Assembly (NCBI GenBank): GCA_977020255.1 | Contig: CDROCS010005135.1 | Coordinates: 1-64,000 of the forward strand | From: Obrimoposthia wandeli | Lineage: Eukaryota | Length of the DNA stretch: 64,000 bases | Direction: 5' to 3' | Part shown: positions 1 to 64,000 of the stretch, piece after piece | Numbering within the stretch: position 1 is the stretch's first letter | Layout: the number at the start of each line of letters is the position of its first letter | Position numbers and translations under genes: made by a program | Notes under the pieces: generated by a model | Databases searched by the model: none | Seen by the model: the letters and a program-made list of their open reading frames with translations, nothing else | Told to the model about the DNA's origin: nothing

Positions 1-1
1 C

Positions 2-265
2 GTGGTAAAAAAGAAAGGTCCTCGATTGAACACAAAACGTTTATCAAATAACATGGTTTTCATGAAGCTGCGTATTGCCTTGAACCTTAAGGCTGAAGAT
101 ATTGTTGATATCTTAAAGCTTTCAGGCTTTGATGTAAGTAAGCATGAGCTTAGCTCGTTCTTCCGCAAGCCAGACAACAAGCACTACCGTGAATGTAAAG
201 ATCAAATTCTACGTAACTTCTTACAAGGTATTCAGCTAGATATTCGTCCAGAATCAGCTGAATAA
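2..265 (+). CDS. yehS: DUF1456/YehS family protein (probably 5'-truncated by window edge)
   Basis: KLRIALNLKAEDIVDIL..SFFRKPDNKHYRECKDQILRNFLQG resembles the YehS C-terminal repeat. Confidence 0.7.
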   Translation: MVKKKGPRLNTKRLSNNMVFMKLRIALNLKAEDIVDILKLSGFDVSKHELSSFFRKPDNKHYRECKDQILRNFLQGIQLDIRPESAE

Positions 266-299
266 AGAGAAAGTAAATACGTAAGTATTACAGATAAAG

Positions 300-327
300 A
301 AAAGGCTACCCACGGGTAGCCTTTTTT
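300..327 (+). terminator. Rho-independent terminator after yehS; group II intron insertion point lies just downstream
   Basis: AAAGGCTACC-cacg-GGTAGCCTTT hairpin followed by T tract. Confidence 0.85.
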
Positions 328-1065
328 GTGTTTGCTCGGCGAAGCCAGCAAACCCGTCTGCTTGAAAGAAAGCAGAATCACCCAGACTGAGGGGAAGATA
401 ATCCGAATGGCAAGGGCGTCATTGGCCAACGATGAGGTCTGAAGGAAGCCATAGGAAGTTAGAGGTACATAACGCAAGTGAACCCATATGTGGCGGGATT
501 GGTGGGTAAGTGTCCGCAATAGCACGAAGCCCGATACTCAGACAAACCAATCACGTGAAAGGGATGGGATCTCTAACAGGGACTGGTGCAGTAACCGAGG
601 AAGCCTAATAGCTCCAGCATAAGGCTGGAAGCATAAGCACAAGAGAAGTGATTCAAGGCTTATGTTGGTGTGAGGTGGCAGATGAACCCGTAGTAGTGAG
701 TAAAGTTCAGCCAGTGAGAGCAGTAATGGTGTGGAGGATAAAACTGAACAAACCAGCAGCAACGTGTTTGCTGGGCCCCAACATATGCAAAAAAGCTATG
801 GGTTGCGAAGGGGGAAGTAATCTTTAATACACTGAAAAAGAAGCGAAAAACCAAAACAAGGGTGCACAAGCTGCCGATTGGGCAGGGCATCCTCCCAATG
901 GCAAGAGTGAAATCGGCGCGATGGCTAGGAGCTGCACATAGGGAGTAGTCATTCCTACTCATTTGGAGGCAAGAAGGCGGGTTGAGCAGATTGCGAAATG
1001 CTAGAACACCTAACTGCGGTGACGAAACAAACCGAACTGACTTGGAAATAGCGAATGGACAGTGA

Positions 1066-2335
1066 TGTGAGACAGTAACCGTCGAATATGTTACAGCCTG
1101 TATGGACGCCTGCTTTCAATGCAAGCGCTCTGCTGAAGGGATTCAGAAGAATTGGAAAAACAAAGGCGCTCCCGGCGTAGACGGGCAGTGCGTGGAAGGA
1201 AGATTTTGCGCAAGATCTGGAAAGTAACCTCAAACAGTTACTGCTTGAACTGCAAGAAAAAGCGGTATCAACCACCAACCGTTAAGCGCGTCAAGATCCC
1301 AAAAGATGACGGCGCCGCGTTGTTAGGATCCCAGTTCGAGACCGGAATAGTTCAACAATGTCACCATCGACCATCATGACCCCCATCTTCGATCCCGACT
1401 TTCATCCATCAAGTTATGGTTATCGTCTGGGTAGGAGTTGTCATCAGGCCATCAGTAAAGCCACGATGTTTATACGCCAGTATGGGCGTCGACATGTGGT
1501 GGATATGGATCTGTCGAAATGCTTTGATATGCTCCGATCGCGAGCCTGATCATCCAATCAGTCAAACGACGTATCACAGACGGCAGTATTCTAAGGCTGA
1601 TAGATAAATTCCTGAAAAGTGGGGTCATGATAGGTGACGGTTGGCAGAAAAGTGAGCTGGGAAGCCCACAAGGTGGCGTATTCCAGTCCACTGCTTGCCA
1701 ATATTTATCTCGATGCCTTTGATCAAGACATGAAGAAGCGAAATCACCGAATAGTGCGCTACGCTGACGATATTCTGATCTTGTGCTGCACGCAAGCTGC
1801 CGCCGAGCATGCGAGAAAAGTCGCCAGTCATATCTTGGAAAAGCAACTGAAGCTAACAGTGAATGAACGCAAAACTCATATCGCCCACAGTGAGCGAAGG
1901 GTTAAATTTCTTGGCGTTGTGATAGGGACACCTCTACACGGATACAAGAAAGAAGTTCAACCACTTTAAAGCCAAGTAAAGCGCTCACCCGACGAAACAG
2001 TGGAAGAACTTAGCCATGGTGTAAAACTGAATCCTGTTTTGAGAGGAACCGTCAACGTGCTAAGATGGCGAATATAGTGAAAGTTAACCCAATTAGCGGG
2101 ATGGATAAGGCGTAGGCTGAGGCGTTTACAATTAAAGTTGTGGAAGAAGCCGATGAAACTGCATCGGAGATTGAAACAGCTTGGTTATAAGCCGCCATTC
2201 AAGTTTATGACGATGGACTCATGGAAAAATGCCGCGAGTCATTATCCCACTATGCCATGCCGAATCAATGGTTCAAGAGAGTGGCTTATATGCGATAGAC
2301 GAAGTGAAAACAGGATCTTGCTCCCTGTAAGATAG
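1066..2335 (+). pseudogene. ltrA: Group II intron reverse transcriptase/maturase, multiply frameshifted, no endonuclease domain seen
   Basis: Motifs NKGAPGVDG, YQPPTVKRVKIPK, SYGYRLGRSCHQA, VVDMDLSKCFD, SPLLANIYLD, RYADD, WIRRRLR are split over ORFs 1152-1379, 1358-1549, 1634-1969 and 2138-2335; start approximate. Confidence 0.9.
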
Positions 2336-2350
2336 GGAATAGAAGACTAC

Positions 2351-2423
2351 AGGAGCCGTATACGAGGTCCGTACGTACGGTTCTGTGAGAGGGATGAGGC
2401 GGTAACGCCTCACCCTACTCGAT
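2351..2423 (+). ncRNA. Group II intron domains V and VI
   Basis: GAGCCGTATACGAGGTCCGTACGTACGGTTC (D5, AGC triad) then GAGAGGGATGAGGCGGTAACGCCTCACCCTACTCGAT (D6). Confidence 0.9.
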
Positions 2424-2462
2424 ATCTGAACATGTGTACCTGAACATTTGTACGCGAGGGAA

Positions 2463-3077
2463 TTAGCCTATTAGTTGGTTCAATTCTTCACATGCAATTT
2501 TAGGCGATTTTGCATGACAAATCGCAGAGACTAAAGCAATACCAGCAACGTGTGTTTTGGCGACTGTTTGAATGTTTTCTTTGTTAATACCACCAATGGC
2601 GACAAGCGGTAATTTACTGGCTTTAACGGCTTTGTTTAAGCCATCGATTCCCCATGCATAGACGGTGTCGGTTTTGGTTGGCGTTGGGAAGATGGCACTA
2701 ATGCCAAGGTAGTCGATGGGTAGAGATTGCGCGTGTTCAAGTTGCACTTCATTCTCGACCGACAACCCCAGCAACTTATCGGGACCAATTAATTGGCGAG
2801 CAATATCAGCAGGCATATCTGACTGCCCCAGATGAACACCATCAGCATCGACAGCCAGTGCGACATCAACACGGTCATTAATAATTAATGGGATACCCGT
2901 ATTTAATAAAAGGGTTTTAATCACCATTGCGCGCTGAATGAATGCTCGAATATCACCATGCTTCTCACGGATTTGTACCATGGTGACACCGCCAGCGATA
3001 GCTTCATTAATCACAAACGTTAACGCTTCAATATCTTGATGTTCATCGGTAACAAGATACAGTCGATATTTATGCAT
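2463..3077 (-). CDS. thiE: Thiamine-phosphate synthase
   Basis: LYLVTD, VQIREK, LIINDRVDVALAVDADGVHLGQSD, PTPTK, VAIGGI; start placed at MHKY (ORF track extends to 3101). Confidence 0.95.
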   Translation of the reverse strand: MHKYRLYLVTDEHQDIEALTFVINEAIAGGVTMVQIREKHGDIRAFIQRAMVIKTLLLNTGIPLIINDRVDVALAVDADGVHLGQSDMPADIARQLIGPDKLLGLSVENEVQLEHAQSLPIDYLGISAIFPTPTKTDTVYAWGIDGLNKAVKASKLPLVAIGGINKENIQTVAKTHVAGIALVSAICHAKSPKIACEELNQLIG

Positions 3078-3091
3078 GTTCGCACTACCTT

Positions 3092-3916
3092 TTAGTGACA
3101 TCCGTCTTCAACAAGATTAATGCGTATATATTCTCGTAATACTGCTTCATCAAGATGATAGAGCGTATCAAGTAGGTTGAGTTGTAAGCTGCCTGGCCCT
3201 GCGGCATCACGAGCTGCTATCTCTCCTGCAACACCCAGTACAGCGGTTGCAGCTAAGCCTGTCGTCTCACCAATTGCCGCAAATGCGCCAGTAAGTGCAG
3301 TATGAGAGCAGCCCATACCTGTTACATAGGGCATCATTTCATGGCCGTTGTTAAGCGCAATGGTAGCTGTTGTGGTAACAATATAATCTGTCGCACCAGA
3401 GATCACGACGCTACAGTTATTTTGTGTCGCGAGGTGGTGTGCGGCATGAACCGCTTTATCGCTACTATCGAGTGCATCTACGCCTTTTGATTGCGCTTTT
3501 TCACCTGCAAGAGCAATAATTTCAGATGCATTACCACGAATAGTCAATTGATCGGCTAATGCCACAATCTGTCGTGCGGTATTGGTACGTAGCGCACTTG
3601 CCCCGCAACCGACGGGGTCGAGTACGACGGGTTTATTATTGGCATTTGCTTGTTCTACTGCGTAGATCATACGAGGAATCCAGACAGAATCTAAGGTGCC
3701 AATATTGATCACTAAACTGCCGGCAAAGCTCATCATCTCTGCCATTTCTTCTTGGCTATGCGCCATAATAGGCGATGCACCAATCGCTAGCAGAGCATTG
3801 GCGGTATTATTCATAACGACGTAATTAGTGACATTCACCACGAGTGGTTTTTGTTGGCGCAGCGTATTTAATGCATCACAGATAGACTGCGTGTAATCGA
3901 GATCGCACTTTTTCAT
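3092..3916 (-). CDS. thiM: Hydroxyethylthiazole kinase
   Basis: [53 protein letters not shown]; start placed at MKKCDL. Confidence 0.95.
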
Positions 3917-3974
3917 GCATCCATTCCTTTTTTGTTTATTACTAACCGACGTTATTACTAACGAACACACCTAC

Positions 3975-4002
3975 AAAAAAGGCCACCAGAAGGCAGCCTT
4001 TT
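3975..4002 (-). terminator. asnS terminator
   Basis: Minus-strand GGCTGCC-ttct-GGTGGCC hairpin plus T tract just after the asnS stop. Confidence 0.65.
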
Positions 4003-4027
4003 AATTCACGTTAGTTGCAACTTCACA

Positions 4028-5428
4028 TTAGAAGTTTGCAGAACGTGGTGCGCGTGGGAACGGAATTACGTCACGGATGTTTTGCATACCAGTAACGTAA
4101 GTAACCAAACGCTCAAAACCTAAACCGAAGCCTGAGTGAGGAACTGTACCGTAACGACGTAGGTCGCGGTACCATTCGATCTGGCTTGCGTCGATGCCCA
4201 TTTCAGCAATACGCTTATCTAGATGCTCTAAACGCTCTTCACGCTGAGAACCACCGATAATCTCACCGATGCCTGGTGCTAGAACATCCATAGCAGCAAC
4301 CGTTTTACCATCGTCATTCATACGCATGTAGAATGCTTTGATATCTTTCGGGTAGTTTTTAACAACTACTGGTGCTTTGAAGTGCTCTTCAGCAAGGTAG
4401 CGTTCGTGTTCAGAAGACATATCAATGCCCCACTCAACATCAAACTCAAACTTACGACCAGAATCTTGTAGGATCTGGATTGCATCAGTGTAATCAACTT
4501 GTGCAAAGTCAGATGTTACAAACTGCTCTAGGCGAGTAATTGCTTCTTTGTTGATACGTTGTGCAAAGAACTCAAGGTCATCACGACGTTCTTCAAGTAC
4601 GGCTTTAAATACGTACTTAAGCATGTCTTCAGCCAGTTTCGCAGCGTCATCAAGATCGGCGAAAGCAACTTCAGGCTCAACCATCCAGAATTCTGCAAGG
4701 TGGCGGCTGGTGTTTGAGTTTTCAGCACGGAAAGTAGGGCCGAATGTGTATACTTTGCTTAATGCACAAGCATAGGTTTCAGCATTCAACTGACCAGATA
4801 CCGTCAGGAATGTTTCTTTACCGAAGAAGTCTTTATCGAAATCAACTTCGCCAGCGTCCGTCATCGGAACGTTAGCTAGATCAAGTGTTGATACGCGGAA
4901 CATCTCACCCGCACCTTCACAGTCAGACGCTGTGATAAGTGGAGCAGACATCCAGAAGAAACCTTGCTCGTGGTAGAAGCGGTGAATTGCCTGAGACAGA
5001 CAGTTACGTACACGCGCTACAGCACCAATCATGTTAGTACGCGGACGTAGGTGCGCAACTTCACGAAGGTACTCAATTGAGTGACGAGTTTTCGCCATTG
5101 GGTATGTATCAGGGTCTTCAACTAAACCTACAACTTTAACTTCAGTTGCAGCAAGCTCAAAATCTTGACCTTTAGCTGGAGATTCAACAATTTTACCCGT
5201 TACTTCAACAGAGCAACCAGTAGTTAGCTTTAGGACTTCTTCTTGATAATTATTTAACTCATTCGGGACCACGGCCTGAATCGGGTCGAAACAAGAGCCG
5301 TCATAAATGGCAAGAAAAGAGATTCCAGCTTTAGAATCACGACGTGAACGGACCCAGCCTCGAACAGTAACTTCACTGTCTACTGCTAGCTTTCCGCTTA
5401 GTACGTCTGTTACAGGCGCGTAAGTCAT
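4028..5428 (-). CDS. asnS: Asparagine--tRNA ligase
   Basis: OB-fold N-terminus, [45 protein letters not shown]; start MTYAPV gives 466 aa. Confidence 0.98.
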
Positions 5429-5768
5429 GTTTAAAATATTCTCCGTTAAGGCACTCATACTTCATCATTAAAGATAAGACGTGCTTTAAAATACATTCCG
5501 AATAATCAATATTACCTTTCTTACGTCAGGCATCAAGCTTTGTTATCACTTGAAAGCGTAAATAGCGAAAGTAATCGCTCTAGACGCTATGATTGCTGCT
5601 CAATAATTGCACGAATTTTTTAATGTTGAGGTTATTGTGCGTAATTTAACCAGAAATGGCGATGCTGAAGATGGCGTCATCCAATTACATAGGTGCAACG
5701 ACTCGCGAAATAATATAGGTAAAAAAATCAGGCAAGTATCCTTGCCTGATCATTATCATTTAAGTGGC

Positions 5769-8609
5769 TTAGGCTTGGTTAAGGTACTCACAGGTTTGAC
5801 CGTCATTCAAAATCGTCCCTTTTGCAGGTACTGGAGGAACGTTTGATTCTACTGGTGGATCAACCGGTGGTTCTCCTTCTACTGGCACTTCAGGTTCAGG
5901 TGGAGGAGGCGGTGGAATGATAACGGCTTCAGGTATGTCATCAGCACTGACTAAGGTCACAATATCACTCCACATTTCACCTTCTTGCGTGGTGTACATT
6001 AAGGCTTCATCACTCTGCCAACGTGTTTGGTGATTAAAGGCTTTGATCGCAAAGCGCAGACCATCAGATTCTGTGATTTTAATGCGCTCATTCATTGAAC
6101 CATCAAGTGCTTGATAATAAAGGGTGCCATCTTCTTCAATCCGCCACCTGATTTCGAAGTTAAAACCACAACCATCGGTATCGCCGTATGAACCCTTGAA
6201 GTCGTCACCATCAAAATTATCCGTGAGTTTTAAATATCGTGAACTATCACTAGCAAACGTTAAAGCAAGATCATCGCTGGTAACACCAGTATCATTAAGT
6301 AACATTTTTTCGGTAAATTGGGTGGTCTTTTGATCCCAGCTAACAAGGCACGCTGCTGTTTGCGTGATGTATTGAGTCAGTGATTGCTTGGTGATTGGGG
6401 CAATGTTGTTAAAACTCCAACCAGAATCATTGGTCTCACAAGCTGAAAGCTGATCGGGAGCATATTCTTTTACAATGTTAGAATAAATCGTTTCAGAGGG
6501 TGAACCGACACCGTCATCGTTAATTGAATAGGCTTTTACCACATGTAATTTGTCGTTTAGATCGCGGCTTGTTCTTGCCCAATAATCGAAGTTGTCATCA
6601 CTGGCGGGTGATGCCCAATCTAAACGTAAATAACCATCGTCGGTTAAAGACCATGCTCTGGTTATGTCGTCTTTAACGCTATTGTTGTAAAGCTCCCAAT
6701 TATTGTCTTCTTTTAATATGATGGTACTAATTTCGCCATCTGGGGTGATTTGAACGATGTGTTGATCGATTAATGCGCTAATATTTTGAGTATTAAAACG
6801 ATCATCACCACCACATTCAATCACAGCGTTAAGGTATTTATCGCCATTGGCATTGGATGTGTTGCCATAATTACAGAGACCAAAAGCAGGAAGGTTACTG
6901 CGTGTGGCGAGAGCAAAAATTTGTTCCTTAGCGGCAACGTTAAATCCTGAGAAATGAGATTTTTCACCATCGAGCAGTGTTTCACCGATATTGATGTAAT
7001 TTTTATCATTCACTAAGAACAGTTGGCGTGTATTGAAGTCATAACTTGCATCAAGTTGAGCAATAAGATTGGGCACCTCGAAGCGAATGAGTTCTTTACC
7101 AAACGTATTGACTGATCCCCATGTACCTTCGGCTTGAACTTGCCAATTATCACCTGCAACGTTGTACCAGTAAAAGACGGTATTGAAGTCATTACTAATA
7201 AATTCAGCTACGACATTATCAGAGATCTTAAAGCCATTAACGTTTAAGAATGTTTCGCTAGGCTGGCTGGTAAAGATATCGTCAAGGTTGGTGTAATAAA
7301 GAAGCGGGGCGATAACGGGCGCAATACGGCAATCAGCCACATCATTACGGTTATTACATAATAGGTGTTGGTCTGTTTGAGGTTTCCATGTGAAATAAAA
7401 ACCGTATGCACCGTCTTCAAAAACAGCATCTTCTTTAATGTATTTAGTCAGTCGATGATTATCTTCTGTTGCTAAGTAATCGTACATTGTCTTATCCGTT
7501 AACGGGTAAGCATTAACCTCAAGTGTCAGGCCTTTATCATCATTATTATTGAGTGCGGCATTGGTTAAGATTGCGGTTCTTGGTGTAATAAATAGTACTT
7601 GTAAATAATCGTACAGCCCAACCCAACCTTCAGTGGTAAGAATTTGTTCCGTAATATCATTGTCACTGAATGCGGTTGTGCCGCTGAAGTAGGTGAAATA
7701 TTCATTCAATGCGATGTCTGCATCATCATTTTTATCCCACTTGTATTGAGCGGTTATGCTCTCTTGTCCGTCGTAAGACGTATGGTCGGCATTGATGTTA
7801 TTACCATCGTTAGATGCTTGACTTTTTAGCTGCCAGAATCCTTCCGTTAAAATTGCTTCTACGTCTGAAATTGCGCTGGTTTGTTCAGTGTATTTACGTT
7901 CAATTAAGCCTGATGTCATTGCTTTAACCAGAGTTAAAGACATCATCTCTTCAATGGTTATACCGCGTAAGCCAATTTGAGAAACTAAAATATTATTGAG
8001 TTCGGTACCTATTTCATCAAACATCTCTGTGGCAGTACGTAACTCTATAAAGCCGGGTTTAGAAACAACCTCGCTGAAAATTCCCCAATCCTCATCGCTG
8101 ATGACTTTTTGTGCAACAGAAAAGTAGGCGAGTGTGGAATTGAGCGTGACAGCGACATCGGTAGAGAGAAGAGGCGCAACAAAGACGTTATCAGGCAGTG
8201 CCTCACCAAGGGTAAAGTTTGGTGTATTGAAACGACTAACAAGAACAACTGCATTGAAACGTGTAAGCGTATCGGCATCAATAAGATACGTTCCTACTGG
8301 GTCTTCTTCCCAATGGGTTATATCAGCTTGTCGATAGATCTTGCCTTCAGCATCAAGTAGAACAATAACAAAATTATTTTCACTAAGACTTGTGAGTGCA
8401 TCGGCATAGGCACTATTTATGATACCAGTTGTTGATTGATAGGCGGTGTTCACACCAATCGGTACATCAACACTAATATTGAAACGGGTAGAAATTGCTG
8501 CTTGTTCTGCAGGTGCTGCTGCAACAGGATCTTCTTGTCCTCCGCCGCCACAGGCTTGTAATAAACCTAATGCCACAGCACAGAGTAATACACTCAGATA
8601 ATTGCGCAT
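5769..8609 (-). CDS. Large uncharacterised lipoprotein (946 aa) with Pro-rich C-terminal linker
   Basis: Signal peptide with lipobox LLQA-C then GGGG; acidic, Asn/Thr-rich body; PPPPPPEPEVPVEGEPPVDPP near the C-terminus. Confidence 0.8.
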   Translation of the reverse strand: MRNYLSVLLCAVALGLLQACGGGGQEDPVAAAPAEQAAISTRFNISVDVPIGVNTAYQSTTGIINSAYADALTSLSENNFVIVLLDAEGKIYRQADITHWEEDPVGTYLIDADTLTRFNAVVLVSRFNTPNFTLGEALPDNVFVAPLLSTDVAVTLNSTLAYFSVAQKVISDEDWGIFSEVVSKPGFIELRTATEMFDEIGTELNNILVSQIGLRGITIEEMMSLTLVKAMTSGLIERKYTEQTSAISDVEAILTEGFWQLKSQASNDGNNINADHTSYDGQESITAQYKWDKNDDADIALNEYFTYFSGTTAFSDNDITEQILTTEGWVGLYDYLQVLFITPRTAILTNAALNNNDDKGLTLEVNAYPLTDKTMYDYLATEDNHRLTKYIKEDAVFEDGAYGFYFTWKPQTDQHLLCNNRNDVADCRIAPVIAPLLYYTNLDDIFTSQPSETFLNVNGFKISDNVVAEFISNDFNTVFYWYNVAGDNWQVQAEGTWGSVNTFGKELIRFEVPNLIAQLDASYDFNTRQLFLVNDKNYINIGETLLDGEKSHFSGFNVAAKEQIFALATRSNLPAFGLCNYGNTSNANGDKYLNAVIECGGDDRFNTQNISALIDQHIVQITPDGEISTIILKEDNNWELYNNSVKDDITRAWSLTDDGYLRLDWASPASDDNFDYWARTSRDLNDKLHVVKAYSINDDGVGSPSETIYSNIVKEYAPDQLSACETNDSGWSFNNIAPITKQSLTQYITQTAACLVSWDQKTTQFTEKMLLNDTGVTSDDLALTFASDSSRYLKLTDNFDGDDFKGSYGDTDGCGFNFEIRWRIEEDGTLYYQALDGSMNERIKITESDGLRFAIKAFNHQTRWQSDEALMYTTQEGEMWSDIVTLVSADDIPEAVIIPPPPPPEPEVPVEGEPPVDPPVESNVPPVPAKGTILNDGQTCEYLNQA

Positions 8610-8862
8610 GCTGACTCCCCAATTGGTAAATTTTTATGTGTCTTTATTTTTGCTGAGTATAGATAGAGGGGAATTATTTTGTGTAAAAGGAGAGAGTCGA
8701 TCTTGGCAATGGAACGGATTCTAATATTTAAGATTATTGTGAGACAGTGAAGAAAAACGGTGCCTCATTATGAGCCACCGCTTTTCTTCATATATAACGG
8801 CTTAATATGTAATAGATTTCATACTTGACGATCGTTATATGTAAAAATATGAACGTCAGATT

Positions 8863-9543
8863 TTAAGCAATCGCTAAATATTTGTGTGTCTGAATAGACA
8901 AACGCCAGTTACGTTTTATGCAGGTATCGATACATAAATCCGTTGCTCTTGGTTTCTGACTGATCGGCTGTAGCGCGATGGTTACATCTTGTTTTAATGT
9001 GACACCGTCAATAAGCGCATCAAGTTGTTCAATGTCTTTACTTGTGCCAACAGGGTGCTTGATTTCATCTGCACGTGAAAGCGCTGAAGCTAATACTGGC
9101 AGCTTTGCTTTCATATTGATTTTAGGAGAAACCGTTACCCAGGTGTTTTCAGTTGCTAGAATCTCAGATGTACCACTGGTTTCTATTTGGCAGTTAAACC
9201 CAGCGGTTTCTAAAGCTGCTGTTAATGGTACAAGGTCATAAATACAAGGTTCGCCCCCCGTAATTACCACATGCCGAGCTGTGTAGCCCTGATCTTGCAG
9301 CAAAGTGACAATGCCTGTGGCGTCAATATTGGTCCAAAGGGGGGAGTCCCCTTTTTTTGCCATGATGTCATTTAATGATGCGTAATCAGTTGGCTCTGCA
9401 TCCCATGTTTGCTTGGTATCACACCATGAGCAACCAACAGGACAAACCTGTAAACGAACAAATATTGCAGGAACACCAGTGAAAGTACCTTCACCCTGAA
9501 TTGTCTCGAAGACTTCATTTATTTTGTACACGCATAACCTCAT
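8863..9543 (-). CDS. queE: 7-carboxy-7-deazaguanine synthase (radical SAM); GTG at 9531 is the likely start
   Basis: INEVFETIQGEG..GVPAIFVRLQ, CPVGCSWCD (CxxxCxxC), VITGGEP, IETSGT, WRLSIQTHKY. Confidence 0.95.
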   Translation of the reverse strand: MRLCVYKINEVFETIQGEGTFTGVPAIFVRLQVCPVGCSWCDTKQTWDAEPTDYASLNDIMAKKGDSPLWTNIDATGIVTLLQDQGYTARHVVITGGEPCIYDLVPLTAALETAGFNCQIETSGTSEILATENTWVTVSPKINMKAKLPVLASALSRADEIKHPVGTSKDIEQLDALIDGVTLKQDVTIALQPISQKPRATDLCIDTCIKRNWRLSIQTHKYLAIA

Positions 9544-9668
9544 GGCGAATCAGAATGGCTGTGAGGGCTCTGATTCAAAAAAATACAAATTTCATTTCTA
9601 AAAATAAAGGTAAAAAACACACCGATGGAGCATTATGTCAGAACAAAAAGGGGTTGTCTTTAGTCATT

Positions 9669-9690
9669 CCTCGTGACGCATATCACGTAC
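9669..9690. promoter_or_regulatory. Putative CRP site upstream of mlc
   Basis: CGTGA-cgcata-TCACG matches TGTGA-N6-TCACA. Confidence 0.5.
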
Positions 9691-9731
9691 TGAGAAGAAT
9701 AGTCTTCACAATTACTTCGCAAAGTAAAAAA

Positions 9732-9754
9732 ATTAGTTCGCAGCGAAAAAGAAT
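9732..9754. promoter_or_regulatory. Putative Mlc/NagC-type operator (autoregulation)
   Basis: TT-cgcagcgaa-AA core (TT-N9-AA) in AT-rich flanks, upstream of mlc. Confidence 0.4.
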
Positions 9755-9811
9755 GTTATTTTTTGTGTTTTATAGTATCCATTTTTTTACTTTTTAGATG
9801 GGAGTAATGGC

Positions 9812-11026
9812 ATGTATGTCGCTCAGCCTGGACATATTGACCACATTAAACGTAATAATGCAGGCAGCGTGTACAAACTTATTGATTTATTTGGGCCTAT
9901 TTCGCGAATTGAATTATCTAAACGAAGTCTGTTAGCACCTGCAAGTATTACAAAGATTACGCGTGAGTTGATAGATGCTCACTTAATCAAAGAAACGCAG
10001 TGGCAAGAAACCCTAAGTCGAGGTCGTCCCGCGATTGGTTTAGTACCTGCCAATGAAGGCTGGCAGTTTTTATCAATGCGGCTTGGGCGTGGTTATTTAA
10101 CCATTGCTTTGCATGAATTAGGTGGCGATATCTTGGTTGAAGAACGCCAAGACATTGAAGAATTACAACAAGAAGCGGTTGTTGATAAGTTACTCCGCGA
10201 AATTAACATTTTTTTTGCTAACCATGTCAGCGAATTAGATCGAATGACCGCGATAGCCCTAACATTACCAGGCTTAGTGAATTCACAAGAAGGCATTGTT
10301 TTACAGATGCCACATTACGATGTGAAAAATCTGGCGTTGGGTCCGATTATTCATGAGGCGACGGGGTTATCGGTATTTATTGGTAACGATACCCGATCTT
10401 GGGCGCTGGCTGAGAAGCTATTTGGTAACTCTCGAGGTGTTGCTAACTCCATTTTAGTCTCGATTCATAATGGTGTTGGTGCTGGTATTGTTTTGGATGA
10501 CAAAGTATTACAAGGCAGAACGGGTAATGTCGGTGAGCTAGGGCACATTCAAATTAAGCCTTATGGCAAACGGTGCTTCTGTGGCAATCACGGTTGTTTA
10601 GAGACAGTCGCGAGCTTAAAAGCGATTTTAGAGCAAGTTGAACAACGATTAAAAGAAGGCCACCCTTCTTGTTTACATGGCACAACACTTACGATTGAAA
10701 GTATTTGTGATGCAGCTGTTGCTGGAGACACGTTAGCGCGTCAGGTTATTATTGAACTGGGCCATCACCTTGGGCAAGCCATTGCGATTATGGTGAACTT
10801 GTTTAATCCCGATAAAATTCTAATCGGGGGGGAGTTTAACCGTGCTAAAACCGTGTTATACCCTGCGATATTAGAGTGTATTCGTAATCAATCTTTACCT
10901 GTTTATAATCGTGACTTAACTGTTGAAGAAAGTTGTTTTTATACACAAGCGACGATGCCCGGAGCAGCTCTGGTTAAGCAGGCAATGTATGACGGTCATT
11001 TATTAATGAAGTTAGTTGATGGTTAG
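9812..11026 (+). CDS. mlc: ROK-family global sugar regulator Mlc
   Basis: QPGHIDHIK..NAG, LAPASITKITREL, GRPA, GELGHIQI, CFCGNHGCLET. Confidence 0.93.
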   Translation: MYVAQPGHIDHIKRNNAGSVYKLIDLFGPISRIELSKRSLLAPASITKITRELIDAHLIKETQWQETLSRGRPAIGLVPANEGWQFLSMRLGRGYLTIALHELGGDILVEERQDIEELQQEAVVDKLLREINIFFANHVSELDRMTAIALTLPGLVNSQEGIVLQMPHYDVKNLALGPIIHEATGLSVFIGNDTRSWALAEKLFGNSRGVANSILVSIHNGVGAGIVLDDKVLQGRTGNVGELGHIQIKPYGKRCFCGNHGCLETVASLKAILEQVEQRLKEGHPSCLHGTTLTIESICDAAVAGDTLARQVIIELGHHLGQAIAIMVNLFNPDKILIGGEFNRAKTVLYPAILECIRNQSLPVYNRDLTVEESCFYTQATMPGAALVKQAMYDGHLLMKLVDG

Positions 11027-11045
11027 GCTTTTGTACTCAAAATAG

Positions 11046-11072
11046 AAAACGCAGTGAATAACTGCGTTTTTT
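11046..11072. terminator. Bidirectional terminator between mlc and the Lon-N gene
   Basis: AAAACGCAGT-gaata-ACTGCGTTTT. Confidence 0.8.
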
Positions 11073-11100
11073 ATTTGAATATACAAATACAAAGTAGGTT

Positions 11101-11667
11101 TTATCTTTTTTTCAATTCTTCTTCAATCACAGTATGAAGAAAAGACAGAGCGGCACGGTTATCAGTTCTGCTCATGAACCACTGTTTTTGATTCGTCTCG
11201 AGCGGTAATATTTCTAACCACCGTTGGCATACCCAAGTCATATCATTGAAATCTGGTTCTTGATAGTACTCGCCATGTTCAGGGTATTCCCTAAAGAGGG
11301 TTTTTAAGCTATTAGCAATATCACGGTCAACAAATTTAATGTCGGCTTTTGACCAATTATCTAACATGCTTACCTCGCCGACAATTAAGCCATCCTCTTC
11401 TTCCCAGTGGTCGTTAATTATAAATTTCTCAACACCTGTGATAGTGATACCCAGTAACCCATCAGGCAGAGCCTCAAAATCTGTAATAATGACACGAGTG
11501 CCAAAGTGGCAAAGTGATTCATTATTTTTCATGCACAAGCCAAAGCCGTCATTGCAAGCCATCGCAAGCTTTACTAAACGTATGTAGCGTGGTTCGAAAA
11601 TCCTAAGCTTACTGATACCACCCGGTAACAAATACATTTGCATAGGAAAAAGGGGCAGTTGCATCAT
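11101..11667 (-). CDS. Lon N-terminal (substrate-binding) domain protein
   Basis: LPLFP..LLPGG..LRIFEPRY..LV, DFEALPDGLLGI, WVCQRWLEILP. Confidence 0.85.
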   Translation of the reverse strand: MMQLPLFPMQMYLLPGGISKLRIFEPRYIRLVKLAMACNDGFGLCMKNNESLCHFGTRVIITDFEALPDGLLGITITGVEKFIINDHWEEEDGLIVGEVSMLDNWSKADIKFVDRDIANSLKTLFREYPEHGEYYQEPDFNDMTWVCQRWLEILPLETNQKQWFMSRTDNRAALSFLHTVIEEELKKR

Positions 11668-11801
11668 TAATCACCCTTACTGTCGTCATATCTATATTAC
11701 GTATGATGTTTCTTTAACGATCAGTATTCAGTATAAACAGACAAATATAGGAATCTGTCTGCTTTTCGATAATACGAAAGAGTAATCTGCCCCTGAATTT
11801 A

Positions 11802-13085
11802 TTATGGTTTTAACGATCGCATTATTGCTACAGTGAGACAGCTAAGTTCTTGTGGCGTAATAATAAAAGGGGGCATGATGTAAATCAGTTTGCCAAATGG
11901 GCGAATCCATACACCCGCGTCTACAAAACTTTGCTGAATTTCAGCCATATTGACAGGTTCGTACAGTTCAACTACACCAATCGCGCCTAACCATCTAACG
12001 GCTTTAACGCAATCAAGTTGACCAATTTCAGGCAATAGCTCTGACAATTGTTGTTCAATGCTTAAGACTTGTTGCTGCCAATTACCTTGCATTAAAATTT
12101 CGAGGCTGGCATTGCCAACGGCGCAGGCTAATGGATTCCCCATGAATGTGGGGCCGTGCATAAAACAAGCGGCTTCACCACTGCATACTGTATCTGCCAC
12201 GTGTTTGGTGGCGAGCGTCGCCGACAATGTCATGTACCCACCAGTCAGTGCTTTGCCGACACACATAATATCAGGGCTAATCCCTGCATGTTCACAGGCA
12301 AACATTTTACCTGTTCGACCAAAGCCTGTTGCAATTTCGTCTGCAATTAACAAAACATCATGTTCATCGCATAATTCACGAATGCGTTTGAGGTACATCG
12401 GGTGGTAAATACGCATGCCTCCTGCACCTTGAACAATGGGTTCAATAATAACAGCGGCTAATTGTTCTTTATTATTGTTTAGCTTCTCTTTGAAATCGCT
12501 AATGTCACTTTCACACCATTCTTCGTAAAAACCACGCTCTGATGATTCTGCAAAAATGTGCTCAGGTAAGAAGCCTTTGTATAGGCTATGCATCGAATTA
12601 TCAGGGTCGGTAACCGACATCGCAGCAAATGTATCGCCATGGTAACCGTGACGAACGGTTAAGAATTTAGGGCGAGGTTGTCCTTTTGCATGCCAATACT
12701 GCAATGCCATTTTTAACGAGACTTCAACCGCAACAGAACCAGAATCAGCCAAGAAAACATGTTGTAAAGGTTCAGGCGTTATAGCGATCAGTTTACGGCA
12801 AAGTTCGACAGCAGGTTCGTGCGTAATACCACCAAACATGACATGTGACATTTTATCAATTTGATCTTTTGCTGCTTGATTGAGAGCAGGGTGGTTGTAG
12901 CCATGGATTGTTGACCACCATGAAGACATACCATCGATGAGCTTACGACCATCTTCTAATGTGAGATATACCCCGTTGGCACTTTCAACCGGATAGCAAG
13001 GCAGTGGATTAATTGTCGATGTGTAGGGGTGCCAAACATGCTGTTGGTCGAATTCCAAATCAATCTTGCTGGTTACTTTTTGCAC
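11802..13085 (-). CDS. bioA: Adenosylmethionine-8-amino-7-oxononanoate aminotransferase
   Basis: [57 protein letters not shown]. Confidence 0.97.
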
Positions 13086-13088
13086 AGA

Positions 13089-13119
13089 TGTAAACCTCGG
13101 AGTCGAATGTATGTTGACA
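13089..13119. promoter_or_regulatory. BirA biotin operator between bioA and bioB
   Basis: TGTAAACC-N15-TGTTGACA, one mismatch to the TGTMAACC..GGTTKACA palindrome, in the divergent bio promoter region. Confidence 0.75.
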
Positions 13120-13238
13120 GTCTACTAACTCTCAGTAGACTAGCCAAGTATAGAAAGCCGCTAGATTCCAGATATTTGTTTAAAAAAGAGGATTCTAGTG
13201 AGGGCAACAATATTATTACTATAAAGAGGTTACATACT

Positions 13239-14291
13239 GTGGAAGTACGTCACAATTGGACAGTTGCGGAAGTTCAAGCCTTATTCGATAAGCCGTTTAT
13301 GGATCTTGTATTTGAAGCCCAACAAGTGCATCGCCAATATCACGAACCTAATAAGGTACAGGTGAGTACACTACTTTCAATCAAAACGGGTGCATGCCCT
13401 GAAGATTGTAAATACTGCCCACAAAGTGCGCATTATCGTACAGATGTAGAGCGTGAGCGTTTATTAGAAGTTGATAAAGTACTGGATGCTGCGCAGAAAG
13501 CGAAAGTATCGGGTGCGACGCGTTTTTGTATGGGAGCTGCTTGGAAGAACCCTAAAGAACGTGATATGCCGTACTTAATGGATATGATCCGTGGCGTTAA
13601 AGAAATAGGCCTCGAGACGTGTATGACTCTGGGTATGATCACTGGCGGCCAAGCTGATGAATTAGCGGGTGCTGGTTTAGATTACTACAACCATAACCTT
13701 GATACGTCACCAGAATATTACGGTCAGGTTATTACAACACGTACTTATCAAGATCGCTTAGACACATTAAGCCATGTACGTGATGCGGGTATGAAAATTT
13801 GTTCTGGCGGTATTATTGGTATGGGTGAAAGTTCACGCGACCGTGCTGGTTTATTGGTCGAGCTTGCAACATTGCCAACCCACCCTGAAAGTGTGCCAAT
13901 TAATATGTTGGTGAAAGTAAAAGGCACACCAATGGAAAATGTGGAGGATGTCGACCCGTTTGATTTTATTCGCATTATTGCCGTTGCACGTATCATCATG
14001 CCAATGTCTTCAGTACGCTTGTCTGCGGGTCGTGAAGATATGAATGAACAGATGCAAACGCTATGTTTCATGGCAGGTGCTAACTCAGTATTTTATGGTT
14101 GTAAGCTATTAACAACACCTAACCCAGGTGAAGATAAAGACATGCAATTGTTTGCAAAGCTAGGCATTAATAGCCAAGAGCAAGCAGCGAAACCTGATGA
14201 AGTGCAAGAGCATGAATTATTAGGTCAGGTTGCACAACGTGTTGCTGCGCGTCCAGGTAAAGATGATTTATTCTACGATGCCACTGTCTAA
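13239..14291 (+). CDS. bioB: Biotin synthase
   Basis: GTG start after AAGAGG RBS (VEVRHNWT); [11 protein letters not shown] radical SAM motif; YNHNLDTS-type motif; VRLSAGR. Confidence 0.97.
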
Positions 14292-15456
14292 TCGTCGTTT
14301 TAATCACAAAATAAAACACGCGCTGGAAGCACGAGAAACCCAAGGGTTATATCGCCAGCGTGCTTGTTTGTCTCGTGCTGATCAAAGTGTTTACCATCAA
14401 GGTGCATCATTACTTAACTTTTCGAGTAATGACTACCTTGGCTTGGCACAAGATCCCACCATACTATCGGCATGGCAAGAAGGGCTAACGCTATTCGGTG
14501 CTGGTAGTGGTGCATCACCATTAGTGACGGGTTTTCATTCCGCTCACAAAACACTAGAAGATCAACTTGCCGACTGGCTGGGTTACGATCGCGCGTTACT
14601 ATTCAATAGCGGTTTCAGTGCGAACCAAGCGGTTTTGTTTACGATTCCAGATAAGCATGATGTATTAATTCAAGATAAATTGAACCATGCATCATTGATG
14701 GAAGCTGGCCTGTTATCACCTGCAACCATGCGCCGATTCGCTCATAATGATCTCTCTGCATTAACTCACTTACTTCATCAAACCAATGATAAAGCCCCGT
14801 CTATTAACCCATTAGTGATTACTGAAGGGGTCTTTAGCATGGATGGCGATCTATCACCGTTGGCTAACATTTCAGAGCAATGCAACCAGCATGATGCGTG
14901 GTTAATGGTTGATGATGCGCATGGCTGTGGGGTGTTGGGTGATAAAGGGCGAGGCAGTTGTGACTTTGCAGGGGTGAAAGCCGATATTCTTATTGTGACA
15001 TTTGGTAAAGCCTTTGGCTTATCCGGTGCTGCTGTTATGTGCAATAACGACACTGCTGAATATTTAATACAATTTGCCCGTCATTTCATTTATTCAACGT
15101 CAATGCCGCCATCACAAGCTCACGCATTAAGTGCAGCTTGTCGTCTTATTCAATCCGATGATTGGCGTCGTGAAAAATTGCACGATTTAGGGCACTTATT
15201 CTTTGAAAGTGTCGAGAGCTCAATACAACTGGTTGATACGCATACCCCGATAAAACCCCTAATTATTGGTGATAGTCATAAAGCGTTATCGATTTCCAAT
15301 GCATTAAAAGCGAAAGGGTTATGGGTAAGTGCAATTAGACCACCAACCGTACCCGTAAATAGTGCGCGTTTAAGAATAACGTTAACGGCCGCACACACAG
15401 AACAAGATATTAAACGATTAGCAACAACGTTAAATGAGGTGATTAATGATGAATAA
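14278..15456 (+). CDS. bioF: 8-amino-7-oxononanoate synthase
   Basis: [52 protein letters not shown]; start placed at MPLSNR. Confidence 0.96.
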
Positions 15457-16285
15457 AGTTAATGCTGTCACCCATGACAAAGCAGAATTAAAAACAAACA
15501 ACATTCCTCGAATTGATAAACAAGCCGTGGCAGAAGCATTTGGTCGTGCAGCTAAGCATTACGATAAAGCGGCTGCTTTTCAGCGCATGGTTGGTCATCA
15601 GTTGCTTGAGCGTTTACCTGCCGTTATTCCCACAGGTACTCGCGTATTAGATTTAGGGTGCGGCACGGGGTATTTTTCAGAACAATTAATGCAACGTGGT
15701 TATGATGTTTCTGCCGCTGATTTATCGATAGAAATGCTGGCACAGGCAAAGTCTCGTTGTGGCGATAGTGTTACCTATTTAGAAGCTGATGCTGAAAACT
15801 TACCGATTGAAGATAATCAGTTTGATGTTGCGTTCAGCAGCCTTGCCCTGCAGTGGTGTGATGATCTGTCTGTACCATTGAAAGAGTTGCGGCGTGTGGT
15901 GAAGCCTGGTGGAAGAATTATGTTTACCACTTTAGTAGAGGGTTCGTTATTTGAGCTTTCACAGGCATGGCAAGAGGTTGATCGATATCAACATGTGAAT
16001 CATTTTCTTTCGCAAAAGGCGATAAAACTTGCGCTGGCGCAAGCGGGAGGGGCAATCGATACCCTAGACTTCAAACCAATTAGAGTGAATTATCCAGCGG
16101 CAGTTGGACTCATGAAGGACCTAAAAGGGATAGGAGCGACTCATTTACCACAAGGGCGCAAAGCAGGCTTGGCCGGTCGTAAAACGATCATGGCATTAGA
16201 GAGCGCCTACAATGAGTTTCGAGATGAGAATGGTCAACTGCCAGCTACATATCAAGTCTGTTTTGGAGTAATAATAAATGACTAA
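15446..16285 (+). CDS. bioC: Malonyl-ACP O-methyltransferase
   Basis: [22 protein letters not shown] motif, SSLALQW; operon position. Confidence 0.95.
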
Positions 16286-16958
16286 CGCTTTCTTTCTTAC
16301 AGGTACAGATACCGAAGTAGGTAAAACTGTAGCCTCTCGCGCAATTTTACACGCAGCTGGTAGCGCGAATATTAAGATGGCGGGTTATAAGCCTGTGGCA
16401 TCAGATAGCAAACGAACAGATGAAGGCATGCGTAATTCAGACGCATTGTATATTCAAGATGCTTCAGTGGTTGAACTGAACTATCAAGAAGTTAACCCAT
16501 ACGCATTTGAAGCCGCGATTTCTCCCCACCTTGCAGCAGAGCAAGAAGGGCAAGTGATAGATTTTGATGTATTAAGCGCAGGCTTAGAGCATCTTAAAAG
16601 TAAATCAGAAGCCGTACTTATCGAAGGTGCTGGTGGCTGGCGTGTGCCGGTTTCTCATACCGATTTTCTATCAAGTTGGGTAAAGCGTGAAAAGCTGCCT
16701 GTTATCTTGGTTGTGGGTGTAAAGCTGGGTTGTTTAAGCCATGCAATACTGACCGCAGAAGCCATTCAAAATGATGGTTTAGAGTTAGTTGGCTGGGTTG
16801 CTAATCGTATTAATCCAGGCACAGAAAACTACGCTGATATTATTAAAATGCTAGAGCAAAACCTACCGGGTAAAAAAATGGGCGAAATTCCATACATGCC
16901 GGCAATTAAAAAACGCGACTTATCAATGTATATTGATTTGAGTGCGTTAGGTTTATAG
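16278..16958 (+). CDS. bioD: Dethiobiotin synthase
   Basis: [35 protein letters not shown]. Confidence 0.97.
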
Positions 16959-17003
16959 TCTATTTAGTGTGAAAGTAAGCAATGGCTAAATACTAGATAT
17001 TTT

Positions 17004-17022
17004 AAAAGGCACTGAAAAGTGC
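17004..17022 (+). repeat. attL core of the prophage (19-bp direct repeat)
   Basis: AAAAGGCACTGAAAAGTGC, identical to 30480-30498. Confidence 0.85.
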
Positions 17023-17106
17023 TTTGTGTGATAGCTTAAAGCATTGTTTTATATTTAATTTAAAATACAAGTGACCACTAAGCGTCCACATCTGTATGTT
17101 ATATGT

Positions 17107-17131
17107 AAAGCCACTTCTAACCAGTGGCTTT
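17107..17131 (-). terminator. Terminator at the end of the phage late operon
   Basis: AAAGCCACT-tctaacc-AGTGGCTTT immediately after the last phage ORF. Confidence 0.75.
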
Positions 17132-17132
17132 A

Positions 17133-17282
17133 TTATTTCTGCTCTAAACGAGTTAGTCGTGCATCCATTTTTGTGATAATTTCACGCATCCACTTAATAT
17201 CCGTTTTCATGGCAACGCCTGTACCAAACGCAGAGCAAAATCCAGTTGCTGCCGCGACTAGCACCGTTTGATATAACTCCAT
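17133..17282 (-). CDS. 49-aa phage membrane/coiled-coil protein, putative lysis factor (not in ORF track)
   Basis: Manual translation MELYQTVLVAAATGFCSAFGTGVAMKTDIKWMREIITKMDARLTRLEQK*; N-terminal hydrophobic helix; a homologous copy lies at 30699-30810. Confidence 0.7.
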   Translation of the reverse strand: MELYQTVLVAAATGFCSAFGTGVAMKTDIKWMREIITKMDARLTRLEQK

Positions 17283-17291
17283 TCAAATACC

Positions 17292-17492
17292 TTATTTTTT
17301 CTCTTTTCTAAACGTATCCCATAAACCAATCAGCATACCGACAATGGCAGGAACCATACCGCCAACCTGTGCGCCAGTGTCATTAACCGTGACGGTTGCT
17401 AAATCTGTGTTGCCCGTAGCGACACCAATTGCGCCAGCGCCAAGAAGAATCAAACCCGTTTTAGTACTTTTTTGCGATAAATCGAACTTCAT
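17292..17492 (-). CDS. 66-aa phage membrane protein, putative holin/lysis factor
   Basis: Two hydrophobic segments and basic C-terminus RKEKK; downstream of the P5-like gene. Confidence 0.65.
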   Translation of the reverse strand: MKFDLSQKSTKTGLILLGAGAIGVATGNTDLATVTVNDTGAQVGGMVPAIVGMLIGLWDTFRKEKK

Positions 17493-17596
17493 AATAGTTT
17501 ACTCTTTTTTAATATTTTAATGGCATACGCGCCAAGGACTACAGCGGTTACGCTGACAACAATTCGCCTTAATGACTGTTGATTTTCTTTGGTCAT
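17489..17596 (-). CDS. 35-aa single-TM phage protein (not in ORF track)
   Basis: MTKENQQSLRRIVVSVTAVVLGAYAIKILKKSKLL*; ATGA overlaps with both neighbouring genes. Confidence 0.7.
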   Translation of the reverse strand: MTKENQQSLRRIVVSVTAVVLGAYAIKILKKSKLL

Positions 17597-18066
17597 GCCA
17601 GCTCTACACCTTCACGGACTGCACCAAAGGGATATTGCTTGCCAACTTCCATGCGCGCCATTGCCTGTAAGATTTTGGTCACGGTTTGGTTGTTGTTCAC
17701 ATTAATCGGTAGATGCTTGGAAATGCCCGTCCACTTGCTCACCATGTCAGCGTAATGATCTGAGTCATTCTCGTTGGTTGGTGCGAACGTATGCACGATG
17801 CTGTGGATTGTATTAATGCCTCGACGGTTGTAGCTTTTCAGGATTCGAGCGCCCGCACGAAAGCCGAATTTCACATGCGTAAACTCTTCAAAGGCTTTGT
17901 CATCATCGGTAACGCGCTCACCCTGCCAATGAGTTGTATCGCCTTTTGATTCACGAATATTCAACGGGTTGTTGTTGCGCTCACCGCGTGTTTTGCCTGT
18001 TACTGCTGTTGTGACTTTATCCATGATATTGCTCAAAATAAAGTTGTCAAAAAGCATTGCTGCCAC
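17593..18066 (-). CDS. PM2 P5-like protein (putative peptidoglycan hydrolase/endolysin); 5' end uncertain
   Basis: RGERNNNPLNIRES..WQGE..FEEF..GFRAGARILKSY..FAPTNENDS..Y resembles PM2 P5 (RGLRNNNPLNIKE) as recalled. Confidence 0.8.
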   Translation of the reverse strand: MAAMLFDNFILSNIMDKVTTAVTGKTRGERNNNPLNIRESKGDTTHWQGERVTDDDKAFEEFTHVKFGFRAGARILKSYNRRGINTIHSIVHTFAPTNENDSDHYADMVSKWTGISKHLPINVNNNQTVTKILQAMARMEVGKQYPFGAVREGVELA

Positions 18067-18129
18067 GGTATCCGATGGTCATCGATGGCGTTTCATGGTA
18101 AATGGTAAAGACCAATGCAGCCCCTACCG

Positions 18130-18343
18130 TACCAAGACCAATCAAAACTGGTTAAGTTTTTGAGGCACAAATATTCTGAAGGTTTGAGGGATATCGCGTA
18201 AGTTTAATATGGTCGGCGAACGTGTTATATCAATGCTTCAATGCCGTTTCGACTAGATGGTCAGCTTCAATTAACATCGGCTTTCGCACTTCACGTAGCA
18301 TGGCTAATCGGCATTCTGGGTGTATCTCACTTTTTTGAATCAT
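18130..18343 (-). pseudogene. Tail-fibre-assembly-chaperone-like small protein, frameshifted (3' end approximate)
   Basis: MIQKSEIHPECRLAMLREVRKPMLIEADHLVE then, in another frame, LRDIPQTF (R..R..LL...D / LRDIPQ motif). Confidence 0.5.
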
Positions 18344-19121
18344 CAATTAATCTCCGGCATAGAAAATAGTTTTCGAGGGTGGTCAAGGTATCCGGTAGCC
18401 ACAACAGGCAAGGCAATCAGCATTGAACCAGTAATTGAATTGGCAATTGGATGCGGGGATATATATCCTCCAAACCAACCATTTATTTACCAACCAGTTT
18501 AAAAGCGCCATTCCTGTTAACGCACCCATGCTTAAAACCTTTAGACCTGATTTAAGTTCGCCCGATTCAAGCTTAACGAAAGCCGCCATAGTTAAAATCG
18601 ATGCAACTGGAACTGCGGAACCAGAGATAGACGCATACTTGGGGTAAATAGTCCAAGAGGGCAAACTGGAACCAAAATCCCACTGCACACGAAACACATT
18701 GAAATTATTTCTATATGTACTTCCTTTTGAAATATTAAAATCAGGGAAATCTTTTCTAATATCACTTTCTATTTCACCAAGCAGCGTCAATTCATTGGCC
18801 GTTCGCTCTGGAGGGAATTGCGATATATTTTCCACTTGAGACATTGTTACTGCACTGTTAGCAATAATACCGTCAGGAATAGTCTGACCTTCAGCAATGA
18901 TCAGCCCTTGATTTTTGGTCAGAGAAATATTGGGTAACTGGTCTGTTGTTGGGCTGGTAATTGTTTGAAAATCAGCCGCATGTTTAGCAATTAAGCCGCC
19001 ATCCTTTGGTGTCCCATCAAGGCGCATCGTTAGTCTGCATCACACGGATAGCCCCGCCCTTGATGCTGTCCAATAAGTTACGGGCTTCCGTAACCATGTT
19101 GCCTAACACTTCGTAACTCAT
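18343..19121 (-). pseudogene. Putative receptor-binding/fibre-like protein with at least two frameshifts
   Basis: MSYEVLGNMVTEARNLLDSIKGGAIR in one frame, the 18383-19027 ORF in the middle, GWFGGYISPHP..LIALPVVATGYLDHPRKLFSMPEIN* in another frame; TGATG-type coupling at both ends. Confidence 0.55.
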
Positions 19122-19392
19122 AATTCCTGTTGCTCCAATTCATCGGCTACGGCTTCAAGGCGTGGTAGCGTGTTACTTGCCACACTGCTTGCTAAGTCGT
19201 AAACGTCGTTATCTGTTTCAAAAATATGGCGGTGCAGGGTCATCAGCGTTGCACCTATGGCTACCTGATTGCTGTAAACGTCCTGCATCATTTGCAACGC
19301 GTCAACCTGATCAGGTTGTAGGTTTTTAAGGTGCTCGTGCTGGGAGGGGTTCTTACTTCACGGCCTTCTCTCGACGCGGCATGATATGTCAT
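19118..19392 (-). pseudogene. Small virion-associated protein with one frameshift
   Basis: ATG at 19392; later frame PDQVDALQMMQDVYSNQVAIGATLMTLHRHIFE..ELEQQEL* whose stop overlaps the next ATG. Confidence 0.4.
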
Positions 19393-19965
19393 CTGCACTC
19401 CACCAGCGATTTTCAACGGGGTATTGCTGTTGTTGTACGCCCACAACTCACCACCGCCCGTGATTGTCATGCCTGCGGGTGCTGTTCGGTCACCCAGAAC
19501 AGGAAGCCCAACCACTGCCGATACATTCGAATCCCCTAACATTGCCTCAGCTTCAACCTCGCTGATATTTTGGATAATGGCTTCCAGCCGTGTGACTGAC
19601 GCATTAAGCAAACGTTGCTTGGTATTGGGGTTAATAACCAAATGGTCACGGCTAATAAAGCGCCGTTTCCTTCCATGGCATGGAGTACGAATTTCAATAT
19701 CGTCATTGAATCGCAACCACCATGGCAGGTGTGGTAAATCAAATTATGTTTGGTAAACAACGCGAATCGGGGTTGCATGAGGGTTAGATAATTCCAACTC
19801 TTTGAAGTCACCAATTTCTAAGGTGTCGCCCGCATCAATGCGGATACGTTCACCGTTGTCACTGTTAACATTCACATACTCTTGAGCTTCACGAAGAATA
19901 ATCCACTTATAAGAAGCCACACCGAAACGCTTTATTTCTTGAGGTTGTAAAGTAATAATATTCAC
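19288..19965 (-). pseudogene. PM2 P1-like penton/spike protein, interrupted by an in-frame stop at 19744
   Basis: ORFs 19744-19965 and 19288-19716 are in the same frame; beta-rich; RLLNASVTRLEAIIQN resembles P1 ELLPEDASRNRASIKS; located after the P10-like gene. Confidence 0.5.
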
Positions 19966-20646
19966 TTACGCCCCCTTAATCGCAAATGCGACCATACCGA
20001 TACCCATTGCAGCCGCGACCGCCATCGACACCTTTGACATTTCCCCCGCGCTCCCTGTCTGAGAGCGTGAGGCGGTATTTTCTGCCATTGCCAAGGCTGC
20101 ACGTGCATTCCCTCATTCGCTGAAGCGTTGCACGAAGCCAGATACAACGTTTTCAGCATTACGACGGCTTGCATCAATAGCGGATTGGCTAATATCAGCG
20201 TTTTTATCAAGTGCCTTTTCACCAAACCCCAATGCCTTGAATAATGATTCCTGACCACTGTCTAAGGCACTTTTTAAGGTATCCTTATTCGCTTCAATGG
20301 ACTTTTCTGCCAGTGAGTTTTGAGCCTTGATTGACTCTTTGCTGACGTTCTCATTTGACTTAATCGCATCACGACCAAAATCAAAGGATTCACCAGCTCA
20401 TTCGATTTTGGAGGGCGTCCTGACCGGAATGCCTCCTTTATGGCGGCACTGTTACTCGCCATTGCATTTTTGGCAATTTCAGATGCAGCCCTGACTGAGC
20501 CGTGGTCTGTCATATTGACGTTAATGCTTGAATCGTTCGCCCCACTGATAACAACACCTAAATTGTCACCAGAAATGGCACTTGTACCGTTGGTATTGGT
20601 TGCGCCTTTGCATGTTCTTACTTGAACTACTGCCACCGCCACCCAT
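19966..20646 (-). pseudogene. PM2 P10-like membrane/DNA-delivery protein, frameshifted
   Basis: MGGGGSSSSK start, TNTNGTSAISGDNLG, TDHGSV motif, Ala/Ser-rich helical middle and C-terminal TM VSMAVAAAMGIGMVAFAIKGA*, recoverable only with about three frame changes. Confidence 0.65.
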
Positions 20647-21056
20647 CAGCTTCCCTCCAAATACAATGACATTACCGTGTCATGCTCGGTCGTTTCCGTC
20701 TGAACAAAACCAAATGACTGTAGAATCGCAGTCATGCCAGTGCGTACAGTGTGGTACTTGATAGCGCGGTATCCCTGAGACTTCACCGCGTCAATGATAT
20801 AAGGGGCAACGCTCACCAAACCCTTACCCGTCAACGCGAGAATCAGATAATCGTTATCATCGGTAACGAAACCAACGAAACGCACAGACACATCTTTTCC
20901 TATCACTTGGTACATGCTGGCTTGTTTAGAGAGAACAAGCTCTTTCGTGATATCGAACTCTGCTTTACAGTTTTTCACACCGTTAAAAGCACGTTTAATC
21001 AACGCGAATTGAGCTTGAATATCAGCACGAGTGGGTTTTAATAGAATGAATTTCAT
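20646..21056 (-). CDS. Phage protein, possible degenerate GNAT-like fold
   Basis: 136-aa ORF translationally coupled between the P8-like and P10-like genes; GKGL..SQGYRAIKYHT..LQSFGF pattern. Confidence 0.6.
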   Translation of the reverse strand: MKFILLKPTRADIQAQFALIKRAFNGVKNCKAEFDITKELVLSKQASMYQVIGKDVSVRFVGFVTDDNDYLILALTGKGLVSVAPYIIDAVKSQGYRAIKYHTVRTGMTAILQSFGFVQTETTEHDTVMSLYLEGS

Positions 21057-21262
21057 TTTTTAAACACCATCCAAGCCATTGCGATTGCCAACACGATAAA
21101 CGGCATATTTTGAAGAGGACCGCCACCGAAGTTAATCGACCCATTCTTGATACCGCCAATCGAGTTGGTACCCGTTGCCTCCGACGGACCCGCTGCACCA
21201 CCGCCTGCGCTGATAGGCATTGAACCGCCAGCACTTAAACCACCACCGATACCCGGTATCAT
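21053..21262 (-). CDS. PM2 P8-like membrane protein
   Basis: Gly-rich N-terminus, GSINFG motif and C-terminal TM ending in KK, as in PM2 P8 (GGINFG..LVIKRK). Confidence 0.75.
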   Translation of the reverse strand: MIPGIGGGLSAGGSMPISAGGGAAGPSEATGTNSIGGIKNGSINFGGGPLQNMPFIVLAIAMAWMVFKK

Positions 21263-21408
21263 GATTTAGCCCCCCACACGCGATAAGCCGCATAACAACC
21301 GCCACCGATTGCCACCGCTTTCAACAATTGTGTTGTTTTAGAACCAGTAAAAAAACCAGCCCCAAACGACACACCCCCAGTCAATAACAGAATTGGAATT
21401 AATGGCAT
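21259..21408 (-). CDS. 49-aa PM2 P4-like membrane protein (not in ORF track)
   Basis: MPLIPILLLTGGVSFGAGFFTGSKTTQLLKAVAIGGGCYAAYRVWGAKS*; AGGGGG RBS; ATGA overlap with the P8-like gene. Confidence 0.65.
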   Translation of the reverse strand: MPLIPILLLTGGVSFGAGFFTGSKTTQLLKAVAIGGGCYAAYRVWGAKS

Positions 21409-21416
21409 AACGCCCC

Positions 21417-21695
21417 CTAGCTCTTGACCGCTAATACAACCACAAGCAGTAGCACCACCGCCCCGATACCTCCACCGACATAGAGCAAGGTTTTATCGTC
21501 TGTACGAGGAATGTAATTCCCCGTCACTGCATTGCCGTTGTTGTCTTTCACTGGCGTTGTCGGTTGCTGTGTTGTTCCTGCGTTCGCGCTGTTGTCAGGT
21601 TTTTTGGTCTTACCCTCAACAAGGTTATCGAATCCCTCACCAACGCTATCTAACATGCCAGAACCGAAATTACTCAGGTCATCAAAAAAGCTCAT
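21417..21695 (-). CDS. PM2 P3-like membrane protein
   Basis: 92 aa, amphipathic N-terminus, low-complexity linker, C-terminal TM (KTLLYVGGGIGAVVLLLVVVLAV); directly after the MCP gene. Confidence 0.75.
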   Translation of the reverse strand: MSFFDDLSNFGSGMLDSVGEGFDNLVEGKTKKPDNSANAGTTQQPTTPVKDNNGNAVTGNYIPRTDDKTLLYVGGGIGAVVLLLVVVLAVKS

Positions 21696-21703
21696 AAGCC
21701 CCC

Positions 21704-22507
21704 CTAAACAAGATCAGGACGAACAATCAAAACTGACTCAACAATGATAGAAATTGAGCCGCAAGGTTCAGACGTTTTCACCGTGAACTTAAGCTCTGAG
21801 TTGTGCACCGTACGGAAAAGCTCATCGATGTAATAACCGCGCATGATTGGGTCAAAGTGGTAGCAGTTTGCTTGCCAGAAACGACGATTACGCTTTGCGC
21901 GCATATCTTCTAATGCACGTGTTGAATCATGGACTTTGACAAAGTCACGGTGAATTTGCAGTGAGTGCACTTTGTCACTGAGAAAGTGCATACGGCGCAC
22001 CATGTGAAGCGGACCAGAAATCAAGTCAAGAAACTCGTTCTCTGTTGAACTTGCTTGCATGGTCTGGCGTTTGATTTGCGGAACAACCACACGAGCACCT
22101 TGACCTGCTGATACGGTTGCCCATGCCTGTAGTTTGATGGCGGGTGCATTCTCTTGGCTGGTTTCTGCGACTTCAATTTCTAGCGTGATGTTGTCACCGC
22201 TTTCCGTTACCAGACCAGTGTAAGCCATGCCGTTTTTGGTTTTTGCGGTGATATCCATTAATGGAATTGCGAAAAATCCGTCCGTTTGGGTCAGACCTTT
22301 GTAGGCTTCCAGCTTTTTGATTAGCTCACCGTCTAGAACAATGATTTCATCAGCATTCAGCGTGATAGAAACGCGTTTTAATTGGGCTGCACTGAGGTTT
22401 GTTTCGAGAAAAATTTCGTCATACGTTGGGCCAATCGGAATGGTTAACGTCGCTTTTTCACCGTAGCCAGTACCCGTAAATGAATTCAGCTTAGTTGGAG
22501 CAGTCAT
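21704..22507 (-). CDS. Double-jelly-roll major capsid protein (PM2 P2-like)
   Basis: 267 aa, beta-rich; KLNSFTGTGYGEKATLTIPIGPTYDEI aligns by eye with PM2 P2 LNSIPNVAAGNSCSIKLPIGQTYEVI; conserved gene position. Confidence 0.8.
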   Translation of the reverse strand: MTAPTKLNSFTGTGYGEKATLTIPIGPTYDEIFLETNLSAAQLKRVSITLNADEIIVLDGELIKKLEAYKGLTQTDGFFAIPLMDITAKTKNGMAYTGLVTESGDNITLEIEVAETSQENAPAIKLQAWATVSAGQGARVVVPQIKRQTMQASSTENEFLDLISGPLHMVRRMHFLSDKVHSLQIHRDFVKVHDSTRALEDMRAKRNRRFWQANCYHFDPIMRGYYIDELFRTVHNSELKFTVKTSEPCGSISIIVESVLIVRPDLV

Positions 22508-22521
22508 AGTGATTTACTCCC

Positions 22522-22635
22522 TTAACCGATTTGGTCTTCAACGGCATCAACGTTATTTGATGCCCAGACAACGCCAGCTGCGACAAGCAGTGCAATCACC
22601 GCTGTGACTGCATACCCTTTAGTTTTTGCATTCAT
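22522..22635 (-). CDS. 37-aa PM2 P7-like membrane protein (not in ORF track)
   Basis: MNAKTKGYAVTAVIALLVAAGVVWASNNVDAVEDQIG*; single TM immediately upstream of the MCP gene. Confidence 0.65.
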   Translation of the reverse strand: MNAKTKGYAVTAVIALLVAAGVVWASNNVDAVEDQIG

Positions 22636-22781
22636 GTTTATTAGCTCTCTGTATAAACGTGTTTAAGAGCCAATAGGAAAACAGGTGATTTGGTTTTAAG
22701 GCAAACGAAATAAAGCAAGGAAGGCTATAGGTTAAATAACGAGGTAGGGGGGCTTTATTTCATCTCTTTTTTCTAACGTGC

Positions 22782-22812
22782 AAAATACACCTATCACTGA
22801 TAGGTGTATTTT
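22782..22812. terminator. Perfect inverted repeat, terminator of the cargo gene
   Basis: AAAATACACCTATCA-c-TGATAGGTGTATTTT, 19 nt after the cargo stop. Confidence 0.75.
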
Positions 22813-22831
22813 CATTATGGGAAATGTAAAG

Positions 22832-24250
22832 TTAAATATGAACAGCTTCGATGATAATAATATTATCATCATTTGATAAATTAAATTTACTCATAGAGCT
22901 TCTAACTTCATCTGCTTTCTTTAAGCTATAGCAAATTATAATAACAACTTGATGATTCACATCACCTTGGCTACGTTTGAATAAATAGCTATCAAGGTGA
23001 GGGTTACTTGCCATTTTAGTTTCAAATGAATTATTTAGTTTGAAGTTGTTCTTCAAGCAATTATTCGCTTTGAGTAATATGCTAAACAGCATTTTTATTT
23101 CTTTTGCATTGGTGATTCTTTTGTCTTTAATGAATAGTGGAGCTGAACTCTTGTTTAATATATCTTTCAAAATAATTGATTTTTCACGAAGATTAGATAA
23201 GCTCTTTACTTTCAAATTAAAAAAATCAGTACCTTGCAACTTAACAATCAATTCACTACCATTATTTAGGAATAGTGATTTAGCATTAAACATTCTCTTT
23301 TTAGTTAATTTTGAAGCTTCTTTTTCACCATCACTTTCAGTTTTATACTTTATGTAATAGTCTAAATATGATGGGTATTTTTTGATTAAATCATTCATAA
23401 CCATTCGATGGTAATCAGTTCTCTTTCCCGTAGAAAGGAGCATGCTTCTATCATAGAAATCAAAAACATTTTTAGCAAAGTTACTATCAGATATATGACT
23501 CAAAACTTTTTTGAATTGAGCGTGACTTTTAATTACATCATTTTTACATATCCAAGTATTATCTTTTGTTAAAAGTTCTATTGGACTTAAAATGACATAT
23601 TCGCCGTCATGAATAGGCATGTGGTATTTTTTATCAACCCAAACCTTATTGTCATAATCAAAAAGTGCTCGTTTAACCAATACATCTTTGCAAAATTTAT
23701 TATCAATAAAAGTCTTTGCGAAGTATTCCGTGTATGAAAGAAGGTAATCTTTTATTATATTGGTTGTGAAGTCACTAATTTTATCTTTGCCTATTTTATC
23801 TTGGCATAAGCAAAACTTTTCTATATGGACAGTATTTGAATTTTCATTACTACCAAATTTTTTAAATATATTGTTAATGCTGAAGTTTAACTTGTTCGCA
23901 AAATCACTAGCTAAACCACTCCCGTTATTACCATCAACACTAAAGCCTAGCCAGTTTTCTTTTACTTCGTGAAACATGAACCATTCATTTAAGTTTTCTT
24001 CACTAATATCATCACTCGCATTATCTTGAAGAAATATCAAGTATTTAACAATATCATCATGCAGGTGTTGATAGTTTTTATTTTTATAAATTAAAAAGGG
24101 ATCTATAAACAAAGGAATATCATTTATTAATGAAATATCAAAAGCACCATATTCATCAATAATTTCCCTTGAAACGTCAAAAAAGTCAGAGAAATAAATA
24201 CTTGGTTTATCCAGTATCACAGGAACATCTAAATCAACACATTCACTCAT
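22832..24250 (-). CDS. AT-rich prophage cargo (moron) protein, 472 aa; candidate anti-phage nuclease-fold protein
   Basis: Much lower GC than flanking phage genes; motifs YFSDFF, GAFDISLINDIPLFIDPFL, IGKDKISDFTTNIIK and C-terminal FETKMASN. Confidence 0.75.
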   Translation of the reverse strand: MSECVDLDVPVILDKPSIYFSDFFDVSREIIDEYGAFDISLINDIPLFIDPFLIYKNKNYQHLHDDIVKYLIFLQDNASDDISEENLNEWFMFHEVKENWLGFSVDGNNGSGLASDFANKLNFSINNIFKKFGSNENSNTVHIEKFCLCQDKIGKDKISDFTTNIIKDYLLSYTEYFAKTFIDNKFCKDVLVKRALFDYDNKVWVDKKYHMPIHDGEYVILSPIELLTKDNTWICKNDVIKSHAQFKKVLSHISDSNFAKNVFDFYDRSMLLSTGKRTDYHRMVMNDLIKKYPSYLDYYIKYKTESDGEKEASKLTKKRMFNAKSLFLNNGSELIVKLQGTDFFNLKVKSLSNLREKSIILKDILNKSSAPLFIKDKRITNAKEIKMLFSILLKANNCLKNNFKLNNSFETKMASNPHLDSYLFKRSQGDVNHQVVIIICYSLKKADEVRSSMSKFNLSNDDNIIIIEAVHI

Positions 24251-24345
24251 GTAAAACCTCAGAAAAACATATAGACCTGCTAAATCTATATGAATTTACG
24301 TGCAAATCCAACAGATGGAATAGTGTGTTGATGCATTTCGTGTGG

Positions 24346-24375
24346 ATTATAATAAATCAGAGAGTTAGTTCACAA
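24346..24375 (-). promoter_or_regulatory. Putative sigma70 promoter of the cargo gene
   Basis: Minus strand TTGTGA-N18-TATAAT, about 95 nt upstream of the ATG. Confidence 0.5.
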
Positions 24376-24393
24376 AATCAGCACTTTCCATTA

Positions 24394-25059
24394 TTACCAT
24401 CGAATAATATCTTTCTTCCACGCCTTACCATCCTGAAGAATGTATTCAAGCTTTATCAACGGGATAACCTCACTAGCAGGTATTCCTGTCTTCCTTTGGA
24501 TGTAATGCGCACTATCATCAGCTTTTTGCATCATCACACACGCATATTGGCAGTTATCAATGATCGTCTTTGAGACTTCCTGACCACGCTGAAACATATT
24601 GATGGTGTGAATGTTGTATTTCCGTCCTAGCCTTAACAGCTTGCCATGGTAGCCTGTTGCTTTGCCTGTGGTGTGACTGTGCTCGGCAACTTCTTCACAA
24701 ATTACCTTTAAGGGTTTGGCATGTTTACCATCACCGACACCCCATGCAATTGAGCAGAAACGGTCAAAGTCTTCTTCTGTGGTTTCCCGTTTCGGGTAAT
24801 ACGCAATTTTAAATCCTTGCTTGGTTTTACGCCCCGCAAGAATGGCGATAGCAAAATCACGAAGGTTGGAATAGCTGCGAACGACACGCCCCGCGAGTTT
24901 GCCTTGGTAATCGTTAAGAGGGTCAAAAATCACCACTTGGTCGGTTGCCTTAACAAACAGCTTTTTGGCTGCGGAGGTTTTCCCGCAGCCAGACATGCCA
25001 ACCGCATACGCATGATGATTATCTAGCGTATTGTTTTGGTTAACAGGTTGGAGTTTCAA
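24394..25059 (-). CDS. Genome packaging ATPase (PM2 P9/A32-like, FtsK-HerA superfamily)
   Basis: Walker A GMSGCGKT, Walker B VICEE, GRKYNI arginine-finger motif, FQRGQEVSKTIIDN; 221 aa, no TM. Confidence 0.85.
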   Translation of the reverse strand: MKLQPVNQNNTLDNHHAYAVGMSGCGKTSAAKKLFVKATDQVVIFDPLNDYQGKLAGRVVRSYSNLRDFAIAILAGRKTKQGFKIAYYPKRETTEEDFDRFCSIAWGVGDGKHAKPLKVICEEVAEHSHTTGKATGYHGKLLRLGRKYNIHTINMFQRGQEVSKTIIDNCQYACVMMQKADDSAHYIQRKTGIPASEVIPLIKLEYILQDGKAWKKDIIRW

Positions 25060-25529
25060 GCCGCCTCCTTGTCATTATTATCGTCATTCGCTGCCGTCTT
25101 CGATTTTATGTCTTCTAGCTTTAATTTCCTGACTTGCATCATGCTACTGAACCCTAATAAACCAATCGCAAACAATGCCATGATTTCGTCCATATACGGT
25201 TCTAACCACGGTGGCGGTTTACCGCCGTATTTCACGATCAAAGGCGCAACCTTATAGGCTACGTTTTCGGCTTGGTCGACATCAAATTTAAAGTCTTTGT
25301 GTACTGCCATTTTAAGTGTTGATTCAGTTGCCATTAACCCCATGAACACGATGCCAGCAGCGGCTTCAATCGACATGGCTTCTGGCTCATCTTTCGGTTT
25401 AACGTCGGTTTGAGTGGGATCAAAATCAACATCATCATTAAAACTATTGGCAAAGCGTTTTTCATCATCTTCTGAATGATATTCAATTTGCTCGGTTTCG
25501 TCTGGCTTGATTGGCTCTTTGATTTCCAT
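25056..25529 (-). CDS. Phage protein with acidic N-terminus and hydrophobic helices, coupled to the ATPase
   Basis: 157-aa ORF, KYGGKPPPWLEPYMDEI, ATGA overlap with the ATPase gene. Confidence 0.7.
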   Translation of the reverse strand: MEIKEPIKPDETEQIEYHSEDDEKRFANSFNDDVDFDPTQTDVKPKDEPEAMSIEAAAGIVFMGLMATESTLKMAVHKDFKFDVDQAENVAYKVAPLIVKYGGKPPPWLEPYMDEIMALFAIGLLGFSSMMQVRKLKLEDIKSKTAANDDNNDKEAA

Positions 25530-25553
25530 GCTGTTTCCTATAGGTTTGTTGGG

Positions 25554-26045
25554 TTAGTTGAACTTAACGATTGCACCGCCAGTAAGCCCGCCAAGGACAA
25601 TGCCGCAAAGCACAGCACCCCAACCAATACGCTTTTGTTGCGGTTCTTTTTCGGTTTGATTATCGGTTTTGGTTCGGTCACTGGTTTGCTCTGCAATGCA
25701 GGTGGTTGCTGGCTTGTCTGGTTCAATGATTGGGTTTTTATTGCCTCCGCTTTCACTGCTTGTTTCTGCTGATGCTGGCGGTGTTTCTTTAATGATGCTG
25801 GATTCTTCGGGTTGCGTTTGCTCACTGGTGATTAACTCCGCTTTGGTTACATGGAATTGATTGAATACACGTTGAACTGGCTCGCCAGTACGTTGGTCGG
25901 TGCCACAGGTATCGCAAATCGAATACAGGAATCTTGCCCGTTTACCCCGCGAACGGTGCAAGGTTCGAACATCACCACATTCGCAGCGTTGACCGCCTGC
26001 GGTCGGATTGGTTGAGGCGCGTGTTGGCCATCCGTTGTTATCCAT
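25554..26045 (-). CDS. Zn-ribbon protein with C-terminal TM (possibly PM2 P14-like regulator)
   Basis: CECG..CDTCG N-terminus, disordered linker, TM IGWGAVLCGIVLGGLTGGAIV. Confidence 0.65.
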   Translation of the reverse strand: MDNNGWPTRASTNPTAGGQRCECGDVRTLHRSRGKRARFLYSICDTCGTDQRTGEPVQRVFNQFHVTKAELITSEQTQPEESSIIKETPPASAETSSESGGNKNPIIEPDKPATTCIAEQTSDRTKTDNQTEKEPQQKRIGWGAVLCGIVLGGLTGGAIVKFN

Positions 26046-26220
26046 TCTGTTTTCCTTCCAATGTATTTAAGCGTTTATTAGTAATGTTGATGTAGCGAAT
26101 TAATGCCTGAATCAATGGCTTAAATGTTTTACCCATCAATGAATTACTAAATGATTCACCCGCATCACTGATAGTTTGTGTATTTTCTTCTGCTGCTTTT
26201 TGTAACGCTTCTACTGACAC
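26038..26220 (-). CDS. Small phage coiled-coil protein
   Basis: 60-aa ORF with AAGG RBS, overlapping the next gene. Confidence 0.55.
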   Translation of the reverse strand: MSVEALQKAAEENTQTISDAGESFSNSLMGKTFKPLIQALIRYINITNKRLNTLEGKQNG

Positions 26221-26232
26221 TATTTTTTTACC

Positions 26233-28092
26233 TTATATTCGGATTGATTGGATAAAGGACTTACTACTGTGCCCCTTGGGCGGGTGAAGGTGGTTGTAAG
26301 GCTTACTGGGCTCTAACTGCGTACAGTTATTGACACAAGTCCAAGGTAGAGCAGGAGACGAATCAAGAGCCAAAGAATCAACATCAAGAGCTTTAGGCGC
26401 ATCAGCTTTCACTAAACGCCATTCATGCTCATGTGTGAACACAGTGATGCCCGCACCATGCAGCCCGATTATTTTCTCAATGGTTTCGCCGTATCGGTTT
26501 TCGTCTAATTCTTTGTAAGGTTTGATAGGTCGCTGGCTCTGCTTAACGCGGTGACCGCCCATGTAATCGAAATAGGCTGAAAAGAAACCCCAATCAGCCG
26601 CACGACGGGCTTTTTCAAACAAGCCATACTCTTGCTCATCTTGAATTCTGCGCAGCTCTCGCCATACCGTGACACTCGGTACTTTTTGAAATTGGAATTG
26701 ACGGAAACTGAATGTGCGCGACCATGCCGTAACGTTATTGACAACCTCGGTTAACTTGACGGTTTTTGCGTCTAAGTCGCTTGCATCACCAAGACCAAAG
26801 CCGTCGATATTCTTAGAAATGTATTTGGCGATATACGCAACTGCATCACCTTTTGATGGGTCGATTAATTTGATATCAATACGGGCTTTCATTGCCTTAG
26901 TTTTTGGCATGCCGTCAGGAAAATATAATTCCCCAGAATCACGCTGCATTTGGTAATAACGCAGTAGGGCTGTGAACTTCCCAAATTGCTCCAATGGCAT
27001 GAAAAACACTGCATGCCAGTGGGGTGTGCCATCAACATGCGGCTCAACAACACGCATCCCGTAATAATCTAAACCACGACGACCCGCAGCACTTCTGAAA
27101 CGCTCCCACGACAAAGAAAGCCATTGATGCGCAGCTTTTGCGCCTGTTTGGTTCCAGTTAGGGTTTTCTATCCAAAAATTGCCGCGCTTTTTCAAACGAT
27201 GGTATTTACCTGGCGAGGTCATGGTGACGAATACGGCAACATGTGTTTGCTCGTCGGCATATTCCTGACACCCAGACATGCGGGTCATCAATTCATTTCG
27301 ACGGTTTACAGGGTTAGCCACTGACGCGTCATGCACGTCTTTCATGCTGAATTGTTCACCCAATTCATTCTCGACCACCATCATTTCAAGCCATGCGCTT
27401 TGTTGTTTCTGTCTATCTTTGAGCCATTGGCACGCAGAATAAGACGCATACGGGCTGGTATGTGAAGACACCATGCCAGCCGCACGACGGGCATTTTCAA
27501 AAGCTGCGGTAACTTGGCGGGTAATGGATCGCTTCCAGACTGCCGCATCAATGGCACGACCAATAATGCCGAAATACACATCATCGTCTTTGCCTTCTCT
27601 GGGTAGCATTTGAGGCATCCATAACCCTAAGCCTACAAACTCATTTATTAACCTAACGGCTTCTAATGGGGTCATGCCTTTATCACATGCAATTTGAAAG
27701 TGCATATGTGCGCGCCCTGCTAGTTCATCAGCAAGACGGGCACACTTGAACTCTGTATTCACTCGATAAAACGGTTCTGGTAAAACAGCCAATGCCGCAT
27801 GGGCTGCCTTAGAGCGAGATTCGATAAATGACAAGGCTCTATCGAGCCCGTACTTACGCAATCTCATGGCGGCTGAATGGTCTAGATATCGCTTAATATC
27901 GGACGGTAACGATAATTGCAAACACGCCTCGGTACTAAAGGCGAGCACCTTGCCTAACATGCTGTCAGGGGTGTTACACCACGGATTCACATCACTGAAT
28001 TGTTGTGATTCCTTTTCGGCAAACTCGCCTAAAGCTTCGTAGGTTTTAGGCGCATGTTTGCGAAGGTAGGCGAGGGGGTTTTTAATGCTCAT
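26233..28092 (-). CDS. Rolling-circle replication endonuclease (P2 gpA-like HUH Rep)
   Basis: FVTMTSPGKYH, YYGMRVVEPHVDGTPHWH (HUH), YIAKYISKNIDG (two catalytic Tyr), RQFQF, PSVTVWRELRR, PWTCVNNCT. Confidence 0.92.
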   Translation of the reverse strand: MSIKNPLAYLRKHAPKTYEALGEFAEKESQQFSDVNPWCNTPDSMLGKVLAFSTEACLQLSLPSDIKRYLDHSAAMRLRKYGLDRALSFIESRSKAAHAALAVLPEPFYRVNTEFKCARLADELAGRAHMHFQIACDKGMTPLEAVRLINEFVGLGLWMPQMLPREGKDDDVYFGIIGRAIDAAVWKRSITRQVTAAFENARRAAGMVSSHTSPYASYSACQWLKDRQKQQSAWLEMMVVENELGEQFSMKDVHDASVANPVNRRNELMTRMSGCQEYADEQTHVAVFVTMTSPGKYHRLKKRGNFWIENPNWNQTGAKAAHQWLSLSWERFRSAAGRRGLDYYGMRVVEPHVDGTPHWHAVFFMPLEQFGKFTALLRYYQMQRDSGELYFPDGMPKTKAMKARIDIKLIDPSKGDAVAYIAKYISKNIDGFGLGDASDLDAKTVKLTEVVNNVTAWSRTFSFRQFQFQKVPSVTVWRELRRIQDEQEYGLFEKARRAADWGFFSAYFDYMGGHRVKQSQRPIKPYKELDENRYGETIEKIIGLHGAGITVFTHEHEWRLVKADAPKALDVDSLALDSSPALPWTCVNNCTQLEPSKPYNHLHPPKGHSSKSFIQSIRI

Positions 28093-28268
28093 TGCGCAGA
28101 CCTTGATTGCAGTTGGTTCGCTCTTACTCTAATGCGCTCTGACATTTGAATCTTTTTGCGGTCTTGCTTGGTTTTAATTCGCTGTAACTCACAGCGAATT
28201 TTACGAATGTTATTCAGCCCTGAAAGGCACTGTTTTTTGGTAGGAAATTCAAAATCTTTGGTATTCAT
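28089..28268 (-). CDS. Small basic phage protein
   Basis: MNTKDFEFPTKK.. after GGGCGC RBS-like sequence; ATGA-type overlap with rep. Confidence 0.55.
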   Translation of the reverse strand: MNTKDFEFPTKKQCLSGLNNIRKIRCELQRIKTKQDRKKIQMSERIRVRANQLQSRSAQ

Positions 28269-28278
28269 AGTGCGCCCC

Positions 28279-28530
28279 TTAGATTGATGATTTCCAATTA
28301 GTATTTTCTTTCGCTTGCTCGTCTGCATACTTTTCAAGCGCCAACATATTGATAAATACCCGTCCACGACGAAGTCCAACACGTTGCATTACAGGTAATT
28401 TCCCGTTTTTTACCTGCCCCTTAACTGCATCCAAACTTAACCCTACTAAGTCTGCGAACTTCTCTATCGTCACAAATGGCGCATAATTACCTTTTATGAC
28501 TCCTTCCGACTCTTTATAATGTTCTATCAT
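28279..28530 (-). CDS. Cox/Apl-like regulator and excisionase
   Basis: APFVTIEKFADLVGLSLDAVKGQVKNGKLPV..GRVFINMLAL winged-HTH pattern; divergent from the repressor. Confidence 0.75.
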   Translation of the reverse strand: MIEHYKESEGVIKGNYAPFVTIEKFADLVGLSLDAVKGQVKNGKLPVMQRVGLRRGRVFINMLALEKYADEQAKENTNWKSSI

Positions 28531-28637
28531 TTAAATTATCCTTAAATACCCACTATTGACACTACGTCAACCTAAGTGGTCAGTAAGGCGAATTTACTCC
28601 CTTTTATTACCTACTGTCAACCTTAAAGGTCATCATT

Positions 28638-29381
28638 ATGAAGGAATGGTTTTTAACATCAGAGTTGTTAGATCATGAGGGAATGCCAAACTCTCGTCAG
28701 GCGATTGCAAAAAAAGCAAAAAGAAACAATTGGTTAAAGCGAAAGGCTCAAGGGGAGGGGCGCTCTCTTGAGTACCATATTTCCAATCTCCATGAAGATA
28801 TTCAAAAGTCGCTAATTGTGAAGTACGGCGAAGATTTCGAAATAAAGAACATACCTAGTGTCATCGCCCAGCTAAAAGAAAATGCAGTCAAATATGAAGA
28901 CGATGAGAAACCGTTAAGTAACGTATCAAAAGAAATACCACTGGACGAAATAAGCGATTGGTGCATCTTACCTGTTTATGATGTTCACGCGGCAGCAGGA
29001 GCAGGAACATTGATTCAATCTGAATACCAAATAGGTACATTTCAAATACCATGTGTATTACTGCATGAATACGGATTGAACGCAGAAAATAGCTCTATCA
29101 TTTTTGTGGATGGTGATTCTATGGAGCCAACATTGAGCCACAAAGACAAACTGCTTGTTGATATTCAAGAGTATTATCATCCTGTAACTAACGGTGTTTA
29201 TGTCATTCGAATTGATGATGCAGTTTATGTAAAGCGTTTACACTGGGATATTGAAAACGGTCTTTACAACATTATTTCTGATAACTCGAAATACGCACCT
29301 TTCAAAATTGACCACAACAATGGGCGCAATTTTAAGATTATCGGGAAAGTTATCACCATCATAATGAAGCCAGTGTTATGA
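28638..29381 (+). CDS. Prophage repressor: Mu-type HTH fused to an S24 (LexA/CI) peptidase domain
   Basis: N-terminus EWFLTSEL..EGMPNSRQAI..W.KRK..GEG..EYHISNL; Ala-Gly cleavage site (AAAGAG), VDGDSMEPTL (Ser), VYVKRL (Lys). Confidence 0.85.
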   Translation: MKEWFLTSELLDHEGMPNSRQAIAKKAKRNNWLKRKAQGEGRSLEYHISNLHEDIQKSLIVKYGEDFEIKNIPSVIAQLKENAVKYEDDEKPLSNVSKEIPLDEISDWCILPVYDVHAAAGAGTLIQSEYQIGTFQIPCVLLHEYGLNAENSSIIFVDGDSMEPTLSHKDKLLVDIQEYYHPVTNGVYVIRIDDAVYVKRLHWDIENGLYNIISDNSKYAPFKIDHNNGRNFKIIGKVITIIMKPVL

Positions 29382-30367
29382 GTATTAAAAAAGAAGATAC
29401 CAAGTGGCTAGTTGATATTCGCCCGTCAGGAAGAGACGGTAAGCGATATAGGCGAAAATTTGAAAGAAAAGCAGAAGCTCTAGCGTATGAAAAACATATT
29501 CTAGCCACTGCACACAGTAAAGAGTGGCTAGGGCTTCCAGCAGACACGCGCCGATTATCAGAACTCATTGAGATATGGTGGAAAAAATCAGGGCAATTCA
29601 AACGCACCGCTGATAATTACCAGAAAAAAGTAAGCCTTATTTGTCGCGAACTGGAAGACCCTCCAGTCAATACAGTAAATCACAAATTACTGTCTAATTG
29701 GGTGCTTTATAGATTAGAGAAAGGTCAGAAACCGTCGACTATTCGACGGCTTATAAAATCATTAAGTAATATTTTTACAGTAACAATTGATTCAGGGGAC
29801 TACATAGGTGAAAACCCACTAACAGGGCTTAAACTCCCCACCGTAAAACAACCTGATATGACATATCTTAATGACAGCCAAATAGACCAACTTCTTGAAG
29901 CCGTTGCAGAACATGACGAACTCAATAAGGTAGTTGAAATTTGCCTGTCTACTGGCTCACGATGGCGAGAAACGATCACATTACGAACAAGCAATCTTTC
30001 GCCTTATAAAATCCGCTTTACCAATACAAAAACAGATAAGCCTCGAACAGTGCCTATTAGCCAAGAGCTCTATGAAAAAATTTACCCAAAAAGTGGGGCA
30101 AGTGTATTTTCTTATGACCCTCAACAAGATCTATACGACATTCTGAATAAACTAGACTTTGGTTTACCCAAAGGACAAAAAGCACATGTACTAAGGCACA
30201 CATTTGCTAGTCACTTTGTTATGGGAGGAGGGGATATTTTAACGTTACGTGACATTCTAGGACATGGCGATATCAAACAAACAATGACCTATGCTCACCT
30301 TGCACCAGACCACCTAACAGACGCCGTGAAATTTAATCCACTATCAAAAAAAAGGCAGTCACAATGA
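29378..30367 (+). CDS. int: Tyrosine integrase, P2/HP1 family
   Basis: WLVDIRPSGRDGKRYRRKF arm-binding domain; TGSR, HVLRH, LGH, TMTYAH catalytic residues. Confidence 0.95.
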   Translation: MSIKKEDTKWLVDIRPSGRDGKRYRRKFERKAEALAYEKHILATAHSKEWLGLPADTRRLSELIEIWWKKSGQFKRTADNYQKKVSLICRELEDPPVNTVNHKLLSNWVLYRLEKGQKPSTIRRLIKSLSNIFTVTIDSGDYIGENPLTGLKLPTVKQPDMTYLNDSQIDQLLEAVAEHDELNKVVEICLSTGSRWRETITLRTSNLSPYKIRFTNTKTDKPRTVPISQELYEKIYPKSGASVFSYDPQQDLYDILNKLDFGLPKGQKAHVLRHTFASHFVMGGGDILTLRDILGHGDIKQTMTYAHLAPDHLTDAVKFNPLSKKRQSQ

Positions 30368-30479
30368 CCACCTTTTGTCCGCGTTTATTACCTTTCATCA
30401 CTATAAGTCACCTATGAGGTAAAGTTAAAGTCATGAAAATTAAAGATTTAACCTTTCGTTACTATTTATCACATATAAA

Positions 30480-30498
30480 AAAAGGCACTGAAAAGTGC
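30480..30498 (+). repeat. attR core, within an intact bioD-side terminator hairpin
   Basis: AAAAGGCACTGAAAAGTGC followed by CTTTTTT completes AAAAAAGGCACT-gaaa-AGTGCCTTTTTT. Confidence 0.85.
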
Positions 30499-30554
30499 CT
30501 TTTTTGATCTTTTTCTACTCTATATAGCATCCCGTTCGCAGTTATTCCCACCTT

Positions 30555-30928
30555 CGTGATAACGGTCAGTATGCGTATGTGATGATGCAAAAACCCGATG
30601 ACAGAACACATTTCATTCAGCGTAAAACGGGGATTCCAGAAAGTGAGATCATCACCGTTGGTAACGTTTGAATACTTGTTTAAAAAATAGGGGCTTGAAT
30701 GGCGTTATATCAAATGGTTTTAGGTGCAGGCATGAAAGCAGGCATTAAGTGGATGCGTGAAATGATTACAAAAATGGATGTTCGACTCACTCGCTTAGAG
30801 AAAAAAATAAAGCCACTGGCTAGCAGTGGCTTTACTCATAATTACTCGGTGTAGACACTTCATCTATGTTTTAAACGCCATATAAAACATAATTTTGCGT
30901 TGTTACACAAAGCATTGAAAATGCTTTT
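30555..30928 (+). pseudogene. Inverted relic of a second PM2-like element: ATPase 3' fragment, terminal small gene, terminator and att-like end
   Basis: DNGQYAYVMMQKPDDRTHFIQRKTGIPESEII vs ATPase DNCQYACVMMQKADDSAHYIQRKTGIPASEVI; KWMREMITKMDVRLTRLEK vs KWMREIITKMDARLTRLEQ; AAAGCCACTGG.TAG.AGTGGCTTTAC terminator. Confidence 0.85.
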
Positions 30929-30943
30929 TACAACTCAATCATC

Positions 30944-31108
30944 TTAGCTGTTATCGCCTGTTAATCCGATAAGAGCTTCTTGGGTATTTGTCAGCTTAGG
31001 TTTACCTGATGCATCAAGTCCCAATTCCTTATGGGCTTCATCAACTGACATACCAAGATGACAGCAAAGAATATCAATCGCAACTTGGTATTTCTCTTTG
31101 TCGGCCAT
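30944..31108 (-). CDS. Small hypothetical protein (~54 aa)
   Basis: MADKEKYQVAIDILCCHLGMS.. after GGAGG RBS. Confidence 0.6.
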   Translation of the reverse strand: MADKEKYQVAIDILCCHLGMSVDEAHKELGLDASGKPKLTNTQEALIGLTGDNS

Positions 31109-31220
31109 CATTCCTCCTTGATATAAAGACTGGTGTTTAAAACACCTGACATCAACAATAGTCAATATGCGCACTAGATGCAATAAGACTAAAGTCTAAG
31201 ATTTAGTCTTATCTCCATTT

Positions 31221-32069
31221 CTAGCGAATGAGTAAGAGTGGCACTTGGCTTTTGGTTAGCATTTCAGTGGTATTACTGCCTAAGAAAAACTGCCTAACGC
31301 GTGAATGCCCGTAAGCCCCCATTACAATAAGACCAATATCATTGTGTGTTTGATAGTGCACCAGTGCAGAGTGGATATCGCCCTCAATGATTTTTTCTAA
31401 AACATCGATATTTTCAGCACGTAATTTCTTAGCTGCAACATGGAAAGATTCAGTACGATCATCGTCGTCTTTCACCATCACTAAGTGGCAGGTTAATCCA
31501 TTTAATAACGGGGTTTTTATCGCTTTATCGATGAGTTTTTGACTGATATCACTGCCATCAAATGCAATCATGAATGACTTTGGTTCGTTAAACGGTTTTA
31601 TCGCGACTAAGGTATGTGCCTTTATAGAGCGAATAACACTTTCAAGCTGGGAACCAATCGCGGTGGTTTGATTTTGATGCGCTTCACCTGATTTTCCAAT
31701 AACCAGCAAGCGAGTTTCAGTTTCAATATCAAGCAGAGATTCAACAAAGTCACCGTGTCTTTGTTGTTTAATGACGTTAGCCAAACCTTGTTGATTCGCT
31801 CTTTCCATCATATCGGCAAGCAAATACTTCCCATGCTTAAGAGCTAATTTACTGCGTTGCTCATCTAACGCGGTTAAATCTTCAAGAAGCTGCTCTCGGC
31901 TGCCTAATCCAATACTACCTGATAACTCACTTGTTACAGGGTATTCCGATTTATCTAATACATGCAGTATTTTTAAAGGAATGTCTAAGTGCTTGGCTGC
32001 CCAAATGCTAGCATCACACACAGTTGTCGACATGGATGAACCATCAATACACGCGATAATATTTTTCAT
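31221..32069 (-). CDS. Universal stress protein (tandem UspA domains)
   Basis: IIACIDGS, LLVIGKSG, IAFDGS, IVMGAYGHSRVRQFFLGSNT. Confidence 0.92.
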   Translation of the reverse strand: MKNIIACIDGSSMSTTVCDASIWAAKHLDIPLKILHVLDKSEYPVTSELSGSIGLGSREQLLEDLTALDEQRSKLALKHGKYLLADMMERANQQGLANVIKQQRHGDFVESLLDIETETRLLVIGKSGEAHQNQTTAIGSQLESVIRSIKAHTLVAIKPFNEPKSFMIAFDGSDISQKLIDKAIKTPLLNGLTCHLVMVKDDDDRTESFHVAAKKLRAENIDVLEKIIEGDIHSALVHYQTHNDIGLIVMGAYGHSRVRQFFLGSNTTEMLTKSQVPLLLIR

Positions 32070-32079
32070 TATAAATTCC

Positions 32080-33570
32080 TTAGTGACCAGCCATTAGTTT
32101 TTCAACTTCTTCAGGTTTGTCGTGAATACCAAATTTATCGACAAGGGTATTTGTTGCTTCATTCATTCCAATTAACTCAACGGTTGCACCTTCACGACGG
32201 AATTTGATAACGACTTTATCAAGTGCTGATACTGAGGTGATATCCCAAAAGTGGGCAGAAGAAAGATCGATAGTGACGTGATCTAACACTTCTTTAAAAT
32301 CAAATGACTTTAAAAATTGCTCTGACGAGGCAAAGAATATTTGTCCTATCACTTTATAGTGGCGTGATGCACTAGCGGTATTGTCATCACTTTTCACCAC
32401 CATAAAACGACTGATTTTGTTGGCAAAGAATAAAGCCGCGAGTAATACACCGACAAAAACGCCGATAGCGAGATTATGACTGGCAACGACCACAGCAACG
32501 GTAACCACCATCACAATATTGCTCGAAAGCGGATGCTTTTTTAGGTTTCGTAACGAATCCCATGAGAATGTACCAATTGATACCATAATCATAACGGCAA
32601 CTAAGGCAGCCATTGGGATCTGCTTGAGCCAATCCCCAAGGAAAACCACCATCACTAATAAGAACACACCTGCCGATAAACACGACAACCGACCACGGCC
32701 GCCTGATTTAATGTTGATTATTGACTGACCGATCATCGCACAACCCGCCATACCACCCAATAAACCCGCACCAATATTCGCTAAGCCTTGACCTTTACAT
32801 TCTCGGTTTTTATCACTTTCTGTATCGGTAAGATCATCAACAATGGTTGCTGTCATAAGAGATTCAAGTAAGCCAACAGCCGCTAACCCAAGCGAGTAGG
32901 GAAAAATGATCATCAATGTATTGAGGTTTAAAGGAACATCAGGCCAAAGAAAAATAGGAAGAGTGTCGGGAAGTTGGCCCATATCACCCACGGTTTTAAT
33001 ATCTAAGCCGAGCAAGATAGCAATAATGGTGAGAGCAATAATACACACTAAAGGAGAAGGTAATAATTTTCCGATAACGGGTAGGTAGGGGAACAAGTAA
33101 ATAATCCCCAAACCAGCTGCTGTCATAGCGTAAACGTGCCAAGTTACATTAGTCAGCTCTGGTAACTGTGCCATGAAAATTAAAATGGCGAGCGCATTTA
33201 CAAAACCGGTGACAACCGATCGAGAAACAAAACGCATTAAGCTACCCAGTTTAAGATACCCAGCGGCTATTTGTATCACGCCGGTGAGTACGGTTGCTGC
33301 TAATAGGTATTCCAGCCCATGATCTTTTACTAACGTGACCATCAGTAATGCCATTGCACCAGTTGCCGCTGAAATCATGCCAGGCCTGCCACCTGTAAAT
33401 GCGATAATAACAGCCATAGAAAATGATGCATAAAGGCCGACTTTCGGATCGAGACCAGCAATAATAGAGAAGGCAATAGCTTCAGGAATAAGTGCCAAAG
33501 CAACAACAAGACCAGCAAGAAGATCGCCCTTCACATTGAAGAACCAATCTTTTTTTACAGTATCTAACAT
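32080..33570 (-). CDS. SulP family inorganic anion transporter with STAS domain
   Basis: [57 protein letters not shown]. Confidence 0.95.
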
Positions 33571-34156
33571 TCAATATACTCAAATTGTTAAAATTTTCGC
33601 GAACGGAAACCATCAGGCAATGCCTGATAAAAATGTAGCGACAAATTTTATAGGGGTGCTGTTAGTGATTAAAAACGCACAGCAAGATGGGCAGCAAAAG
33701 TGCTACCTAGATAGTGATTTGTTGGAACGAGAGTGTTCCGAAGTGATTGTCTAAGGCGGAGTGATCGTCAAAAGTTTATATCCACAAATGTGTAGGCGCA
33801 CATTGTAGAGATAAAGCAATGAAGAAACAAGTGAGTACTTTACTCTTCGATTTATAATAGTGAACACTGTACAGTTTCTAGGCAGTCATGTTTGTTATAA
33901 CGGTAGAATGATAATAATGATTAAATTTTGTCATTATGCCTCACTGGAATTGTAAAGGTTTGATAACAAGACCTGTAAACCTTAAATTTACCTATGTAGT
34001 ATTAACAACCATTCTTTAGCTTGATACGAATGGTAACAATTATGTTCTTTCACTTGTCATGGCTTTGAACGACCATATATTAACTAAACTGTAGGTGGCA
34101 CATACCATCTATTATGTATTTAAAGCTTCTTTTATTTATTGGAGATCATTGGAAAT

Positions 34157-35038
34157 ATGAAGCGAATTGCTCTGTTCTTGGCAACCAACCTTGCCGTAAT
34201 GCTGGTATTCAGCGTTGTCTTGAATGTCGTTTATGCTGTAACAGGTATGCAGCCTGGTAGCCTATCAGGCTTATTGGTAATGGCTGCACTGTTCGGTTTT
34301 GGTGGCTCGCTATTCTCACTCTTCATGTCAAAGAAGATGGCTCTTCGTTCTGTGGGTGGTTCAGTTATTGAGCATCCTCGTAATGAAACCGAGCACTGGT
34401 TGATGGAAACGGTTTCACGTCAGGCTCAGCAAGCGGGTATTGGCATGCCAACCGTTGCGGTTTATGACTCGGCTGATATCAACGCATTTGCAACGGGTGC
34501 TAAGCGTGATGATTCACTGGTGGCGGTTTCAACGGGTTTGCTTCACAGCATGACACGTGATGAAGCTGAAGCGGTACTTGCTCACGAAATTAGCCATATC
34601 TCTAATGGTGATATGGTAACGATGACCTTGATGCAAGGTGTGGTGAATACCTTTGTTATTTTTGTTTCTCGTTTAGTGGCGGGTGCAATCAGTGGTGTTA
34701 ACAACAGTGATGAAGAAGGCGGAGGCGGCAGCTACATAACGTACTTCATCGTATCTTCAATTATGGAAGTACTGTTTGGCTTCTTAGCAAGCATTCTAAC
34801 GATGTGGTATAGCCGTCATCGTGAATTTAAAGCGGATGCGGGCTCTGCAAACTTAGTCGGTAAAGAAAAGATGATTGCTGCGTTAGAGCGTTTGAAAGTG
34901 AGCCAAGAGCCACAGCTAGAAGGCTCTATGATGGCATTCGGTATCAATGGTAAGAAGAAGTCATTGTCTGAATTGTTTATGACTCACCCACCGCTAGAAA
35001 AGCGTATTGATGCTTTGCGCCGTGGTGAGCACCTTTAA
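34157..35038 (+). CDS. htpX: Membrane zinc protease HtpX
   Basis: [14 protein letters not shown] start, [13 protein letters not shown] (HExxH), [18 protein letters not shown]. Confidence 0.97.
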
Positions 35039-35093
35039 TCAGAATAGTTAATCGTTTATAAACGTTACGTTATTTGATTATAAGTAAAAACAA

Positions 35094-35146
35094 GAAAACC
35101 CTTTTGACCTTTTGTTACAATGAGTAACAGGGCAAAAGGGTTTTTT
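35094..35146. terminator. Long hairpin between htpX and the convergent gene
   Basis: AAAACCCTTTTG.CCT.TTGTTAC-aatga-GTAACAGGGCAAAAGGGTTTT. Confidence 0.6.
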
Positions 35147-35234
35147 ATTGAGCGCTATATCGATGTACGTTGGGCAATGTTGATTACCTATTCATTGGCC
35201 CAGAAATACTGTTCAATATTAGACGCTTAAATTA

Positions 35235-35720
35235 TCAGGCAATCGTTGTGCTTTGGCTTTCAACATACCAAAATCCCAATAGTGATACCGCCCAGAACTG
35301 GAATAAATATTGAACATCAGGTGCTCCCGATAAGGTCTGCGTAAAGGCCATTGCAGCGGTCACGAATAATGATGCTAATAAACCTGCTTTCAAATATGTT
35401 TTGGGTTTATTCGGTAATATTTCCATCTTCAAGAACGATACGATTAAAAACACCACAGGTAGAATTTGCAATATAATTACAACAGGAAATAAGTAGTCAT
35501 ATAACGGCACAAATAGCATGTCAGTTAATGGTTTTTTCGCCCACGTTCCGGCTATATACTCTTTCCATCCAGCCCAGCTATTACCTTGATAAGTACCAAA
35601 TAGGACACCGTAGAATTTATCGACCACTCCATTTGAAAACCAAAATGGGGCAAATAACATATAAAACGGTAAATACTTAATAATGTTGATTGATTTTTCT
35701 AGTTTCATAACACATTCCAA
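35235..35720 (-). CDS. Hypothetical integral membrane protein (possibly DoxX-like)
   Basis: 161-aa ORF with about four hydrophobic segments. Confidence 0.65.
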   Translation of the reverse strand: MECVMKLEKSINIIKYLPFYMLFAPFWFSNGVVDKFYGVLFGTYQGNSWAGWKEYIAGTWAKKPLTDMLFVPLYDYLFPVVIILQILPVVFLIVSFLKMEILPNKPKTYLKAGLLASLFVTAAMAFTQTLSGAPDVQYLFQFWAVSLLGFWYVESQSTTIA

Positions 35721-35762
35721 ATAATATAAATAAGTAAAAAATTCATAAGATTAACGTGTTAT

Positions 35763-36158
35763 TTATTCCAGAAATACACACAAAGTAAGATGACGCCGGA
35801 CCCGCTGGGGACTCGATGATTCAAACCGTAGATAGGTATCGGGAGGGGCATGCAGCAGCGACAACGCAGCTATTACTAAAGTAAAAAACAGCCACAGAAG
35901 AGGCATGTCGTGCATGCTACCGAGTTCAAAGTTCAGCAGTTGTTCGACTAAATCACATTTTTCAGAGATATCATCGGCTTGAGTACTATGACTAGCGTCA
36001 AGTTGATGTAAGTTCGCTTGTGATTGACGCAGATGTTCTTTGCAACTAGAGGTTACACCCGAGAGCTGACTAAAACAGATACATACACTTAATAGAACAA
36101 CCGATAATAATACCGATGCTCGTCGTGTTTTTCGTTGGTCAGAAAGGTGTAATTGCAA
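35763..36158 (-). CDS. Hypothetical membrane protein (DUF2946-like C-terminus)
   Basis: N-terminal TM, His-rich middle, second TM and C-terminal RRHLTLCVFLE. Confidence 0.55.
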   Translation of the reverse strand: MQLHLSDQRKTRRASVLLSVVLLSVCICFSQLSGVTSSCKEHLRQSQANLHQLDASHSTQADDISEKCDLVEQLLNFELGSMHDMPLLWLFFTLVIAALSLLHAPPDTYLRFESSSPQRVRRHLTLCVFLE

Positions 36159-36334
36159 AAATATGCTCGTTTATGACGTTTAGGGTATTAACGCACGCGA
36201 ACACTGTTTTTTAAATGAGTTTTTACGGAAAGTATAATTCCATTTTTGATTTTATATCAAAATGTTAGGATTTATTTTTTGTTAAAAAAGGCGACAGCTG
36301 CCACCTTTAGATGCGTGAGTTTGTTTTACTTTCG

Positions 36335-37573
36335 TTATGCCGCTGCACTCAATGCTGCTAAACGGGGAACAGGCTTATCATTAATCGGCAAGTGAATTAA
36401 TGCCGCACAGAAGGCGAGAACGACGGTCGACCACCAAATTGGATCGTAGCTGCCGTAGTAATCGTAAATACGACCACCAACCCAAGCCCCTAAGAAGCTG
36501 CCCACTTGGTGAGTGAAAAATACGAGTCCATATAATGTCGACATGTATCGTGCCCCAAACATCTGACGTACTAAACCCGATGTGAGTGGCACAGTACCTA
36601 ACCAGCAAAAACCGATAGCACCACCAAAAATAGCCGCAGTATCAACAGTTACAGGTAATGTTACAAAAGCGGCAATAACCACCGTTCGCACTAAATAGAG
36701 CGATGTCATTACATAGCGTTTATCGAATTTGTCACCCATTACCCCCCAAAAGTATGAACCGAAGATATTAAAAATACCCACGTAGGCGAGAGCCATTGCA
36801 GCCGTTGATCCCGGTAGCCCTTTGTCGGCTAAATAACTTGGAAGGTGAGTGGCAATAAACATGACATGAAAGCTACAAACAAAAAATCCCGCATGAATTA
36901 ACCAATAACCTTTGTGGTTAAAGGCTTCTTTTAATGCTTCGCGTAAGGTTTGTGTATCGTCAATTTTCGGTGCTGTTGGCGCGGATTTTAATGAAGAATT
37001 AGCGTCTTTATTAGCGGTTTTAATAAAGCTGGCAAAGGCGATGATCACACCGCATATTAAGGCGAAAATTTGTAATGTTGTTTGCCAATCGTAGGTGATC
37101 AAGAGTGATTGTGCACCCGGTATGACTGCAAACATACCAAATGAGCCAGCGGCGGTGGTTAAACCAAAAGCTTTTGCTGTATGTTCTGCGGGTACTACGC
37201 GAGCAATAGATCCTAGAATAATCATATAGCTGGTGGCACTTAAACCAAAACCGATCAAAGCACCAAAGGTGACATAAAGAATGCTAGGTTCAGTCGCTAA
37301 AGAGGTCAGGTACAAACCGGCCGCATACGATATTGCCCCAATGGTAATGATACGGCGTGAGCCCCAGCGATCGGCTGCCATACCAACGAATGGTTGGAAT
37401 AGACCAAAAAGCAGATTTTGCAGTGCAATCGTAAAGCTAAAGAACTCTCTACCAGTATTGAATGAATCAGAAATTGGCATCATGAAAATGCCGAAAGATT
37501 GTCTTATCCCAAGACTAATAATTAGCATCCCTATTCCCAACCATACTAATAGTGGGAAACGAAAATACTCATT
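36335..37573 (-). CDS. MFS transporter; likely start ATG at 37573 is out of frame by 1 nt
   Basis: GIRQSFGIF, GMAADRWGSRR motif A, about 12 TMs, GFFVCSFHV, LYGLVFFTHQVGSFLG. Confidence 0.9.
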   Translation of the reverse strand, partial: NEYFRFPLLVWLGIGMLIISLGIRQSFGIFMMPISDSFNTGREFFSFTIALQNLLFGLFQPFVGMAADRWGSRRIITIGAISYAAGLYLTSLATEPSILYVTFGALIGFGLSATSYMIILGSIARVVPAEHTAKAFGLTTAAGSFGMFAVIPGAQSLLITYDWQTTLQIFALICGVIIAFASFIKTANKDANSSLKSAPTAPKIDDTQTLREALKEAFNHKGYWLIHAGFFVCSFHVMFIATHLPSYLADKGLPGSTAAMALAYVGIFNIFGSYFWGVMGDKFDKRYVMTSLYLVRTVVIAAFVTLPVTVDTAAIFGGAIGFCWLGTVPLTSGLVRQMFGARYMSTLYGLVFFTHQVGSFLGAWVGGRIYDYYGSYDPIWWSTVVLAFCAALIHLPINDKPVPRLAALSAAA

Positions 37574-37813
37574 AATGGTGCTCTTTATTGTCGTGTTCGA
37601 TAGATGATTGTTGGTGGCAACCACCACTGGTGGCGTGTTGCGCCAACGCATCGAGTAAAGGTTGACAGTGATGCATAGTATGCACTTTGATAGGGAAGTG
37701 AGCATATTCAGGGTAATTGAGGGCAGTTTGTGCCGAAATTTGCATTACGCCGTTGGTAGGCGTAACACAATATATTGATGATGATAGATTTTACGATAAC
37801 CGATGAATAAACA

Positions 37814-38761
37814 TCACATTACGATTCCACGTACATCGGTTTTAATTTTCCCGCAAATTGGCTCTTTTTCTACTTCAGCCAGTATGAATTCCACAAAAGT
37901 ACGAGCAGCTAAGGTCAGGTTCTTACGTGATGGGTAGACTAACCAACCATACTTAATCGATGGCTCAATGTGGTCGAATAAACGTATTAACATGTCACGT
38001 TCTTGATAATAATTACCAATATCTTCTGGAATAAAGACAATGCCTCGGTTCTGCAAACACGCTTCCATACACAGTGACACGCTGTTCGTTACTAAGTTAC
38101 CCGACACTTCTACCGTTTCATTTTTACCAAAAGGCAGCGTGCCGTATATTTGTCCGTTGGGAAAGCGAAAACGAATAACATTCAGTTGGCGTAAATCGTC
38201 AGCAGTTTGTGGCCTACCGTGTTGTTCTACGTATTCCTGTGTACAGAAAAAACCGAAAGAAGCATGTTTGAATGGACGCGCCACCAAGCTGGAATCTTCA
38301 AGGGTATTGCCTTCACCAACACGCAGCGCAATATCTATGTGGTTCTCGACCATATTTTTGTCTTCTGCACTGGTAATGATCTCGACACTGATCTTCGGGT
38401 ACATATCCATGAACGTGAAAATCATTCGGCCAATATCAAGAATTTCTGGAAAGGGCAGTAATTGAATACGTAGGTGTCCAGACACTTCATAAGTTGGTGC
38501 CGTGATTTCTTGAATACTCGCTTCCAAATCAATCAGCATTGCTTTGGTTTTTGTGTAGAACTTGGTACCTGCTTCTGTCAGCTGTAAGGCGCGGTGTTGG
38601 CGATGAAACAGCAGAATATTCAGCTCTTCTTCCAGTGACTTGATACGTCGGCTAATGTTTGACTTTGGCAGGTCGAAAATTTCAGATGCGCGGTTCAAGC
38701 TGCCCGTATCAACAATTTGGTGAAAGAGCTTGAGATCTTCTGTTTTCATGACGTTGCTCAC
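37814..38761 (-). CDS. LysR family transcriptional regulator
   Basis: DLKLFHQIVDTGSLNRASEIFDLPKSNISRRIKSLEEEL HTH; IDIALRVG. Confidence 0.93.
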   Translation of the reverse strand: MSNVMKTEDLKLFHQIVDTGSLNRASEIFDLPKSNISRRIKSLEEELNILLFHRQHRALQLTEAGTKFYTKTKAMLIDLEASIQEITAPTYEVSGHLRIQLLPFPEILDIGRMIFTFMDMYPKISVEIITSAEDKNMVENHIDIALRVGEGNTLEDSSLVARPFKHASFGFFCTQEYVEQHGRPQTADDLRQLNVIRFRFPNGQIYGTLPFGKNETVEVSGNLVTNSVSLCMEACLQNRGIVFIPEDIGNYYQERDMLIRLFDHIEPSIKYGWLVYPSRKNLTLAARTFVEFILAEVEKEPICGKIKTDVRGIVM

Positions 38762-38890
38762 AGACTTAGTGATAGTTCAATAGATTAAGTGTTCCATAAA
38801 GTGAAACTCTTAGTTCTATATAGTTTGGTTATTCAGAACACGTTATCAGGTTATAGTTCGCGGTGAAAGATAACTATAAGGAATAATTCA

Positions 38891-40018
38891 ATGATGTCAG
38901 CCAAACCGAGTTTGTTAGCACTGGTGCTAGGAACTATTTTAATGAGCTCAGTTCTGACAGGGTGTGACTCTGCAGAGAGTGCTGTGGTAGCAACAGCTAC
39001 CGTACGCCCGGTAAAATTAATCACAATTGGTGATGTAGCGTTTGAACAAAGTCGCATTTTTCCTGCTGAATTGGTGGCCAATCAACAAGCAGATTTAGCT
39101 TTTCGTGTGAGTGGTGAACTGGTTACATTAGATTTAATTGAAGGTCAGAAAGTTAAAAAAGGGCAATTACTGGCGAAACTTGATGATCGAGATGCCAAGA
39201 ATGCGTTATTAAATGCCGAAGCAAATTACGATTTAGCCAATGCCGATTACAATCGTAAAGAACAATTATTAGCCCGAAAACTTATTTCGAAAGCAGAGTT
39301 TGATTCTGCAAAAGCGACATTAAAGTCTGCTAAATCATCACTAAATTCAGCTAGAGACCAACTGCAATATACTAATTTAACCGCCCCTTTTTCAGGCATT
39401 GTTGCCAAAGTTGAATCTGATAACTATCAAATGATTCAAGCATCGCAGGTCGTATTATCGTTGCAAGGTGATCAGCTAATGGATGTCACTATTCAAGTGC
39501 CTGAATCACTCATTATGCGTTTAAATAAAAAGAACTTAGATGAACATTACCTGCCACGTGTGCGCTTTGTTTCTCAAGGTGAAAGTGTCACGACTTATCC
39601 TGTTCGTTTTAAAGAGAGCTCAAGTAAAGTCAGCCCTGGTACACAAACTTATGCCGTTACCTTTAGTTTTAAACCTGAAGATGGCTTGAACGTTATTCCG
39701 GGTATGAGTGCTGAATTATTACTCGATATGTCAGTTGATCACCGTCGTTCTCAAGATAATGGGATAAGCGATTTTCTCGCTATTTTACCGCAATCTGCCA
39801 TCGTGAAATCGGATGAAGATAACCAGATCAAAGTGTGGCGATACAATCAAGACAGTCGCCAAGTTGAATCTGTAAACGTGACGTTAGGGCAAGTGCGAAC
39901 GAATGGTATTGAAGTGTTATCTGGATTAAACAAAGGCGATCAAATCGTCAGTGTGGGGGCGAATGCGATTAAAGCAGGAATGGAAGTAAAACCCCTTCGC
40001 TGGGAAAGAGGCGTGTAA
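38891..40018 (+). CDS. RND efflux periplasmic adaptor (lipoprotein)
   Basis: Lipobox LTGC, RVSGEL, VKKGQLLAKLD, LTAPFSGIV. Confidence 0.92.
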   Translation: MMSAKPSLLALVLGTILMSSVLTGCDSAESAVVATATVRPVKLITIGDVAFEQSRIFPAELVANQQADLAFRVSGELVTLDLIEGQKVKKGQLLAKLDDRDAKNALLNAEANYDLANADYNRKEQLLARKLISKAEFDSAKATLKSAKSSLNSARDQLQYTNLTAPFSGIVAKVESDNYQMIQASQVVLSLQGDQLMDVTIQVPESLIMRLNKKNLDEHYLPRVRFVSQGESVTTYPVRFKESSSKVSPGTQTYAVTFSFKPEDGLNVIPGMSAELLLDMSVDHRRSQDNGISDFLAILPQSAIVKSDEDNQIKVWRYNQDSRQVESVNVTLGQVRTNGIEVLSGLNKGDQIVSVGANAIKAGMEVKPLRWERGV

Positions 40019-43000
40019 TTGATGAATATCGCGCATTACAGTATCAAAAACAAAGTCATCAGTTGGATGTTTATTTTACTGATGTTAATTGGTGGTGGAA
40101 TCTCATTTACGGGTTTAGGCCAATTAGAATTCCCTGAATTTACGTTAAAAAATGCCCTTGTTATTACCGCTTACCCAGGGGCTTCACCTGAACAAGTTGA
40201 AGAAGAAGTAACGCTTCGGTTGGAAGATGCGATTCAGCAGATGCCACAGATAAAGCACATTACATCGATCAATAGTGCGGGTTTATCTCAAATTGAAATC
40301 GAGATGAAAGAGCAGTACGACGCAAAAGCTTTACCACAGATCTGGGATGAGCTACGTCGTAAGGTGAATGATGCGGTTGTCGATTTGCCGCCAGGCGCTG
40401 TAATGCCGCAAGTGATTGATGATTTTTCCGATGTCTACGGTGTTTTAATCAACATCACAGGCGAAGGGTATAGCTACCGAGAACTTAAAAATTATGCCAA
40501 TTACCTACGTCGAGAATTGGTATTAATTGAGGGGGTTAAAAAGGTTTCTGTCGTCGGCGATCCGCAAGAGCAAGTTGTTGTCGAAATCAGCCAACAGAAA
40601 CTGGCCACATTAGGGCTTGATCAAAATACGATATACAGCCAAATAAAGAATCAAAATGGTGTGTCTAACGCCGGTAAAATTCGAGTAGGTGAAGGGCGAA
40701 TTCGTATTCACCCTACGGGCGAATTTATCGATGTTACTGATATGAAACGCTTATTGGTGAGCCCGCCAGGCAGAAAAGATATGGTGTATCTGGGTGATAT
40801 TGCTAATGTCTATAAAACGGAAAGTGAAACCCCAAAGCTGATTTACCACAACATGGGCGAGAATGCGCTGTCTTTAGGGATATCCTTTAGCCAAGGTGTC
40901 AATGTTGTTGATATCTCGAATGAAATATCAGCAAAGATCACACAGTTTGAATCAGGCTTACCGGTAGGAATGAGCTTGAACACCGTGTATGACCAAGGTG
41001 CAATGGTTGATGTGTCCGTTACGGGCTTTTTAATCAATCTTGCTCAGTCTGTGGCAATTGTGATCGTGGTGCTATTGGTATTCATGGGCGTGCGATCTGG
41101 GCTATTAATGGGAGCAGTGCTGTTACTGACTATTTTTGGTACGTTCATTGTGATGAGTGTATTGAATATTCAGCTGCAAATTATCTCATTGGGCGCACTC
41201 ATTATTGCATTAGGTATGCTGGTCGATAACGCCATTGTGGTTACTGAAGGCATTTTAATCGGTATAAAACGGGGTCAAACCCGCTATGAAGCGGCAGGTC
41301 AGGTAGTAAAGCAAACCCAATGGCCATTATTGGGCGCGACAATTATTGCAATTTTAGCGTTTGCACCCATTGGATTATCGCAAAATGCTACCGGTGAATT
41401 CTGTAAATCGTTATTTCAAGTGCTGCTAGTTTCACTGTTTATCAGTTGGATTACAGCGATTACTATTACGCCATTTTTCTGTAATTTATTATTTAAAGAT
41501 GGCGACGTTAGCGATACGACTGAAGACTTATATAAAGGCTGGTTCTTTACGGCTTATCGTTCAATGCTTTCGTTAGCGATGCGATTTCGTGTGCTCAGTT
41601 TAGGCTTAGTTATTGCGATGTTGTTTGTAGCGATAGTGGGTATGGGGCATGTGAAAAATGTATTCTTCCCACCATCAAGTACGCCTATTTTCTTTGTTGA
41701 TGTATGGCTACCAGAAGGCTCTGATATTCGTGCAACAGAAGGTTTTGTACGTCAACTGGAACAGAAAATCATTGCAACCGACAAAGAGGTTGGCGTTGGG
41801 CTTAAAAATGTCACTTCGGTGATAGGCCAAGGTGCCCAACGATTCGTCTTGCCGTATGTGCCAGAAAAAGGTTACGACTCGTATGCGCAGTTAATTATCG
41901 AAATGACAGATTTAGAATCGTTGAATGCAGGCGTCCCTGAACTCACGAAAGTATTGCGTGATAATTATCCTGAAGCAGAGTTTCGCGTGAAGTTGCTGAG
42001 TAATGGCCCATCACCAGCCGCTGCCATTGAAGCGCGATTCTATGGTGAAGATCCCGTTGTACTGCGCCAGCTTGCTACTCAGGCAGAGCAGATCATGATT
42101 GATGAGCCAACCGCTGAAAACATTCGTCATAATTGGCGTAATCAGGTCAATGTTGTTCGTCCACAAGTGAATAATGCTCAAGCCAAAAAAGTGGGTATCA
42201 GTAAGCAAGATCTTGATACAGCCATGCTGATTAACTTTAGTGGCATGTCGGTTGGTACGTATCGTGAACAATCGCATTTATTGCCCATTGTTGCACGTGC
42301 ACCAGAGCAAGAGCGTCTTGATGCCGATAGTTTATTAAAGCTGCAGGTGTGGAGTGCTGAAAATAGTGCGTTTGTACCAGTAACCCAAATTGTATCGTCA
42401 TTCGATACTGAGTGGGAAAATCCTATTATTATGCGTCGCGATCGCAAACGGGTATTAACCGTATTAGCTGATCCACTATTAGGCAGTGATGAAACAGCAG
42501 ATTCAGTGCTAAAAATATTACGCCCTAAAATAGAAGCGATTCCTCTGCCAGCAGGGTATGAACTCGAATGGGGAGGCGAATATGAAACAGCAGGTGAAGC
42601 ACAAGCAGGTATTGCTAGCTCTTTACCATTGGGTTATTTAGCGATGTTTTTGATCACTGTTGTACTGTTTAATTCAGTAAGACTCCCGCTGATCATTTGG
42701 TTCAATGTGCCTTTGGCGCTTATAGGTATTGCTGCTGGCTTATTGATATTCGATGCACCATTTAGCTTCATGGCGATACTGGGTACGTTAAGTTTAAGCG
42801 GTATGGTCATCAAAAATGGGATTGTATTGGTTGATCAAATCCAGGTTGAATTGGCTGAGGGTAAAGATCCGTATGATGCCATATTTGAATCTTCAGTAAG
42901 TCGTGTTCGCCCTGTGTGTATGGCGGCCATTACAACAATGCTTGGCATGGTGCCGCTATTGTTTGACCCATTTTTCAAATCAATGGCGGTTACTATTATA

Positions 43001-43123
43001 TTTGGTTTAGGTTTCGCCACGTTGCTTACATTGATTGTGTTACCTGTGAGCTACGTGCTTATTTTCCGAATTCCAAATAAGCAAAAAGAATCAATGAAAG
43101 GTGCAATGCCAGTTACGGTGTGA
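40019..43123 (+). CDS. RND efflux permease (AcrB/D/F family)
   Basis: YPGASPEQVEEEVT, GMLVDNAIVVTE, KNGIVLVD, SRVRPVCM..TT..GMVPL. Confidence 0.95.
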   Translation: MMNIAHYSIKNKVISWMFILLMLIGGGISFTGLGQLEFPEFTLKNALVITAYPGASPEQVEEEVTLRLEDAIQQMPQIKHITSINSAGLSQIEIEMKEQYDAKALPQIWDELRRKVNDAVVDLPPGAVMPQVIDDFSDVYGVLINITGEGYSYRELKNYANYLRRELVLIEGVKKVSVVGDPQEQVVVEISQQKLATLGLDQNTIYSQIKNQNGVSNAGKIRVGEGRIRIHPTGEFIDVTDMKRLLVSPPGRKDMVYLGDIANVYKTESETPKLIYHNMGENALSLGISFSQGVNVVDISNEISAKITQFESGLPVGMSLNTVYDQGAMVDVSVTGFLINLAQSVAIVIVVLLVFMGVRSGLLMGAVLLLTIFGTFIVMSVLNIQLQIISLGALIIALGMLVDNAIVVTEGILIGIKRGQTRYEAAGQVVKQTQWPLLGATIIAILAFAPIGLSQNATGEFCKSLFQVLLVSLFISWITAITITPFFCNLLFKDGDVSDTTEDLYKGWFFTAYRSMLSLAMRFRVLSLGLVIAMLFVAIVGMGHVKNVFFPPSSTPIFFVDVWLPEGSDIRATEGFVRQLEQKIIATDKEVGVGLKNVTSVIGQGAQRFVLPYVPEKGYDSYAQLIIEMTDLESLNAGVPELTKVLRDNYPEAEFRVKLLSNGPSPAAAIEARFYGEDPVVLRQLATQAEQIMIDEPTAENIRHNWRNQVNVVRPQVNNAQAKKVGISKQDLDTAMLINFSGMSVGTYREQSHLLPIVARAPEQERLDADSLLKLQVWSAENSAFVPVTQIVSSFDTEWENPIIMRRDRKRVLTVLADPLLGSDETADSVLKILRPKIEAIPLPAGYELEWGGEYETAGEAQAGIASSLPLGYLAMFLITVVLFNSVRLPLIIWFNVPLALIGIAAGLLIFDAPFSFMAILGTLSLSGMVIKNGIVLVDQIQVELAEGKDPYDAIFESSVSRVRPVCMAAITTMLGMVPLLFDPFFKSMAVTIIFGLGFATLLTLIVLPVSYVLIFRIPNKQKESMKGAMPVTV

Positions 43124-43235
43124 CTTTTTATGGTTGAATAGATAAAAGATAACCCAAAGAGCGAGATTAACCTTTCTCTTTGGGTTTGATTATTAATTCG
43201 CTCGTTCGATAGAACAGAGTGAAAGGCTGATAAAA

Positions 43236-43664
43236 ATGGAACTTATAAAACGGATTAAGAGATCTGATCACATAACGACAGCCACATACATAAAAGATTT
43301 CACCTTGTATGTTGAATTGAGTAGTGGCGAAAGAGGCATGATTAACTGTATGTCATTAGGTAGACAGCAGGTGTTGTTTAAACAGGTTATTGCTGATGAT
43401 AAACGTGATTCTTATTTGCTCAATAACCGCGTTATTCAGTGGTACAACAATGCGTATATTCACATTGAGTGGATTAAGCGAAATATGATCACGCTTAATA
43501 ATGAACAACCGCTCGATGACGTACCTTCTCAACATTGGCAAACAAAAATGAAAAATTGGTTTATTAATTTGATGCATTCTGATGTATCAGAATATGTCGG
43601 CTTTATATTAATAGTTGTTTCATTTGGGATCGCAGGGTGGCTAATTGGCTCACTGGTTATTTAA
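43236..43664 (+). CDS. Hypothetical protein, DUF2442-like N-terminus with C-terminal TM
   Basis: TATYIKDFTLYVELSSG..FKQV..IQWYN..IHIEWI pattern; TM YVGFILIVVSFGIAGWLIGSLVI. Confidence 0.55.
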   Translation: MELIKRIKRSDHITTATYIKDFTLYVELSSGERGMINCMSLGRQQVLFKQVIADDKRDSYLLNNRVIQWYNNAYIHIEWIKRNMITLNNEQPLDDVPSQHWQTKMKNWFINLMHSDVSEYVGFILIVVSFGIAGWLIGSLVI

Positions 43665-43734
43665 CCTAATGAGATCTCAGCTTTTTCGACCCCTTTGTTG
43701 TCAAAGAGAAGAATGTATTGTAGAAGGAGTAGCG

Positions 43735-44025
43735 TTATAAATTAGCGTTGCGTTCTTCTATACATTCATATTCACCCATCTCAAATTCACGGCAGATAAA
43801 GGGGCGAACTTCGTAAATTGAACACATCAATGTATCGCGATCTAACGCTGCACACCAACCATCATCAAGACGATTCATTACCTGACCACCCCAAGCGTCT
43901 GTTGCAATGTACTTTTTAGGTACGCCAGTATCAGTGATTAGCATGACTTCTAAACGGCAACAACAAGCCTGACAATTCGCACAGGTTATTTCAGGTTCAG
44001 GTATTACTTTAATTTCTATCGTCAT
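43735..44025 (-). CDS. YkgJ family cysteine-cluster protein
   Basis: CANCQACCC, GWCAALD, CSIYEVRPFICREF. Confidence 0.88.
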   Translation of the reverse strand: MTIEIKVIPEPEITCANCQACCCRLEVMLITDTGVPKKYIATDAWGGQVMNRLDDGWCAALDRDTLMCSIYEVRPFICREFEMGEYECIEERNANL

Positions 44026-44130
44026 AAACTACTACAGTGTCGACATTAATAGATAGCTTATAACAATGGTAGCACGTAGACGCAACTCAATTATGTGCTA
44101 GCCTGTTATTCAGTGAGCTTTATATTAGTG

Positions 44131-44349
44131 TTAGTGCATATCTTCAGCCATTTTTTTTATTTTTATCGCTTTCTCAAAATGATCTAATTGGTGGGTCATT
44201 ATCCACCATTGGGCGGCTTCCATTAATAATTCAGGGGTGTCGTTTTTATTGGCGAAAAAAGCATAGAAAGATAAGCCAACATTCTCGCCTTTTTGTGCAA
44301 TTTTACGGTCGCACACATCAATGATTTTCTGCTTTAAAATTGGGTTCAT
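44131..44349 (-). CDS. Small conserved hypothetical protein (DUF6500-like)
   Basis: KQKIIDVCDRKIAQKGENVGLSFYAFFANKND.PELLMEAAQWWI. Confidence 0.7.
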   Translation of the reverse strand: MNPILKQKIIDVCDRKIAQKGENVGLSFYAFFANKNDTPELLMEAAQWWIMTHQLDHFEKAIKIKKMAEDMH

Positions 44350-44499
44350 GTTGTCCTGTTTTTGATCAAATGAAGTAATGATGAAAATACACGGTTATTT
44401 AGTATGTTGAGCTTGCCTTGCTAATTTCAATTTGGATCTAGATCACGTAAACTGCGCGCCATAGATTATGAACCATATGTCCTGTTAGGTGAACACACG

Positions 44500-46110
44500 A
44501 TGATACGTCTAAACGAAGTTAAATTACCGTTAGATCATGATGAAGATGCATTGCGCAATTTTGTTTTCAATAAACTGTCGATTACGGCAGAGCAGCTTGT
44601 CGACATCCATATCTTTAAACGTGGTTATGATGCTCGTAAACGTAATGTGATCACTTTGATTTATACGCTTGATTTAACATTAACCAATGTTGATGAAGAT
44701 GAGCTATTAAGCCGTTTTGAGCGTGATCAGCAAGTTAGACAATCACCAGATACAGAATATAAATATGTTGCACAAGCACCTGCTGATTTAACAGAGCGTC
44801 CTATCGTTATTGGTATGGGGCCATGTGGTTTATTCACCGGTTTAATTCTGGCTCAAATGGGTTTCAACCCAATTATTTTAGAGCGTGGTAAATCGGTACA
44901 TGAACGTTCAAAAGATACGTTCCGTTTTTGGCGTAAAGGTGAATTAAACACCGAATCAAATGTACAGTTTGGTGAAGGTGGTGCTGGTACATTCTCTGAC
45001 GGTAAATTATACAGCCAAGTGAAAGATCCAAATTTCCTAGGCTTAAAAGTAAAAGAAGAGTTTGTTGCTGCTGGCGCACCTGCAGAAATTATCTATGTGA
45101 GCAAACCACACATTGGTACGTTCAAATTGGTAACAATGGTTGAGCGCATGCGCCGCAAAATCATAGAGCTTGGCGGTGAGATTCGTTTTGAAACACGTGT
45201 TGACGAAATCAATATCGAAGACAACCAAGTAACGGGTGTTACGCTAAATGGTGGCGAAGTTCTGCACTCGAAGCACGTAACGTTAGCGATTGGGCACAGT
45301 GCGCGTGATACCGTACAAATGTTGCATGATAAAGGCGTCTACCTTGAAGCGCAGTCTTTCTCTGTGGGTTTCCGTATTGAACACAAACAAGAACTGATCG
45401 ACCAAGCCCGTTTTGGTACAAATGCGGGTCACCCAATTTTAGGTGCAGCTGATTACAAACTTGTTCACCACTGTGAGAATGGACGTTCTGTATACAGTTT
45501 CTGTATGTGTCCTGGTGGTATTGTGGTTGCAGCAACGTCAGAAAAAGAAGCTGTTGTAACAAATGGCATGAGCCAATATTCACGTAGTGAGCGTAATGCA
45601 AACAGTGCGATTGTTGTTGGTATTGCCCCAAGCGATTTTGATAACGATCCGCTTCAAGGTATCGCATTACAACGTAAGCTAGAGCGCAATGCTTATATTT
45701 TAGGTGGCAGCACTTACCAAGCACCTGCACAACGTGTTGGTGATTTCTTAAAAGGTGTTGAAGCGAAGCCATACGGTGACATTGAACCATCATATAAGCC
45801 AGAAGTGACAATGACAGATCTAAGCACCAGCTTGCCTGATTTTGCCATTGAAGCAATACGTGAAGCACTGCCTGCATTTAATAAGAAAATCCGTGGCTTT
45901 GCACAAGATGATGCAATGCTAACAGGTGTTGAAACACGTACTTCTTCACCAGTGCAAATCAAACGTGGTGCTGATTACCAGAGCTTAAGCACAAAAGGTT
46001 TATACCCAGCTGGCGAAGGTGCTGGTTACGCTGGTGGTATTTTATCTGCTGGTATCGACGGTATTAAAATTGCTGAAGCCGTTGCACTTGATATGCTGAA
46101 AACTAATTAA
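44500..46110 (+). CDS. FAD-dependent oxidoreductase (uncharacterised dehydrogenase family)
   Basis: IVIGMGPCGL Rossmann motif, FGEGGAGTFSDGKL, FCMCPGG, GVETRTSSP, GEGAGYAGGI. Confidence 0.9.
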   Translation: MIRLNEVKLPLDHDEDALRNFVFNKLSITAEQLVDIHIFKRGYDARKRNVITLIYTLDLTLTNVDEDELLSRFERDQQVRQSPDTEYKYVAQAPADLTERPIVIGMGPCGLFTGLILAQMGFNPIILERGKSVHERSKDTFRFWRKGELNTESNVQFGEGGAGTFSDGKLYSQVKDPNFLGLKVKEEFVAAGAPAEIIYVSKPHIGTFKLVTMVERMRRKIIELGGEIRFETRVDEINIEDNQVTGVTLNGGEVLHSKHVTLAIGHSARDTVQMLHDKGVYLEAQSFSVGFRIEHKQELIDQARFGTNAGHPILGAADYKLVHHCENGRSVYSFCMCPGGIVVAATSEKEAVVTNGMSQYSRSERNANSAIVVGIAPSDFDNDPLQGIALQRKLERNAYILGGSTYQAPAQRVGDFLKGVEAKPYGDIEPSYKPEVTMTDLSTSLPDFAIEAIREALPAFNKKIRGFAQDDAMLTGVETRTSSPVQIKRGADYQSLSTKGLYPAGEGAGYAGGILSAGIDGIKIAEAVALDMLKTN

Positions 46111-46160
46111 TATGTAATTAGCGTGGTATAAGCTTTTTATATACAGATTGTTATACACAA

Positions 46161-46197
46161 ATAAACAGCTCGCTAATTTTTAGCGGGCTGTTTTTTT
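46161..46197 (+). terminator. Rho-independent terminator
   Basis: AAACAGCTCGCTAA-tttt-TAGCGGGCTGTTTTTTT. Confidence 0.75.
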
Positions 46198-46322
46198 GAT
46201 TATACAAACGTGAAGTTATTCAAATTCTGAACTTTGGTTGAATTGATTTAATTGTATACAAAGAAAAGAAGCGTAGACTTTTAGCTAATTATGTCATCAA
46301 ATTAATAATTGGATTACTTATT

Positions 46323-47285
46323 GTGAATAGCATGCGTGTTGCTTTCATTTCGTTGATTGTTTTGTCTATTCTGGGCTGTGATCAAAATACCCCTTCGCAA
46401 GCGTTGGGTACATTAGAGCGCGACCGTGTAACATTAACAGCAACGGCAAATGAAATCGTTAGAGAGTTGCCGATTAAAGAAGGGCAATATATCGAAAAAG
46501 GTGATGTGCTCGTTAAGCTTGAGACCACACAGCAACATGCCATTCTTGCCCGTGCCAAAGCAGATGAAGCAAAAGCGGACGCGTATTTATTAAGGCTAAC
46601 CAATGGTGAGCGAGTAGAAGATATTGCCGCGGCGCAGGCAAAATTATCGCGTGCTAATGCCATGCTGATTGAAGCTCAATTAAGTTACCAACGTACCAAT
46701 AAATTGGTGCGACAAAAACTCGCCAGTTTAGCGGAAAAAGATAAAGCACGTGCTGAAAAAGACGGGGCACAAGCCGATTATGATTCAGCGAAAGAAAATT
46801 ATGCCAAGATGACAAATGGCGAACGCCCAGAAGATATTCTGCAAGCACAAGCGTCTTTAGCGGCAGCCAATGCGGAAGTGGCACTTCAACAACAAATTCA
46901 GAATGATTTAACCGTTACTGCGACACGCAACGGGGTACTCGATAGCCTGCCTTACAACGTAGGTGAACGTGTTCCGATGAATGGTATTGTGGCGGCTATT
47001 CAAGCTGATACTGTTCCTTATGCGCGTGTGTATGTACCAGAACCTTATCGCGTAAAACTAAAAGCGGGTGACAAATTAGTTGTGCATGTAGATGGCTTAG
47101 ATAACACCTTCACTGGCACATTACGCTGGATTGCAACAGAGCCTTCATTTACACCTTACTATGCGCTAAACGAAGAAGATCGTGCTCGTTTGGTGTATTT
47201 AGCCGAAATTGATTTACCCATTGAAGGGAAAGATCTGCCTGCTGGCGTACCTGCGCAAGTGGAGATGCCAATCAATGCTAAATAG
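46323..47285 (+). CDS. HlyD family membrane fusion protein (YbhG-like)
   Basis: Lipobox ILGC, IKEGQYIEKGD, coiled coil, FTPYYAL..DR.RLVY. Confidence 0.9.
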   Translation: MNSMRVAFISLIVLSILGCDQNTPSQALGTLERDRVTLTATANEIVRELPIKEGQYIEKGDVLVKLETTQQHAILARAKADEAKADAYLLRLTNGERVEDIAAAQAKLSRANAMLIEAQLSYQRTNKLVRQKLASLAEKDKARAEKDGAQADYDSAKENYAKMTNGERPEDILQAQASLAAANAEVALQQQIQNDLTVTATRNGVLDSLPYNVGERVPMNGIVAAIQADTVPYARVYVPEPYRVKLKAGDKLVVHVDGLDNTFTGTLRWIATEPSFTPYYALNEEDRARLVYLAEIDLPIEGKDLPAGVPAQVEMPINAK

Positions 47286-48243
47286 CCACAGTAAGATTAT
47301 TGAACAGACTGATACCGCAATTATCGCCAAGCAATTAACGCGTAAATTCGGCGATTTTACCGCGGTTGATGGTTTAAATTTAGTTATTCCTAAAGGCAGT
47401 ATTTATGGCTTTTTAGGGCCGAATGGCTGCGGAAAATCCACCACTTTACGGATGCTAACAGGGCTGCTTAGTCCTACATCTGGTGAAGTGAATGTGTTGG
47501 GTTTATCTATTCCAAAAGAAGCAGAAAAACTGCGTTTACGTATTGGGTATATGACGCAAAAGTTTTCCTTGTATGAAGATTTAACTGTATATGAAAATTT
47601 GCAATTTATTGGGCAAATTTATGGCATGCCAAATAAACAATTAACCCTGCGTATTCATGAACAAATGGCAACCTATGGGTTAGATCAACGTGCCAAGCAG
47701 CGGGCTGGCAGTATGAGTGGTGGTCAGAAACAACGTTTGGGCTTGGCTGCTGCAACCATGCATAAACCTGATCTATTACTGCTAGATGAACCGACATCAG
47801 CAGTCGATCCTGAAAACAGGCGTGATTTCTGGGAGCAATTATTCGACCTCAGCGATCAAGGCACCACTATTTTGGTGACCACTCACTACATGGATGAAGC
47901 TGAACGCTGTCATGGATTAGCGATTATGGAGTCAGGGGTTGTACGTGCCGATGGCGCGCCAGAACAGTTGATGGAGAACATGGGTGTGACGGTGGTAGAG
48001 CTGCAAGCGGAACAGTTACGTCATATTAAAGAAGCATTATTACGGTTACCCGAAGTGCGTTCTGCAGCGCAGTTAGGTATTCGATTACGGGTATTGATTC
48101 AAGCCTCGGTTGCTGATCCGATAGGTTGGTTAACGGCATGGCTAGCCGTTAATTTTCCTCAAAATACACCACCAGAGCTGAGCATTGCTCGACCGAGTTT
48201 AGAAGATGTGTTTGTAACCAGTACGGGTAAGGGGCGTCAATAA
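47275..48243 (+). CDS. ABC transporter ATP-binding protein (YbhF-like)
   Basis: GPNGCGKS, MSGGQKQR, LLLDEPTSAVDP, TTHYMDEAE; start placed at MLNSHS. Confidence 0.93.
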   Translation: MLNSHSKIIEQTDTAIIAKQLTRKFGDFTAVDGLNLVIPKGSIYGFLGPNGCGKSTTLRMLTGLLSPTSGEVNVLGLSIPKEAEKLRLRIGYMTQKFSLYEDLTVYENLQFIGQIYGMPNKQLTLRIHEQMATYGLDQRAKQRAGSMSGGQKQRLGLAAATMHKPDLLLLDEPTSAVDPENRRDFWEQLFDLSDQGTTILVTTHYMDEAERCHGLAIMESGVVRADGAPEQLMENMGVTVVELQAEQLRHIKEALLRLPEVRSAAQLGIRLRVLIQASVADPIGWLTAWLAVNFPQNTPPELSIARPSLEDVFVTSTGKGRQ

Positions 48244-49367
48244 TGTTGGGGCTTACTTTACATCAACGCGTTGTTGGCAGCTTTTCTCGTATCAAAGCCA
48301 TCATGATCAAAGAGATCCGTCAGTTATCGCGTGATCGTATCACGTTTGGCATGGTGGTGATGATCCCATTAATTCAGCTGTTGTTATTCGGATACGCGAT
48401 CAATACCGATGTACGTAACATTCCAATTGCAGTGGTTGATCAAAGTGAATCTGCCGTCGGGCGAATGATCACCGAATCGGTTAAAGCGACGCAAGTGATC
48501 ACCGTTAAAGCGGCGTATGCGACAGTTGGTGAAGCCGAGCAGGCAATTACAGCAGGGGAAGTACGTGGTGCACTCGTGCTGCCATCGGATCTTGCACAGC
48601 GTATTGCCCAAGATCGTACCGTGGGTCAATGGTTGGTAGATGGTTCTGATACCATGGTGAGTGCAGCGTTATTGCAGTTGAGAGACATGCCACTGCAAGA
48701 GCTGGTTAATTATGAACCCACAGGACCTTCCACGTTTGAGGTCGCCTTATTCTTTAACCCAGAGCGACGGTCGGCGGTAAATATTGTACCGGGTTTACTG
48801 GGCATCATTTTAACCATGACAATGATTCTGTTTACGTCTGCTGCGATTGTGCGTGAAAGAGAGCGGGGCAATTTGGAGTTATTAATCACGACGCCTGTGC
48901 ATTCACTCGAATTAATGGTCGCAAAGATCATTCCTTATATTTTCGTTGGCCTACTGCAAGTGTGCATTATTCTGGGGCTGGGGCATTATATTTTTGCTGT
49001 GCCTATTAATGGCTCACTGACTCAAATTCTATTCGGCACGTTATTGTTTATTTCTGCCAGTTTAACGTTAGGGTTATTAATTTCGACAGTGGCGCAAACA
49101 CAATTACAAGCGATGCAAATGACCATTTTTATCTTGCTGCCGTCAATTTTGTTATCTGGCTTTATGTTTCCTTATGAGGCTATGCCAATCGCCGCACAGT
49201 GGATTTCAGAGATATTGCCCGCGACACATTTCATGCGAATGATTCGTGGCATTGTATTACGAGGCGCTGATTTAATGGATTTATGGCGTGATGCTTTGTG
49301 GCTATTTGGTTTTACGGTTGTGGGTATTATTGTTGCCTCGATGCGCTTCAAGAAAAGCTTGGATTAA
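48243..49367 (+). CDS. ABC-2 type transporter permease (YbhR/S-like)
   Basis: KEIRQLSRDR, IVPGLLG, RERERGNLELL, SGFMFPYEAMP. Confidence 0.93.
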   Translation: MLGLTLHQRVVGSFSRIKAIMIKEIRQLSRDRITFGMVVMIPLIQLLLFGYAINTDVRNIPIAVVDQSESAVGRMITESVKATQVITVKAAYATVGEAEQAITAGEVRGALVLPSDLAQRIAQDRTVGQWLVDGSDTMVSAALLQLRDMPLQELVNYEPTGPSTFEVALFFNPERRSAVNIVPGLLGIILTMTMILFTSAAIVRERERGNLELLITTPVHSLELMVAKIIPYIFVGLLQVCIILGLGHYIFAVPINGSLTQILFGTLLFISASLTLGLLISTVAQTQLQAMQMTIFILLPSILLSGFMFPYEAMPIAAQWISEILPATHFMRMIRGIVLRGADLMDLWRDALWLFGFTVVGIIVASMRFKKSLD

Positions 49368-49413
49368 GCTGAACAGTTAATTTTACAGATTGGTATAATA
49401 CGTAAATAATAAA

Positions 49414-49449
49414 AGAAAGGGACAGTCGATAATGGCTGTCCCTTTTTTT
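49414..49449. terminator. Bidirectional terminator
   Basis: AAAGGGACAGTC-gataat-GGCTGTCCCTTT. Confidence 0.75.
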
Positions 49450-49492
49450 ATTGCCTTTAAACGGCGTGATGTACTGCGCATGTTAATAACGC

Positions 49493-49588
49493 TTATAGAA
49501 ATGGCTGCAAAATAAAGGCACCCAATACTGCCATGAGAATGCTAATAACTGTTGGAATAAGCCATAGATGTTTATCATCTGCTTTCAT
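49493..49588 (-). CDS. 31-aa single-TM small protein (not in ORF track)
   Basis: MKADDKHLWLIPTVISILMAVLGAFILQPFL* with AAGGAGAG RBS. Confidence 0.6.
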   Translation of the reverse strand: MKADDKHLWLIPTVISILMAVLGAFILQPFL

Positions 49589-50035
49589 AGTCTCTCCTTA
49601 GATCCGTTAATGAGAGGTGAATGTAACGCTATGCTTCAGTAAGCATGCCTTAAGATACTTAGCATTAATGCTGAAAACAGTGTTCATTATCACGTTAATA
49701 TTAAATAAATCAATAAAAATTGTAATCTAATTGTTAATGTTGTGATTTAAAGTAAACACTTAACTTTACTGTTGTGCTAAGACACAATAAACCCTTTGAA
49801 CTCGATACAATTTAGGTTAATACCTCACGTCGACGATGAGCTTTTCTTGTAAAGGTAAAGCCGTGAGGCGATGGTTTATCTTAATGATATTCTCGCTGAA
49901 ACGAGCATCTTGAGGTAACTTGGGTATAGATCTGTTAGGGTGTACATCGATTTATCGTACGCGATATGTGTGACTAATATATTGCTTACCGTGCGAAAGA
50001 TACACCCCACATCATGACCGAAGGACGACCGTATT

Positions 50036-50905
50036 ATGCTCGCTAGAATTTTATTTGCTTTGATCTTGCTGTGCACTGCTTTGCCCGGGTTGGCACAAGA
50101 GCAGGCGTATGCAGAACAAAGCATTTATGATAAACCGCTAATGGAGCGATATGTACTCGACGAATTAAAAACCCTTCGAACTGATCAGCAAGATCTCGAA
50201 CGTCGATTAATTATACAAATTACTGATCGTGAATTAGCGGTAGCCGATAAATCGTTGAACTATGCCAATGTAACTGTGACGTATTTCTTCTACATTATCG
50301 CGGGGGTGGCGTCGTTAATTGCCATGATTGGGTGGCAATCATTACGTGAATTACGCACTAATACCAAGGAAATGGCAGATCAACAGCTAAAAAATGCAGA
50401 CGAAAAACTGCAAGAGATTGCAGAGTCATACGAGATGAAATTCCAAGCGCTAGAGCGAGAGCTTAAACGTAAAACACGCAACATCAGTGAGAACAACAAA
50501 GAAATTGAACGCATTAACGAAGTTCATAACTTATGGTTGCGGGCGCAAAGTGCTCAGACATCAGAACAGAAAATTGAAGTGTACGATGAAATCTTAAAAA
50601 TACGTCCTGGCGATTTAGAAGCTTTAACCTATAAAGCGGATGCTGCTATGGGAATTCAAGAATTTCATTGGGCGCTCAGCTTGTGTAATCGCGTGTTAGA
50701 AGTGGATGACACCAATGCACATGCCTTATATCAACGTGCCTGTGCGTATGCACGTCTTGGAGTAGAAGAGCAGGCTATTTCTGATCTTGAACGTGCCATC
50801 GTCGGTGGTGAATCATTACGAGAATTAGCAGCAGAAGAAGCTGATTTTGAAACGTTATTTGGTAATGAACGTTTTGATCTTCTTATTAAAAGTGGCGATA
50901 ATTAA
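50036..50905 (+). CDS. Membrane-anchored tetratricopeptide repeat protein
   Basis: Signal peptide, TM, coiled coil, TPRs (ALTYKADAA, ALYQRACAYARLG). Confidence 0.85.
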   Translation: MLARILFALILLCTALPGLAQEQAYAEQSIYDKPLMERYVLDELKTLRTDQQDLERRLIIQITDRELAVADKSLNYANVTVTYFFYIIAGVASLIAMIGWQSLRELRTNTKEMADQQLKNADEKLQEIAESYEMKFQALERELKRKTRNISENNKEIERINEVHNLWLRAQSAQTSEQKIEVYDEILKIRPGDLEALTYKADAAMGIQEFHWALSLCNRVLEVDDTNAHALYQRACAYARLGVEEQAISDLERAIVGGESLRELAAEEADFETLFGNERFDLLIKSGDN

Positions 50906-50956
50906 TATTTTCATCATAAAGGTGTTATTTATTCGCGGCTAATTATTGATATTAAA

Positions 50957-50989
50957 AACGATGTTGGTGTGAACAACACTAACATCGTT
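50957..50989. terminator. Hairpin between convergent genes
   Basis: AACGATGTTGGTGT-gaaca-ACACTAACATCGTT. Confidence 0.6.
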
Positions 50990-51005
50990 AACACTTTCCC
51001 CCTGC

Positions 51006-52448
51006 CTAATGGCTTTTAGCCGTTTCTTCTATGTGATTTGCGATAATTCCTGCTAGTAATATGAGCCCTTGTTGCCACTGTTTATTCTTCTGAAAGCTCG
51101 CAAAGCTAAATCGTACACAGTGGTTATATTGCCCTTGGGTAGAAAACATTTTACCCGGTAACAAGCTAATACCAGCAGCCAGTGCAGCTTGATAAATCAC
51201 AAAGCCATCAGCATGTTGGGGTAGGGTTAACCAACACAAAAAGCTACCTTCAGGTTTAGACAAATGGTATTGCCCTTTGAGTGACGGATAGCGGTCGAAA
51301 GCTTGTGTTAAGTCCACAGCAAAGTCGCGTTGATTTACACGGTAACTGTGACGAATCTTATTCAAGTGTTGGCGATATTTCCCGGTTGTTAAAAACTCAC
51401 CCACAGCTGATTGCATCAAATTCAAGCTGCCCATATTATCGCTTATCAATCGCTTTTCTATTTGGTGCTGGTATTTCCCCGCTAAAACCCATCCAATACG
51501 TAAACGCGAATCAAGGGTTTTCGAGAGTGAATTGCAGTAAATAACGCGTCCTTCAGTATCTAAGGTTTTCAAGGTTTGCGGACGATTCTGGTAAGCCAAT
51601 CCGCCAAACACGTCATCTTCTATAATAGGAATGCCTGTAGTGAGATTGAGTAGGGCATGTCGTGCAGATTCTGGCATTACTGCACCCGTTGGATTGTTGT
51701 AACTTGGGTTTAATAGAATGGCTTTGACTGTCCATTTTTTAAGGGCTTTCGCTAATTCCACCAAGTCGATACCTGTGGCGGTATTAGCTGGTATTTCTAA
51801 TGCTTTTAAGCCAAGAGATTCCAGCAATAACAAGGTGCCGAAATAGCAGGGTGAATCAACCAATACAATATCACCCGGTTGAGTTAAGGCTTGTAAACTC
51901 AGGCTAATAGCTTGTTGTGCGCCATGGGTAATTAATATTTCGTTAGGGGAGGTGACAACCCCTAATTCTTCATTGATATGTACCAGTTGCTTGACCAGAG
52001 TTTCATTACCCGGTGGCATTTGGTAATGACAAGGAATAGCCATTTGGTAGCGACTGTGGCGACCAATCTCAGCATACAGTGAACGAATCGCAGGAAAGTC
52101 GGTATTCGGATGCGCAGAGCCTGCAGGCATTGAATACTGTTCTAAAGGGTGTTTAAGAATGGTTTTGCTAATGGCCATTAAATCGACATAGCTAGGTCCG
52201 TTGGCTGGTTGCGATGTAGGTTGAATCGGTTGGCAGACAACATAACCCGAACGCGGCAGCGATGAAATAATACTGATTGCTTCTAATTCTTGGTATGCAC
52301 GAATCACCGTATTTTTGCTAACAGCCAATTGTTCGCTTAATTCTCGAATAGAGGGCAACTTATCGCCTACTTGATAACTACCTTGGTCGATGCGTTGGGT
52401 AATATACCGTTCTACAAAATGGTATTTTTTACTTGTAGAGGCTGTCAT
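51006..52448 (-). CDS. MocR/GntR family regulator with PLP aminotransferase domain
   Basis: KLPSIRELSEQLAVSKNTVIRAY HTH; ITHGAQQA, NPSYNNPTG, IIEDDV, SLSKTL..RIGW. Confidence 0.93.
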   Translation of the reverse strand: MTASTSKKYHFVERYITQRIDQGSYQVGDKLPSIRELSEQLAVSKNTVIRAYQELEAISIISSLPRSGYVVCQPIQPTSQPANGPSYVDLMAISKTILKHPLEQYSMPAGSAHPNTDFPAIRSLYAEIGRHSRYQMAIPCHYQMPPGNETLVKQLVHINEELGVVTSPNEILITHGAQQAISLSLQALTQPGDIVLVDSPCYFGTLLLLESLGLKALEIPANTATGIDLVELAKALKKWTVKAILLNPSYNNPTGAVMPESARHALLNLTTGIPIIEDDVFGGLAYQNRPQTLKTLDTEGRVIYCNSLSKTLDSRLRIGWVLAGKYQHQIEKRLISDNMGSLNLMQSAVGEFLTTGKYRQHLNKIRHSYRVNQRDFAVDLTQAFDRYPSLKGQYHLSKPEGSFLCWLTLPQHADGFVIYQAALAAGISLLPGKMFSTQGQYNHCVRFSFASFQKNKQWQQGLILLAGIIANHIEETAKSH

Positions 52449-52600
52449 TTAAGTTTGTCCTTTCTTCATAAATAATGCGTGTGATTAGCGCTGACCACTC
52501 AAATCAATCTGTACCCATAAAAAGAAAAGAAACTGTCCCTTTTTAAAAATACTGTACCCATTAAAGTAATGGCAAATAAACAAAAAGAACAGAGGTTTTC

Positions 52601-53512
52601 ATGTTAGCTCGTTTTGCACCTTTTATATTTGTTGTGCTGTGGAGTTCTGGCTTCGTTGGTGCACGCTTAGGGTTGGATTATGCCGAACCCGCCACTTTTT
52701 TATTAATGCGTATGTTAGCCAATGTGGCTGTTTTTTTGGTGCTATTGGTGCTAATGCGTGCCCGTTTACCCAGAGGTAAAGATTTAGGGCACTCAATGGT
52801 TGCTGGTCTGTTGATTCATGGTTTCTATTTAGGAGGGACTTATGAAGGCATTTCGATGGGTATGCCTGCAGGGTTATGTGCTTTATTAGTGGGGCTTCAG
52901 CCGATTTTAACTGCCGTATTATTAGTGGGTTTCAGTTCAGAGAGGCTGCGTTTATCACAGTGGATTGGCTTGGTTATTGGCTTTATCGGTATCACTTTTG
53001 TATTGCAAGGCAATATGGAATGGCAACAAGAAGGTCAACGCGAAGCGGCTTATAGTTTTGCAGTTTTGGCGCTGTTAGGTATTACGTTGGGCACCTTGTA
53101 TCAGAAGAAGTTTTGTCAAGGTGTCGATATGGTTGGTGGGGCTGTGTGGCAATATACTGCGGCTGCGTTGTTGTTCGTACCTATTGCGCTCACCACTGAA
53201 ACCATGGTTGTACAGTGGACCACCGAATTTACGTTAACCTTATTATGGCTGGTATTTGTATTATCTGTAGTGGCGATTATGTTGCTGCTGTATATGGTGA
53301 AAAATGGTGAATCATCTAAAGTTGCATCAACGTTTTATCTTGTACCACCGATGACGGCATTCCAAGCATGGTTGGTGTTTGGCGAAAAGTTTGATGGTTA
53401 CGGCGTGATTGGTTTTATGCTTGCGGCTTGTGCTGTTTTCCTTGTGACACGAAAGCCAAAACTACAGCTGCAGACAACGGCAGGTTCGACGGTAAAAAGC
53501 ACTGTGTTATAA
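52601..53512 (+). CDS. DMT/EamA family transporter
   Basis: FVVLWSSGFVGA, about 10 TMs, LFYLVPP-like STFYLVPP. Confidence 0.92.
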   Translation: MLARFAPFIFVVLWSSGFVGARLGLDYAEPATFLLMRMLANVAVFLVLLVLMRARLPRGKDLGHSMVAGLLIHGFYLGGTYEGISMGMPAGLCALLVGLQPILTAVLLVGFSSERLRLSQWIGLVIGFIGITFVLQGNMEWQQEGQREAAYSFAVLALLGITLGTLYQKKFCQGVDMVGGAVWQYTAAALLFVPIALTTETMVVQWTTEFTLTLLWLVFVLSVVAIMLLLYMVKNGESSKVASTFYLVPPMTAFQAWLVFGEKFDGYGVIGFMLAACAVFLVTRKPKLQLQTTAGSTVKSTVL

Positions 53513-53566
53513 ATTTAAACCAGTGTGGAAGGCGAGAAAGATGGGGGGGGGGGATAGCTCAAGGTT

Positions 53567-53902
53567 TTAATCAAGGCGACTGCTGTTAAAGCTTTGACCA
53601 ACCTCTGCTTGCTTAGATTGTTTATTGTAAATACAAACCATTGATGAATCGGGGGCGCGTAATCCTGTACTGTTTTTCAGTTTGCCTCTGGCTATCGCCA
53701 TACCGTAAGATTCCGTGCCGTATGGGTCGAGATAGATATGATAACGAGAAAAAGAGTGGTCAAACTGAATACTGCATTGTGTTTTAACTGATTGCTCAAA
53801 TTCTTCCCATGCATCAGAAGAAGAGGCATGTACCGAGAATGCCGAAAATATACCCATAATTAGGGTGAAGATGAAAAGTGAAGGAAGTGTGTGTATTTTC
53901 AC
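53567..53902 (-). CDS. Hypothetical secreted protein
   Basis: GTG start, signal peptide ending SVHA, SSSDAWEEF..C..C. Confidence 0.55.
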   Translation of the reverse strand: MKIHTLPSLFIFTLIMGIFSAFSVHASSSDAWEEFEQSVKTQCSIQFDHSFSRYHIYLDPYGTESYGMAIARGKLKNSTGLRAPDSSMVCIYNKQSKQAEVGQSFNSSRLD

Positions 53903-54067
53903 AGCATGTCTCTCGTTGTAGCTACATAGATTTAGTATCGCATGTTGTTTTAAGAGTGCAATGCTTGATTCAACGGCATTTATTGATTGTTTTTGTATGT
54001 TATTTACTCTGATATAAGTTTTTATTACGATACTGCTCAATAACCAGCCAGTTAGTATTGTAAGGTA

Positions 54068-54096
54068 TTTACAACCCCTTAGGTGATAGGTATTAT
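54068..54096 (+). promoter_or_regulatory. tRNA promoter
   Basis: TTTACA-N17-TATTAT followed by a GC-rich discriminator. Confidence 0.65.
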
Positions 54097-54106
54097 TCGC
54101 CGCGTT

Positions 54107-54197
54107 GGAGAGATGGCTGAGTGGTCGAAAGCACTGGTCTTGAAAACCAGCAAGGGTTTATAGCCCTTCTAGGGTTCAAATCCCTATCTCTCCGCCA
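54107..54197 (+). tRNA. tRNA-Ser (anticodon TGA)
   Basis: GGAGAGA/TCTCTCC acceptor stem, anticodon arm CTGGT-CTTGAAA-ACCAG, long variable arm, GGTTCAAATCC T-loop, encoded CCA. Confidence 0.97.
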
Positions 54198-54425
54198 CAT
54201 TCAAAGAAGCCGCTACATTGTTAGCGGCTTTTTTACGTCTGGATTTTGCCAAATATGATAGGGATGCAGAATCCTAGACTGGGTTCACCTGAGCGAAGCG
54301 AAAGCACATTGCCCGTACCGAAGGTGCGAAAAGGCAATAGCCCGAAGGGTACGAGCTTGCGAGTAATAAATCCCTATCTCTCCGCCACATTCAAAGAAGC
54401 CGCTACATTGCTAGCGGCTTTTTTG
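54178..54425 (+). repeat. Direct repeat of the tRNA 3' end plus terminator (about 58 bp, period 190 bp)
   Basis: AAATCCCTATCTCTCCGCCACATTCAAAGAAGCCGCTACATTG(T/C)TAGCGGCTTTTTT at 54178 and 54368. Confidence 0.9.
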
Positions 54426-54674
54426 CATCTAGCGTTTGTGGTTTGCTCATTAAATAGCAGTACTCTAGGGGCTGGCTATATAAAGATATAGTACAGATTA
54501 TTAGTCATTAAAATCGATGTTATCGGCGGTCTTAAAAACGAAACCCAAACAAGAATATTGACTTATCCAGCTATCTTATAGCGCATTTAGACCTTTCTAT
54601 TTTATGTTCAGAACAAAAAAAGCCTGTTAGCGTTTAACTAACAGGCATTTATAGTTATTAAGAGTCTTGTGTTG

Positions 54675-55571
54675 TTAGCGCTTAATAAAGTCTGCGTCGC
54701 GCATTTTATTGATTACATCTTGTTTTTGTTCAAGCGTTAAGGCTTTTAATGGAAGGCGAGGATCACCTGCATCAATATCATGTAATGCCATTGCTGCTTT
54801 ACCCGCTGCTACACCACCATACTCAACTAATACTCGAATAAGTGAAATAACATTGTCCATGCCTGTAATAACGTCAGCATGTTTGCCATTATGAAAATCT
54901 TCAATGATTTGATTAAAGTGCGGAGCGGCATAGTTGTACGTACTGCCTACCGCGCCAATAGCACCTACAGCGAGTGCGCCAGGTAAGAATTCATCAACGC
55001 CAAATGGAATATCAAATTTTCCATCGCAGGCACGAAGGCAACGTTGGTATTCGTATAAATCACCGCTGTTAAACTTTAAGCCGTATAGGTTTGGAATACG
55101 GTTTTCAGCCTTGATTAAGAACTGCTCCATATCCAGATTTACGCCAGACATACCTGAATGGTAGTAGTAGAAACCTTTTGATGGTGCTGCAGCAGCAACG
55201 GCAGCACAGTAGTCGACAAGATCGTCAACACTACCTGGTTTGAAGAAGCATGGACCAATTGCTGAAGTAGCAAAAATATCAAGAGTGTCGGCATGGCGAG
55301 TTAATTCAAGCGTATCAACAATACTCAATGCGCCAGTATGGACGGTAATTTTTAAACGCCCTTGAGATACTTCAGCCCAACGCTCTGCGATTGCTTTGCG
55401 TTCTTCTACAGAACAGTGAATACCTTCACCGGTTGTACCGCAAATATAAACACCATTGACGCCATCTTTGATCAAGTGCTCTGCAATTTTATCAATAATC
55501 GGTAGGTTAACATTACCTTTAGCATCAAATGGGGTGTGAGGTGCAGCAATCAAGCCAGTAAGCTTTTCCAT
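54675..55571 (-). CDS. nanA: N-acetylneuraminate lyase (DHDPS family)
   Basis: GLIAAPHTPF, CGTTGEG, FYYYH, GLKFNSGDL, FGVDE, GAVGSTYN; nan cluster context. Confidence 0.9.
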   Translation of the reverse strand: MEKLTGLIAAPHTPFDAKGNVNLPIIDKIAEHLIKDGVNGVYICGTTGEGIHCSVEERKAIAERWAEVSQGRLKITVHTGALSIVDTLELTRHADTLDIFATSAIGPCFFKPGSVDDLVDYCAAVAAAAPSKGFYYYHSGMSGVNLDMEQFLIKAENRIPNLYGLKFNSGDLYEYQRCLRACDGKFDIPFGVDEFLPGALAVGAIGAVGSTYNYAAPHFNQIIEDFHNGKHADVITGMDNVISLIRVLVEYGGVAAGKAAMALHDIDAGDPRLPLKALTLEQKQDVINKMRDADFIKR

Positions 55572-55591
55572 AGTAGCCCTTATAATAATCA

Positions 55592-55608
55592 ATGAAGTTA
55601 AACTTCAT
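55592..55608. promoter_or_regulatory. Palindromic nan operator (best copy; others at 55642, 55860, 57093, 57219, 57340, 57367, 61526)
   Basis: ATGAAGT-TAA-ACTTCAT perfect palindrome; related 17-mers recur in the nan intergenic regions. Confidence 0.65.
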
Positions 55609-55941
55609 ATTACTTGTCTTAAGTGGAGTTGGGGTTATTGTATGGAGTAATATTCCGAGAGGCAATTGACGATTACTGATTTAGACAACCAGAATTTAAA
55701 ATTGTGACCTTGTCTACAAACCTTATTTTTAGTGGTCTTTTTTGAATATCTTATTGTTTTTTTCTGCTAATGATCACGGTAAATTTTATGTTTCCAATAA
55801 TCAATCACTTTTGATTAAGAGCGAGATAGCTTCAATATTGATATTGTTTATTGAATTCTATGGAGTTTAGCTTCACATGAAGATGTAAGCGTGTAAAATT
55901 ACTTTTTAGAATTGAGATAAGCAAAAATAGAGGTAATAAGG

Positions 55942-56814
55942 ATGACAGATCAACAAACACTTCTTAAAGCAGGAAAGGTAATCGACACCTTAGGCAGTCT
56001 ATACGATAGCTTAACGCCTTCAGCGAAGCGTATATCTGATTACGTACTTGCTCATTCATCTGAAGTCACTAAGTTATCTATTGCGGAGCTATCTCAAGTT
56101 GCGAATGTCGGTGAAGCGACGATAATTCGATTTTGCCGAACTCTTGGTTTTAAAGGCTTTCAAGAATTTAAAATGGAGCTAGCGATAGAGCTTTCCAGTT
56201 TGAATCAACAAGAAAAATCAATTTTAGATACTGATGTTACTCCTCAAGATGATGCAGAGTTAATTGGGCAAAAATTACATAAAACTATTAATAATGTATT
56301 GGCAGAGACATTGAATTTATTGAATTTTGATACGTTGGAAAAAGTAGCAAAACAGATAAAATCAGCTAAGGCAGTCTACTTTTTTGGGGTAGGGTCTTCG
56401 GGTATTACTGCTGAAGATGCAAAGAATAAATTTATGCGTATTGGTTTTAATGTTGATGCATTAACCAATAATCATTTTATGTATATGAAGGCTTCACTAT
56501 TACAGAAGGGTGATTTAGCCGTCGGTATCAGTCATTCAGGTAGTTCGAAAGAAACGACAAAAGCACTTCAACTAGCAAAAGATGCGGGTGCCGATACCGT
56601 TGCTATTACCCATAACCCTCGTTCGGCCATCACTGAGTTTTCAGACTTTGTATTGGTGAATGGTAATCGACAAGGGAAATTGCAAGGGGATTCGATTGGG
56701 ACGAAAATATCACAATTGTTTGTTCTTGATCTAGTGTATGCATTACTTGTTAATGAGGATGCGGATAGTGCTAAAGAAAATAAAATTAAGACGACAAATG
56801 CGCTTGAAAGCTAA
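55942..56814 (+). CDS. nanR: MurR/RpiR family regulator of the sialic acid cluster (Vibrionaceae NanR type)
   Basis: SIAELSQVANVGEATIIRFCRTLGFKGFQEFK HTH; SIS domain GVGSSG, ISHSGSS. Confidence 0.85.
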   Translation: MTDQQTLLKAGKVIDTLGSLYDSLTPSAKRISDYVLAHSSEVTKLSIAELSQVANVGEATIIRFCRTLGFKGFQEFKMELAIELSSLNQQEKSILDTDVTPQDDAELIGQKLHKTINNVLAETLNLLNFDTLEKVAKQIKSAKAVYFFGVGSSGITAEDAKNKFMRIGFNVDALTNNHFMYMKASLLQKGDLAVGISHSGSSKETTKALQLAKDAGADTVAITHNPRSAITEFSDFVLVNGNRQGKLQGDSIGTKISQLFVLDLVYALLVNEDADSAKENKIKTTNALES

Positions 56815-57413
56815 CGCGTAACCTCACGCTCAATGGCTTGCAAACGCTTTGTATTTTATCCACCCAGATTGGCTAGCTATAACGCTTCTCTGGGGGAGTT
56901 CCAACCTCTCTTAACTCCGCTATTTTCTAAGATGTATATGCGCTGATTAATTGGATTAACGCACTAATCATTGTGTTAGTCGTTAGCCTATATACTTCTT
57001 GTTATTCAACTTTCTGTTATGCCCTATTGGGTAATTGCCCCCATTTATACTGAATTTATTTCAAAATATTTTCTAACATTTGCGTTTTTATTATGGAGTT
57101 ATATTTCATTTTCTCTCATGAAGTGACTGCCATTTTGTCAGTAATATATTTTTATACATGGCATAATTATTAATAGAACATCCGTTCAGATGAGAAAAAC
57201 ATCCTAATTATCACTTTTATGGAGTTAGGCTCCGCTTGGTTCATACGCAGTAATAGAGGAAAATAGTGAGCTAAGTCTTGTTTATTGTGCTGTTGACGAT
57301 GAAAAATGAGGTAAAGATCGCTGTTTAAATAATTGCATGTTGAAGTAAAACTTCATCGCGATTAAATTGGAGTCAAACTTCATTAGGTTATTAGTTTCGG
57401 AGCGGTACGACTT

Positions 57414-58151
57414 ATGATTACCCAATCTAAGGCTTGTCTTAAAGTGAATAAGACACAAGAAAATGCTTTAAAGGCTTTGCAACAAGGATTTGTTGCATCA
57501 TGTCAGCCTGTTGATGATGGACCTATGGATTCACCAATGATTGTCGCCGCTATGGCGCAAGCTGCTGTAGCGGGTGGTGCTGCGGGTATTCGCATTGAAG
57601 GTATTGAGAATGTTAAGGCGGTTCGACCTCACGTAAATGTACCTATTATTGGTATTATTAAGCGTGACTTAGAAAACTCAGATGTTCGCATTACCCCTTT
57701 TATCGAAGATGTCTATGCGCTGAAAGAAGCAGGGGCAGATGTTATTGCGATCGATGCCACCCATCGCGTTCGTCCAACTTCGGTTGAAGATTTGATTAAT
57801 GCGATACATTCCGTTGGGTGCTTAGCTATGGCTGATTGTTCAACGTACGATGAAGGTATGTACTGCCAAGCACGGGGCGTTCAAATTATTGGTTCTACTT
57901 TATCTGGTTATACCGGTGGACCTGTTCCTGCAGAGCCTGATTTTAATTTAATTAAGCAACTTAAAAAAGCAGGCTGTACGGTTATGGCTGAAGGTCGCTT
58001 TAATACACCAGAGCTAGCTGGTAAGGCTATTGAAGCTGGAGCATTCTGCGTTACGGTGGGTTCGGCAATTACCCGTGTAGAGCATATATGCAGTTGGTTC
58101 CAAGCGGAAGTTGAACTTGCCCATCAGTTACAATCTGAGGCTGTCGCATGA
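57414..58151 (+). CDS. nanE: N-acetylmannosamine-6-phosphate 2-epimerase
   Basis: VASCQP, PIIGIIKRD, RITP, GSTLSGYT, AEGRFNTP, VTVGSAITR. Confidence 0.95.
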   Translation: MITQSKACLKVNKTQENALKALQQGFVASCQPVDDGPMDSPMIVAAMAQAAVAGGAAGIRIEGIENVKAVRPHVNVPIIGIIKRDLENSDVRITPFIEDVYALKEAGADVIAIDATHRVRPTSVEDLINAIHSVGCLAMADCSTYDEGMYCQARGVQIIGSTLSGYTGGPVPAEPDFNLIKQLKKAGCTVMAEGRFNTPELAGKAIEAGAFCVTVGSAITRVEHICSWFQAEVELAHQLQSEAVA

Positions 58152-59026
58152 AAACGTGTTTAGCGGTCGATATTGGCGGTACGAAGATTGCCGCGGCTTT
58201 GGTTAAAGACAATATTATCGTTACGCGTGTTCAAATTTCGACACCCATTTCAAAAGAGGCGAATGCATTAACCGTAGCGTTAACCTATTTATTAACCCCT
58301 CTTGCCCTAGAAGCAGATCATGTTGCTGTGGCATCAACAGGTATTATTAATCACGGCGTATTAACGGCATTAAACCCAGATAACCTTGGTGGCTTAAATC
58401 ATTTCCCTCTACACCAAGTAATTAGTGAAATAACCCAGTTACCTGTTGTTGTTATTAATGATGCGCAAGCTGCTGCTTGGTTTGAATATAAAGCACTTAA
58501 TCAAGCCGTGTCTGATATGGCATTTATTACCGTATCGACTGGTGTTGGGGCGGGTTTCGTGCAGAAAGAAAAACTCAATACTGGTGCTAGAGGTATTGCG
58601 GGCCATGCTGGTCACATGTTGGCAGATCCGAATGGACCTGTATGTGGTTGTGGTAGAAAAGGTTGCGTAGAAAGCATTGCATCTGGTACCGCAATTGGTG
58701 TTGCCGGACAGCCTTTCTTTGGCACTGATTGCGATGGCGAAACCGTTTATCAGCACCTACTTAATGGCGATAAAAACGCGATCGCCATTGTTGAACGCTC
58801 TGCCAGTACGATTGCAAACCTGATTGCCGATCTTACTATCTCTCTTGACCTCGATATTGTTGTATTAGGGGGGAGTGTTGGGCTGGCATCTGGGTATTTA
58901 GCAAGGGTTAGAACTTACCTCGAACGGTTACCCAATGTATATGTTCCTGACGTAATTGCTGCAAGCTCTGGCGCTGATGCTGGTCTGCTTGGTGTCGCGT
59001 TATGGGCAGAGCAAAGCGTTAAATAA
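58148..59026 (+). CDS. nanK: N-acetylmannosamine kinase (ROK family)
   Basis: LAVDIGGTKIA, INDAQAAA, TVSTGVGAG, CGCGRKGCVESIASG. Confidence 0.95.
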   Translation: MKTCLAVDIGGTKIAAALVKDNIIVTRVQISTPISKEANALTVALTYLLTPLALEADHVAVASTGIINHGVLTALNPDNLGGLNHFPLHQVISEITQLPVVVINDAQAAAWFEYKALNQAVSDMAFITVSTGVGAGFVQKEKLNTGARGIAGHAGHMLADPNGPVCGCGRKGCVESIASGTAIGVAGQPFFGTDCDGETVYQHLLNGDKNAIAIVERSASTIANLIADLTISLDLDIVVLGGSVGLASGYLARVRTYLERLPNVYVPDVIAASSGADAGLLGVALWAEQSVK

Positions 59027-59130
59027 AAAGAATTCTGAGTAAGGAATAGGCTAGCTTGCTAGTTATTCCTTACTACATAAAAGATATAACAAATTATCCT
59101 TACCTACACTAAACAAAAAGGAGTCTCCGC

Positions 59131-60621
59131 ATGGAAATGCACGCATTTGGGACCTTGAATTACATCGTTCTGCTGGTTTATTTGACTGCAGTTATGCTTG
59201 TTGGAGTATATTTTGCTAAACGTCAAAAGTCGGCAGATGATTACTTTAAAGCGGGTGGCCGTATACCTGGTTGGGCTGCAGGTATTAGCGTATTCGCCAC
59301 AACACTAAGTTCTATTACATTTATGTCTATTCCTGCAAAAGCCTACACGGGTGATTGGACATTTTTAATCGGACAATATGTTGCTATATTAATTCTTCCA
59401 TTTGTTTTTCTATATTATATTCCGTTTTTTAGAAAGCTAAACCTTACTTCTGCTTACGAATATTTAGAAAAACGCTTTGATGTTAAAATGCGTTTATTCG
59501 CCAGCATTTCGTTCATGTTGTTTCATATTGGTCGGATTGCAATTATAACGTACTTAACTGCACTTGCATTGATCCCATTTGTTGATATTAATCCACTTAC
59601 GATAGTCTTCTTAATTGGTGTGTTGTGTATCGTATATACATTCATGGGCGGAATTGAAGGTGTCATTTGGACAGATGTAATTCAAGGTATTATGTTGTCT
59701 TTGGCTGCAATTTTAATTTTCATTGTTATTTGCTTCAATGTCGATGGTGGAGTAATGGAAATATTCAGTATGTCTGCAGAAGCAGATAAATATTTCCCTA
59801 AAGAACAATTTGCTTGGAGCTGGACTGAAGGTACTATTCCTGTTCTTGCTATTGGCTTTTTATTCGCTAGCCTGCAACAATTCACCGCGAGTCAAGATGT
59901 TGTTCAGCGTTATATTGTTACTGACTCAATTGAAGAAACAAAAAAGGCATTAATTACTAATGCAAAACTAGTTGCAGTTATTCCAATCTTCTTCTTTGCT
60001 GTTGGTTCGGCATTATATGCTTATTACACTCAAAACCCTAGCTTATTACCAGGTGATTTTAATACGGGTGGGATCTTACCTTTCTTTGTTATATCAGAAA
60101 TGCCGGCCGGGGTTGCAGGTTTAATTATTGCAGCAATATTTGCAGCGTCACAATCTAGTATTTCGAGTAGTCTAAATAGTATATCAGCATGTTTTACATC
60201 TGATATTTACCATCGACTTGGCGGTGAAACATCGCCTAAGAAAACAATGTTTGTAGCACGTTCAGTTATTGTTGCAGCGGGTATCTTTGGTGTTATTGCG
60301 TCGACATACTTAATTATGTCGAATGAAAGTGAACTATGGGATGCATTTAATAGCTTAATTGGTTTGATGGGAGGTCCAATGACCGGCTTGTTCATGCTAG
60401 GCGTGTTTGTTAAACGGGCCAATGCTAATAGTGCTTTAGCTGGTGTGGTTGCAAGTGTTATTGCAATCTTGTGGGTACGAGCGGCAACGGATCTTAACTT
60501 CTTTTTCTACGGTGTAATTGGAACATTAATGGTCGTGTTTGTTGGTTATATAACCGCACCATTATTTAAACAGAATGCAGTTGAAGATGTGAATAAATCA
60601 CTTATTGCACAAAATTCATAA
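59131..60621 (+). CDS. Sodium:solute symporter, sialic acid (SiaT/SSS type)
   Basis: DYFKAGGRIPGW, SAYEYLEKRF, VIWTDVIQ, SQDVVQRY, SSISSSLNS. Confidence 0.92.
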   Translation: MEMHAFGTLNYIVLLVYLTAVMLVGVYFAKRQKSADDYFKAGGRIPGWAAGISVFATTLSSITFMSIPAKAYTGDWTFLIGQYVAILILPFVFLYYIPFFRKLNLTSAYEYLEKRFDVKMRLFASISFMLFHIGRIAIITYLTALALIPFVDINPLTIVFLIGVLCIVYTFMGGIEGVIWTDVIQGIMLSLAAILIFIVICFNVDGGVMEIFSMSAEADKYFPKEQFAWSWTEGTIPVLAIGFLFASLQQFTASQDVVQRYIVTDSIEETKKALITNAKLVAVIPIFFFAVGSALYAYYTQNPSLLPGDFNTGGILPFFVISEMPAGVAGLIIAAIFAASQSSISSSLNSISACFTSDIYHRLGGETSPKKTMFVARSVIVAAGIFGVIASTYLIMSNESELWDAFNSLIGLMGGPMTGLFMLGVFVKRANANSALAGVVASVIAILWVRAATDLNFFFYGVIGTLMVVFVGYITAPLFKQNAVEDVNKSLIAQNS

Positions 60622-60708
60622 TCAGTGAGTAGGTAACGCTTCTTCTTTATATTCCCCCTGAAGGCTTAAGTGCTACATGCTTAAGCCTTCTTTTTTGAGA
60701 GTAACATA

Positions 60709-61200
60709 ATGATTTTTGGAAATATTCTATCTTCACAAGATTTTGATTTTCTTCCTAGTGCGTTAAAAAAGGCACTTGAGTTTGTTCAATCTTCAGGATT
60801 GGACAAGTTACCATTAGGACGACATAATATTGATGGTGAGCTGATGTTTGCCAATGTGATGGAGTTTGAAGCTGGGGTTGCTGAGCAAAAGTTAGCTGAA
60901 GTTCATAAAGAGTATATTGATGTACAGTTCTTAATATCTGGCTTTGAACGTATTGGTTATGGCTTAGCAAATAAAAGCAACCCAATATCAACAGAATACG
61001 ATAGTGAAAATGATTATTACCTTGTCGAGAGTATGAAACATGAATGTGAGGTGCTTCTTGAACCAGGTATGTTTGCAATATTCTTTCCTGAAGAACCCCA
61101 TAAACCAGGATGCCGTTATGTCGATGAACAGGCTTCAATGACTTGCGATAATTACATGCTAAAAAAAGTGGTCGTTAAAGTTCATCGTTCATTGATTTAA
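60709..61200 (+). CDS. YhcH/YjgK/YiaL family protein (NanQ-like)
   Basis: EVHKEYIDVQ, PGMFAIFFPEEPHKP, KKVVVKV. Confidence 0.9.
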   Translation: MIFGNILSSQDFDFLPSALKKALEFVQSSGLDKLPLGRHNIDGELMFANVMEFEAGVAEQKLAEVHKEYIDVQFLISGFERIGYGLANKSNPISTEYDSENDYYLVESMKHECEVLLEPGMFAIFFPEEPHKPGCRYVDEQASMTCDNYMLKKVVVKVHRSLI

Positions 61201-61643
61201 TTATTGCTATTTAATGCCATCTTTTATCGATAGTTGTTATTAATTATATCAATGATAGTGACGATTTATTTTACCAGTTGACATAAGGTTGGGTAATTAA
61301 GTCGTCACGCACTATTTCAATAATACCGACAACCTTATTTCTTTTTGTTATATGTGTTTTATTTTTAATGTCTTGTTTTATATTTTTATTCTCATGGAAA
61401 TAAATTAATTTTTAGTTGTTTTATTATGGATATAAACATTTAGCGTTATTTTTAATGAAAACTATAAAGACTAGATGGTTTGTGAAGTTTATGTTGCTTG
61501 TTGTCACACTTCTTAGTTAATAGGTTTGAAGAAAACCTTCATAAAGATAATAATTGTGGTGTAAACATTCTTCGACGTGATGGGTAAGATTTAAAATCCA
61601 ATATTATAATTAATAAATCTAATTAAATATAAAAGGTATAAAG

Positions 61644-62612
61644 ATGAATAACATAAATAAAATCACTCTTTCCTTACTAGCTCTGGCACTTACTACTACT
61701 GCAGTGCAAGCAGAAACAATACTTAAAATGGGCTTGCAGGCCAATGTTGGCTCGGTTGAATATGATTCAGCAAAAATACTATCAGACAAAATTTCAGAGC
61801 TAAGCGACGGTGAAATGAAGCTCTTATTATACCCAGGCGCACAACTTGGCGATGATCGAGCGATGCTACAACAATTAAGTATGGGTGATCTTGATATAAC
61901 GTTTGCTGAATTCGGCAGAATGGGGTTATGGATTCCTCGTGCTGAAGCCGTGATGTTACCTTACGTCGTGAAAAATTACGCGCATATTCAACGTATTTTT
62001 AATTCTAAATTTGGTCAAGGTGTGCGTGAAGAAATGCTAACCAACTTTAATTGGCGAGCATTAGATACTTGGTATAACGGAACGCGCCAAACGTCTTCAA
62101 ATCGCCCTTTAAACACTATTTCTGATTTTGAGGGATTAAAGCTACGAGTGCCAAATGCGAAAGCAAACTTGGCATTTGCGAAATATGCAGGTGCATCACC
62201 GACACCAATGGCATTTTCAGAAGTTTACTTAGCGTTGCAAACCAATGCCGTTGATGGTCAGGAAAATCCGCTACCTACATTTAATACCATGAAGTTTTAT
62301 GAGGTGCAGCCAAACTTGGCAATGACCAATCATATTGTAAATGATCAAATGGTACTAATTAGTGAAGGCCGTTGGCAGAGTTTAAATAAAGATCAGCAAG
62401 CGATTATCACTGAAGCGGTCAGTGTTGCAGGTAAACGACATACGAACTTTGTAAACAATCAAGAGAAAGAACTGATTACATTCTTTAAAGCGGAGGGGGT
62501 CAATATTACATACCCTGATCTAGCACCTTTCCGAGAAGCAATGCTGCCAATTTATAAAGACTTTGATAAGAAAATAGGCAAGCAGCTAGTTGAAGAGCTA
62601 AGCGATATTTAA
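61644..62612 (+). CDS. siaP: TRAP sialic acid-binding periplasmic protein
   Basis: LYPGAQLGDDRAM, YNGTRQTSSN, GLKLRVP, FSEVYLALQTNAVDGQENP. Confidence 0.93.
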   Translation: MNNINKITLSLLALALTTTAVQAETILKMGLQANVGSVEYDSAKILSDKISELSDGEMKLLLYPGAQLGDDRAMLQQLSMGDLDITFAEFGRMGLWIPRAEAVMLPYVVKNYAHIQRIFNSKFGQGVREEMLTNFNWRALDTWYNGTRQTSSNRPLNTISDFEGLKLRVPNAKANLAFAKYAGASPTPMAFSEVYLALQTNAVDGQENPLPTFNTMKFYEVQPNLAMTNHIVNDQMVLISEGRWQSLNKDQQAIITEAVSVAGKRHTNFVNNQEKELITFFKAEGVNITYPDLAPFREAMLPIYKDFDKKIGKQLVEELSDI

Positions 62613-62706
62613 TACCAACATAACCTGATATCTGAACGCTTATTTATTCAGGTTGGTATAACTACCGTCTGGTCGGTGCTAAGCCGACCAAGACTAGGAG
62701 TCTGTA

Positions 62707-63219
62707 ATGTTTCGTAAGATCATTGATAATATTGAAGAAATAATCACTGTTCCTCTTATGATTGCTCTACTGTGTATTCTAACTTGGCAAATATCCTCGC
62801 GTTGGTTGTTTGACTCTCCGTCATTGTGGAGTGAGGAGCTTGCACGAGTTCTTTTTTTGCATATGGCAATCATTGGGGGAGCAATAGCCATTAAGAAAGA
62901 TGACCATGTAAAAATCACTTTTTTTTCTGACAAACTGCCGCGGAATTTTCGTTATAGCCTGCTATTTGCTTTAGAGTTATTAGTGCTGATTACGATTGTT
63001 GCGATGATCTATTATGGATACGCACATGTTCAACGTACCGCTTTTTTCGAATTAATTACGCTTGGTATCTCTAGCTCTTGGATGACTTATGCATTGCCTG
63101 TTGGCGGATGCTTTATGTTAGTGAGGCAATGCCAAAAACTGTATTTTGTATTAATTGATTGGCGTATTAATGAAAATAAAAATACATCCCATCTTACTGC
63201 CTGTGACATTAATGAATAA
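62707..63219 (+). CDS. siaQ: TRAP small permease subunit
   Basis: WSEELARVLF, DHVKITFF, four TMs. Confidence 0.9.
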   Translation: MFRKIIDNIEEIITVPLMIALLCILTWQISSRWLFDSPSLWSEELARVLFLHMAIIGGAIAIKKDDHVKITFFSDKLPRNFRYSLLFALELLVLITIVAMIYYGYAHVQRTAFFELITLGISSSWMTYALPVGGCFMLVRQCQKLYFVLIDWRINENKNTSHLTACDINE

Positions 63220-63228
63220 GGATTTTTC

Positions 63229-64000
63229 ATGTTTACATCCATAGTGGGCTGGCTAGGGCTTCTTTTTGCAGGTATGCCAGTAGGGTTCTCTTTAATATTT
63301 ATTGGTCTTGCTTTTTTAGTCTTAACAGAAAGTACTGGAATAAATTTTGCCGCTCAGCAAATGATTGGAGGCTTGGATAATTTCACATTGCTTGCTGTAC
63401 CTTTTTTTGTATTAACTGGGCACCTAATGAATAGTGCTGGTATTACAGAACGTATATTTAATTTTGCTAAAGCAATGGTAGGACATATAACGGGTAGTTT
63501 AGGCCATGTAAATATTTTGGCGAGTTTGTTGTTTTCTGGTATGTCGGGATCGGCATTGGCTGATGCTGGTGGTCTTGGTCAGCTTGAAATCAAATCGATG
63601 AGAGATGCGAAATACGATGATGACTTTGCCGGTGGCTTAACTGCGGCATCCTGTATTATTGGCCCTTTAGTACCACCATCGATTCCTCTTGTTATTTATG
63701 GTGTTGTGTCTAACACCTCAATTGGTGCGTTATTTCTTGCTGGTGCAATACCGGGATTATTATGTTGTATTGCCTTGTGTATCATGACGTATTTTATCGC
63801 GAAGAAACGTGGTTATATGACGTTACCTCGTGCATCGAGAAAAGAAAGATTAATCGCATTTAGAGATGCATTCTTATCTTTATTAACGCCGTTTATTATT
63901 ATCGGTGGTATTTTTTCTGGTAAATTCACCCCGACTGAAGCAGCTATTATTTCGTCGTTATATGCACTATTTCTAGGTACTGTTGTATATAAATCTTTAA
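63229..64000 (+). CDS. siaM: TRAP large permease subunit (truncated by window end)
   Basis: Manual translation MFTSIVGWLGLLFAGMPVGFS..LLAVPFFVLTG..FSGMSGSALAD..PPSIP..GALFLAG. Confidence 0.92.
   Translation, partial: MFTSIVGWLGLLFAGMPVGFSLIFIGLAFLVLTESTGINFAAQQMIGGLDNFTLLAVPFFVLTGHLMNSAGITERIFNFAKAMVGHITGSLGHVNILASLLFSGMSGSALADAGGLGQLEIKSMRDAKYDDDFAGGLTAASCIIGPLVPPSIPLVIYGVVSNTSIGALFLAGAIPGLLCCIALCIMTYFIAKKRGYMTLPRASRKERLIAFRDAFLSLLTPFIIIGGIFSGKFTPTEAAIISSLYALFLGTVVYKSL

What the first reader, a model, noticed from the sequence alone, without database searches (positions are those of the whole stretch)
17004..30498. Complete-footprint tailless double-jelly-roll (PM2/corticovirus-like) prophage
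Seen: 19-bp att repeats enclose int, repressor, Cox-like, Rep, ATPase, P7-, MCP-, P3-, P4-, P8-, P10-, P1- and P5-like genes and small lysis genes in PM2 order, with no tail or terminase genes. Known: PM2 is lytic and lipid-containing, and PM2-like proviruses occur in aquatic bacteria but few are characterised. Inference: a temperate membrane-containing virus built on a P2-type lysogeny and replication module. Standard annotators would label most of these genes hypothetical.
Basis: partly seen in the sequence, partly recalled or inferred. Interest (0 to 1): 0.85.

Follow-up and report, generated by a model that had tools for sequence, protein, structure and literature searches.

The report
Damaged PM2-like tailless prophage at bioD
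This is a real integrated copy of a tailless, PM2-like (double-jelly-roll capsid) bacterial virus sitting in the terminator hairpin behind bioD of a Photobacterium profundum-like genome, but this kind of prophage has been described since 2007 and here four of its late (particle-vertex) genes are interrupted as the sequence stands.

Summary
The 19-bp repeat occurs exactly twice (17004-17022, 30480-30498).

The 267-aa protein matches Pfam P2_N and P2_C. Its model (pLDDT 90.6) has PM2 capsid protein P2 as top structural hit (E 1.2e-21, TM 0.85). The ATPase, Rep, a P5-like protein, a gp-j-like gene and a gp-k-like gene match PM2 directly. The integrase, S24 repressor and Cox-like gene are present. 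There are no tail genes.

Three corrections:
- The Rep is PM2's own P12 type (36% identity), not a graft from phage P2.
- Four consecutive late genes (18343-20646) are interrupted. All other element genes are free of indels against an intact sister element.
- A 472-aa low-GC candidate defence gene (PADLOC PDC-M36A) lies between the ATPase and capsid genes.

A roughly 430-bp inverted remnant of a second related element abuts attR.

The kind is well documented (Krupovic & Bamford 2007; Steensen et al. 2024), including in P. profundum. I rate it a new member of a known kind, of low to moderate interest.

The parts
17004..17022 (.). attL: 19-bp core, left copy, inside the bioD terminator hairpin
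   Evidence: the junction against empty sites L019 and L014 falls inside this core; an 8-bp stem hairpin is retained
17133..17282 (-). 49-aa last gene, PM2 gp-k-like, one hydrophobic helix (lysis-type small protein)
   Evidence: the sister-element homologue matches PM2 gp k, E 2.7e-4 in a 20-protein search; 100% identical to L018; hydrophobic helix
17292..17492 (-). 66-aa gene, function unknown, intact
17489..17596 (-). 35-aa gene with one hydrophobic helix, intact
17593..18066 (-). 157-aa PM2 P5-like protein (transglycosylase/endolysin-type), intact
   Evidence: 38% identity to PM2 gene V product over 138 aa, E 6e-30; phrog_873 1.5e-42
18230..18346 (-). 38-aa small gene that follows the spike-like gene in relatives
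   Evidence: matches the equivalent position in L004 and L011
18343..19121 (-). Spike-like (receptor-binding type) gene, BROKEN. The first 30 aa are 100% identical to the sister elements. The rest is a different, phrog_8748-type domain. There are at least two frame changes against the single ORF of L011.
19118..19389 (-). 89-aa-type late gene, BROKEN (its 5' part is displaced out of frame; 2 indels not multiples of three against L018 and L016)
19386..19965 (-). 201-aa-type late gene (probable vertex protein with two beta-sandwich domains), BROKEN (one in-frame stop; 5 indels not multiples of three that compensate locally)
   Evidence: all 55 near-full-length homologues are exactly 201 aa; fold of the natural homologue P0105
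19966..20646 (-). 230-aa-type late gene, PM2 gp-j-like, BROKEN (two frame changes and one stop; 4 indels not multiples of three)
20646..21056 (-). 136-aa gene (phrog_10333), intact; no PM2 counterpart found
21053..21695 (-). Three small genes of 69, 49 and 92 aa, each with one hydrophobic helix, in the positions of PM2 VIII, IV and III (presumed inner-membrane proteins)
   Evidence: position and size against PM2; no significant sequence match
21704..22507 (-). Major capsid protein, double jelly roll, PM2 P2 family, intact
   Evidence: Pfam P2_N 2.7e-43 and P2_C 2e-33; phrog_8536 4e-92; profile vs PDB 2vvf 1e-6; AF2 pLDDT 90.6; Foldseek 2vvf_A E 1.2e-21, TM 0.85
22522..22635 (-). 37-aa gene with one hydrophobic helix, in the position of PM2 gene VII
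22832..24250 (-). Cargo: 472-aa protein, GC about 28%, with its own promoter-like site; candidate anti-phage defence family PDC-M36A. It is inserted between the ATPase and the capsid block.
24394..25059 (-). Packaging ATPase, PM2 P9-like (FtsK/HerA superfamily), intact
   Evidence: 33% identity to PM2 P9 over 214 aa, E 1e-19; phrog_2666 5e-39; HerA matches
25056..26220 (-). Three genes of 157, 163 and 60 aa between Rep and the ATPase, in the positions of PM2 h, XIV and XIII; intact, function not shown
26233..28092 (-). Rolling-circle replication initiator, GPA family, PM2 P12-like, intact
   Evidence: PF05840 7.6e-72; phrog_91 3e-151; 36% identity to PM2 P12, E 9e-69; HUH-type and YxxxY motifs visible in the translation
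28089..28268 (-). 59-aa early gene, unknown function
28279..28530 (-). Cox-like excisionase/regulator, behind a TTGACA-18-TAAATT promoter-like site at 28620-28591
   Evidence: phrog_575 3.8e-14; Pfam Phage_Cox 26.5 bits, just under the 27.5-bit cut-off
28638..29381 (+). Repressor: Mu-type HTH plus S24 (LexA-like) self-cleaving domain
   Evidence: PF00717 6.4e-19 and PF02316 5.6e-9; GDSM and VKR motifs in the translation
29378..30367 (+). Tyrosine integrase (Int_N plus Phage_integrase), intact
   Evidence: phrog_1 6.5e-69; 97% DNA identity to the L016 copy, no indels
30480..30498 (.). attR: 19-bp core, right copy; the full 12-bp-stem terminator hairpin is regenerated here
30505..30931 (+). Neighbour, not part of the resident element: an inverted remnant of a second related element. 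It holds a piece of an ATPase gene, a 51-aa gp-k-like ORF and an end region closing in a variant hairpin.
   Evidence: absent from L016 and L019; its first 29 nt are present in L014

Best explanation
The 13.5-kb stretch 17004-30498 is an integrated genome of a temperate, tailless, PM2-like virus (order Vinavirales) in a Photobacterium profundum-like chromosome.

Shown:
- Its tyrosine integrase recombined a phage site with the 19-bp core of the hairpin terminator that lies between the convergent bioD and usp-side genes. That left a shortened hairpin at attL and a complete one at attR.
- The particle module is corticovirus-type: P9-like ATPase, P2-type double-jelly-roll capsid protein, a run of single-helix small proteins, a gp-j-like gene, vertex/spike genes, a P5-like lysin-type protein and a gp-k-like small protein.
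- The replication gene is the PM2 P12/GPA rolling-circle initiator.
- As the sequence stands, four consecutive late genes (gp-j-like, 201-aa type, 89-aa type, spike-like) are interrupted.

Inferred:
- An S24 self-cleaving repressor keeps the element silent and faces a Cox-like early gene, so the switch would be SOS-responsive.
- The small proteins and capsid enclose an inner membrane, as in PM2.
- This copy most likely can no longer build complete particles. It persists as a cryptic prophage that still supplies repressor immunity and a separately promoted candidate defence gene (PDC-M36A family) inserted between the ATPase and capsid genes.
For: - Boundaries: (repeat). (empty sites L014 and L019; occupied sister site L016). 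(hairpin, -16.2 kcal/mol).
- Capsid.
- Direct matches to PM2 proteins P12, P9, P5, gp j and gp k: against the PM2 record fetched.
- Lysogeny genes.
- Small hydrophobic proteins.
- Breaks: against the 93-94% identical intact sister element L016, and against L018 (identical capsid protein), the three genes in 19118-20646 carry 14 indel events, 11 of them not multiples of three, and raised mismatch (6.5-10% against about 3% between L016 and L018). The roughly 8.9 kb of other aligned element genes show one indel event, in the 28093-28530 block, and each gene there aligns without indels on its own.
- The spike-like gene needs at least two frame changes against L011.
- All 55 near-full-length homologues of the 201-aa gene are exactly 201 aa.
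- Cargo.
- Literature on the kind: PMC1950889 and PMC11630473.
Against: - The lesions are all packed into about 2.4 kb while the rest of the element has none. Uniform decay of a dead prophage would not give that pattern. It could equally come from a locally poor stretch of the assembly or from a locally different history.
- The indels are 1-9 nt and mostly not in homopolymers. That does not fit the commonest sequencing-error signature, but it does not prove they are real.
- No independent assembly carrying the same interrupted ORFs was found.
- Membrane content, SOS control and the defence role of the cargo are inferred from family membership only.
- The vertex role of the 201-aa protein rests on weak fold matches (TM 0.2-0.32, model pTM 0.43).
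Confidence: 0.65

Rival explanations
1. The prophage is fully intact, and the interruptions in 18343-20646 are artefacts of the assembly (a low-quality or strain-mixed consensus over the most variable part of the element).
For: - All lesions fall in one contiguous stretch, together with a 2-3-fold raised mismatch rate. The remaining roughly 8.9 kb of element genes aligned to the sister element have one indel event, and each gene there aligns without indels on its own.
- Host genes nearby look intact.
- A contig with the identical capsid protein (L018) has all late genes whole.
Against: - The indels are 1-9 nt long. Only 1 of 14 lies in a homopolymer run, and 10 of 14 are losses. This is not the usual error signature.
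- The spike-like gene, which has a different origin from the sister elements, is also out of frame.
Confidence: 0.3
2. One reading: a recent chimera in which a PM2-type capsid module was grafted onto a phage-P2 lysogeny and replication chassis.
For: - The integrase has the Int_N plus Phage_integrase architecture and matches phrog_1; a Cox-like gene follows.
- The Rep matches Pfam Phage_GPA.
- Krupovic & Bamford 2007 found a P2-type integrase in the SWAT-3 element.
Against: - PM2's own P12 belongs to the same GPA family and is 36% identical to this Rep (E 9e-69). That is closer than the Reps of most Vibrio relatives.
- The repressor is S24/Mu-HTH type, not P2 C type.
- Cox falls just under Pfam's cut-off.
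- Modules are shuffled across the whole group rather than grafted once.
Confidence: 0.1
3. It is not a virus at all but an integrative plasmid-like or satellite element that merely carries capsid-like genes.
For: It is small, uses rolling-circle Rep-based replication, and carries a cargo gene.
Against: - It has the complete corticovirus gene order from Rep to lysis genes, collinear with PM2.
- Close relatives in V. cyclitrophicus were reported as actively replicating tailless prophages (PMC11630473).
Confidence: 0.02

Closest known systems
Pseudoalteromonas phage PM2 (Corticoviridae; NC_000867)
   Same: - Gene order Rep - three small genes - ATPase - tiny membrane gene - capsid - small membrane genes - gp j - vertex genes - P5 - small lysis-type genes.
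- Direct similarity of P12, P9, P5, gp j and gp k.
- The capsid belongs to the Pfam P2_N/P2_C families, and its model superposes on 2vvf with TM 0.85.
   Different: - PM2 is lytic and lacks an integrase, an S24 repressor and Cox.
- No sequence match to spike P1. The vertex region here is split into 201-aa, 89-aa and spike-like genes.
- There is an extra 136-aa gene and a 472-aa cargo gene.
- The element is 13.5 kb against 10.1 kb for PM2.
Putative PM2-like prophages of Photobacterium profundum 3TCK and SS9 and Vibrionales SWAT-3 (Krupovic & Bamford 2007, PMC1950889)
   Same: - Same host species group.
- The same peculiarity of an additional ORF between genes IX and II in P. profundum.
- P2-type integrase and CI-type repressor in SWAT-3. 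The integrase and repressor here are 66% and 60% identical to those of L004, the SWAT-3 locus.
- The 3TCK element was given as 13,989 bp, close to the 13,495 bp here.
   Different: - I could not establish whether the window is one of those strains.
- That paper did not map att sites or empty sites, and did not report interrupted genes ('defective', 'truncated', 'frameshift' and 'pseudogene' do not occur in its text).
Tailless (Vinavirales) prophages of Vibrio cyclitrophicus and other Vibrionaceae (Steensen et al. 2024, PMC11630473; GenBank PQ189xxx)
   Same: - Capsid protein 82-85% identical.
- Same synteny and size of 13-15 kb.
- Site-specific integration that preserves the function of the target.
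- An accessory-gene hot spot enriched in defence genes, and co-occurrence of elements at one site.
   Different: - DNA identity is only about 70% and limited to the late module.
- Different integration site (bioD terminator instead of dusA or dif).
- The variable locus here sits between the ATPase and capsid genes rather than near a border.
- Rep and lysogeny genes are only 30-33% identical.
Sister element in Photobacterium profundum GCA_050338375.1 (L016) and Logan contig L018
   Same: - Same attB, same orientation, 93-94% DNA identity over most of the element.
- The capsid protein is 97% (L016) and 100% (L018) identical.
   Different: - All late genes are whole there.
- L016 carries a different cargo (two small genes on the other strand).
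- The C-terminal part of the spike-like gene differs.
- No remnant lies beside attR in L016.
Vibrio phage NO16 (structure: PMC13552765; PDB 9t9v)
   Same: - A temperate-type tailless vibriophage with a short double-jelly-roll capsid protein and a separate penton and spike.
- A capsid profile built from this family reaches 9t9v at E 7e-6.
   Different: - It is much more distant than PM2 by fold search ranking (9t9v is not among the top 50 hits listed).
- No sequence match of the 201-aa or 230-aa proteins to any solved chain.

Membership tests
PM2-like viruses (Vinavirales / Corticoviridae-like) | [quoted passage not shown] | tested here: met
   Pfam P2_N 2.7e-43 and P2_C 2e-33, both far above the cut-offs; profile vs PDB 2vvf E 1e-6, full length; AF2 pLDDT 90.6, Foldseek 2vvf_A E 1.2e-21, TM 0.85
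PM2-like viruses (Vinavirales / Corticoviridae-like) | FtsK/HerA-type (P9/A32-like) packaging ATPase just upstream of the capsid gene | tested here: met
   33% identity to PM2 P9, E 1e-19; phrog_2666 5e-39; HerA matches. Adjacency is interrupted by a 1.9-kb cargo insertion
PM2-like viruses (Vinavirales / Corticoviridae-like) | Small membrane proteins (P3, P4, P7, P8 types) that imply an inner lipid membrane | tested here: inconclusive
   The 37-, 92-, 49- and 69-aa genes each have one hydrophobic helix at the right positions, but there is no significant sequence match to PM2 III, IV, VII or VIII. Lipid content cannot be tested with these tools
PM2-like viruses (Vinavirales / Corticoviridae-like) | P12-type rolling-circle replication initiator | tested here: met
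   36% identity over 413 aa to PM2 P12, E 9e-69; PF05840 7.6e-72
PM2-like viruses (Vinavirales / Corticoviridae-like) | Vertex spike P1 | tested here: not met
   No sequence match of any window or sister-element protein to PM2 P1. The natural 201-aa homologue gives only weak fold matches to P1 and to the STIV A223 turret protein (E 6e-5 to 3e-4, TM 0.2-0.32)
PM2-like viruses (Vinavirales / Corticoviridae-like) | P5-type lytic/fusion structural protein | tested here: met
   38% identity to PM2 P5, E 6e-30
Integrated temperate prophage | Integrase plus flanking direct repeats whose core is the junction in unoccupied sites | tested here: met
   integrase; repeat; L014 and L019 empty sites; L016 occupied
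Integrated temperate prophage | Repressor and early switch | tested here: met
   S24 plus HTH repressor, divergent from a Cox-like gene that has a promoter-like site. Function not tested
Integrated temperate prophage | All genes needed for particle formation uninterrupted | tested here: not met
   Four consecutive late genes are interrupted against the intact relatives L016, L018 and L011. Whether the interruptions are real is open
Phage P2-type lysogeny/replication module | P2-type integrase and Cox | tested here: inconclusive
   The integrase fits the broad phrog_1 and the Int_N plus Phage_integrase architecture. Cox scores 26.5 bits against a 27.5-bit cut-off in Pfam, but phrog_575 gives 3.8e-14
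Phage P2-type lysogeny/replication module | P2 C-type immunity repressor | tested here: not met
   The repressor is S24 (LexA-like) with a Mu-type HTH
PADLOC candidate defence family PDC-M36A (cargo gene) | Match to the family model over its length | tested here: inconclusive
   E 2.8e-19, but only residues 21-247 against model positions 9-229 of 457. More than 751 homologues in many phyla, all unnamed. Defence activity cannot be tested here

The most novel reading that the evidence does not exclude
The interruptions are real and non-random. In this lineage the vertex and host-recognition module alone was inactivated, while capsid, ATPase, Rep, integrase, repressor and a defence-type cargo gene stayed clean. 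That would mean selective taming of a tailless prophage into an immunity and defence island. In addition, the nearly palindromic terminator hairpin serves as an attachment site that related elements have entered in either orientation, as the inverted remnant suggests.
Probability: 0.15. Interest if true: 0.45.

Novelty: new member of a known kind. Interest (0 to 1): 0.25.

Why it matters
It adds one precisely bounded example to a group that is now recognised as a major but under-annotated share of prophages in marine Vibrionaceae. The attachment site is mapped to the base, and four natural states of the same locus are seen: virgin, remnant only, prophage only, and both.

It also shows that the ATPase/capsid junction, already noted as odd in P. 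profundum in 2007, is a cargo slot holding different genes in sister elements, here a candidate defence gene. None of this changes what is known about the kind. The practical value is for annotation, and as a caution that a 'complete footprint' need not mean an intact virus.

Tried and rejected
- A megablast of the whole element against GenBank phages gave only one 8% match at 71% identity. Close DNA relatives are not among deposited phage records.
- Sequence-only PDB searches with the capsid protein alone were weak (E 0.55), until a family profile and a fold search were used.
- PDB sequence searches with the natural 201-aa and 230-aa homologues found nothing meaningful.
- NCBIfam named none of the element's proteins.
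- Exact-sequence look-ups of the usp-type neighbour, the cargo protein, the ATPase and two of the interrupted ORFs found no other contig. The breaks therefore could not be cross-checked and the source strain could not be named.
- My first gene-by-gene DNA alignment used gap costs that were too lenient and over-counted indels; for example it gave 2 in the intact capsid gene. I replaced it with MAFFT alignments and protein-level counts.
- I considered a homopolymer-type sequencing error signature for the indels. It was not found.
- I considered that the 51-aa ORF right of attR was a host gene. It is a diverged copy of the element's last gene.
- Slip to disclose: the labels my script printed for open stretches of the spike-like region carried their offsets, which indirectly show where frames change. 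I did not carry these into the notes or the report, and nothing was deleted.

Full report

The repeat AAAAGGCACTGAAAAGTGC lies at 17004-17022 and 30480-30498, exactly as stated. Even with three mismatches allowed these are the only two copies in the 64-kb window; 0.02 are expected by chance.

The core is half of a hairpin with a 12-bp stem and a GAAA loop, flanked by A and T runs (-16.2 kcal/mol, z about -5 to -6). The hairpin sits 45 nt behind the stop of a dethiobiotin synthetase gene (bioD, 16278-16958) and faces a convergent 79-aa ORF and a usp-type gene. It looks like a two-way terminator.

**2.

An exact-sequence look-up of BioD returned a metagenome contig (L014). It reads bioD, left flank, core, and then the sequence that follows attR in the window.

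A pattern scan for 'left flank + core + right-flank start' in metagenome contigs returned a 39-kb contig (L019). There sulP, usp, the 79-aa ORF, the hairpin and bioD-bioC-bioF are contiguous, with only about 95 bp between the convergent genes.

The alignment of all junctions (A4) puts the crossover inside the 19-bp core.

A sister element (L016, Photobacterium profundum GCA_050338375.1) occupies the same site in the same orientation.

Integration leaves bioD with an 8-bp-stem hairpin and a U-rich tail at attL, and rebuilds the full hairpin at attR. Steensen et al. report similar preservation of target function for tailless Vibrio prophages.

**3. What the genes are**

Lysogeny and replication genes:
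- Integrase (29378-30367): Int_N plus Phage_integrase; phrog_1 6.5e-69.
- Repressor (28638-29381): Peptidase_S24 6.4e-19 plus a Mu-type HTH. The GDSM and VKR motifs and an Ala-Gly stretch are visible in the translation.
- Cox-like gene (28279-28530): phrog_575 3.8e-14. Its Pfam score is 26.5 bits against a 27.5-bit cut-off. It lies behind a TTGACA-18-TAAATT site.
- Rep (26233-28092): Phage_GPA 7.6e-72; phrog_91 3e-151. HUH-type and YxxxY motifs are visible.

The 267-aa protein (21704-22507):
- It matches Pfam P2_N (2.7e-43) and P2_C (2e-33) and the full length of phrog_8536 (4e-92).
- A 53-sequence family profile reaches PM2 P2 (2vvf) at 1e-6 over its full length, and the NO16 capsid protein (9t9v) at 7e-6.
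- Its AlphaFold model (pLDDT 90.6, pTM 0.87) has 2vvf_A as best hit (E 1.2e-21, TM 0.85). Other double-jelly-roll capsids follow: STIV, PRD1, PBCV-1 and iridovirus.

Comparison with the PM2 record (accession taken from PMC1950889):

| Gene here | PM2 counterpart | Match |
|---|---|---|
| Rep | P12 | 36% identity, E 9e-69 |
| ATPase | P9 | 33% identity, E 1e-19 |
| 157-aa protein | P5 | 38% identity, E 6e-30 |
| 230-aa type (sister-element copy) | gp j | E 1.5e-10 |
| Last small gene | gp k | E 2.7e-4 |

The 37-, 92-, 49- and 69-aa genes sit where PM2 has VII, III, IV and VIII, and each has one hydrophobic helix. They have no significant sequence match. No protein matches spike P1.

The 201-aa type gene:
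- Its homologues are all exactly 201 aa.
- Folded from a natural intact homologue, it shows two beta-sandwich domains (pLDDT 75, pTM 0.43).
- It gives weak hits to PM2 P1 and to the STIV A223 turret protein.
- A vertex role is plausible but not shown.

No tail, portal or HK97-type genes were found.

**4. Corrections to the interpretation**

- *The Rep.* It is not evidence of a P2 chassis. PM2's own initiator belongs to the same family and is closer to this Rep (36%) than the Reps of most Vibrio relatives are (30-33%). A Moritella element is at 50%.
- *The repressor.* It is not P2-like.
- *Module shuffling.* The capsid is 79-86% identical across Vibrio, Photobacterium and Moritella. Integrase and repressor are shared only with SWAT-3 and V. 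caribbeanicus (66% and 57-60%), and the Reps differ again. This is the mosaic pattern described in 2007.

**5. The element is not intact as sequenced**

I compared it with L016 (93-94% DNA identity) and with L018, a contig whose capsid protein is identical to the window's and whose late genes are all whole.

Four consecutive late genes are interrupted:

| Gene | Damage |
|---|---|
| gp-j-like | two frame changes and one stop |
| 201-aa type | one in-frame stop, plus locally compensating frame disturbances |
| 89-aa type | 5' part out of frame |
| spike-like | at least two frame changes against the single ORF of L011 |

MAFFT alignments count 14 indel events, 11 of them not multiples of three, in the first three genes. 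Mismatch there is 6.5-10%, against about 3% between L016 and L018. The roughly 8.9 kb of other aligned element genes show a single indel event, in the 28093-28530 block. Gene-by-gene alignment finds no indel inside any of those genes apart from an artefact in the capsid gene that removes.

The indels are 1-9 nt. Ten are losses, and only one lies in a homopolymer run.

Such clustering is not what uniform decay predicts. It is also not the usual error signature. I could not find another assembly with the same ORFs. I therefore hold 'defective as sequenced' as most likely (about two in three) and 'assembly artefact' as the main rival.

**6. Cargo**

In relatives the ATPase and the tiny gene before the capsid gene are about 250 bp apart. 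Here 1.9 kb intervenes, carrying a 472-aa ORF with about 28% GC and its own TTGTGA-18-TATAAT site.

- It matches the PADLOC candidate family PDC-M36A (2.8e-19, N-terminal half).
- It has more than 751 unnamed homologues across distant phyla, one of them fused to a nucleoside phosphorylase domain.
- L016 carries two unrelated small genes at the same place.
- Krupovic & Bamford already noted an additional ORF between genes IX and II only in P. profundum SS9 and 3TCK.

This junction is therefore an accessory slot, comparable to the hot spot of Steensen et al. but at a different position.

**7. The neighbour**

Between attR and the usp-side flank the window has about 430 bp (30505-30931) that L016 and L019 lack. 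It consists of the following parts, all inverted relative to the resident:
- a 32-aa stretch 75% identical to the C-terminal part of the ATPase;
- a 51-aa ORF plus end region, 76-77% identical to the element's last gene and left end;
- a variant hairpin that resembles an inverted attL.

L014, which lacks the resident, carries at least the first 29 nt of this stretch. Four states of the locus therefore exist in nature, and the remnant most likely predates the resident.

**8. Novelty**

- PM2-like prophages, some with P2-type integrases and CI-type repressors, were catalogued in 2007, including a 13,989-bp element in P. profundum 3TCK.
- Steensen et al. 2024 curated 107 prophages in V. cyclitrophicus and 1,158 across the Vibrionaceae, of which tailless and filamentous types made up 60-80%, and deposited them.
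- NO16 has a solved structure.
- NCBI names close homologues 'major capsid protein P2'.

This is a new, or possibly already listed, member of a known kind. The base-level att mapping, the locus states, the clustered lesions and the cargo slot are modest additions.

Noticed in passing
window 30505-30931: An inverted remnant of about 430 bp from a second, roughly 76-83% identical corticovirus-like element lies directly outside attR. It holds a piece of an ATPase gene, a 51-aa gp-k-like ORF, an end region and a variant hairpin. It is absent from L016 and L019, and its start is present in L014. This suggests earlier occupation of the same hairpin in the opposite orientation.
   Followed up: partly
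window 22832-24250: A 472-aa gene with 28% GC belongs to the PADLOC candidate defence family PDC-M36A. It is inserted between the ATPase and capsid genes. The sister element L016 has two unrelated small genes at the same slot. More than 751 unnamed homologues occur in many phyla, one fused to a nucleoside phosphorylase domain.
   Followed up: partly
window 18202-19035: The part of the spike-like gene after its first 30 codons has no DNA similarity to the 93-94% identical sister elements L016 and L018. It resembles the equivalent gene of a Vibrio caribbeanicus element (37% at protein level). This is a swapped receptor-binding-type module.
   Followed up: partly
window 19118-20646: Mismatch and indel density is 2-3 times higher here than in the rest of the element when compared with two intact relatives. 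Neither uniform decay nor common sequencing-error patterns explain this well.
   Followed up: partly
window 11802-16958: The biotin operon (bioA divergent from bioB-F-C-D) forms the left flank. Its genes look whole, and bioD keeps a hairpin terminator after integration.
   Followed up: partly
window 54107-62612: A tRNA-Ser(TGA) gene is followed by a lower-GC stretch with DHDPS/NanA-type, RpiR, ROK kinase, sodium:solute symporter and TRAP DctP-type genes. This is an ordinary-looking sugar-acid (sialic-acid-type) utilisation cluster.
   Followed up: no

What the first reader, a model, noticed from the sequence alone, without database searches (positions are those of the whole stretch)
22640..24393. 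Self-contained AT-rich moron between packaging ATPase and capsid genes: candidate anti-phage system and possible defence hotspot of tailless prophages
Seen: a 472-aa ORF at about 25-28% GC in the lines I counted, versus about 50% in a sampled flanking phage line. It has its own TTGTGA-N18-TATAAT promoter and a perfect 15-bp inverted-repeat terminator, and it splits the ATPase from the P7/MCP genes. N-terminal motifs (YFSD.F, GAF.ISLIND.PLFIDPFL, IG.D.ISDFTTN.IK) match a widespread uncharacterised family as I recall it. C-terminal FETKMASN resembles the E-x-K of a PD-(D/E)xK nuclease, but the expected upstream PD motif is not evident, so it may be degenerate. Known: P2/P4 elements carry defence genes at fixed hotspots. 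Inference: PM2-like prophages may have an equivalent hotspot here, and this is a single-gene defence protein expressed in the lysogen.
Basis: partly seen in the sequence, partly recalled or inferred. Interest (0 to 1): 0.82.

Follow-up and report, generated by a model that had tools for sequence, protein, structure and literature searches.

The report
Nuclease-dead immune-family gene in tailless prophage
A small tailless prophage of a Vibrio-like bacterium has picked up a self-contained, AT-rich gene from a large uncharacterised family that looks like a bacterial immune protein, but this copy has lost the DNA-cutting site typical of the family, so how it acts is open.

Summary
A 472-aa ORF (22832-24250, minus strand, 28% GC against 43-46% in the phage flanks) sits between the packaging ATPase and the P7/capsid genes of a 13.5-kb PM2-like prophage. 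It has a promoter-like site and a perfect 15-bp inverted repeat.

The protein is a divergent member of the DUF8370/DUF8371 family: at least 1,117 clusters at 50% identity, no solved structure, no fold match, no curated name. Its N-terminal half matches the untested PADLOC candidate PDC-M36A.

Typical members end in a PD-(D/E)xK nuclease; 154 of 189 carry the full D, E-x-K, Q-x3-Y set. All 12 long members examined have lost that set, and the ten scanned by Pfam or PADLOC carry TIR, SIR2, caspase, CHAT or nucleoside phosphorylase instead. This points to a constant sensor with exchangeable effectors.

The window's clade keeps only E-x-K, lacks two core strands and has no replacement effector, yet evolves at dN/dS about 0.1.

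A defence role is plausible but unproven. The hotspot idea is only weakly supported: 73 of 79 related elements have an empty interval, and the other cargoes there are unrelated (a lectin-domain ORF, a 205-aa ORF of unknown family, stretches without a long ORF). The accessory hotspot of tailless Vibrio prophages already published lies elsewhere. Two late genes of this prophage look broken.

The parts
24346..24375 (-). Promoter-like site of the cassette: -35 TTGTGA (24375-24370), 18-nt spacer, -10 TATAAT (24351-24346)
   Evidence: 10 of 12 matches, best in the region, though the site count equals the shuffle expectation. The -35 is conserved in the three closest cassette copies, and DNA homology starts at 24380.
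24251..24345 (-). Leader of about 90 nt with GAGG (24260-24257) 6 nt upstream of the ATG
   Evidence: Sequence read. The leader is conserved with the P. damselae and L039 copies.
22832..24250 (-). 472-aa ORF, a divergent member of the DUF8370/DUF8371 family
   Evidence: 751 or more homologues; closest 81%, P. damselae; 1,117 cluster representatives; PADLOC PDC-M36A, 2.8e-19, N-half only; dN/dS about 0.1.
23546..24250 (-). Residues 1-235: conserved N-terminal module (DUF8370 core), putative sensor or regulatory domain
   Evidence: 49% mean identity to 44 canonical members, against 22% for the rest of the protein. Invariant polar residues across 49 sequences include D50, H64, E95, N108, H142, E144, K145, D156, S159, D160 and N164. 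AF2 pLDDT is mostly above 85. No PDB or BFVD fold match.
23216..23545 (-). Residues 236-345: helical middle region
   Evidence: AF2 model, long helices 236-339; 22% identity to canonical members.
22832..23215 (-). Residues 346-472: remnant of the DUF8371 PD-(D/E)xK nuclease domain. It keeps E410-x-K412. It lacks the aspartate strand, the Q-x3-Y helix motif and the C-terminal tail.
   Evidence: Alignment and column shares. A profile of canonical C-termini still matches residues 341-397 and 410-470. The canonical model has five strands in this domain (the first three, beta1-beta3, in a row) and the query model has three.
22782..22812 (-). Perfect 15-nt inverted repeat (1-nt spacer), 20 nt after the stop codon; likely transcription terminator of the cassette
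   Evidence: the 57-nt stretch containing it folds at -17.8 kcal/mol, z = -5.6; 0 of 200 shuffles fold as well. It is not shared with other cassette copies.
22838..24380 (-). Extent of DNA homology with the cassette copies outside phages (81% to P. damselae L002, 80% to L039)
24394..25059 (-). Packaging ATPase (PM2 P9 homologue), upstream neighbour; the cassette begins about 15 nt after its stop codon
   Evidence: phrog_2666; hits PM2 structural protein P9.
22522..22635 (-). 37-aa membrane ORF, the counterpart of PM2 gene VII (P7)
   Evidence: 73-79% identity to the same small ORF in relatives; PM2 order P9-P7-P2.
21704..22507 (-). Major capsid protein P2 (double jelly roll)
   Evidence: PF18628 2.7e-43, PF25513 2e-33; phrog_8536.
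17004..30498 (.). PM2-like prophage (order Vinavirales), about 13.5 kb, bounded by a 19-bp direct repeat (17004-17022 and 30480-30498) just downstream of bioD
   Evidence: repeat; integrase 29378-30367, S24 repressor 28638-29381, Cox-like 28279-28530; bioC and bioD to the left; Rep GPA 26233-28092.
19962..20642 (-). Homologue of PM2 gp j (a 230-aa late gene in relatives), read in two frames here: one apparent frameshift
   Evidence: counts only.
19363..19965 (-). Homologue of a 201-aa late gene of relatives, with one in-frame stop here
   Evidence: counts only.

Best explanation
A mobile cassette of promoter, leader and ORF, followed here by a hairpin, was inserted right after the stop codon of the packaging ATPase. 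In PM2 this is the junction between the early-right operon and the late promoter region.

The cassette encodes a stand-alone protein of the DUF8370/DUF8371 family. I read that family as a single-protein conflict (immune) system. A conserved N-terminal module of about 340 residues, probably a sensor or switch with an invariant polar pocket, is coupled to an effector. The effector is normally a Cas4/RecB-like PD-(D/E)xK nuclease. In lineages where the nuclease site has decayed, the effector is a fused TIR, SIR2, caspase/CHAT or nucleoside phosphorylase domain.

The copy in this prophage belongs to a small Vibrionaceae clade. This clade keeps the N-terminal module intact and under strong purifying selection. 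Its nuclease domain has lost the aspartate strand, the helix glutamates and the Q-x3-Y motif, and no other effector has been gained.

Most likely it is still a conflict gene expressed from its own promoter in the lysogen: exclusion of, or defence against, other mobile elements. It would act without cutting DNA at the canonical site, for instance by binding its trigger or target through the N-terminal module and the nuclease remnant.

Shown: the anatomy, the family membership, the loss of catalytic residues, the effector-exchange pattern, the purifying selection and the horizontal origin. Inferred: the immune role, sensor as opposed to enzyme for the N-terminal module, expression in the lysogen, and the non-catalytic mode of action.
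For: - Family and candidate status: 751 or more homologues; 1,117 representatives; PDC-M36A, 2.8e-19; PDCs come from embedding within BREX, DISARM and type I RM loci.
- Effector fusions. TIR_2 in 8 of 40 members; also CHAT, Peptidase_C14, EAD7, PNP_UDP_1, SIR2_2 and SEFIR; PADLOC ThsA-like and caspase matches.
- Nuclease identity of the canonical C-terminus: PDDEXK_9 in 9 of 49 members, plus single weak hits to Cas4, DpnII-MboI and Tox-REase-7. Alpha-beta-beta-beta-alpha-beta topology, with D at the start of strand 2, E-x-K in strand 3 and Q-x3-Y in the next helix.
- Exchange pattern: 154 of 177 members of 560 aa or less have the full D-E-K-Q-Y set, against 0 of 12 longer members. Ten of those 12 were scanned and carry an alternative effector domain.
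- Degeneracy in the query clade.
- Constraint: dN/dS of 0.08-0.12 in all three domains.
- Mobility and island contexts: the smpB-adjacent island in P. damselae; a HipBA and NERD neighbourhood; recombinases, SIR2_2 and a PDC-S25-like neighbour; gene GC below contig GC in most viral contigs.
- Absent from the same interval in 73 of 79 related elements.
Against: - No member of the family has been tested; PDC-M36 is an untested candidate. The full-length PDC-M36A match belongs to a paralogous branch (L001:7908-9341), and the query matches only the N-terminal half of that model.
- This copy has neither a working nuclease site nor a substitute effector, so a sensor-plus-effector scheme leaves it without an obvious output.
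- The invariant polar residues of the N-terminal module would equally fit an enzyme.
- There is no structural or sequence similarity to any solved protein to anchor a mechanism.
- The promoter and terminator are predictions, and promoter-like hexamers are no more frequent here than in shuffles.
- Motif calls in divergent C-termini depend on alignment quality.
Confidence: 0.5

Rival explanations
1. Counter-defence decoy or sponge. The phage carries an effector-less copy of a host immune sensor. The copy soaks up the activating ligand, or poisons oligomers of a host DUF8370 nuclease, and so helps the phage or the lysogen's other elements.
For: The sensor-like module is intact while the nuclease is dead and there is no replacement effector. 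The gene sits directly after the last gene of what is the early-right operon in PM2, with no terminator in between, so it could also be read early in infection.
Against: - The closest nuclease-intact relatives found are only 36-40% identical. Those that carry names come from distant phyla; a decoy is expected to resemble a target in its own host range.
- The same clade sits in chromosomal islands beside toxin-antitoxin and NERD genes, not only in phages.
- None of 50,697 phage records holds a detectable relative.
Confidence: 0.12
2. Partner-dependent subunit. The nuclease-dead protein works only together with a paralogue or another host protein that supplies the output, as in a two-gene PDC-M36-type system.
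For: In four of five P. damselae contexts the 81% homologue lies in tandem, about 660 bp downstream of a 477-aa paralogue. That paralogue is the full-length PDC-M36A match, at 1.5e-49.
Against: - One complete P. damselae chromosome (L002) has the homologue without the paralogue.
- The 64-kb window holds no second copy.
- The paralogue itself has no DUF8371 nuclease.
- No neighbour is conserved across contexts, and no PDC-M36B-type match was found next to any copy.
Confidence: 0.13
3. Free-standing selfish nuclease gene (homing-endonuclease-like). It invaded the gap between two conserved phage core genes and is now decaying.
For: It is an AT-rich, self-contained cassette between the two most conserved genes of the virus. 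The family's usual C-terminus is a nuclease, and catalytic residues are lost here.
Against: - dN/dS is about 0.1 across the whole protein, including the dead domain, which argues for retained function.
- Copies sit in unrelated, non-homologous sites.
- Family members are fused to TIR, SIR2 and caspase domains, which is not a homing-endonuclease trait.
- Other cargo at the same junction is unrelated.
Confidence: 0.05
4. Lysogenic-conversion or housekeeping-type function unrelated to conflict, for example a nucleic-acid-binding regulator or an enzyme that benefits the host; or neutral hitch-hiking cargo.
For: - No function is known for DUF8370 or DUF8371, and the fold matches nothing known.
- Other cargo at this junction is not defence-like: H-type lectin.
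- Some family members lie among ordinary metabolic genes.
Against: The repeated fusion to hallmark immune effectors and the PADLOC candidate match are hard to reconcile with a housekeeping role. The patchy, island-borne, low-GC distribution points the same way.
Confidence: 0.17

Closest known systems
Pfam DUF8370 (PF28123) + DUF8371 (PF28130) proteins
   Same: The N-terminal module is clearly homologous: E = 1e-85 to canonical members, and every column that is invariant in the 49-sequence alignment is also kept in the query. Precomputed Pfam lists PF28123 for the four closest relatives. Overall length and three-part layout are the same.
   Different: PF28130 is not detected in this clade. The nuclease domain lacks about 16 residues that hold the aspartate strand, about 5 residues that hold Q-x3-Y, and the C-terminal tail. 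Both Pfam entries are domains of unknown function, so membership says nothing about mechanism.
PADLOC phage defence candidate PDC-M36 (gene A)
   Same: The N-terminal 230 residues match model PDLC04597 at 2.8e-19. The tandem neighbour of the closest homologue in P. damselae is a full-length match.
   Different: Only half of the model is matched. No B gene was found. The system is an untested prediction from guilt-by-embedding (bioRxiv 10.1101/2024.01.29.577857).
Cas4/RecB-type PD-(D/E)xK nucleases (D, E-x-K, Q-x3-Y)
   Same: Canonical family members have the alpha-beta-beta-beta-alpha-beta core, with D, E-x-K and Q-x3-Y each in 44 of 44 sequences, and weak PDDEXK_9 and Cas4 hits. The query keeps the E-x-K strand.
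   Different: The query lacks strands 1 and 2, the aspartate and Q-x3-Y, so it does not meet the catalytic definition. Foldseek found no nuclease match with the query model.
Single-protein immune sensors with exchangeable effector domains (for example Avs/STAND-type proteins and ThsA-like SIR2/TIR proteins; the EAD-linked conflict systems of Kaur et al. 2020, cited from my own knowledge)
   Same: A constant module is combined with alternative TIR, SIR2, caspase/CHAT, PNP, EAD7 or nuclease domains.
   Different: There are no NTPase motifs and no similarity to those sensors. The constant module is a fold without known relatives. The window's copy has no active effector at all.
Accessory-gene hotspot of tailless Vibrionaceae prophages (Steensen et al. 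2024, PMC11630473); P2/P4 defence hotspots (Rousset et al. 2022, cited there)
   Same: Small temperate elements carry variable, often defence-related cargo at a defined locus. The close relative PQ189340 carries PD-T4-5.
   Different: The published locus lies near the prophage border, beside a regulator or recombinase. The present cassette is in the core IX-VII-II block, a site filled in only 7 of 80 elements, by mostly non-defence cargo.
Morons of temperate phages (an extra gene with its own promoter and terminator between conserved genes; concept of Hendrix and colleagues, cited from my own knowledge)
   Same: Different base composition, own promoter-like site and hairpin, insertion between two conserved genes, and absence from relatives.
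   Different: Described mainly for tailed phages. Here the host element is a membrane-containing tailless virus, and the insertion is at an operon junction.

Membership tests
DUF8370/DUF8371 family | Homology of the N-terminal DUF8370 module | tested here: met
   phmmer gives E = 1e-82 to 1e-85 to canonical members over residues 17-469. 42 invariant columns are shared. PF28123 is precomputed for the relatives at 65-81% identity. The local Pfam copy lacks these models.
DUF8370/DUF8371 family | C-terminal DUF8371 domain | tested here: inconclusive
   PF28130 is not listed for the query clade. A profile of 44 canonical C-termini still matches residues 341-397 and 410-470. The domain is homologous but truncated.
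PD-(D/E)xK nuclease (catalytically competent) | Metal-binding aspartate at the start of core strand 2 | tested here: not met
   D is present in 44 of 44 canonical members. The query clade has N or K at the aligned column, and the preceding loop is deleted.
PD-(D/E)xK nuclease (catalytically competent) | (D/E)-x-K in core strand 3 | tested here: met
   E410 and K412. The five clade members have E or D at the first position and all have K.
PD-(D/E)xK nuclease (catalytically competent) | Core alpha-beta-beta-beta-alpha-beta fold | tested here: not met
   The query model has three strands in this domain. The canonical P0009 model has five, the first three (beta1-beta3) in a row. There is no Foldseek nuclease match at E below 0.3.
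PD-(D/E)xK nuclease (catalytically competent) | Q-x3-Y motif of the Cas4/RecB branch | tested here: not met
   Q and Y are each present in 44 of 44 canonical members and are deleted in the query clade.
PADLOC PDC-M36 | Full-length match to the gene A model | tested here: not met
   The match covers query residues 21-247 and profile positions 9-229 of 457.
PADLOC PDC-M36 | Presence of the partner gene(s) of the multi-gene system | tested here: not met
   Both neighbours in the window are phage core genes. No PDC-M36B match was found among the neighbours of homologues that were scanned.
PADLOC PDC-M36 | Demonstrated anti-phage activity | not testable with these tools
   PDC systems are described as untested candidates.
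Moron | Absent from the same position in close relatives, and of different composition | tested here: met
   The interval is 250-270 bp in 29 of 35 loci and at baseline (about 255 to about 375 bp) in 44 of 44 phage records, against 1,886 bp here. GC is 28%, against 45% for the neighbouring phage genes.
Moron | Own promoter and terminator | tested here: inconclusive
   A consensus-like promoter is conserved among cassette copies, and a strong hairpin follows the ORF. No transcript data are available.
Defence hotspot of a phage family | The same site holds different cargo in many related elements | tested here: inconclusive
   7 of 80 elements are occupied, with at least four unrelated cargo types, all of lower GC than their flanks. 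An extra ORF is also reported there in two P. profundum prophages.
Defence hotspot of a phage family | Cargo enriched in defence systems | tested here: not met
   The other cargoes are an H-type lectin ORF (L006, L017), a 205-aa ORF of unknown family (L053) and inserts without long ORFs. The one other cargo ORF scanned against PADLOC, the L006 lectin ORF, had no hit.

The most novel reading that the evidence does not exclude
DUF8370 is the shared sensor of a large single-protein immune family, unrecognised so far, whose effector has been exchanged repeatedly (nuclease, TIR, SIR2, caspase/CHAT, nucleoside phosphorylase). This tailless prophage carries an effector-less derivative that acts as a decoy or sponge. 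That would make it a phage-borne counter-defence evolved from a defence gene, or else a defence that works purely by binding, without any enzymatic effector.
Probability: 0.12. Interest if true: 0.75.

Novelty: new variant of a known kind. Interest (0 to 1): 0.5.

Why it matters
- The family is large (at least 1,117 clusters at 50% identity), spread from candidate-phyla bacteria to actinobacteria and vibrios, and has neither a name nor a structure. The pattern found here gives a concrete, testable architecture for it. An intact nuclease site occurs only in short members. It is degenerate in all 12 long members examined, and the ten of these that were scanned carry TIR, SIR2, caspase, CHAT or phosphorylase domains.
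- The prophage copy is a natural dead-effector variant under strong constraint. That raises the question of what a sensor without an effector does.
- Accessory cargo of tailless prophages is not confined to the published border hotspot. The early/late operon junction inside the conserved ATPase-P7-capsid block is a second, rarely used insertion point.

Tried and rejected
- Local Pfam, NCBIfam and PDB sequence searches with the protein gave nothing useful. The family profile against PDB gave nothing.
- Foldseek with a good AF2 model (pLDDT 84) found no match against PDB or BFVD; the best E-values were 0.34 and 0.07.
- tblastn of the protein against 50,697 phage records gave no match.
- The exact-sequence look-up of the window's protein is not on record. 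Host proteins occur only on short metagenome contigs, so the host species was not identified.
- Literature searches for PDC-M36, DUF8370, DUF8371, PF28123 and PF28130 found no papers.
- No conserved partner gene was found. Neighbours differ in every context and are unrelated to one another. PADLOC scans of neighbours gave no PDC-M36B.
- Decaying pseudogene: rejected, because dN/dS is about 0.1 in all domains.
- 'The -35 hexamer belongs to the phage backbone': considered because relatives have TTTGTGA right after the ATPase stop. The P. damselae copy shares the sequence from 24380 onwards, so it travels with the cassette. The shared heptamer may mark the junction.
- An eight-sequence MCP alignment that included PM2 was too divergent for the metagenome scan. 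A six-sequence one worked.
- One paper reading failed because a term was too short.

Declaration: my script printed raw hmmsearch output that includes a short profile-consensus line, and the alignment tools printed consensus lines of their own. The consensus line first drew my attention to the C-terminal D / E-x-K pattern, before I turned to column shares. Every conservation figure and every conclusion in this report was then computed from aligned natural sequences and column shares; none rests on a consensus line.
Full report
**1. What is there**

The window holds a PM2-like tailless prophage (order Vinavirales) of about 13.5 kb. It is bounded by a 19-bp direct repeat at 17004-17022 and 30480-30498, just downstream of bioC and bioD. 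Its parts are:
- on the plus strand, a tyrosine integrase (29378-30367) and an S24 repressor (28638-29381);
- on the minus strand, a Cox-like gene, a GPA-type replication initiator (26233-28092), a packaging ATPase (24394-25059), a 37-aa P7-like ORF (22522-22635), the double-jelly-roll capsid protein P2 (21704-22507) and further late genes.

PM2 itself has the same P9-P7-P2 order, with a 134-bp gap after P9. Krupovic & Bamford 2007 place the late promoter region in that gap and assign P9 to the early-right operon (PMC1950889).

Between the ATPase and P7 lies the 472-aa ORF, 22832-24250 on the minus strand.

**2. The observation checks out**

- Composition: ORF GC is 28.2% (GC3 24.7%), against 45.0% for the ATPase, 45.8% for the MCP and 43-45% for the rest of the prophage.
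- Reality of the gene: shuffles of this AT-rich stretch never gave more than 131 stop-free codons.
- Promoter: the TTGTGA-18-TATAAT site is at 24375-24346. Promoter-like hexamer pairs are as frequent in shuffles (11 against 11.7), so the match alone proves little. However, DNA homology (81%) to a copy in Photobacterium damselae runs from 24380 to 22838. It covers promoter, leader and ORF, and the -35 is kept in the three closest copies.
- Ribosome-binding site: GAGG precedes the ATG by 6 nt.
- Terminator: 20 nt after the stop codon lies a perfect 15-nt inverted repeat (22812-22798 / 22796-22782). The 57-nt stretch that contains it folds at -17.8 kcal/mol, z = -5.6. This hairpin is not shared with the other copies.

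**3. The family**

- Size: the protein has 751 or more homologues in the word-indexed search and 1,117 cluster representatives at 50% identity in the exhaustive search.
- Pfam: precomputed labels are DUF8370 (PF28123) for the N-terminal part and DUF8371 (PF28130) for the C-terminal part of typical members of about 490 aa.
- Named hits: the local Pfam copy and NCBIfam gave nothing of use: no NCBIfam hit and only a sub-threshold GerPC match in Pfam. PHROGs gave two families of unknown function. PADLOC matched PDC-M36A at 2.8e-19 over the N-terminal half only. PDC systems are 145 untested candidates found by embedding within known systems.
- Structure: no solved structure is related by sequence. 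An AF2 model of good confidence (pLDDT 84, pTM 0.84) matched nothing in PDB or BFVD.
- Spread: named members come from Photobacterium, Mycolicibacterium, Peptococcaceae, Aromatoleum, Bacteroidota and candidate-phyla bacteria.

**4. Architecture and the effector-exchange pattern**

In 44 canonical members the C-terminal domain carries the following, each in 44 of 44 sequences: two helix glutamates, an aspartate after a G-R/K-G-P loop, E-x-K, and Q-x3-Y.

The AF2 model of canonical member P0009 (pLDDT 85.9) shows the PD-(D/E)xK core. The aspartate starts strand 2, E-x-K lies in strand 3, and Q-x3-Y lies in the following helix. Nine of 49 members also hit PDDEXK_9 weakly, with single weak hits to Cas4, DpnII-MboI and Tox-REase-7.

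Longer members add other domains: TIR_2 (8 of 40 scanned), SEFIR, SIR2_2, Peptidase_C14, CHAT, EAD7 and PNP_UDP_1. They also give PADLOC ThsA-like and caspase matches.

A census of the five motif columns in all 189 fetched members that have a DUF8371-like hit gave:

| Length class | Members | Full D-E-K-Q-Y set |
|---|---|---|
| 560 aa or less | 177 | 154 |
| More than 560 aa | 12 | 0 |

. So in every long member examined the nuclease site has decayed. Ten of the 12 were scanned and carry another effector domain. This is what one expects if the nuclease is the effector of the canonical protein and the N-terminal module is the constant sensor or switch. The caveat is that motif calls in divergent C-termini depend on the profile alignment.

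**5. The window's clade**

The window protein and its four closest relatives (65-81% identity) keep every invariant N-terminal column. The N-terminal 235 residues are 49% identical to canonical members, against 22% for the rest of the protein.

In the C-terminal domain:
- about 16 residues holding the loop and the aspartate strand are missing;
- the aligned aspartate column is N or K;
- one helix glutamate column is A, and the other varies (N, D or E);
- about 5 residues holding Q-x3-Y are missing;
- the C-terminal tail is missing;
- only E410-x-K412 remains.

The model has three strands in this domain, where P0009 has five. There is no substitute effector.

Even so, dN/dS against the P. damselae and L039 copies is 0.08-0.12 in each of the three regions, at dS of about 1. 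The whole protein, dead domain included, is maintained by selection.

**6. Where the cassette lives elsewhere**

- In P. damselae the 81% homologue is in an island beside smpB, with integrase remnants. In four of the five contexts shown it lies downstream of a 477-aa paralogue that is the full-length PDC-M36A match (1.5e-49). That paralogue has no DUF8371 domain.
- The 65% relative lies between HipBA and NERD genes.
- Canonical members sit beside recombinases, SIR2_2, a PDC-S25-like gene or plasmid transfer genes. Some lie among ordinary genes.
- No neighbour is conserved, so the gene behaves as a stand-alone unit.
- Eleven IMG/VR contigs carry relatives. None is corticoviral, and the gene's GC is usually below that of its contig.
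- No deposited phage genome has a detectable relative.

**7. Is the ATPase-capsid interval a hotspot?**

| Set | Elements | Interval |
|---|---|---|
| Deposited Vibrio phage records | 44 | All at baseline: about 255 bp (30 close), about 310-375 bp (14 distant) |
| Genome, viral and metagenome loci holding both genes | 35 | 29 at 247-272 bp; one of these is L071, where a partial MCP match gave a nominal -17 bp |
| Expanded loci | 6 of the 35 | L006 736 bp, L017 686, L050 1,402, L052 1,125, L053 899, L061 452 |
| This window | 1 | 1,886 bp |

All expanded inserts have lower GC than their flanks. Where I aligned the junction (the window and L006), the insert starts right after the ATPase stop codon.

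Their content is mixed:
- an H-type-lectin ORF of about 100 aa in L006 and L017, 51% identical to each other (PF09458);
- a 205-aa ORF of unknown family in L053;
- inserts with no ORF longer than 76 aa in L050, L052 and L061.

Krupovic & Bamford 2007 noted an additional ORF in this block in two P. profundum prophages.

So the junction is a real but rarely used insertion point, filled in 7 of 80 elements, and it is not enriched in recognisable defence genes. The accessory hotspot that does carry defence systems in tailless Vibrionaceae prophages is already published (Steensen et al. 2024, PMC11630473). In close relatives it lies at the far end of the late operon, for example PD-T4-5 in PQ189340.

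**8. How it most likely works**

My best reading, at confidence about 0.5, is as follows. The cassette is a moron placed at an operon junction. Its own promoter can drive it in the lysogen, and its hairpin shields the activator-dependent late genes from read-through. The protein is a member of a single-protein conflict family with a sensor module and an exchangeable effector. This clade has given up DNA cleavage and acts by binding, through the N-terminal module and the nuclease remnant.

Rivals:
- a decoy or sponge that counteracts a host DUF8370 system (0.12);
- a subunit that needs a paralogue (0.13);
- a selfish homing-type nuclease gene in decay (0.05);
- a function unrelated to conflict, or neutral cargo (0.17).

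The evidence for and against each is in the dedicated fields.

**9. State of the prophage**

Compared with intact relatives (L041, L047), two late genes look broken in the window. The gp j homologue is read in two frames (one frameshift), and the following 201-aa gene has one in-frame stop. The element may therefore be defective, while its cargo is intact. Assembly error is not excluded.

**10. Verdict**

The feature is real and well delimited. The 'degenerate nuclease' reading is right. The defence reading is plausible at family level but untested. The hotspot reading is weak, and the broader idea is already in the literature.

Novelty lies in three things: the nuclease-dead, effector-less variant; the effector-exchange pattern of an unnamed family; and a second, minor cargo site in tailless prophages.

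Noticed in passing
window 17004-17022 and 30480-30498: A 19-bp direct repeat bounds the prophage. It contains a small stem-loop and lies right after bioD, so the element seems to have integrated at, and duplicated, the bioD terminator. This fits the report that tailless Vibrio prophages restore their integration site (PMC11630473).
   Followed up: partly
window 19962-20642 and 19363-19965 (minus strand): Two late genes of the prophage look broken relative to intact relatives: the gp j homologue has one frameshift and the next 201-aa gene has one in-frame stop. The prophage may be defective, or the assembly may be imperfect. blastn against the near-identical contig L041 shows 43 gap openings in 3.6 kb.
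   Followed up: partly
L008:7826-7860, and the same place in L007, L009, L015, L016 and L006: Relatives carry a strong GC-rich hairpin followed by a T-run (-17.9 kcal/mol, z = -3.8). It lies between the putative late-promoter region and gene VII, only about 15 nt before the P7 start. The window's element lacks it. Its role (attenuator, mRNA stabiliser or terminator) is unknown.
   Followed up: no
L006:1064-1354 and L017:5388-5690: Two other corticoviral elements (V. splendidus 12E03 and an IMG/VR contig) carry a small H-type lectin domain ORF (PF09458, just above Pfam's gathering threshold) at exactly the same junction after the ATPase stop. The two ORFs are 51% identical.
   Followed up: partly
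L050:3599-5000: A 1.4-kb insert at the same junction has no long ORF. It contains two direct copies of about 180 bp; their spurious 59-aa and 65-aa ORFs are 82% identical. This may be a small repeat element.
   Followed up: no
L001:7908-9341 and L001:10001-11419 (P. damselae): Two DUF8370 paralogues lie in tandem beside smpB. The first is a full-length PDC-M36A match without a DUF8371 domain. The second is the 81% homologue of the window's protein. One complete genome (L002) has only the second.
   Followed up: partly
L013:6802-7468: The packaging ATPase of a Moritella MAG element is matched in two overlapping pieces, which points to one apparent frameshift.
   Followed up: no
L016:5951-7094: The Vibrio caribbeanicus element has about 1.1 kb of extra sequence between the 157-aa-ORF homologue and the ATPase. 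This is another variable spot inside the early operon.
   Followed up: no
window 24376-24393 versus L008:7746-7760: TTTGTGA follows the ATPase stop codon both in cassette-free relatives and at the left edge of the cassette. The shared heptamer may be a microhomology at the insertion junction.
   Followed up: partly

What the first reader, a model, noticed from the sequence alone, without database searches (positions are those of the whole stretch)
30500..30928. Inverted ~430-bp fossil of a second PM2-like element just outside attR
Seen: on the + strand (opposite to the resident prophage genes) there is a diverged ATPase C-terminal fragment (30558-~30680) joined almost directly to a deleted copy of the terminal 49-aa gene (30699-30810). 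Its terminator (30809-30833) and an arm ending ACACAAAGCATTGAAAATGCTTT follow, mirroring the resident left end (ATATAAAACA..ACACAAAGCA). About 7 kb of intervening genes are missing. Inference: an earlier relative occupied the same locus in the opposite orientation and collapsed by deletion, so the site has been invaded repeatedly.
Basis: seen in the sequence. Interest (0 to 1): 0.7.

Follow-up and report, generated by a model that had tools for sequence, protein, structure and literature searches.

The report
Inverted phage fossil at reused terminator
Next to a tailless PM2-like prophage in a deep-sea-type Photobacterium lies a 430-base scrap of a related phage facing the other way, likely the deleted remains of an older invader of the same palindromic gene terminator, and intact relatives at another terminator also sit in both directions.

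Summary
The same relic, with other deletions, stands alone at this site in genomes G001 and G039 and runs X3, X5, X7; G002, G003, L086 and L087 are empty. All relics share the first junction (att|int), so one old insertion shrank by nested, microhomology-bounded deletions and now decays like neutral DNA. The site was then invaded again. Related PM2-like prophages use terminator hairpins as att cores, and at lysC-metH a 92%-identical prophage is inverted between G010 and G018/G044. Orientation likely follows the polarity of the hairpin loop. The fossil is ordinary; two-way use of terminator att sites by this family was not found in my eight paper searches.

The parts
16278..16958 (+). host bioD (left flank; end of bioBFCD)
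   Evidence: Pfam AAA_26/CbiA after Radical SAM-BATS, aminotransferase and methyltransferase genes; 94-96% to P. frigidiphilum, P. indicum, P. profundum
17004..17029 (.). attL of the resident prophage: AAAAGGCACT-GAAA-AGTGC plus phage half TTTGTGT
   Evidence: 19-mer identical to 30480-30498; equals the terminator in the empty sites
17030..17492 (-). resident's terminal arm, terminator (17106-17132), 49-aa gene (17133-17282) and 66-aa gene (17292-17492): the intact counterparts of the relic's right part
21704..22507 (-). [quoted passage not shown]
   Evidence: Pfam P2_N E 2.7e-43, P2_C E 2e-33
24394..25059 (-). resident packaging ATPase, counterpart of the two ATPase scraps
   Evidence: PHROG 2666 E 5e-39; 70% to tailless Vibrio cyclitrophicus prophages
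29378..30367 (+). resident P2-type tyrosine integrase (with CI 28638-29381 and Cox 28279-28530)
   Evidence: Pfam Phage_integrase, Int_N; 44.6% to P2 and Wphi Int
30478..30505 (.). perfect hairpin AAAAAAGGCACT-GAAA-AGTGCCTTTTTT: attR of the resident and left att of the relic
   Evidence: -16.2 kcal/mol, z -4.7; same hairpin precedes the relic in G001 and G039
30505..30532 (-). relic: reversed integrase scrap (reads LYRVEKDQK against resident LYRLEKGQK)
   Evidence: aligns to 29727-29700; G039 keeps 86 nt, 80%, E 2e-16
30533..30560 (+). relic: ATPase scrap 1
   Evidence: 93% to 24883-24856; GTTCGC microhomology with int at the junction
30557..30680 (+). relic: ATPase scrap 2 (C-terminal part, 1-nt insertion near 30654)
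   Evidence: 76% to 24559-24436; 79-87% to ATPases of six other PM2-like elements
30678..30698 (+). relic: end of the 66-aa gene and ribosome-binding stretch of the 49-aa gene
   Evidence: alignment to 17300-17283; ATAC microhomology at the ATPase junction
30699..30807 (+). relic: 49-aa gene pseudogene (39-nt in-frame deletion in the hydrophobic part, stop lost, frame runs on to 30854)
30805..30837 (-). relic: phage terminator hairpin, with its stronger U-tail on the minus strand, facing the host 55-aa gene
   Evidence: -18.7 kcal/mol, z -5.2; terminator scan
30838..30908 (+). relic: terminal arm of the phage
   Evidence: aligned to 17097-17025
30905..30929 (.). relic: worn right att, now the hairpin AAAGCATT-GAA-AATGCTTT
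30944..31111 (-). host 55-aa gene (right flank, convergent on bioD)
   Evidence: 96-98% in L005-L007, about 100 bases after bioD in empty sites

Best explanation
The 430 bases are the inverted, deletion-riddled remains of a PM2-like prophage closely related to the resident one, which likely entered the palindromic terminator between bioD and a 55-aa gene before several Photobacterium lineages split. Shown: homology of five scraps in inverted prophage order (int, ATPase, 66-aa, 49-aa, arm); hairpin copies at both ends; the relic alone in other genomes; empty sites in others; shared and nested junctions; intact relatives in both orientations at another terminator. Inferred: (1) because the stem is a palindrome, only the short loop sets direction, and the old phage's attP loop was polarised opposite to the resident's (TTTC against GAAA read from the int arm), so it went in backwards by ordinary overlap-matched recombination; (2) the first deletion removed the int-side arm and about the last two thirds of int, locking it in; (3) lineages then shrank it separately at short microhomologies, with the hairpin-bearing edges lost last; (4) since the int-side half-core is the reverse complement of the host half, the left junction stayed a perfect attB, and a later sister phage integrated there in the other direction, pushing the relic outside its attR. 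The relic is predicted to be immobile and to make no working protein.
For: Homology and shuffles. Relic alone: G001 (323 bases more than the empty site), G039, runs X3, X5, X7; empty: G002, G003, L086, L087. G039 int piece 80%, E 2e-16. All share att|int; window, G039, X5 and X7 share int|ATPase; window and G039 share ATPase|66-aa; G001 keeps 66-aa bases that these lost; X5 keeps a late-promoter piece (22622-22553) and has lost the 49-aa ORF. Microhomologies GTTCGC, ATAC, T-run. Three relic hosts share a right flank about 15 nt shorter than the empty ones and are split from the four empty hosts in trees of both flanks (SH-aLRT/UFB 97/70 left, 96/90 right, 88/76 joined). 49-aa codons: resident against G001 10 synonymous/4 replacement, but window against G001 0/6 and against G039 2/6. 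Relic divergence 0.04-0.12 against flank dS 0.10-0.18. Family: 15 of 16 elements with both ends examined have a hairpin core with the same loop at both ends (14, G310), loop polarity from the int arm varies (GAAA in window and G375, TTTC in G336); G010 against G018: same flanks, 11.3 kb 92% identical but inverted, G044 like G018. X1 contigs break exactly at the att cores, with relic depth 15.8, left flank 16.3, prophage 5-7.
Against: No intact prophage in the relic's orientation was found at bioD (2 of 65 metagenome matches were this locus, both empty; 0 of 82 viral loci with PM2-like genes; 1 locus, not at bioD). The right att differs by about three changes from the expected hybrid, so its original loop cannot be read with certainty. 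The host trees are not rooted reliably and G001-G039 relic divergence (0.04) is well under their flank dS (0.10-0.12), which hints at recombination or constraint. The ATPase scrap is closer to other elements (up to 87%) than to the resident (76%), so the ancestor was a mosaic sister, not the resident's own line. Both-orientation use rests on two sites and one genome (G010) for the minority orientation at lysC-metH. Contig depth is no share of cells.
Confidence: 0.85

Rival explanations
1. Same fossil, other route: the old phage had the resident's polarity and was inverted by recombination between mismatched loops, either on entry or later between its own attL and attR.
For: G018 has opposite loops at its two ends (AAT at the int side, ATT at the far end), the pattern expected after a mismatched exchange resolved by replication; IntDOT shows that a symmetric overlap gives both orientations (PMC2817482, passages).
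Against: Only 1 of 16 elements shows unequal loops, and there one base differs, which a point mutation also explains. At bioD four loop bases would mismatch. Both relic atts carry the host's GAAA-like polarity.
Confidence: 0.25
2. The relic is kept because its phage hairpin now terminates the host 55-aa gene and insulates it from bioBFCD (co-opted terminator).
For: The hairpin is strongest on the host gene's strand (-18.7 kcal/mol, long U-tail). Stem columns 0 of 20 variable against 29 of 205 elsewhere (Fisher p = 0.055). The X5 deletion ends at 30801, at the start of its A-run. The right att has become a perfect hairpin.
Against: p is not significant on three sequences. The left att hairpin already works both ways (-14.3 on the minus strand). 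Empty hosts do without it. Edges of any insert are deleted last.
Confidence: 0.2
3. A purpose-kept cassette: antisense RNA against PM2-like phages, a small immunity peptide, or a satellite mobilised by the resident integrase.
For: The 49-aa start and frame survive in the window, G001 and G039; the window's deletion is in frame; read-through from the 55-aa gene would be antisense to phage genes.
Against: Content differs in every lineage; X5 lacks the 49-aa ORF and G001 the ATPase; changes are mostly replacements; the stop is lost in all three; the int-side arm is gone and the right att worn; promoter-like sites 4 against 2.9 by chance; no Rfam family at threshold (one match at E 0.043 on the att hairpin).
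Confidence: 0.05
4. Assembly chimera, or a recent inverted duplication of the resident's own DNA.
For: The window has apparent indel errors inside the resident prophage.
Against: X1 contig identical over the relic; relic only 74-84% like the resident; present without the resident in G001, G039 and X7.
Confidence: 0.01

Closest known systems
PM2-like (corticoviral, Vinavirales) prophages of aquatic bacteria (PMC1950889, passages read)
   Same: Double-jelly-roll capsid, packaging ATPase, late-promoter spacer, extra ORF between them as noted there for P. profundum, P2-like integrase in some members.
   Different: The passages read name no att sequence and no orientation switch; the relic has lost capsid, replication and nearly all other genes.
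Tailless temperate phages of marine Vibrio (PMC11630473, passages read; NO16, PMC9966536)
   Same: ATPase 70% and 49-aa protein 36-54% identical to those prophages; few hotspots, fast turnover, co-occupied sites, restored site function.
   Different: Their sites are dusA and dif; main text has 0 hits for orientation, inverted, terminator, remnant. Here the att cores are intrinsic-terminator hairpins and orientation varies. Supplements were not read.
P2-type Int/CI/Cox lysogeny module (P2, Wphi)
   Same: Int 44.6% identical, Cox and CI beside it.
   Different: Joined to a tailless virion module; targets differ from element to element (bioD, lysC-metH, icd, rsd and other terminators; gene names are my reading of the translations).
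Prophage integration hotspots and decayed prophages in enterobacteria (PMC3603311, passages read; rapid deletion of defective prophages recalled from Bobay 2014, not held)
   Same: High turnover at few, often intergenic, long-lived sites; shrinkage by deletion.
   Different: Reduced to 430 bases, with a four-variant nested deletion series and an opposite-facing successor at the same core.
IntDOT of CTnDOT (PMC2817482, passages read)
   Same: A symmetric overlap yields integration in both orientations; overlap sets direction.
   Different: Engineered site in vitro and a mismatch-tolerant transposon enzyme; here natural phage sites, and 15 of 16 elements look overlap-matched.

Membership tests
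PM2-like prophage (resident) | [quoted passage not shown] | tested here: met
   Pfam P2_N and P2_C on 21704-22507
PM2-like prophage (resident) | packaging ATPase (P9) upstream of the capsid gene, late-promoter spacer between | tested here: met
   24394-25059 matches 47 Vibrio and Pseudoalteromonas phage records; 22519-22733 is 88-96% conserved among relatives; layout as in PMC1950889
PM2-like prophage (resident) | lipid-containing tailless virion, inducible | not testable with these tools
   X1 contig breaks at the att cores suggest chromosomes without it, no more
PM2-like prophage (relic as former member) | capsid gene present | tested here: not met
   absent from all variants; so the relic is a remnant, not a member in working order
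PM2-like prophage (relic as former member) | pieces homologous to family genes in family order | tested here: met
   int, ATPase, (late promoter in X5), 66-aa, 49-aa, arm, in inverted order
Decayed prophage remnant | insert at a site that is empty in relatives, att copies at both ends | tested here: met
   empty in G002, G003, L086, L087; left att intact, right att worn
Decayed prophage remnant | relaxed selection after entry | tested here: met
   replacement-rich changes among relics, synonymous-rich against the resident; few codons
Decayed prophage remnant | vertical inheritance from one insertion | tested here: inconclusive
   shared junctions and flank split support it; trees modestly supported and unrooted
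Phage satellite or mobile mini-element | intact att arms at both ends, constant gene content, other copies | tested here: not met
   int-side arm deleted, content variable, one copy in G000
Overlap-matched tyrosine integrase system | identical overlap at attL and attR | tested here: met
   15 of 16 elements; G018 is the exception
Overlap-matched tyrosine integrase system | cleavage positions and mismatch tolerance | not testable with these tools
   needs a recombination assay

The most novel reading that the evidence does not exclude
A clade of tailless PM2-like phages carries an integrase that reads any strong terminator hairpin as its att core and tolerates a mismatched loop, so prophages enter or flip in either direction, re-polarise host terminator loops as they come and go, and hop between terminators; the bioD relic is a fossil of that flip, and its surviving hairpin now serves the host.
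Probability: 0.3. Interest if true: 0.62.

Novelty: new variant of a known kind. Interest (0 to 1): 0.4.

Why it matters
Prophage remnants and reused hotspots are well known, so the scrap alone is ordinary. Two points lift it. First, phage tyrosine integrases are taken to give one orientation per site; here sister phages with 80% identical int DNA face opposite ways at one core, and intact relatives do so at a second site, which makes the loop-polarity rule and mismatch tolerance directly testable and points to an integrase family that can be aimed at terminators. Second, four deletion variants of one insertion across species-level lineages give a rare step-by-step record of a 13-kb prophage shrinking to 300-600 bases while the site stays open to the next invader.

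Tried and rejected
Chimera and recent self-duplication: rejected. Small RNA: Rfam on 16800-31300 gave one weak match, E 0.043, 31.8 bits against a cut-off of 55. Intact phage in the relic's orientation at bioD: not found in viral contigs, metagenome contigs, phage records or 67 Photobacterium genomes. The 9-kb bioD-to-55-aa gaps in L012, L020, L030 have no PM2-like genes. Core matches in G023 and G066 are not at bioD and have no PM2-like genes; G046's was not examined. Rooted host trees were unresolved. In one search, 4 of 17 elements (G365, G221, G144, G233) gave no convincing second end and were left out of the loop count; G282 uses a tRNA end and was left out too; G044's far end lies on another contig and is cited apart; G185 and G286 were not counted; the automatic hairpin pick failed for G310, which was read; G383 has no PM2 structural genes by my queries. 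7 of the 22 listed runs were laid (X1, X2, X3, X5, X7, X12; X3 and X5 twice, six distinct runs); X2 and X12 gave only short pieces; no RNA run was laid, so expression is untested. Earlier findings of this scan: nothing on this locus. Two papers were not held. No fold or complex was predicted: not needed.

Full report
Setting. The window is a Photobacterium contig of the P. profundum group: BioD is 94-96% identical to P. frigidiphilum, P. indicum and P. profundum. It lies in a 1.35-Gb assembly. Between bioD (16278-16958) and a convergent 55-aa host gene (30944-31111) sits a 13,476-base prophage with a PM2-type capsid protein (Pfam P2_N, P2_C), a packaging ATPase, a rolling-circle Rep, Cox, CI and a P2-type integrase. 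Its ends are a 19-base repeat, AAAAGGCACTGAAAAGTGC, at 17004 and 30480. In P. indicum (L006) and P. profundum (L007) the same sequence is a single hairpin in a 100-base gap between the two host genes: the att core is the two-way terminator.

Observation. The relic is real. Four blocks of 30533-30933 match the resident on the opposite strand (E 2.5e-30, 6e-19, 7e-6, 8e-5); local score 133 against at most 30 in 100 shuffles. A Logan contig of run X1 (6,669 nt) covers 30480-31600 without a difference; X1 may be the source sample. A search of G000 found no second relic.

The relic elsewhere. At the bioD site G001 (L005) has 323 extra bases: att, int stub, end of the 66-aa gene, a near-intact 49-aa gene (92% to the resident's), hairpin, arm, worn att. 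G039 has a longer form with 86 nt of int (80%, E 2e-16) and three ATPase pieces. Run X3 shows the window's own deletions; runs X5 and X7 show a fourth form, which in X5 joins ATPase 24523 to the late-promoter spacer 22622-22553 and then to the hairpin at 30801, without the 49-aa ORF (for X7 the 159 unplaced letters are inferred to be the same piece). G002, G003, L086 and L087 are empty; L086 and L087 were the only 2 of 65 metagenome matches that are this locus. The core pattern occurs in 7 of 67 Photobacterium genomes, 4 of them at bioD.

One insertion, nested deletions. Every form has the same att|int junction, which removes the int-side arm and about the last two thirds of int. Window, G039, X5 and X7 share int|ATPase; window and G039 share ATPase|66-aa; G001 keeps bases that this junction removed. 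Junctions fall on short shared words (T-run, GTTCGC, ATAC; 9 bases at the X5 joint). The three relic hosts have a right flank about 15 bases shorter than the empty hosts, and trees of the flanking genes separate them from the four empty hosts (SH-aLRT/UFB 97/70, 96/90, joined 88/76), though rooting failed. Relic divergence is 0.04-0.12 per site against flank dS of 0.10-0.18. In the 49-aa gene, differences from the resident are mostly synonymous (10/4 and 9/4 codons), those among relics mostly replacements (0/6, 2/6, 2/2): an active phage gene that later decayed. The 49-aa and int pieces are closest to the resident (90% against at most 81%; int 80% against no hit in six other integrases), the ATPase piece closer to others: a mosaic sister lineage, not a copy of the resident.

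Why backwards. Integrase relatives were sought in 301 family, 67 Photobacterium and 285 other-genus genomes. Of 16 elements with both ends examined, 15 have a hairpin core with the same loop at both ends; those left out are listed under Tried and rejected. Loop polarity read from the int arm varies (GAAA in the window and G375, TTTC in G336). At the lysC-metH terminator, G010 and G018 have the same flanks (93-94%) but an 11.3-kb, 92%-identical PM2-like prophage in opposite orientations; G044 matches G018. Loops, read lysC to metH, are ATT/ATT in G010, AAT/AAT in G044 and ATT/AAT in G018; empty sites in 11 other genomes carry ATT, AAT, AGT, ACT or CAT. So G010 and G044 have the same polarity from the int arm and face opposite ways because their host loops differ; G018 is either a mismatched exchange or a point change. 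By established knowledge most tyrosine recombinases need overlap identity, and a symmetric overlap gives both orientations with IntDOT (PMC2817482, passages). I infer that the relic's ancestor had the TTTC polarity. The int-side half-core is the reverse complement of the host half, so the relic's left junction remained a perfect attB, into which the resident later went. X1's contigs break at both cores, with prophage depth 5-7 against 16 for flanks and relic, which suggests relic-only chromosomes in that sample; contig depth is no share of cells.

Function today. Likely none beyond leaving terminators in place. The phage hairpin at 30805-30837 is strongest on the host gene's strand and its stem is invariant (0 of 20 columns against 29 of 205; p = 0.055), a hint of co-option only. 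No RNA family or promoter excess was found; expression was not tested.

Against what is known. PM2-like prophages in Photobacterium and Vibrio, some with P2-like integrases, are described (PMC1950889, passages); tailless Vibrio prophages turn over fast at dusA and dif (PMC11630473, passages; supplements not read; PMC9966536, passages); hotspots are long-lived and often intergenic (PMC3603311, passages). Eight full-text searches (listings only, apart from the five papers named here) returned no report of terminator-hairpin att cores or of both orientations for this family; the library lacks most subscription papers, so this is not proof of novelty. Earlier notes of this scan held nothing on the locus.

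Verdict. Observation confirmed, interpretation supported and extended. The fossil is an ordinary kind of object; the opposite orientation is a real, family-wide variant worth a simple assay. Interest 0.4.

Noticed in passing
window 18971-19662: The X1 contig differs from the window by 17 letters and 26 gaps here, so the split ORFs at 19288-19965 and nearby (one PHROG family, 33284, in two pieces) are probably assembly errors, not real breaks.
   Followed up: no
window 22519-22733: Non-coding stretch 88-96% identical among PM2-like prophages whose capsid proteins are only 27-28% identical to the resident's; it lies where PMC1950889 places the PM2 late promoter.
   Followed up: partly
window 22832-24250: 472-aa gene in a low-GC stretch (about 35%) between the late promoter and the ATPase, no Pfam match, PHROG 30194/27295 of unknown function; looks like an accessory or defence slot.
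   Followed up: no
G001:C2 16366-16482, 17973-18074, 25300-25386; G002:C6 99536-99625, 110615-111106, 113965-114081: More scraps of the same ATPase and late-promoter spacer near other PM2-like and filamentous-phage-like genes: a second graveyard site.
   Followed up: partly
G000:C1028 128-4123 (L061): Another collapsed PM2-like element in the same assembly: ATPase in two frames, late promoter, capsid start joined to the end of the 66-aa gene.
   Followed up: partly
L183 (G010), L184 (G018), L182 and L303 (G044): Intact PM2-like prophage in opposite orientations at the lysC-metH terminator; G018 has opposite loops at its two ends.
   Followed up: yes
L317 (G375): A related prophage (Int 74%) uses a near-twin core, GGCACC-GAAA-GGTGCC, at a different host terminator, suggesting target hopping between similar hairpins.
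   Followed up: partly
window 30350-30376: Terminator-like hairpin on the minus strand overlapping the end of int.
   Followed up: no
window 54178-54248 and 54368-54438: 71-base direct repeat, 92% identical, 190 bases apart.
   Followed up: no
window 22782-22812: Near-perfect 31-base palindrome between the late promoter and the 472-aa gene.
   Followed up: no
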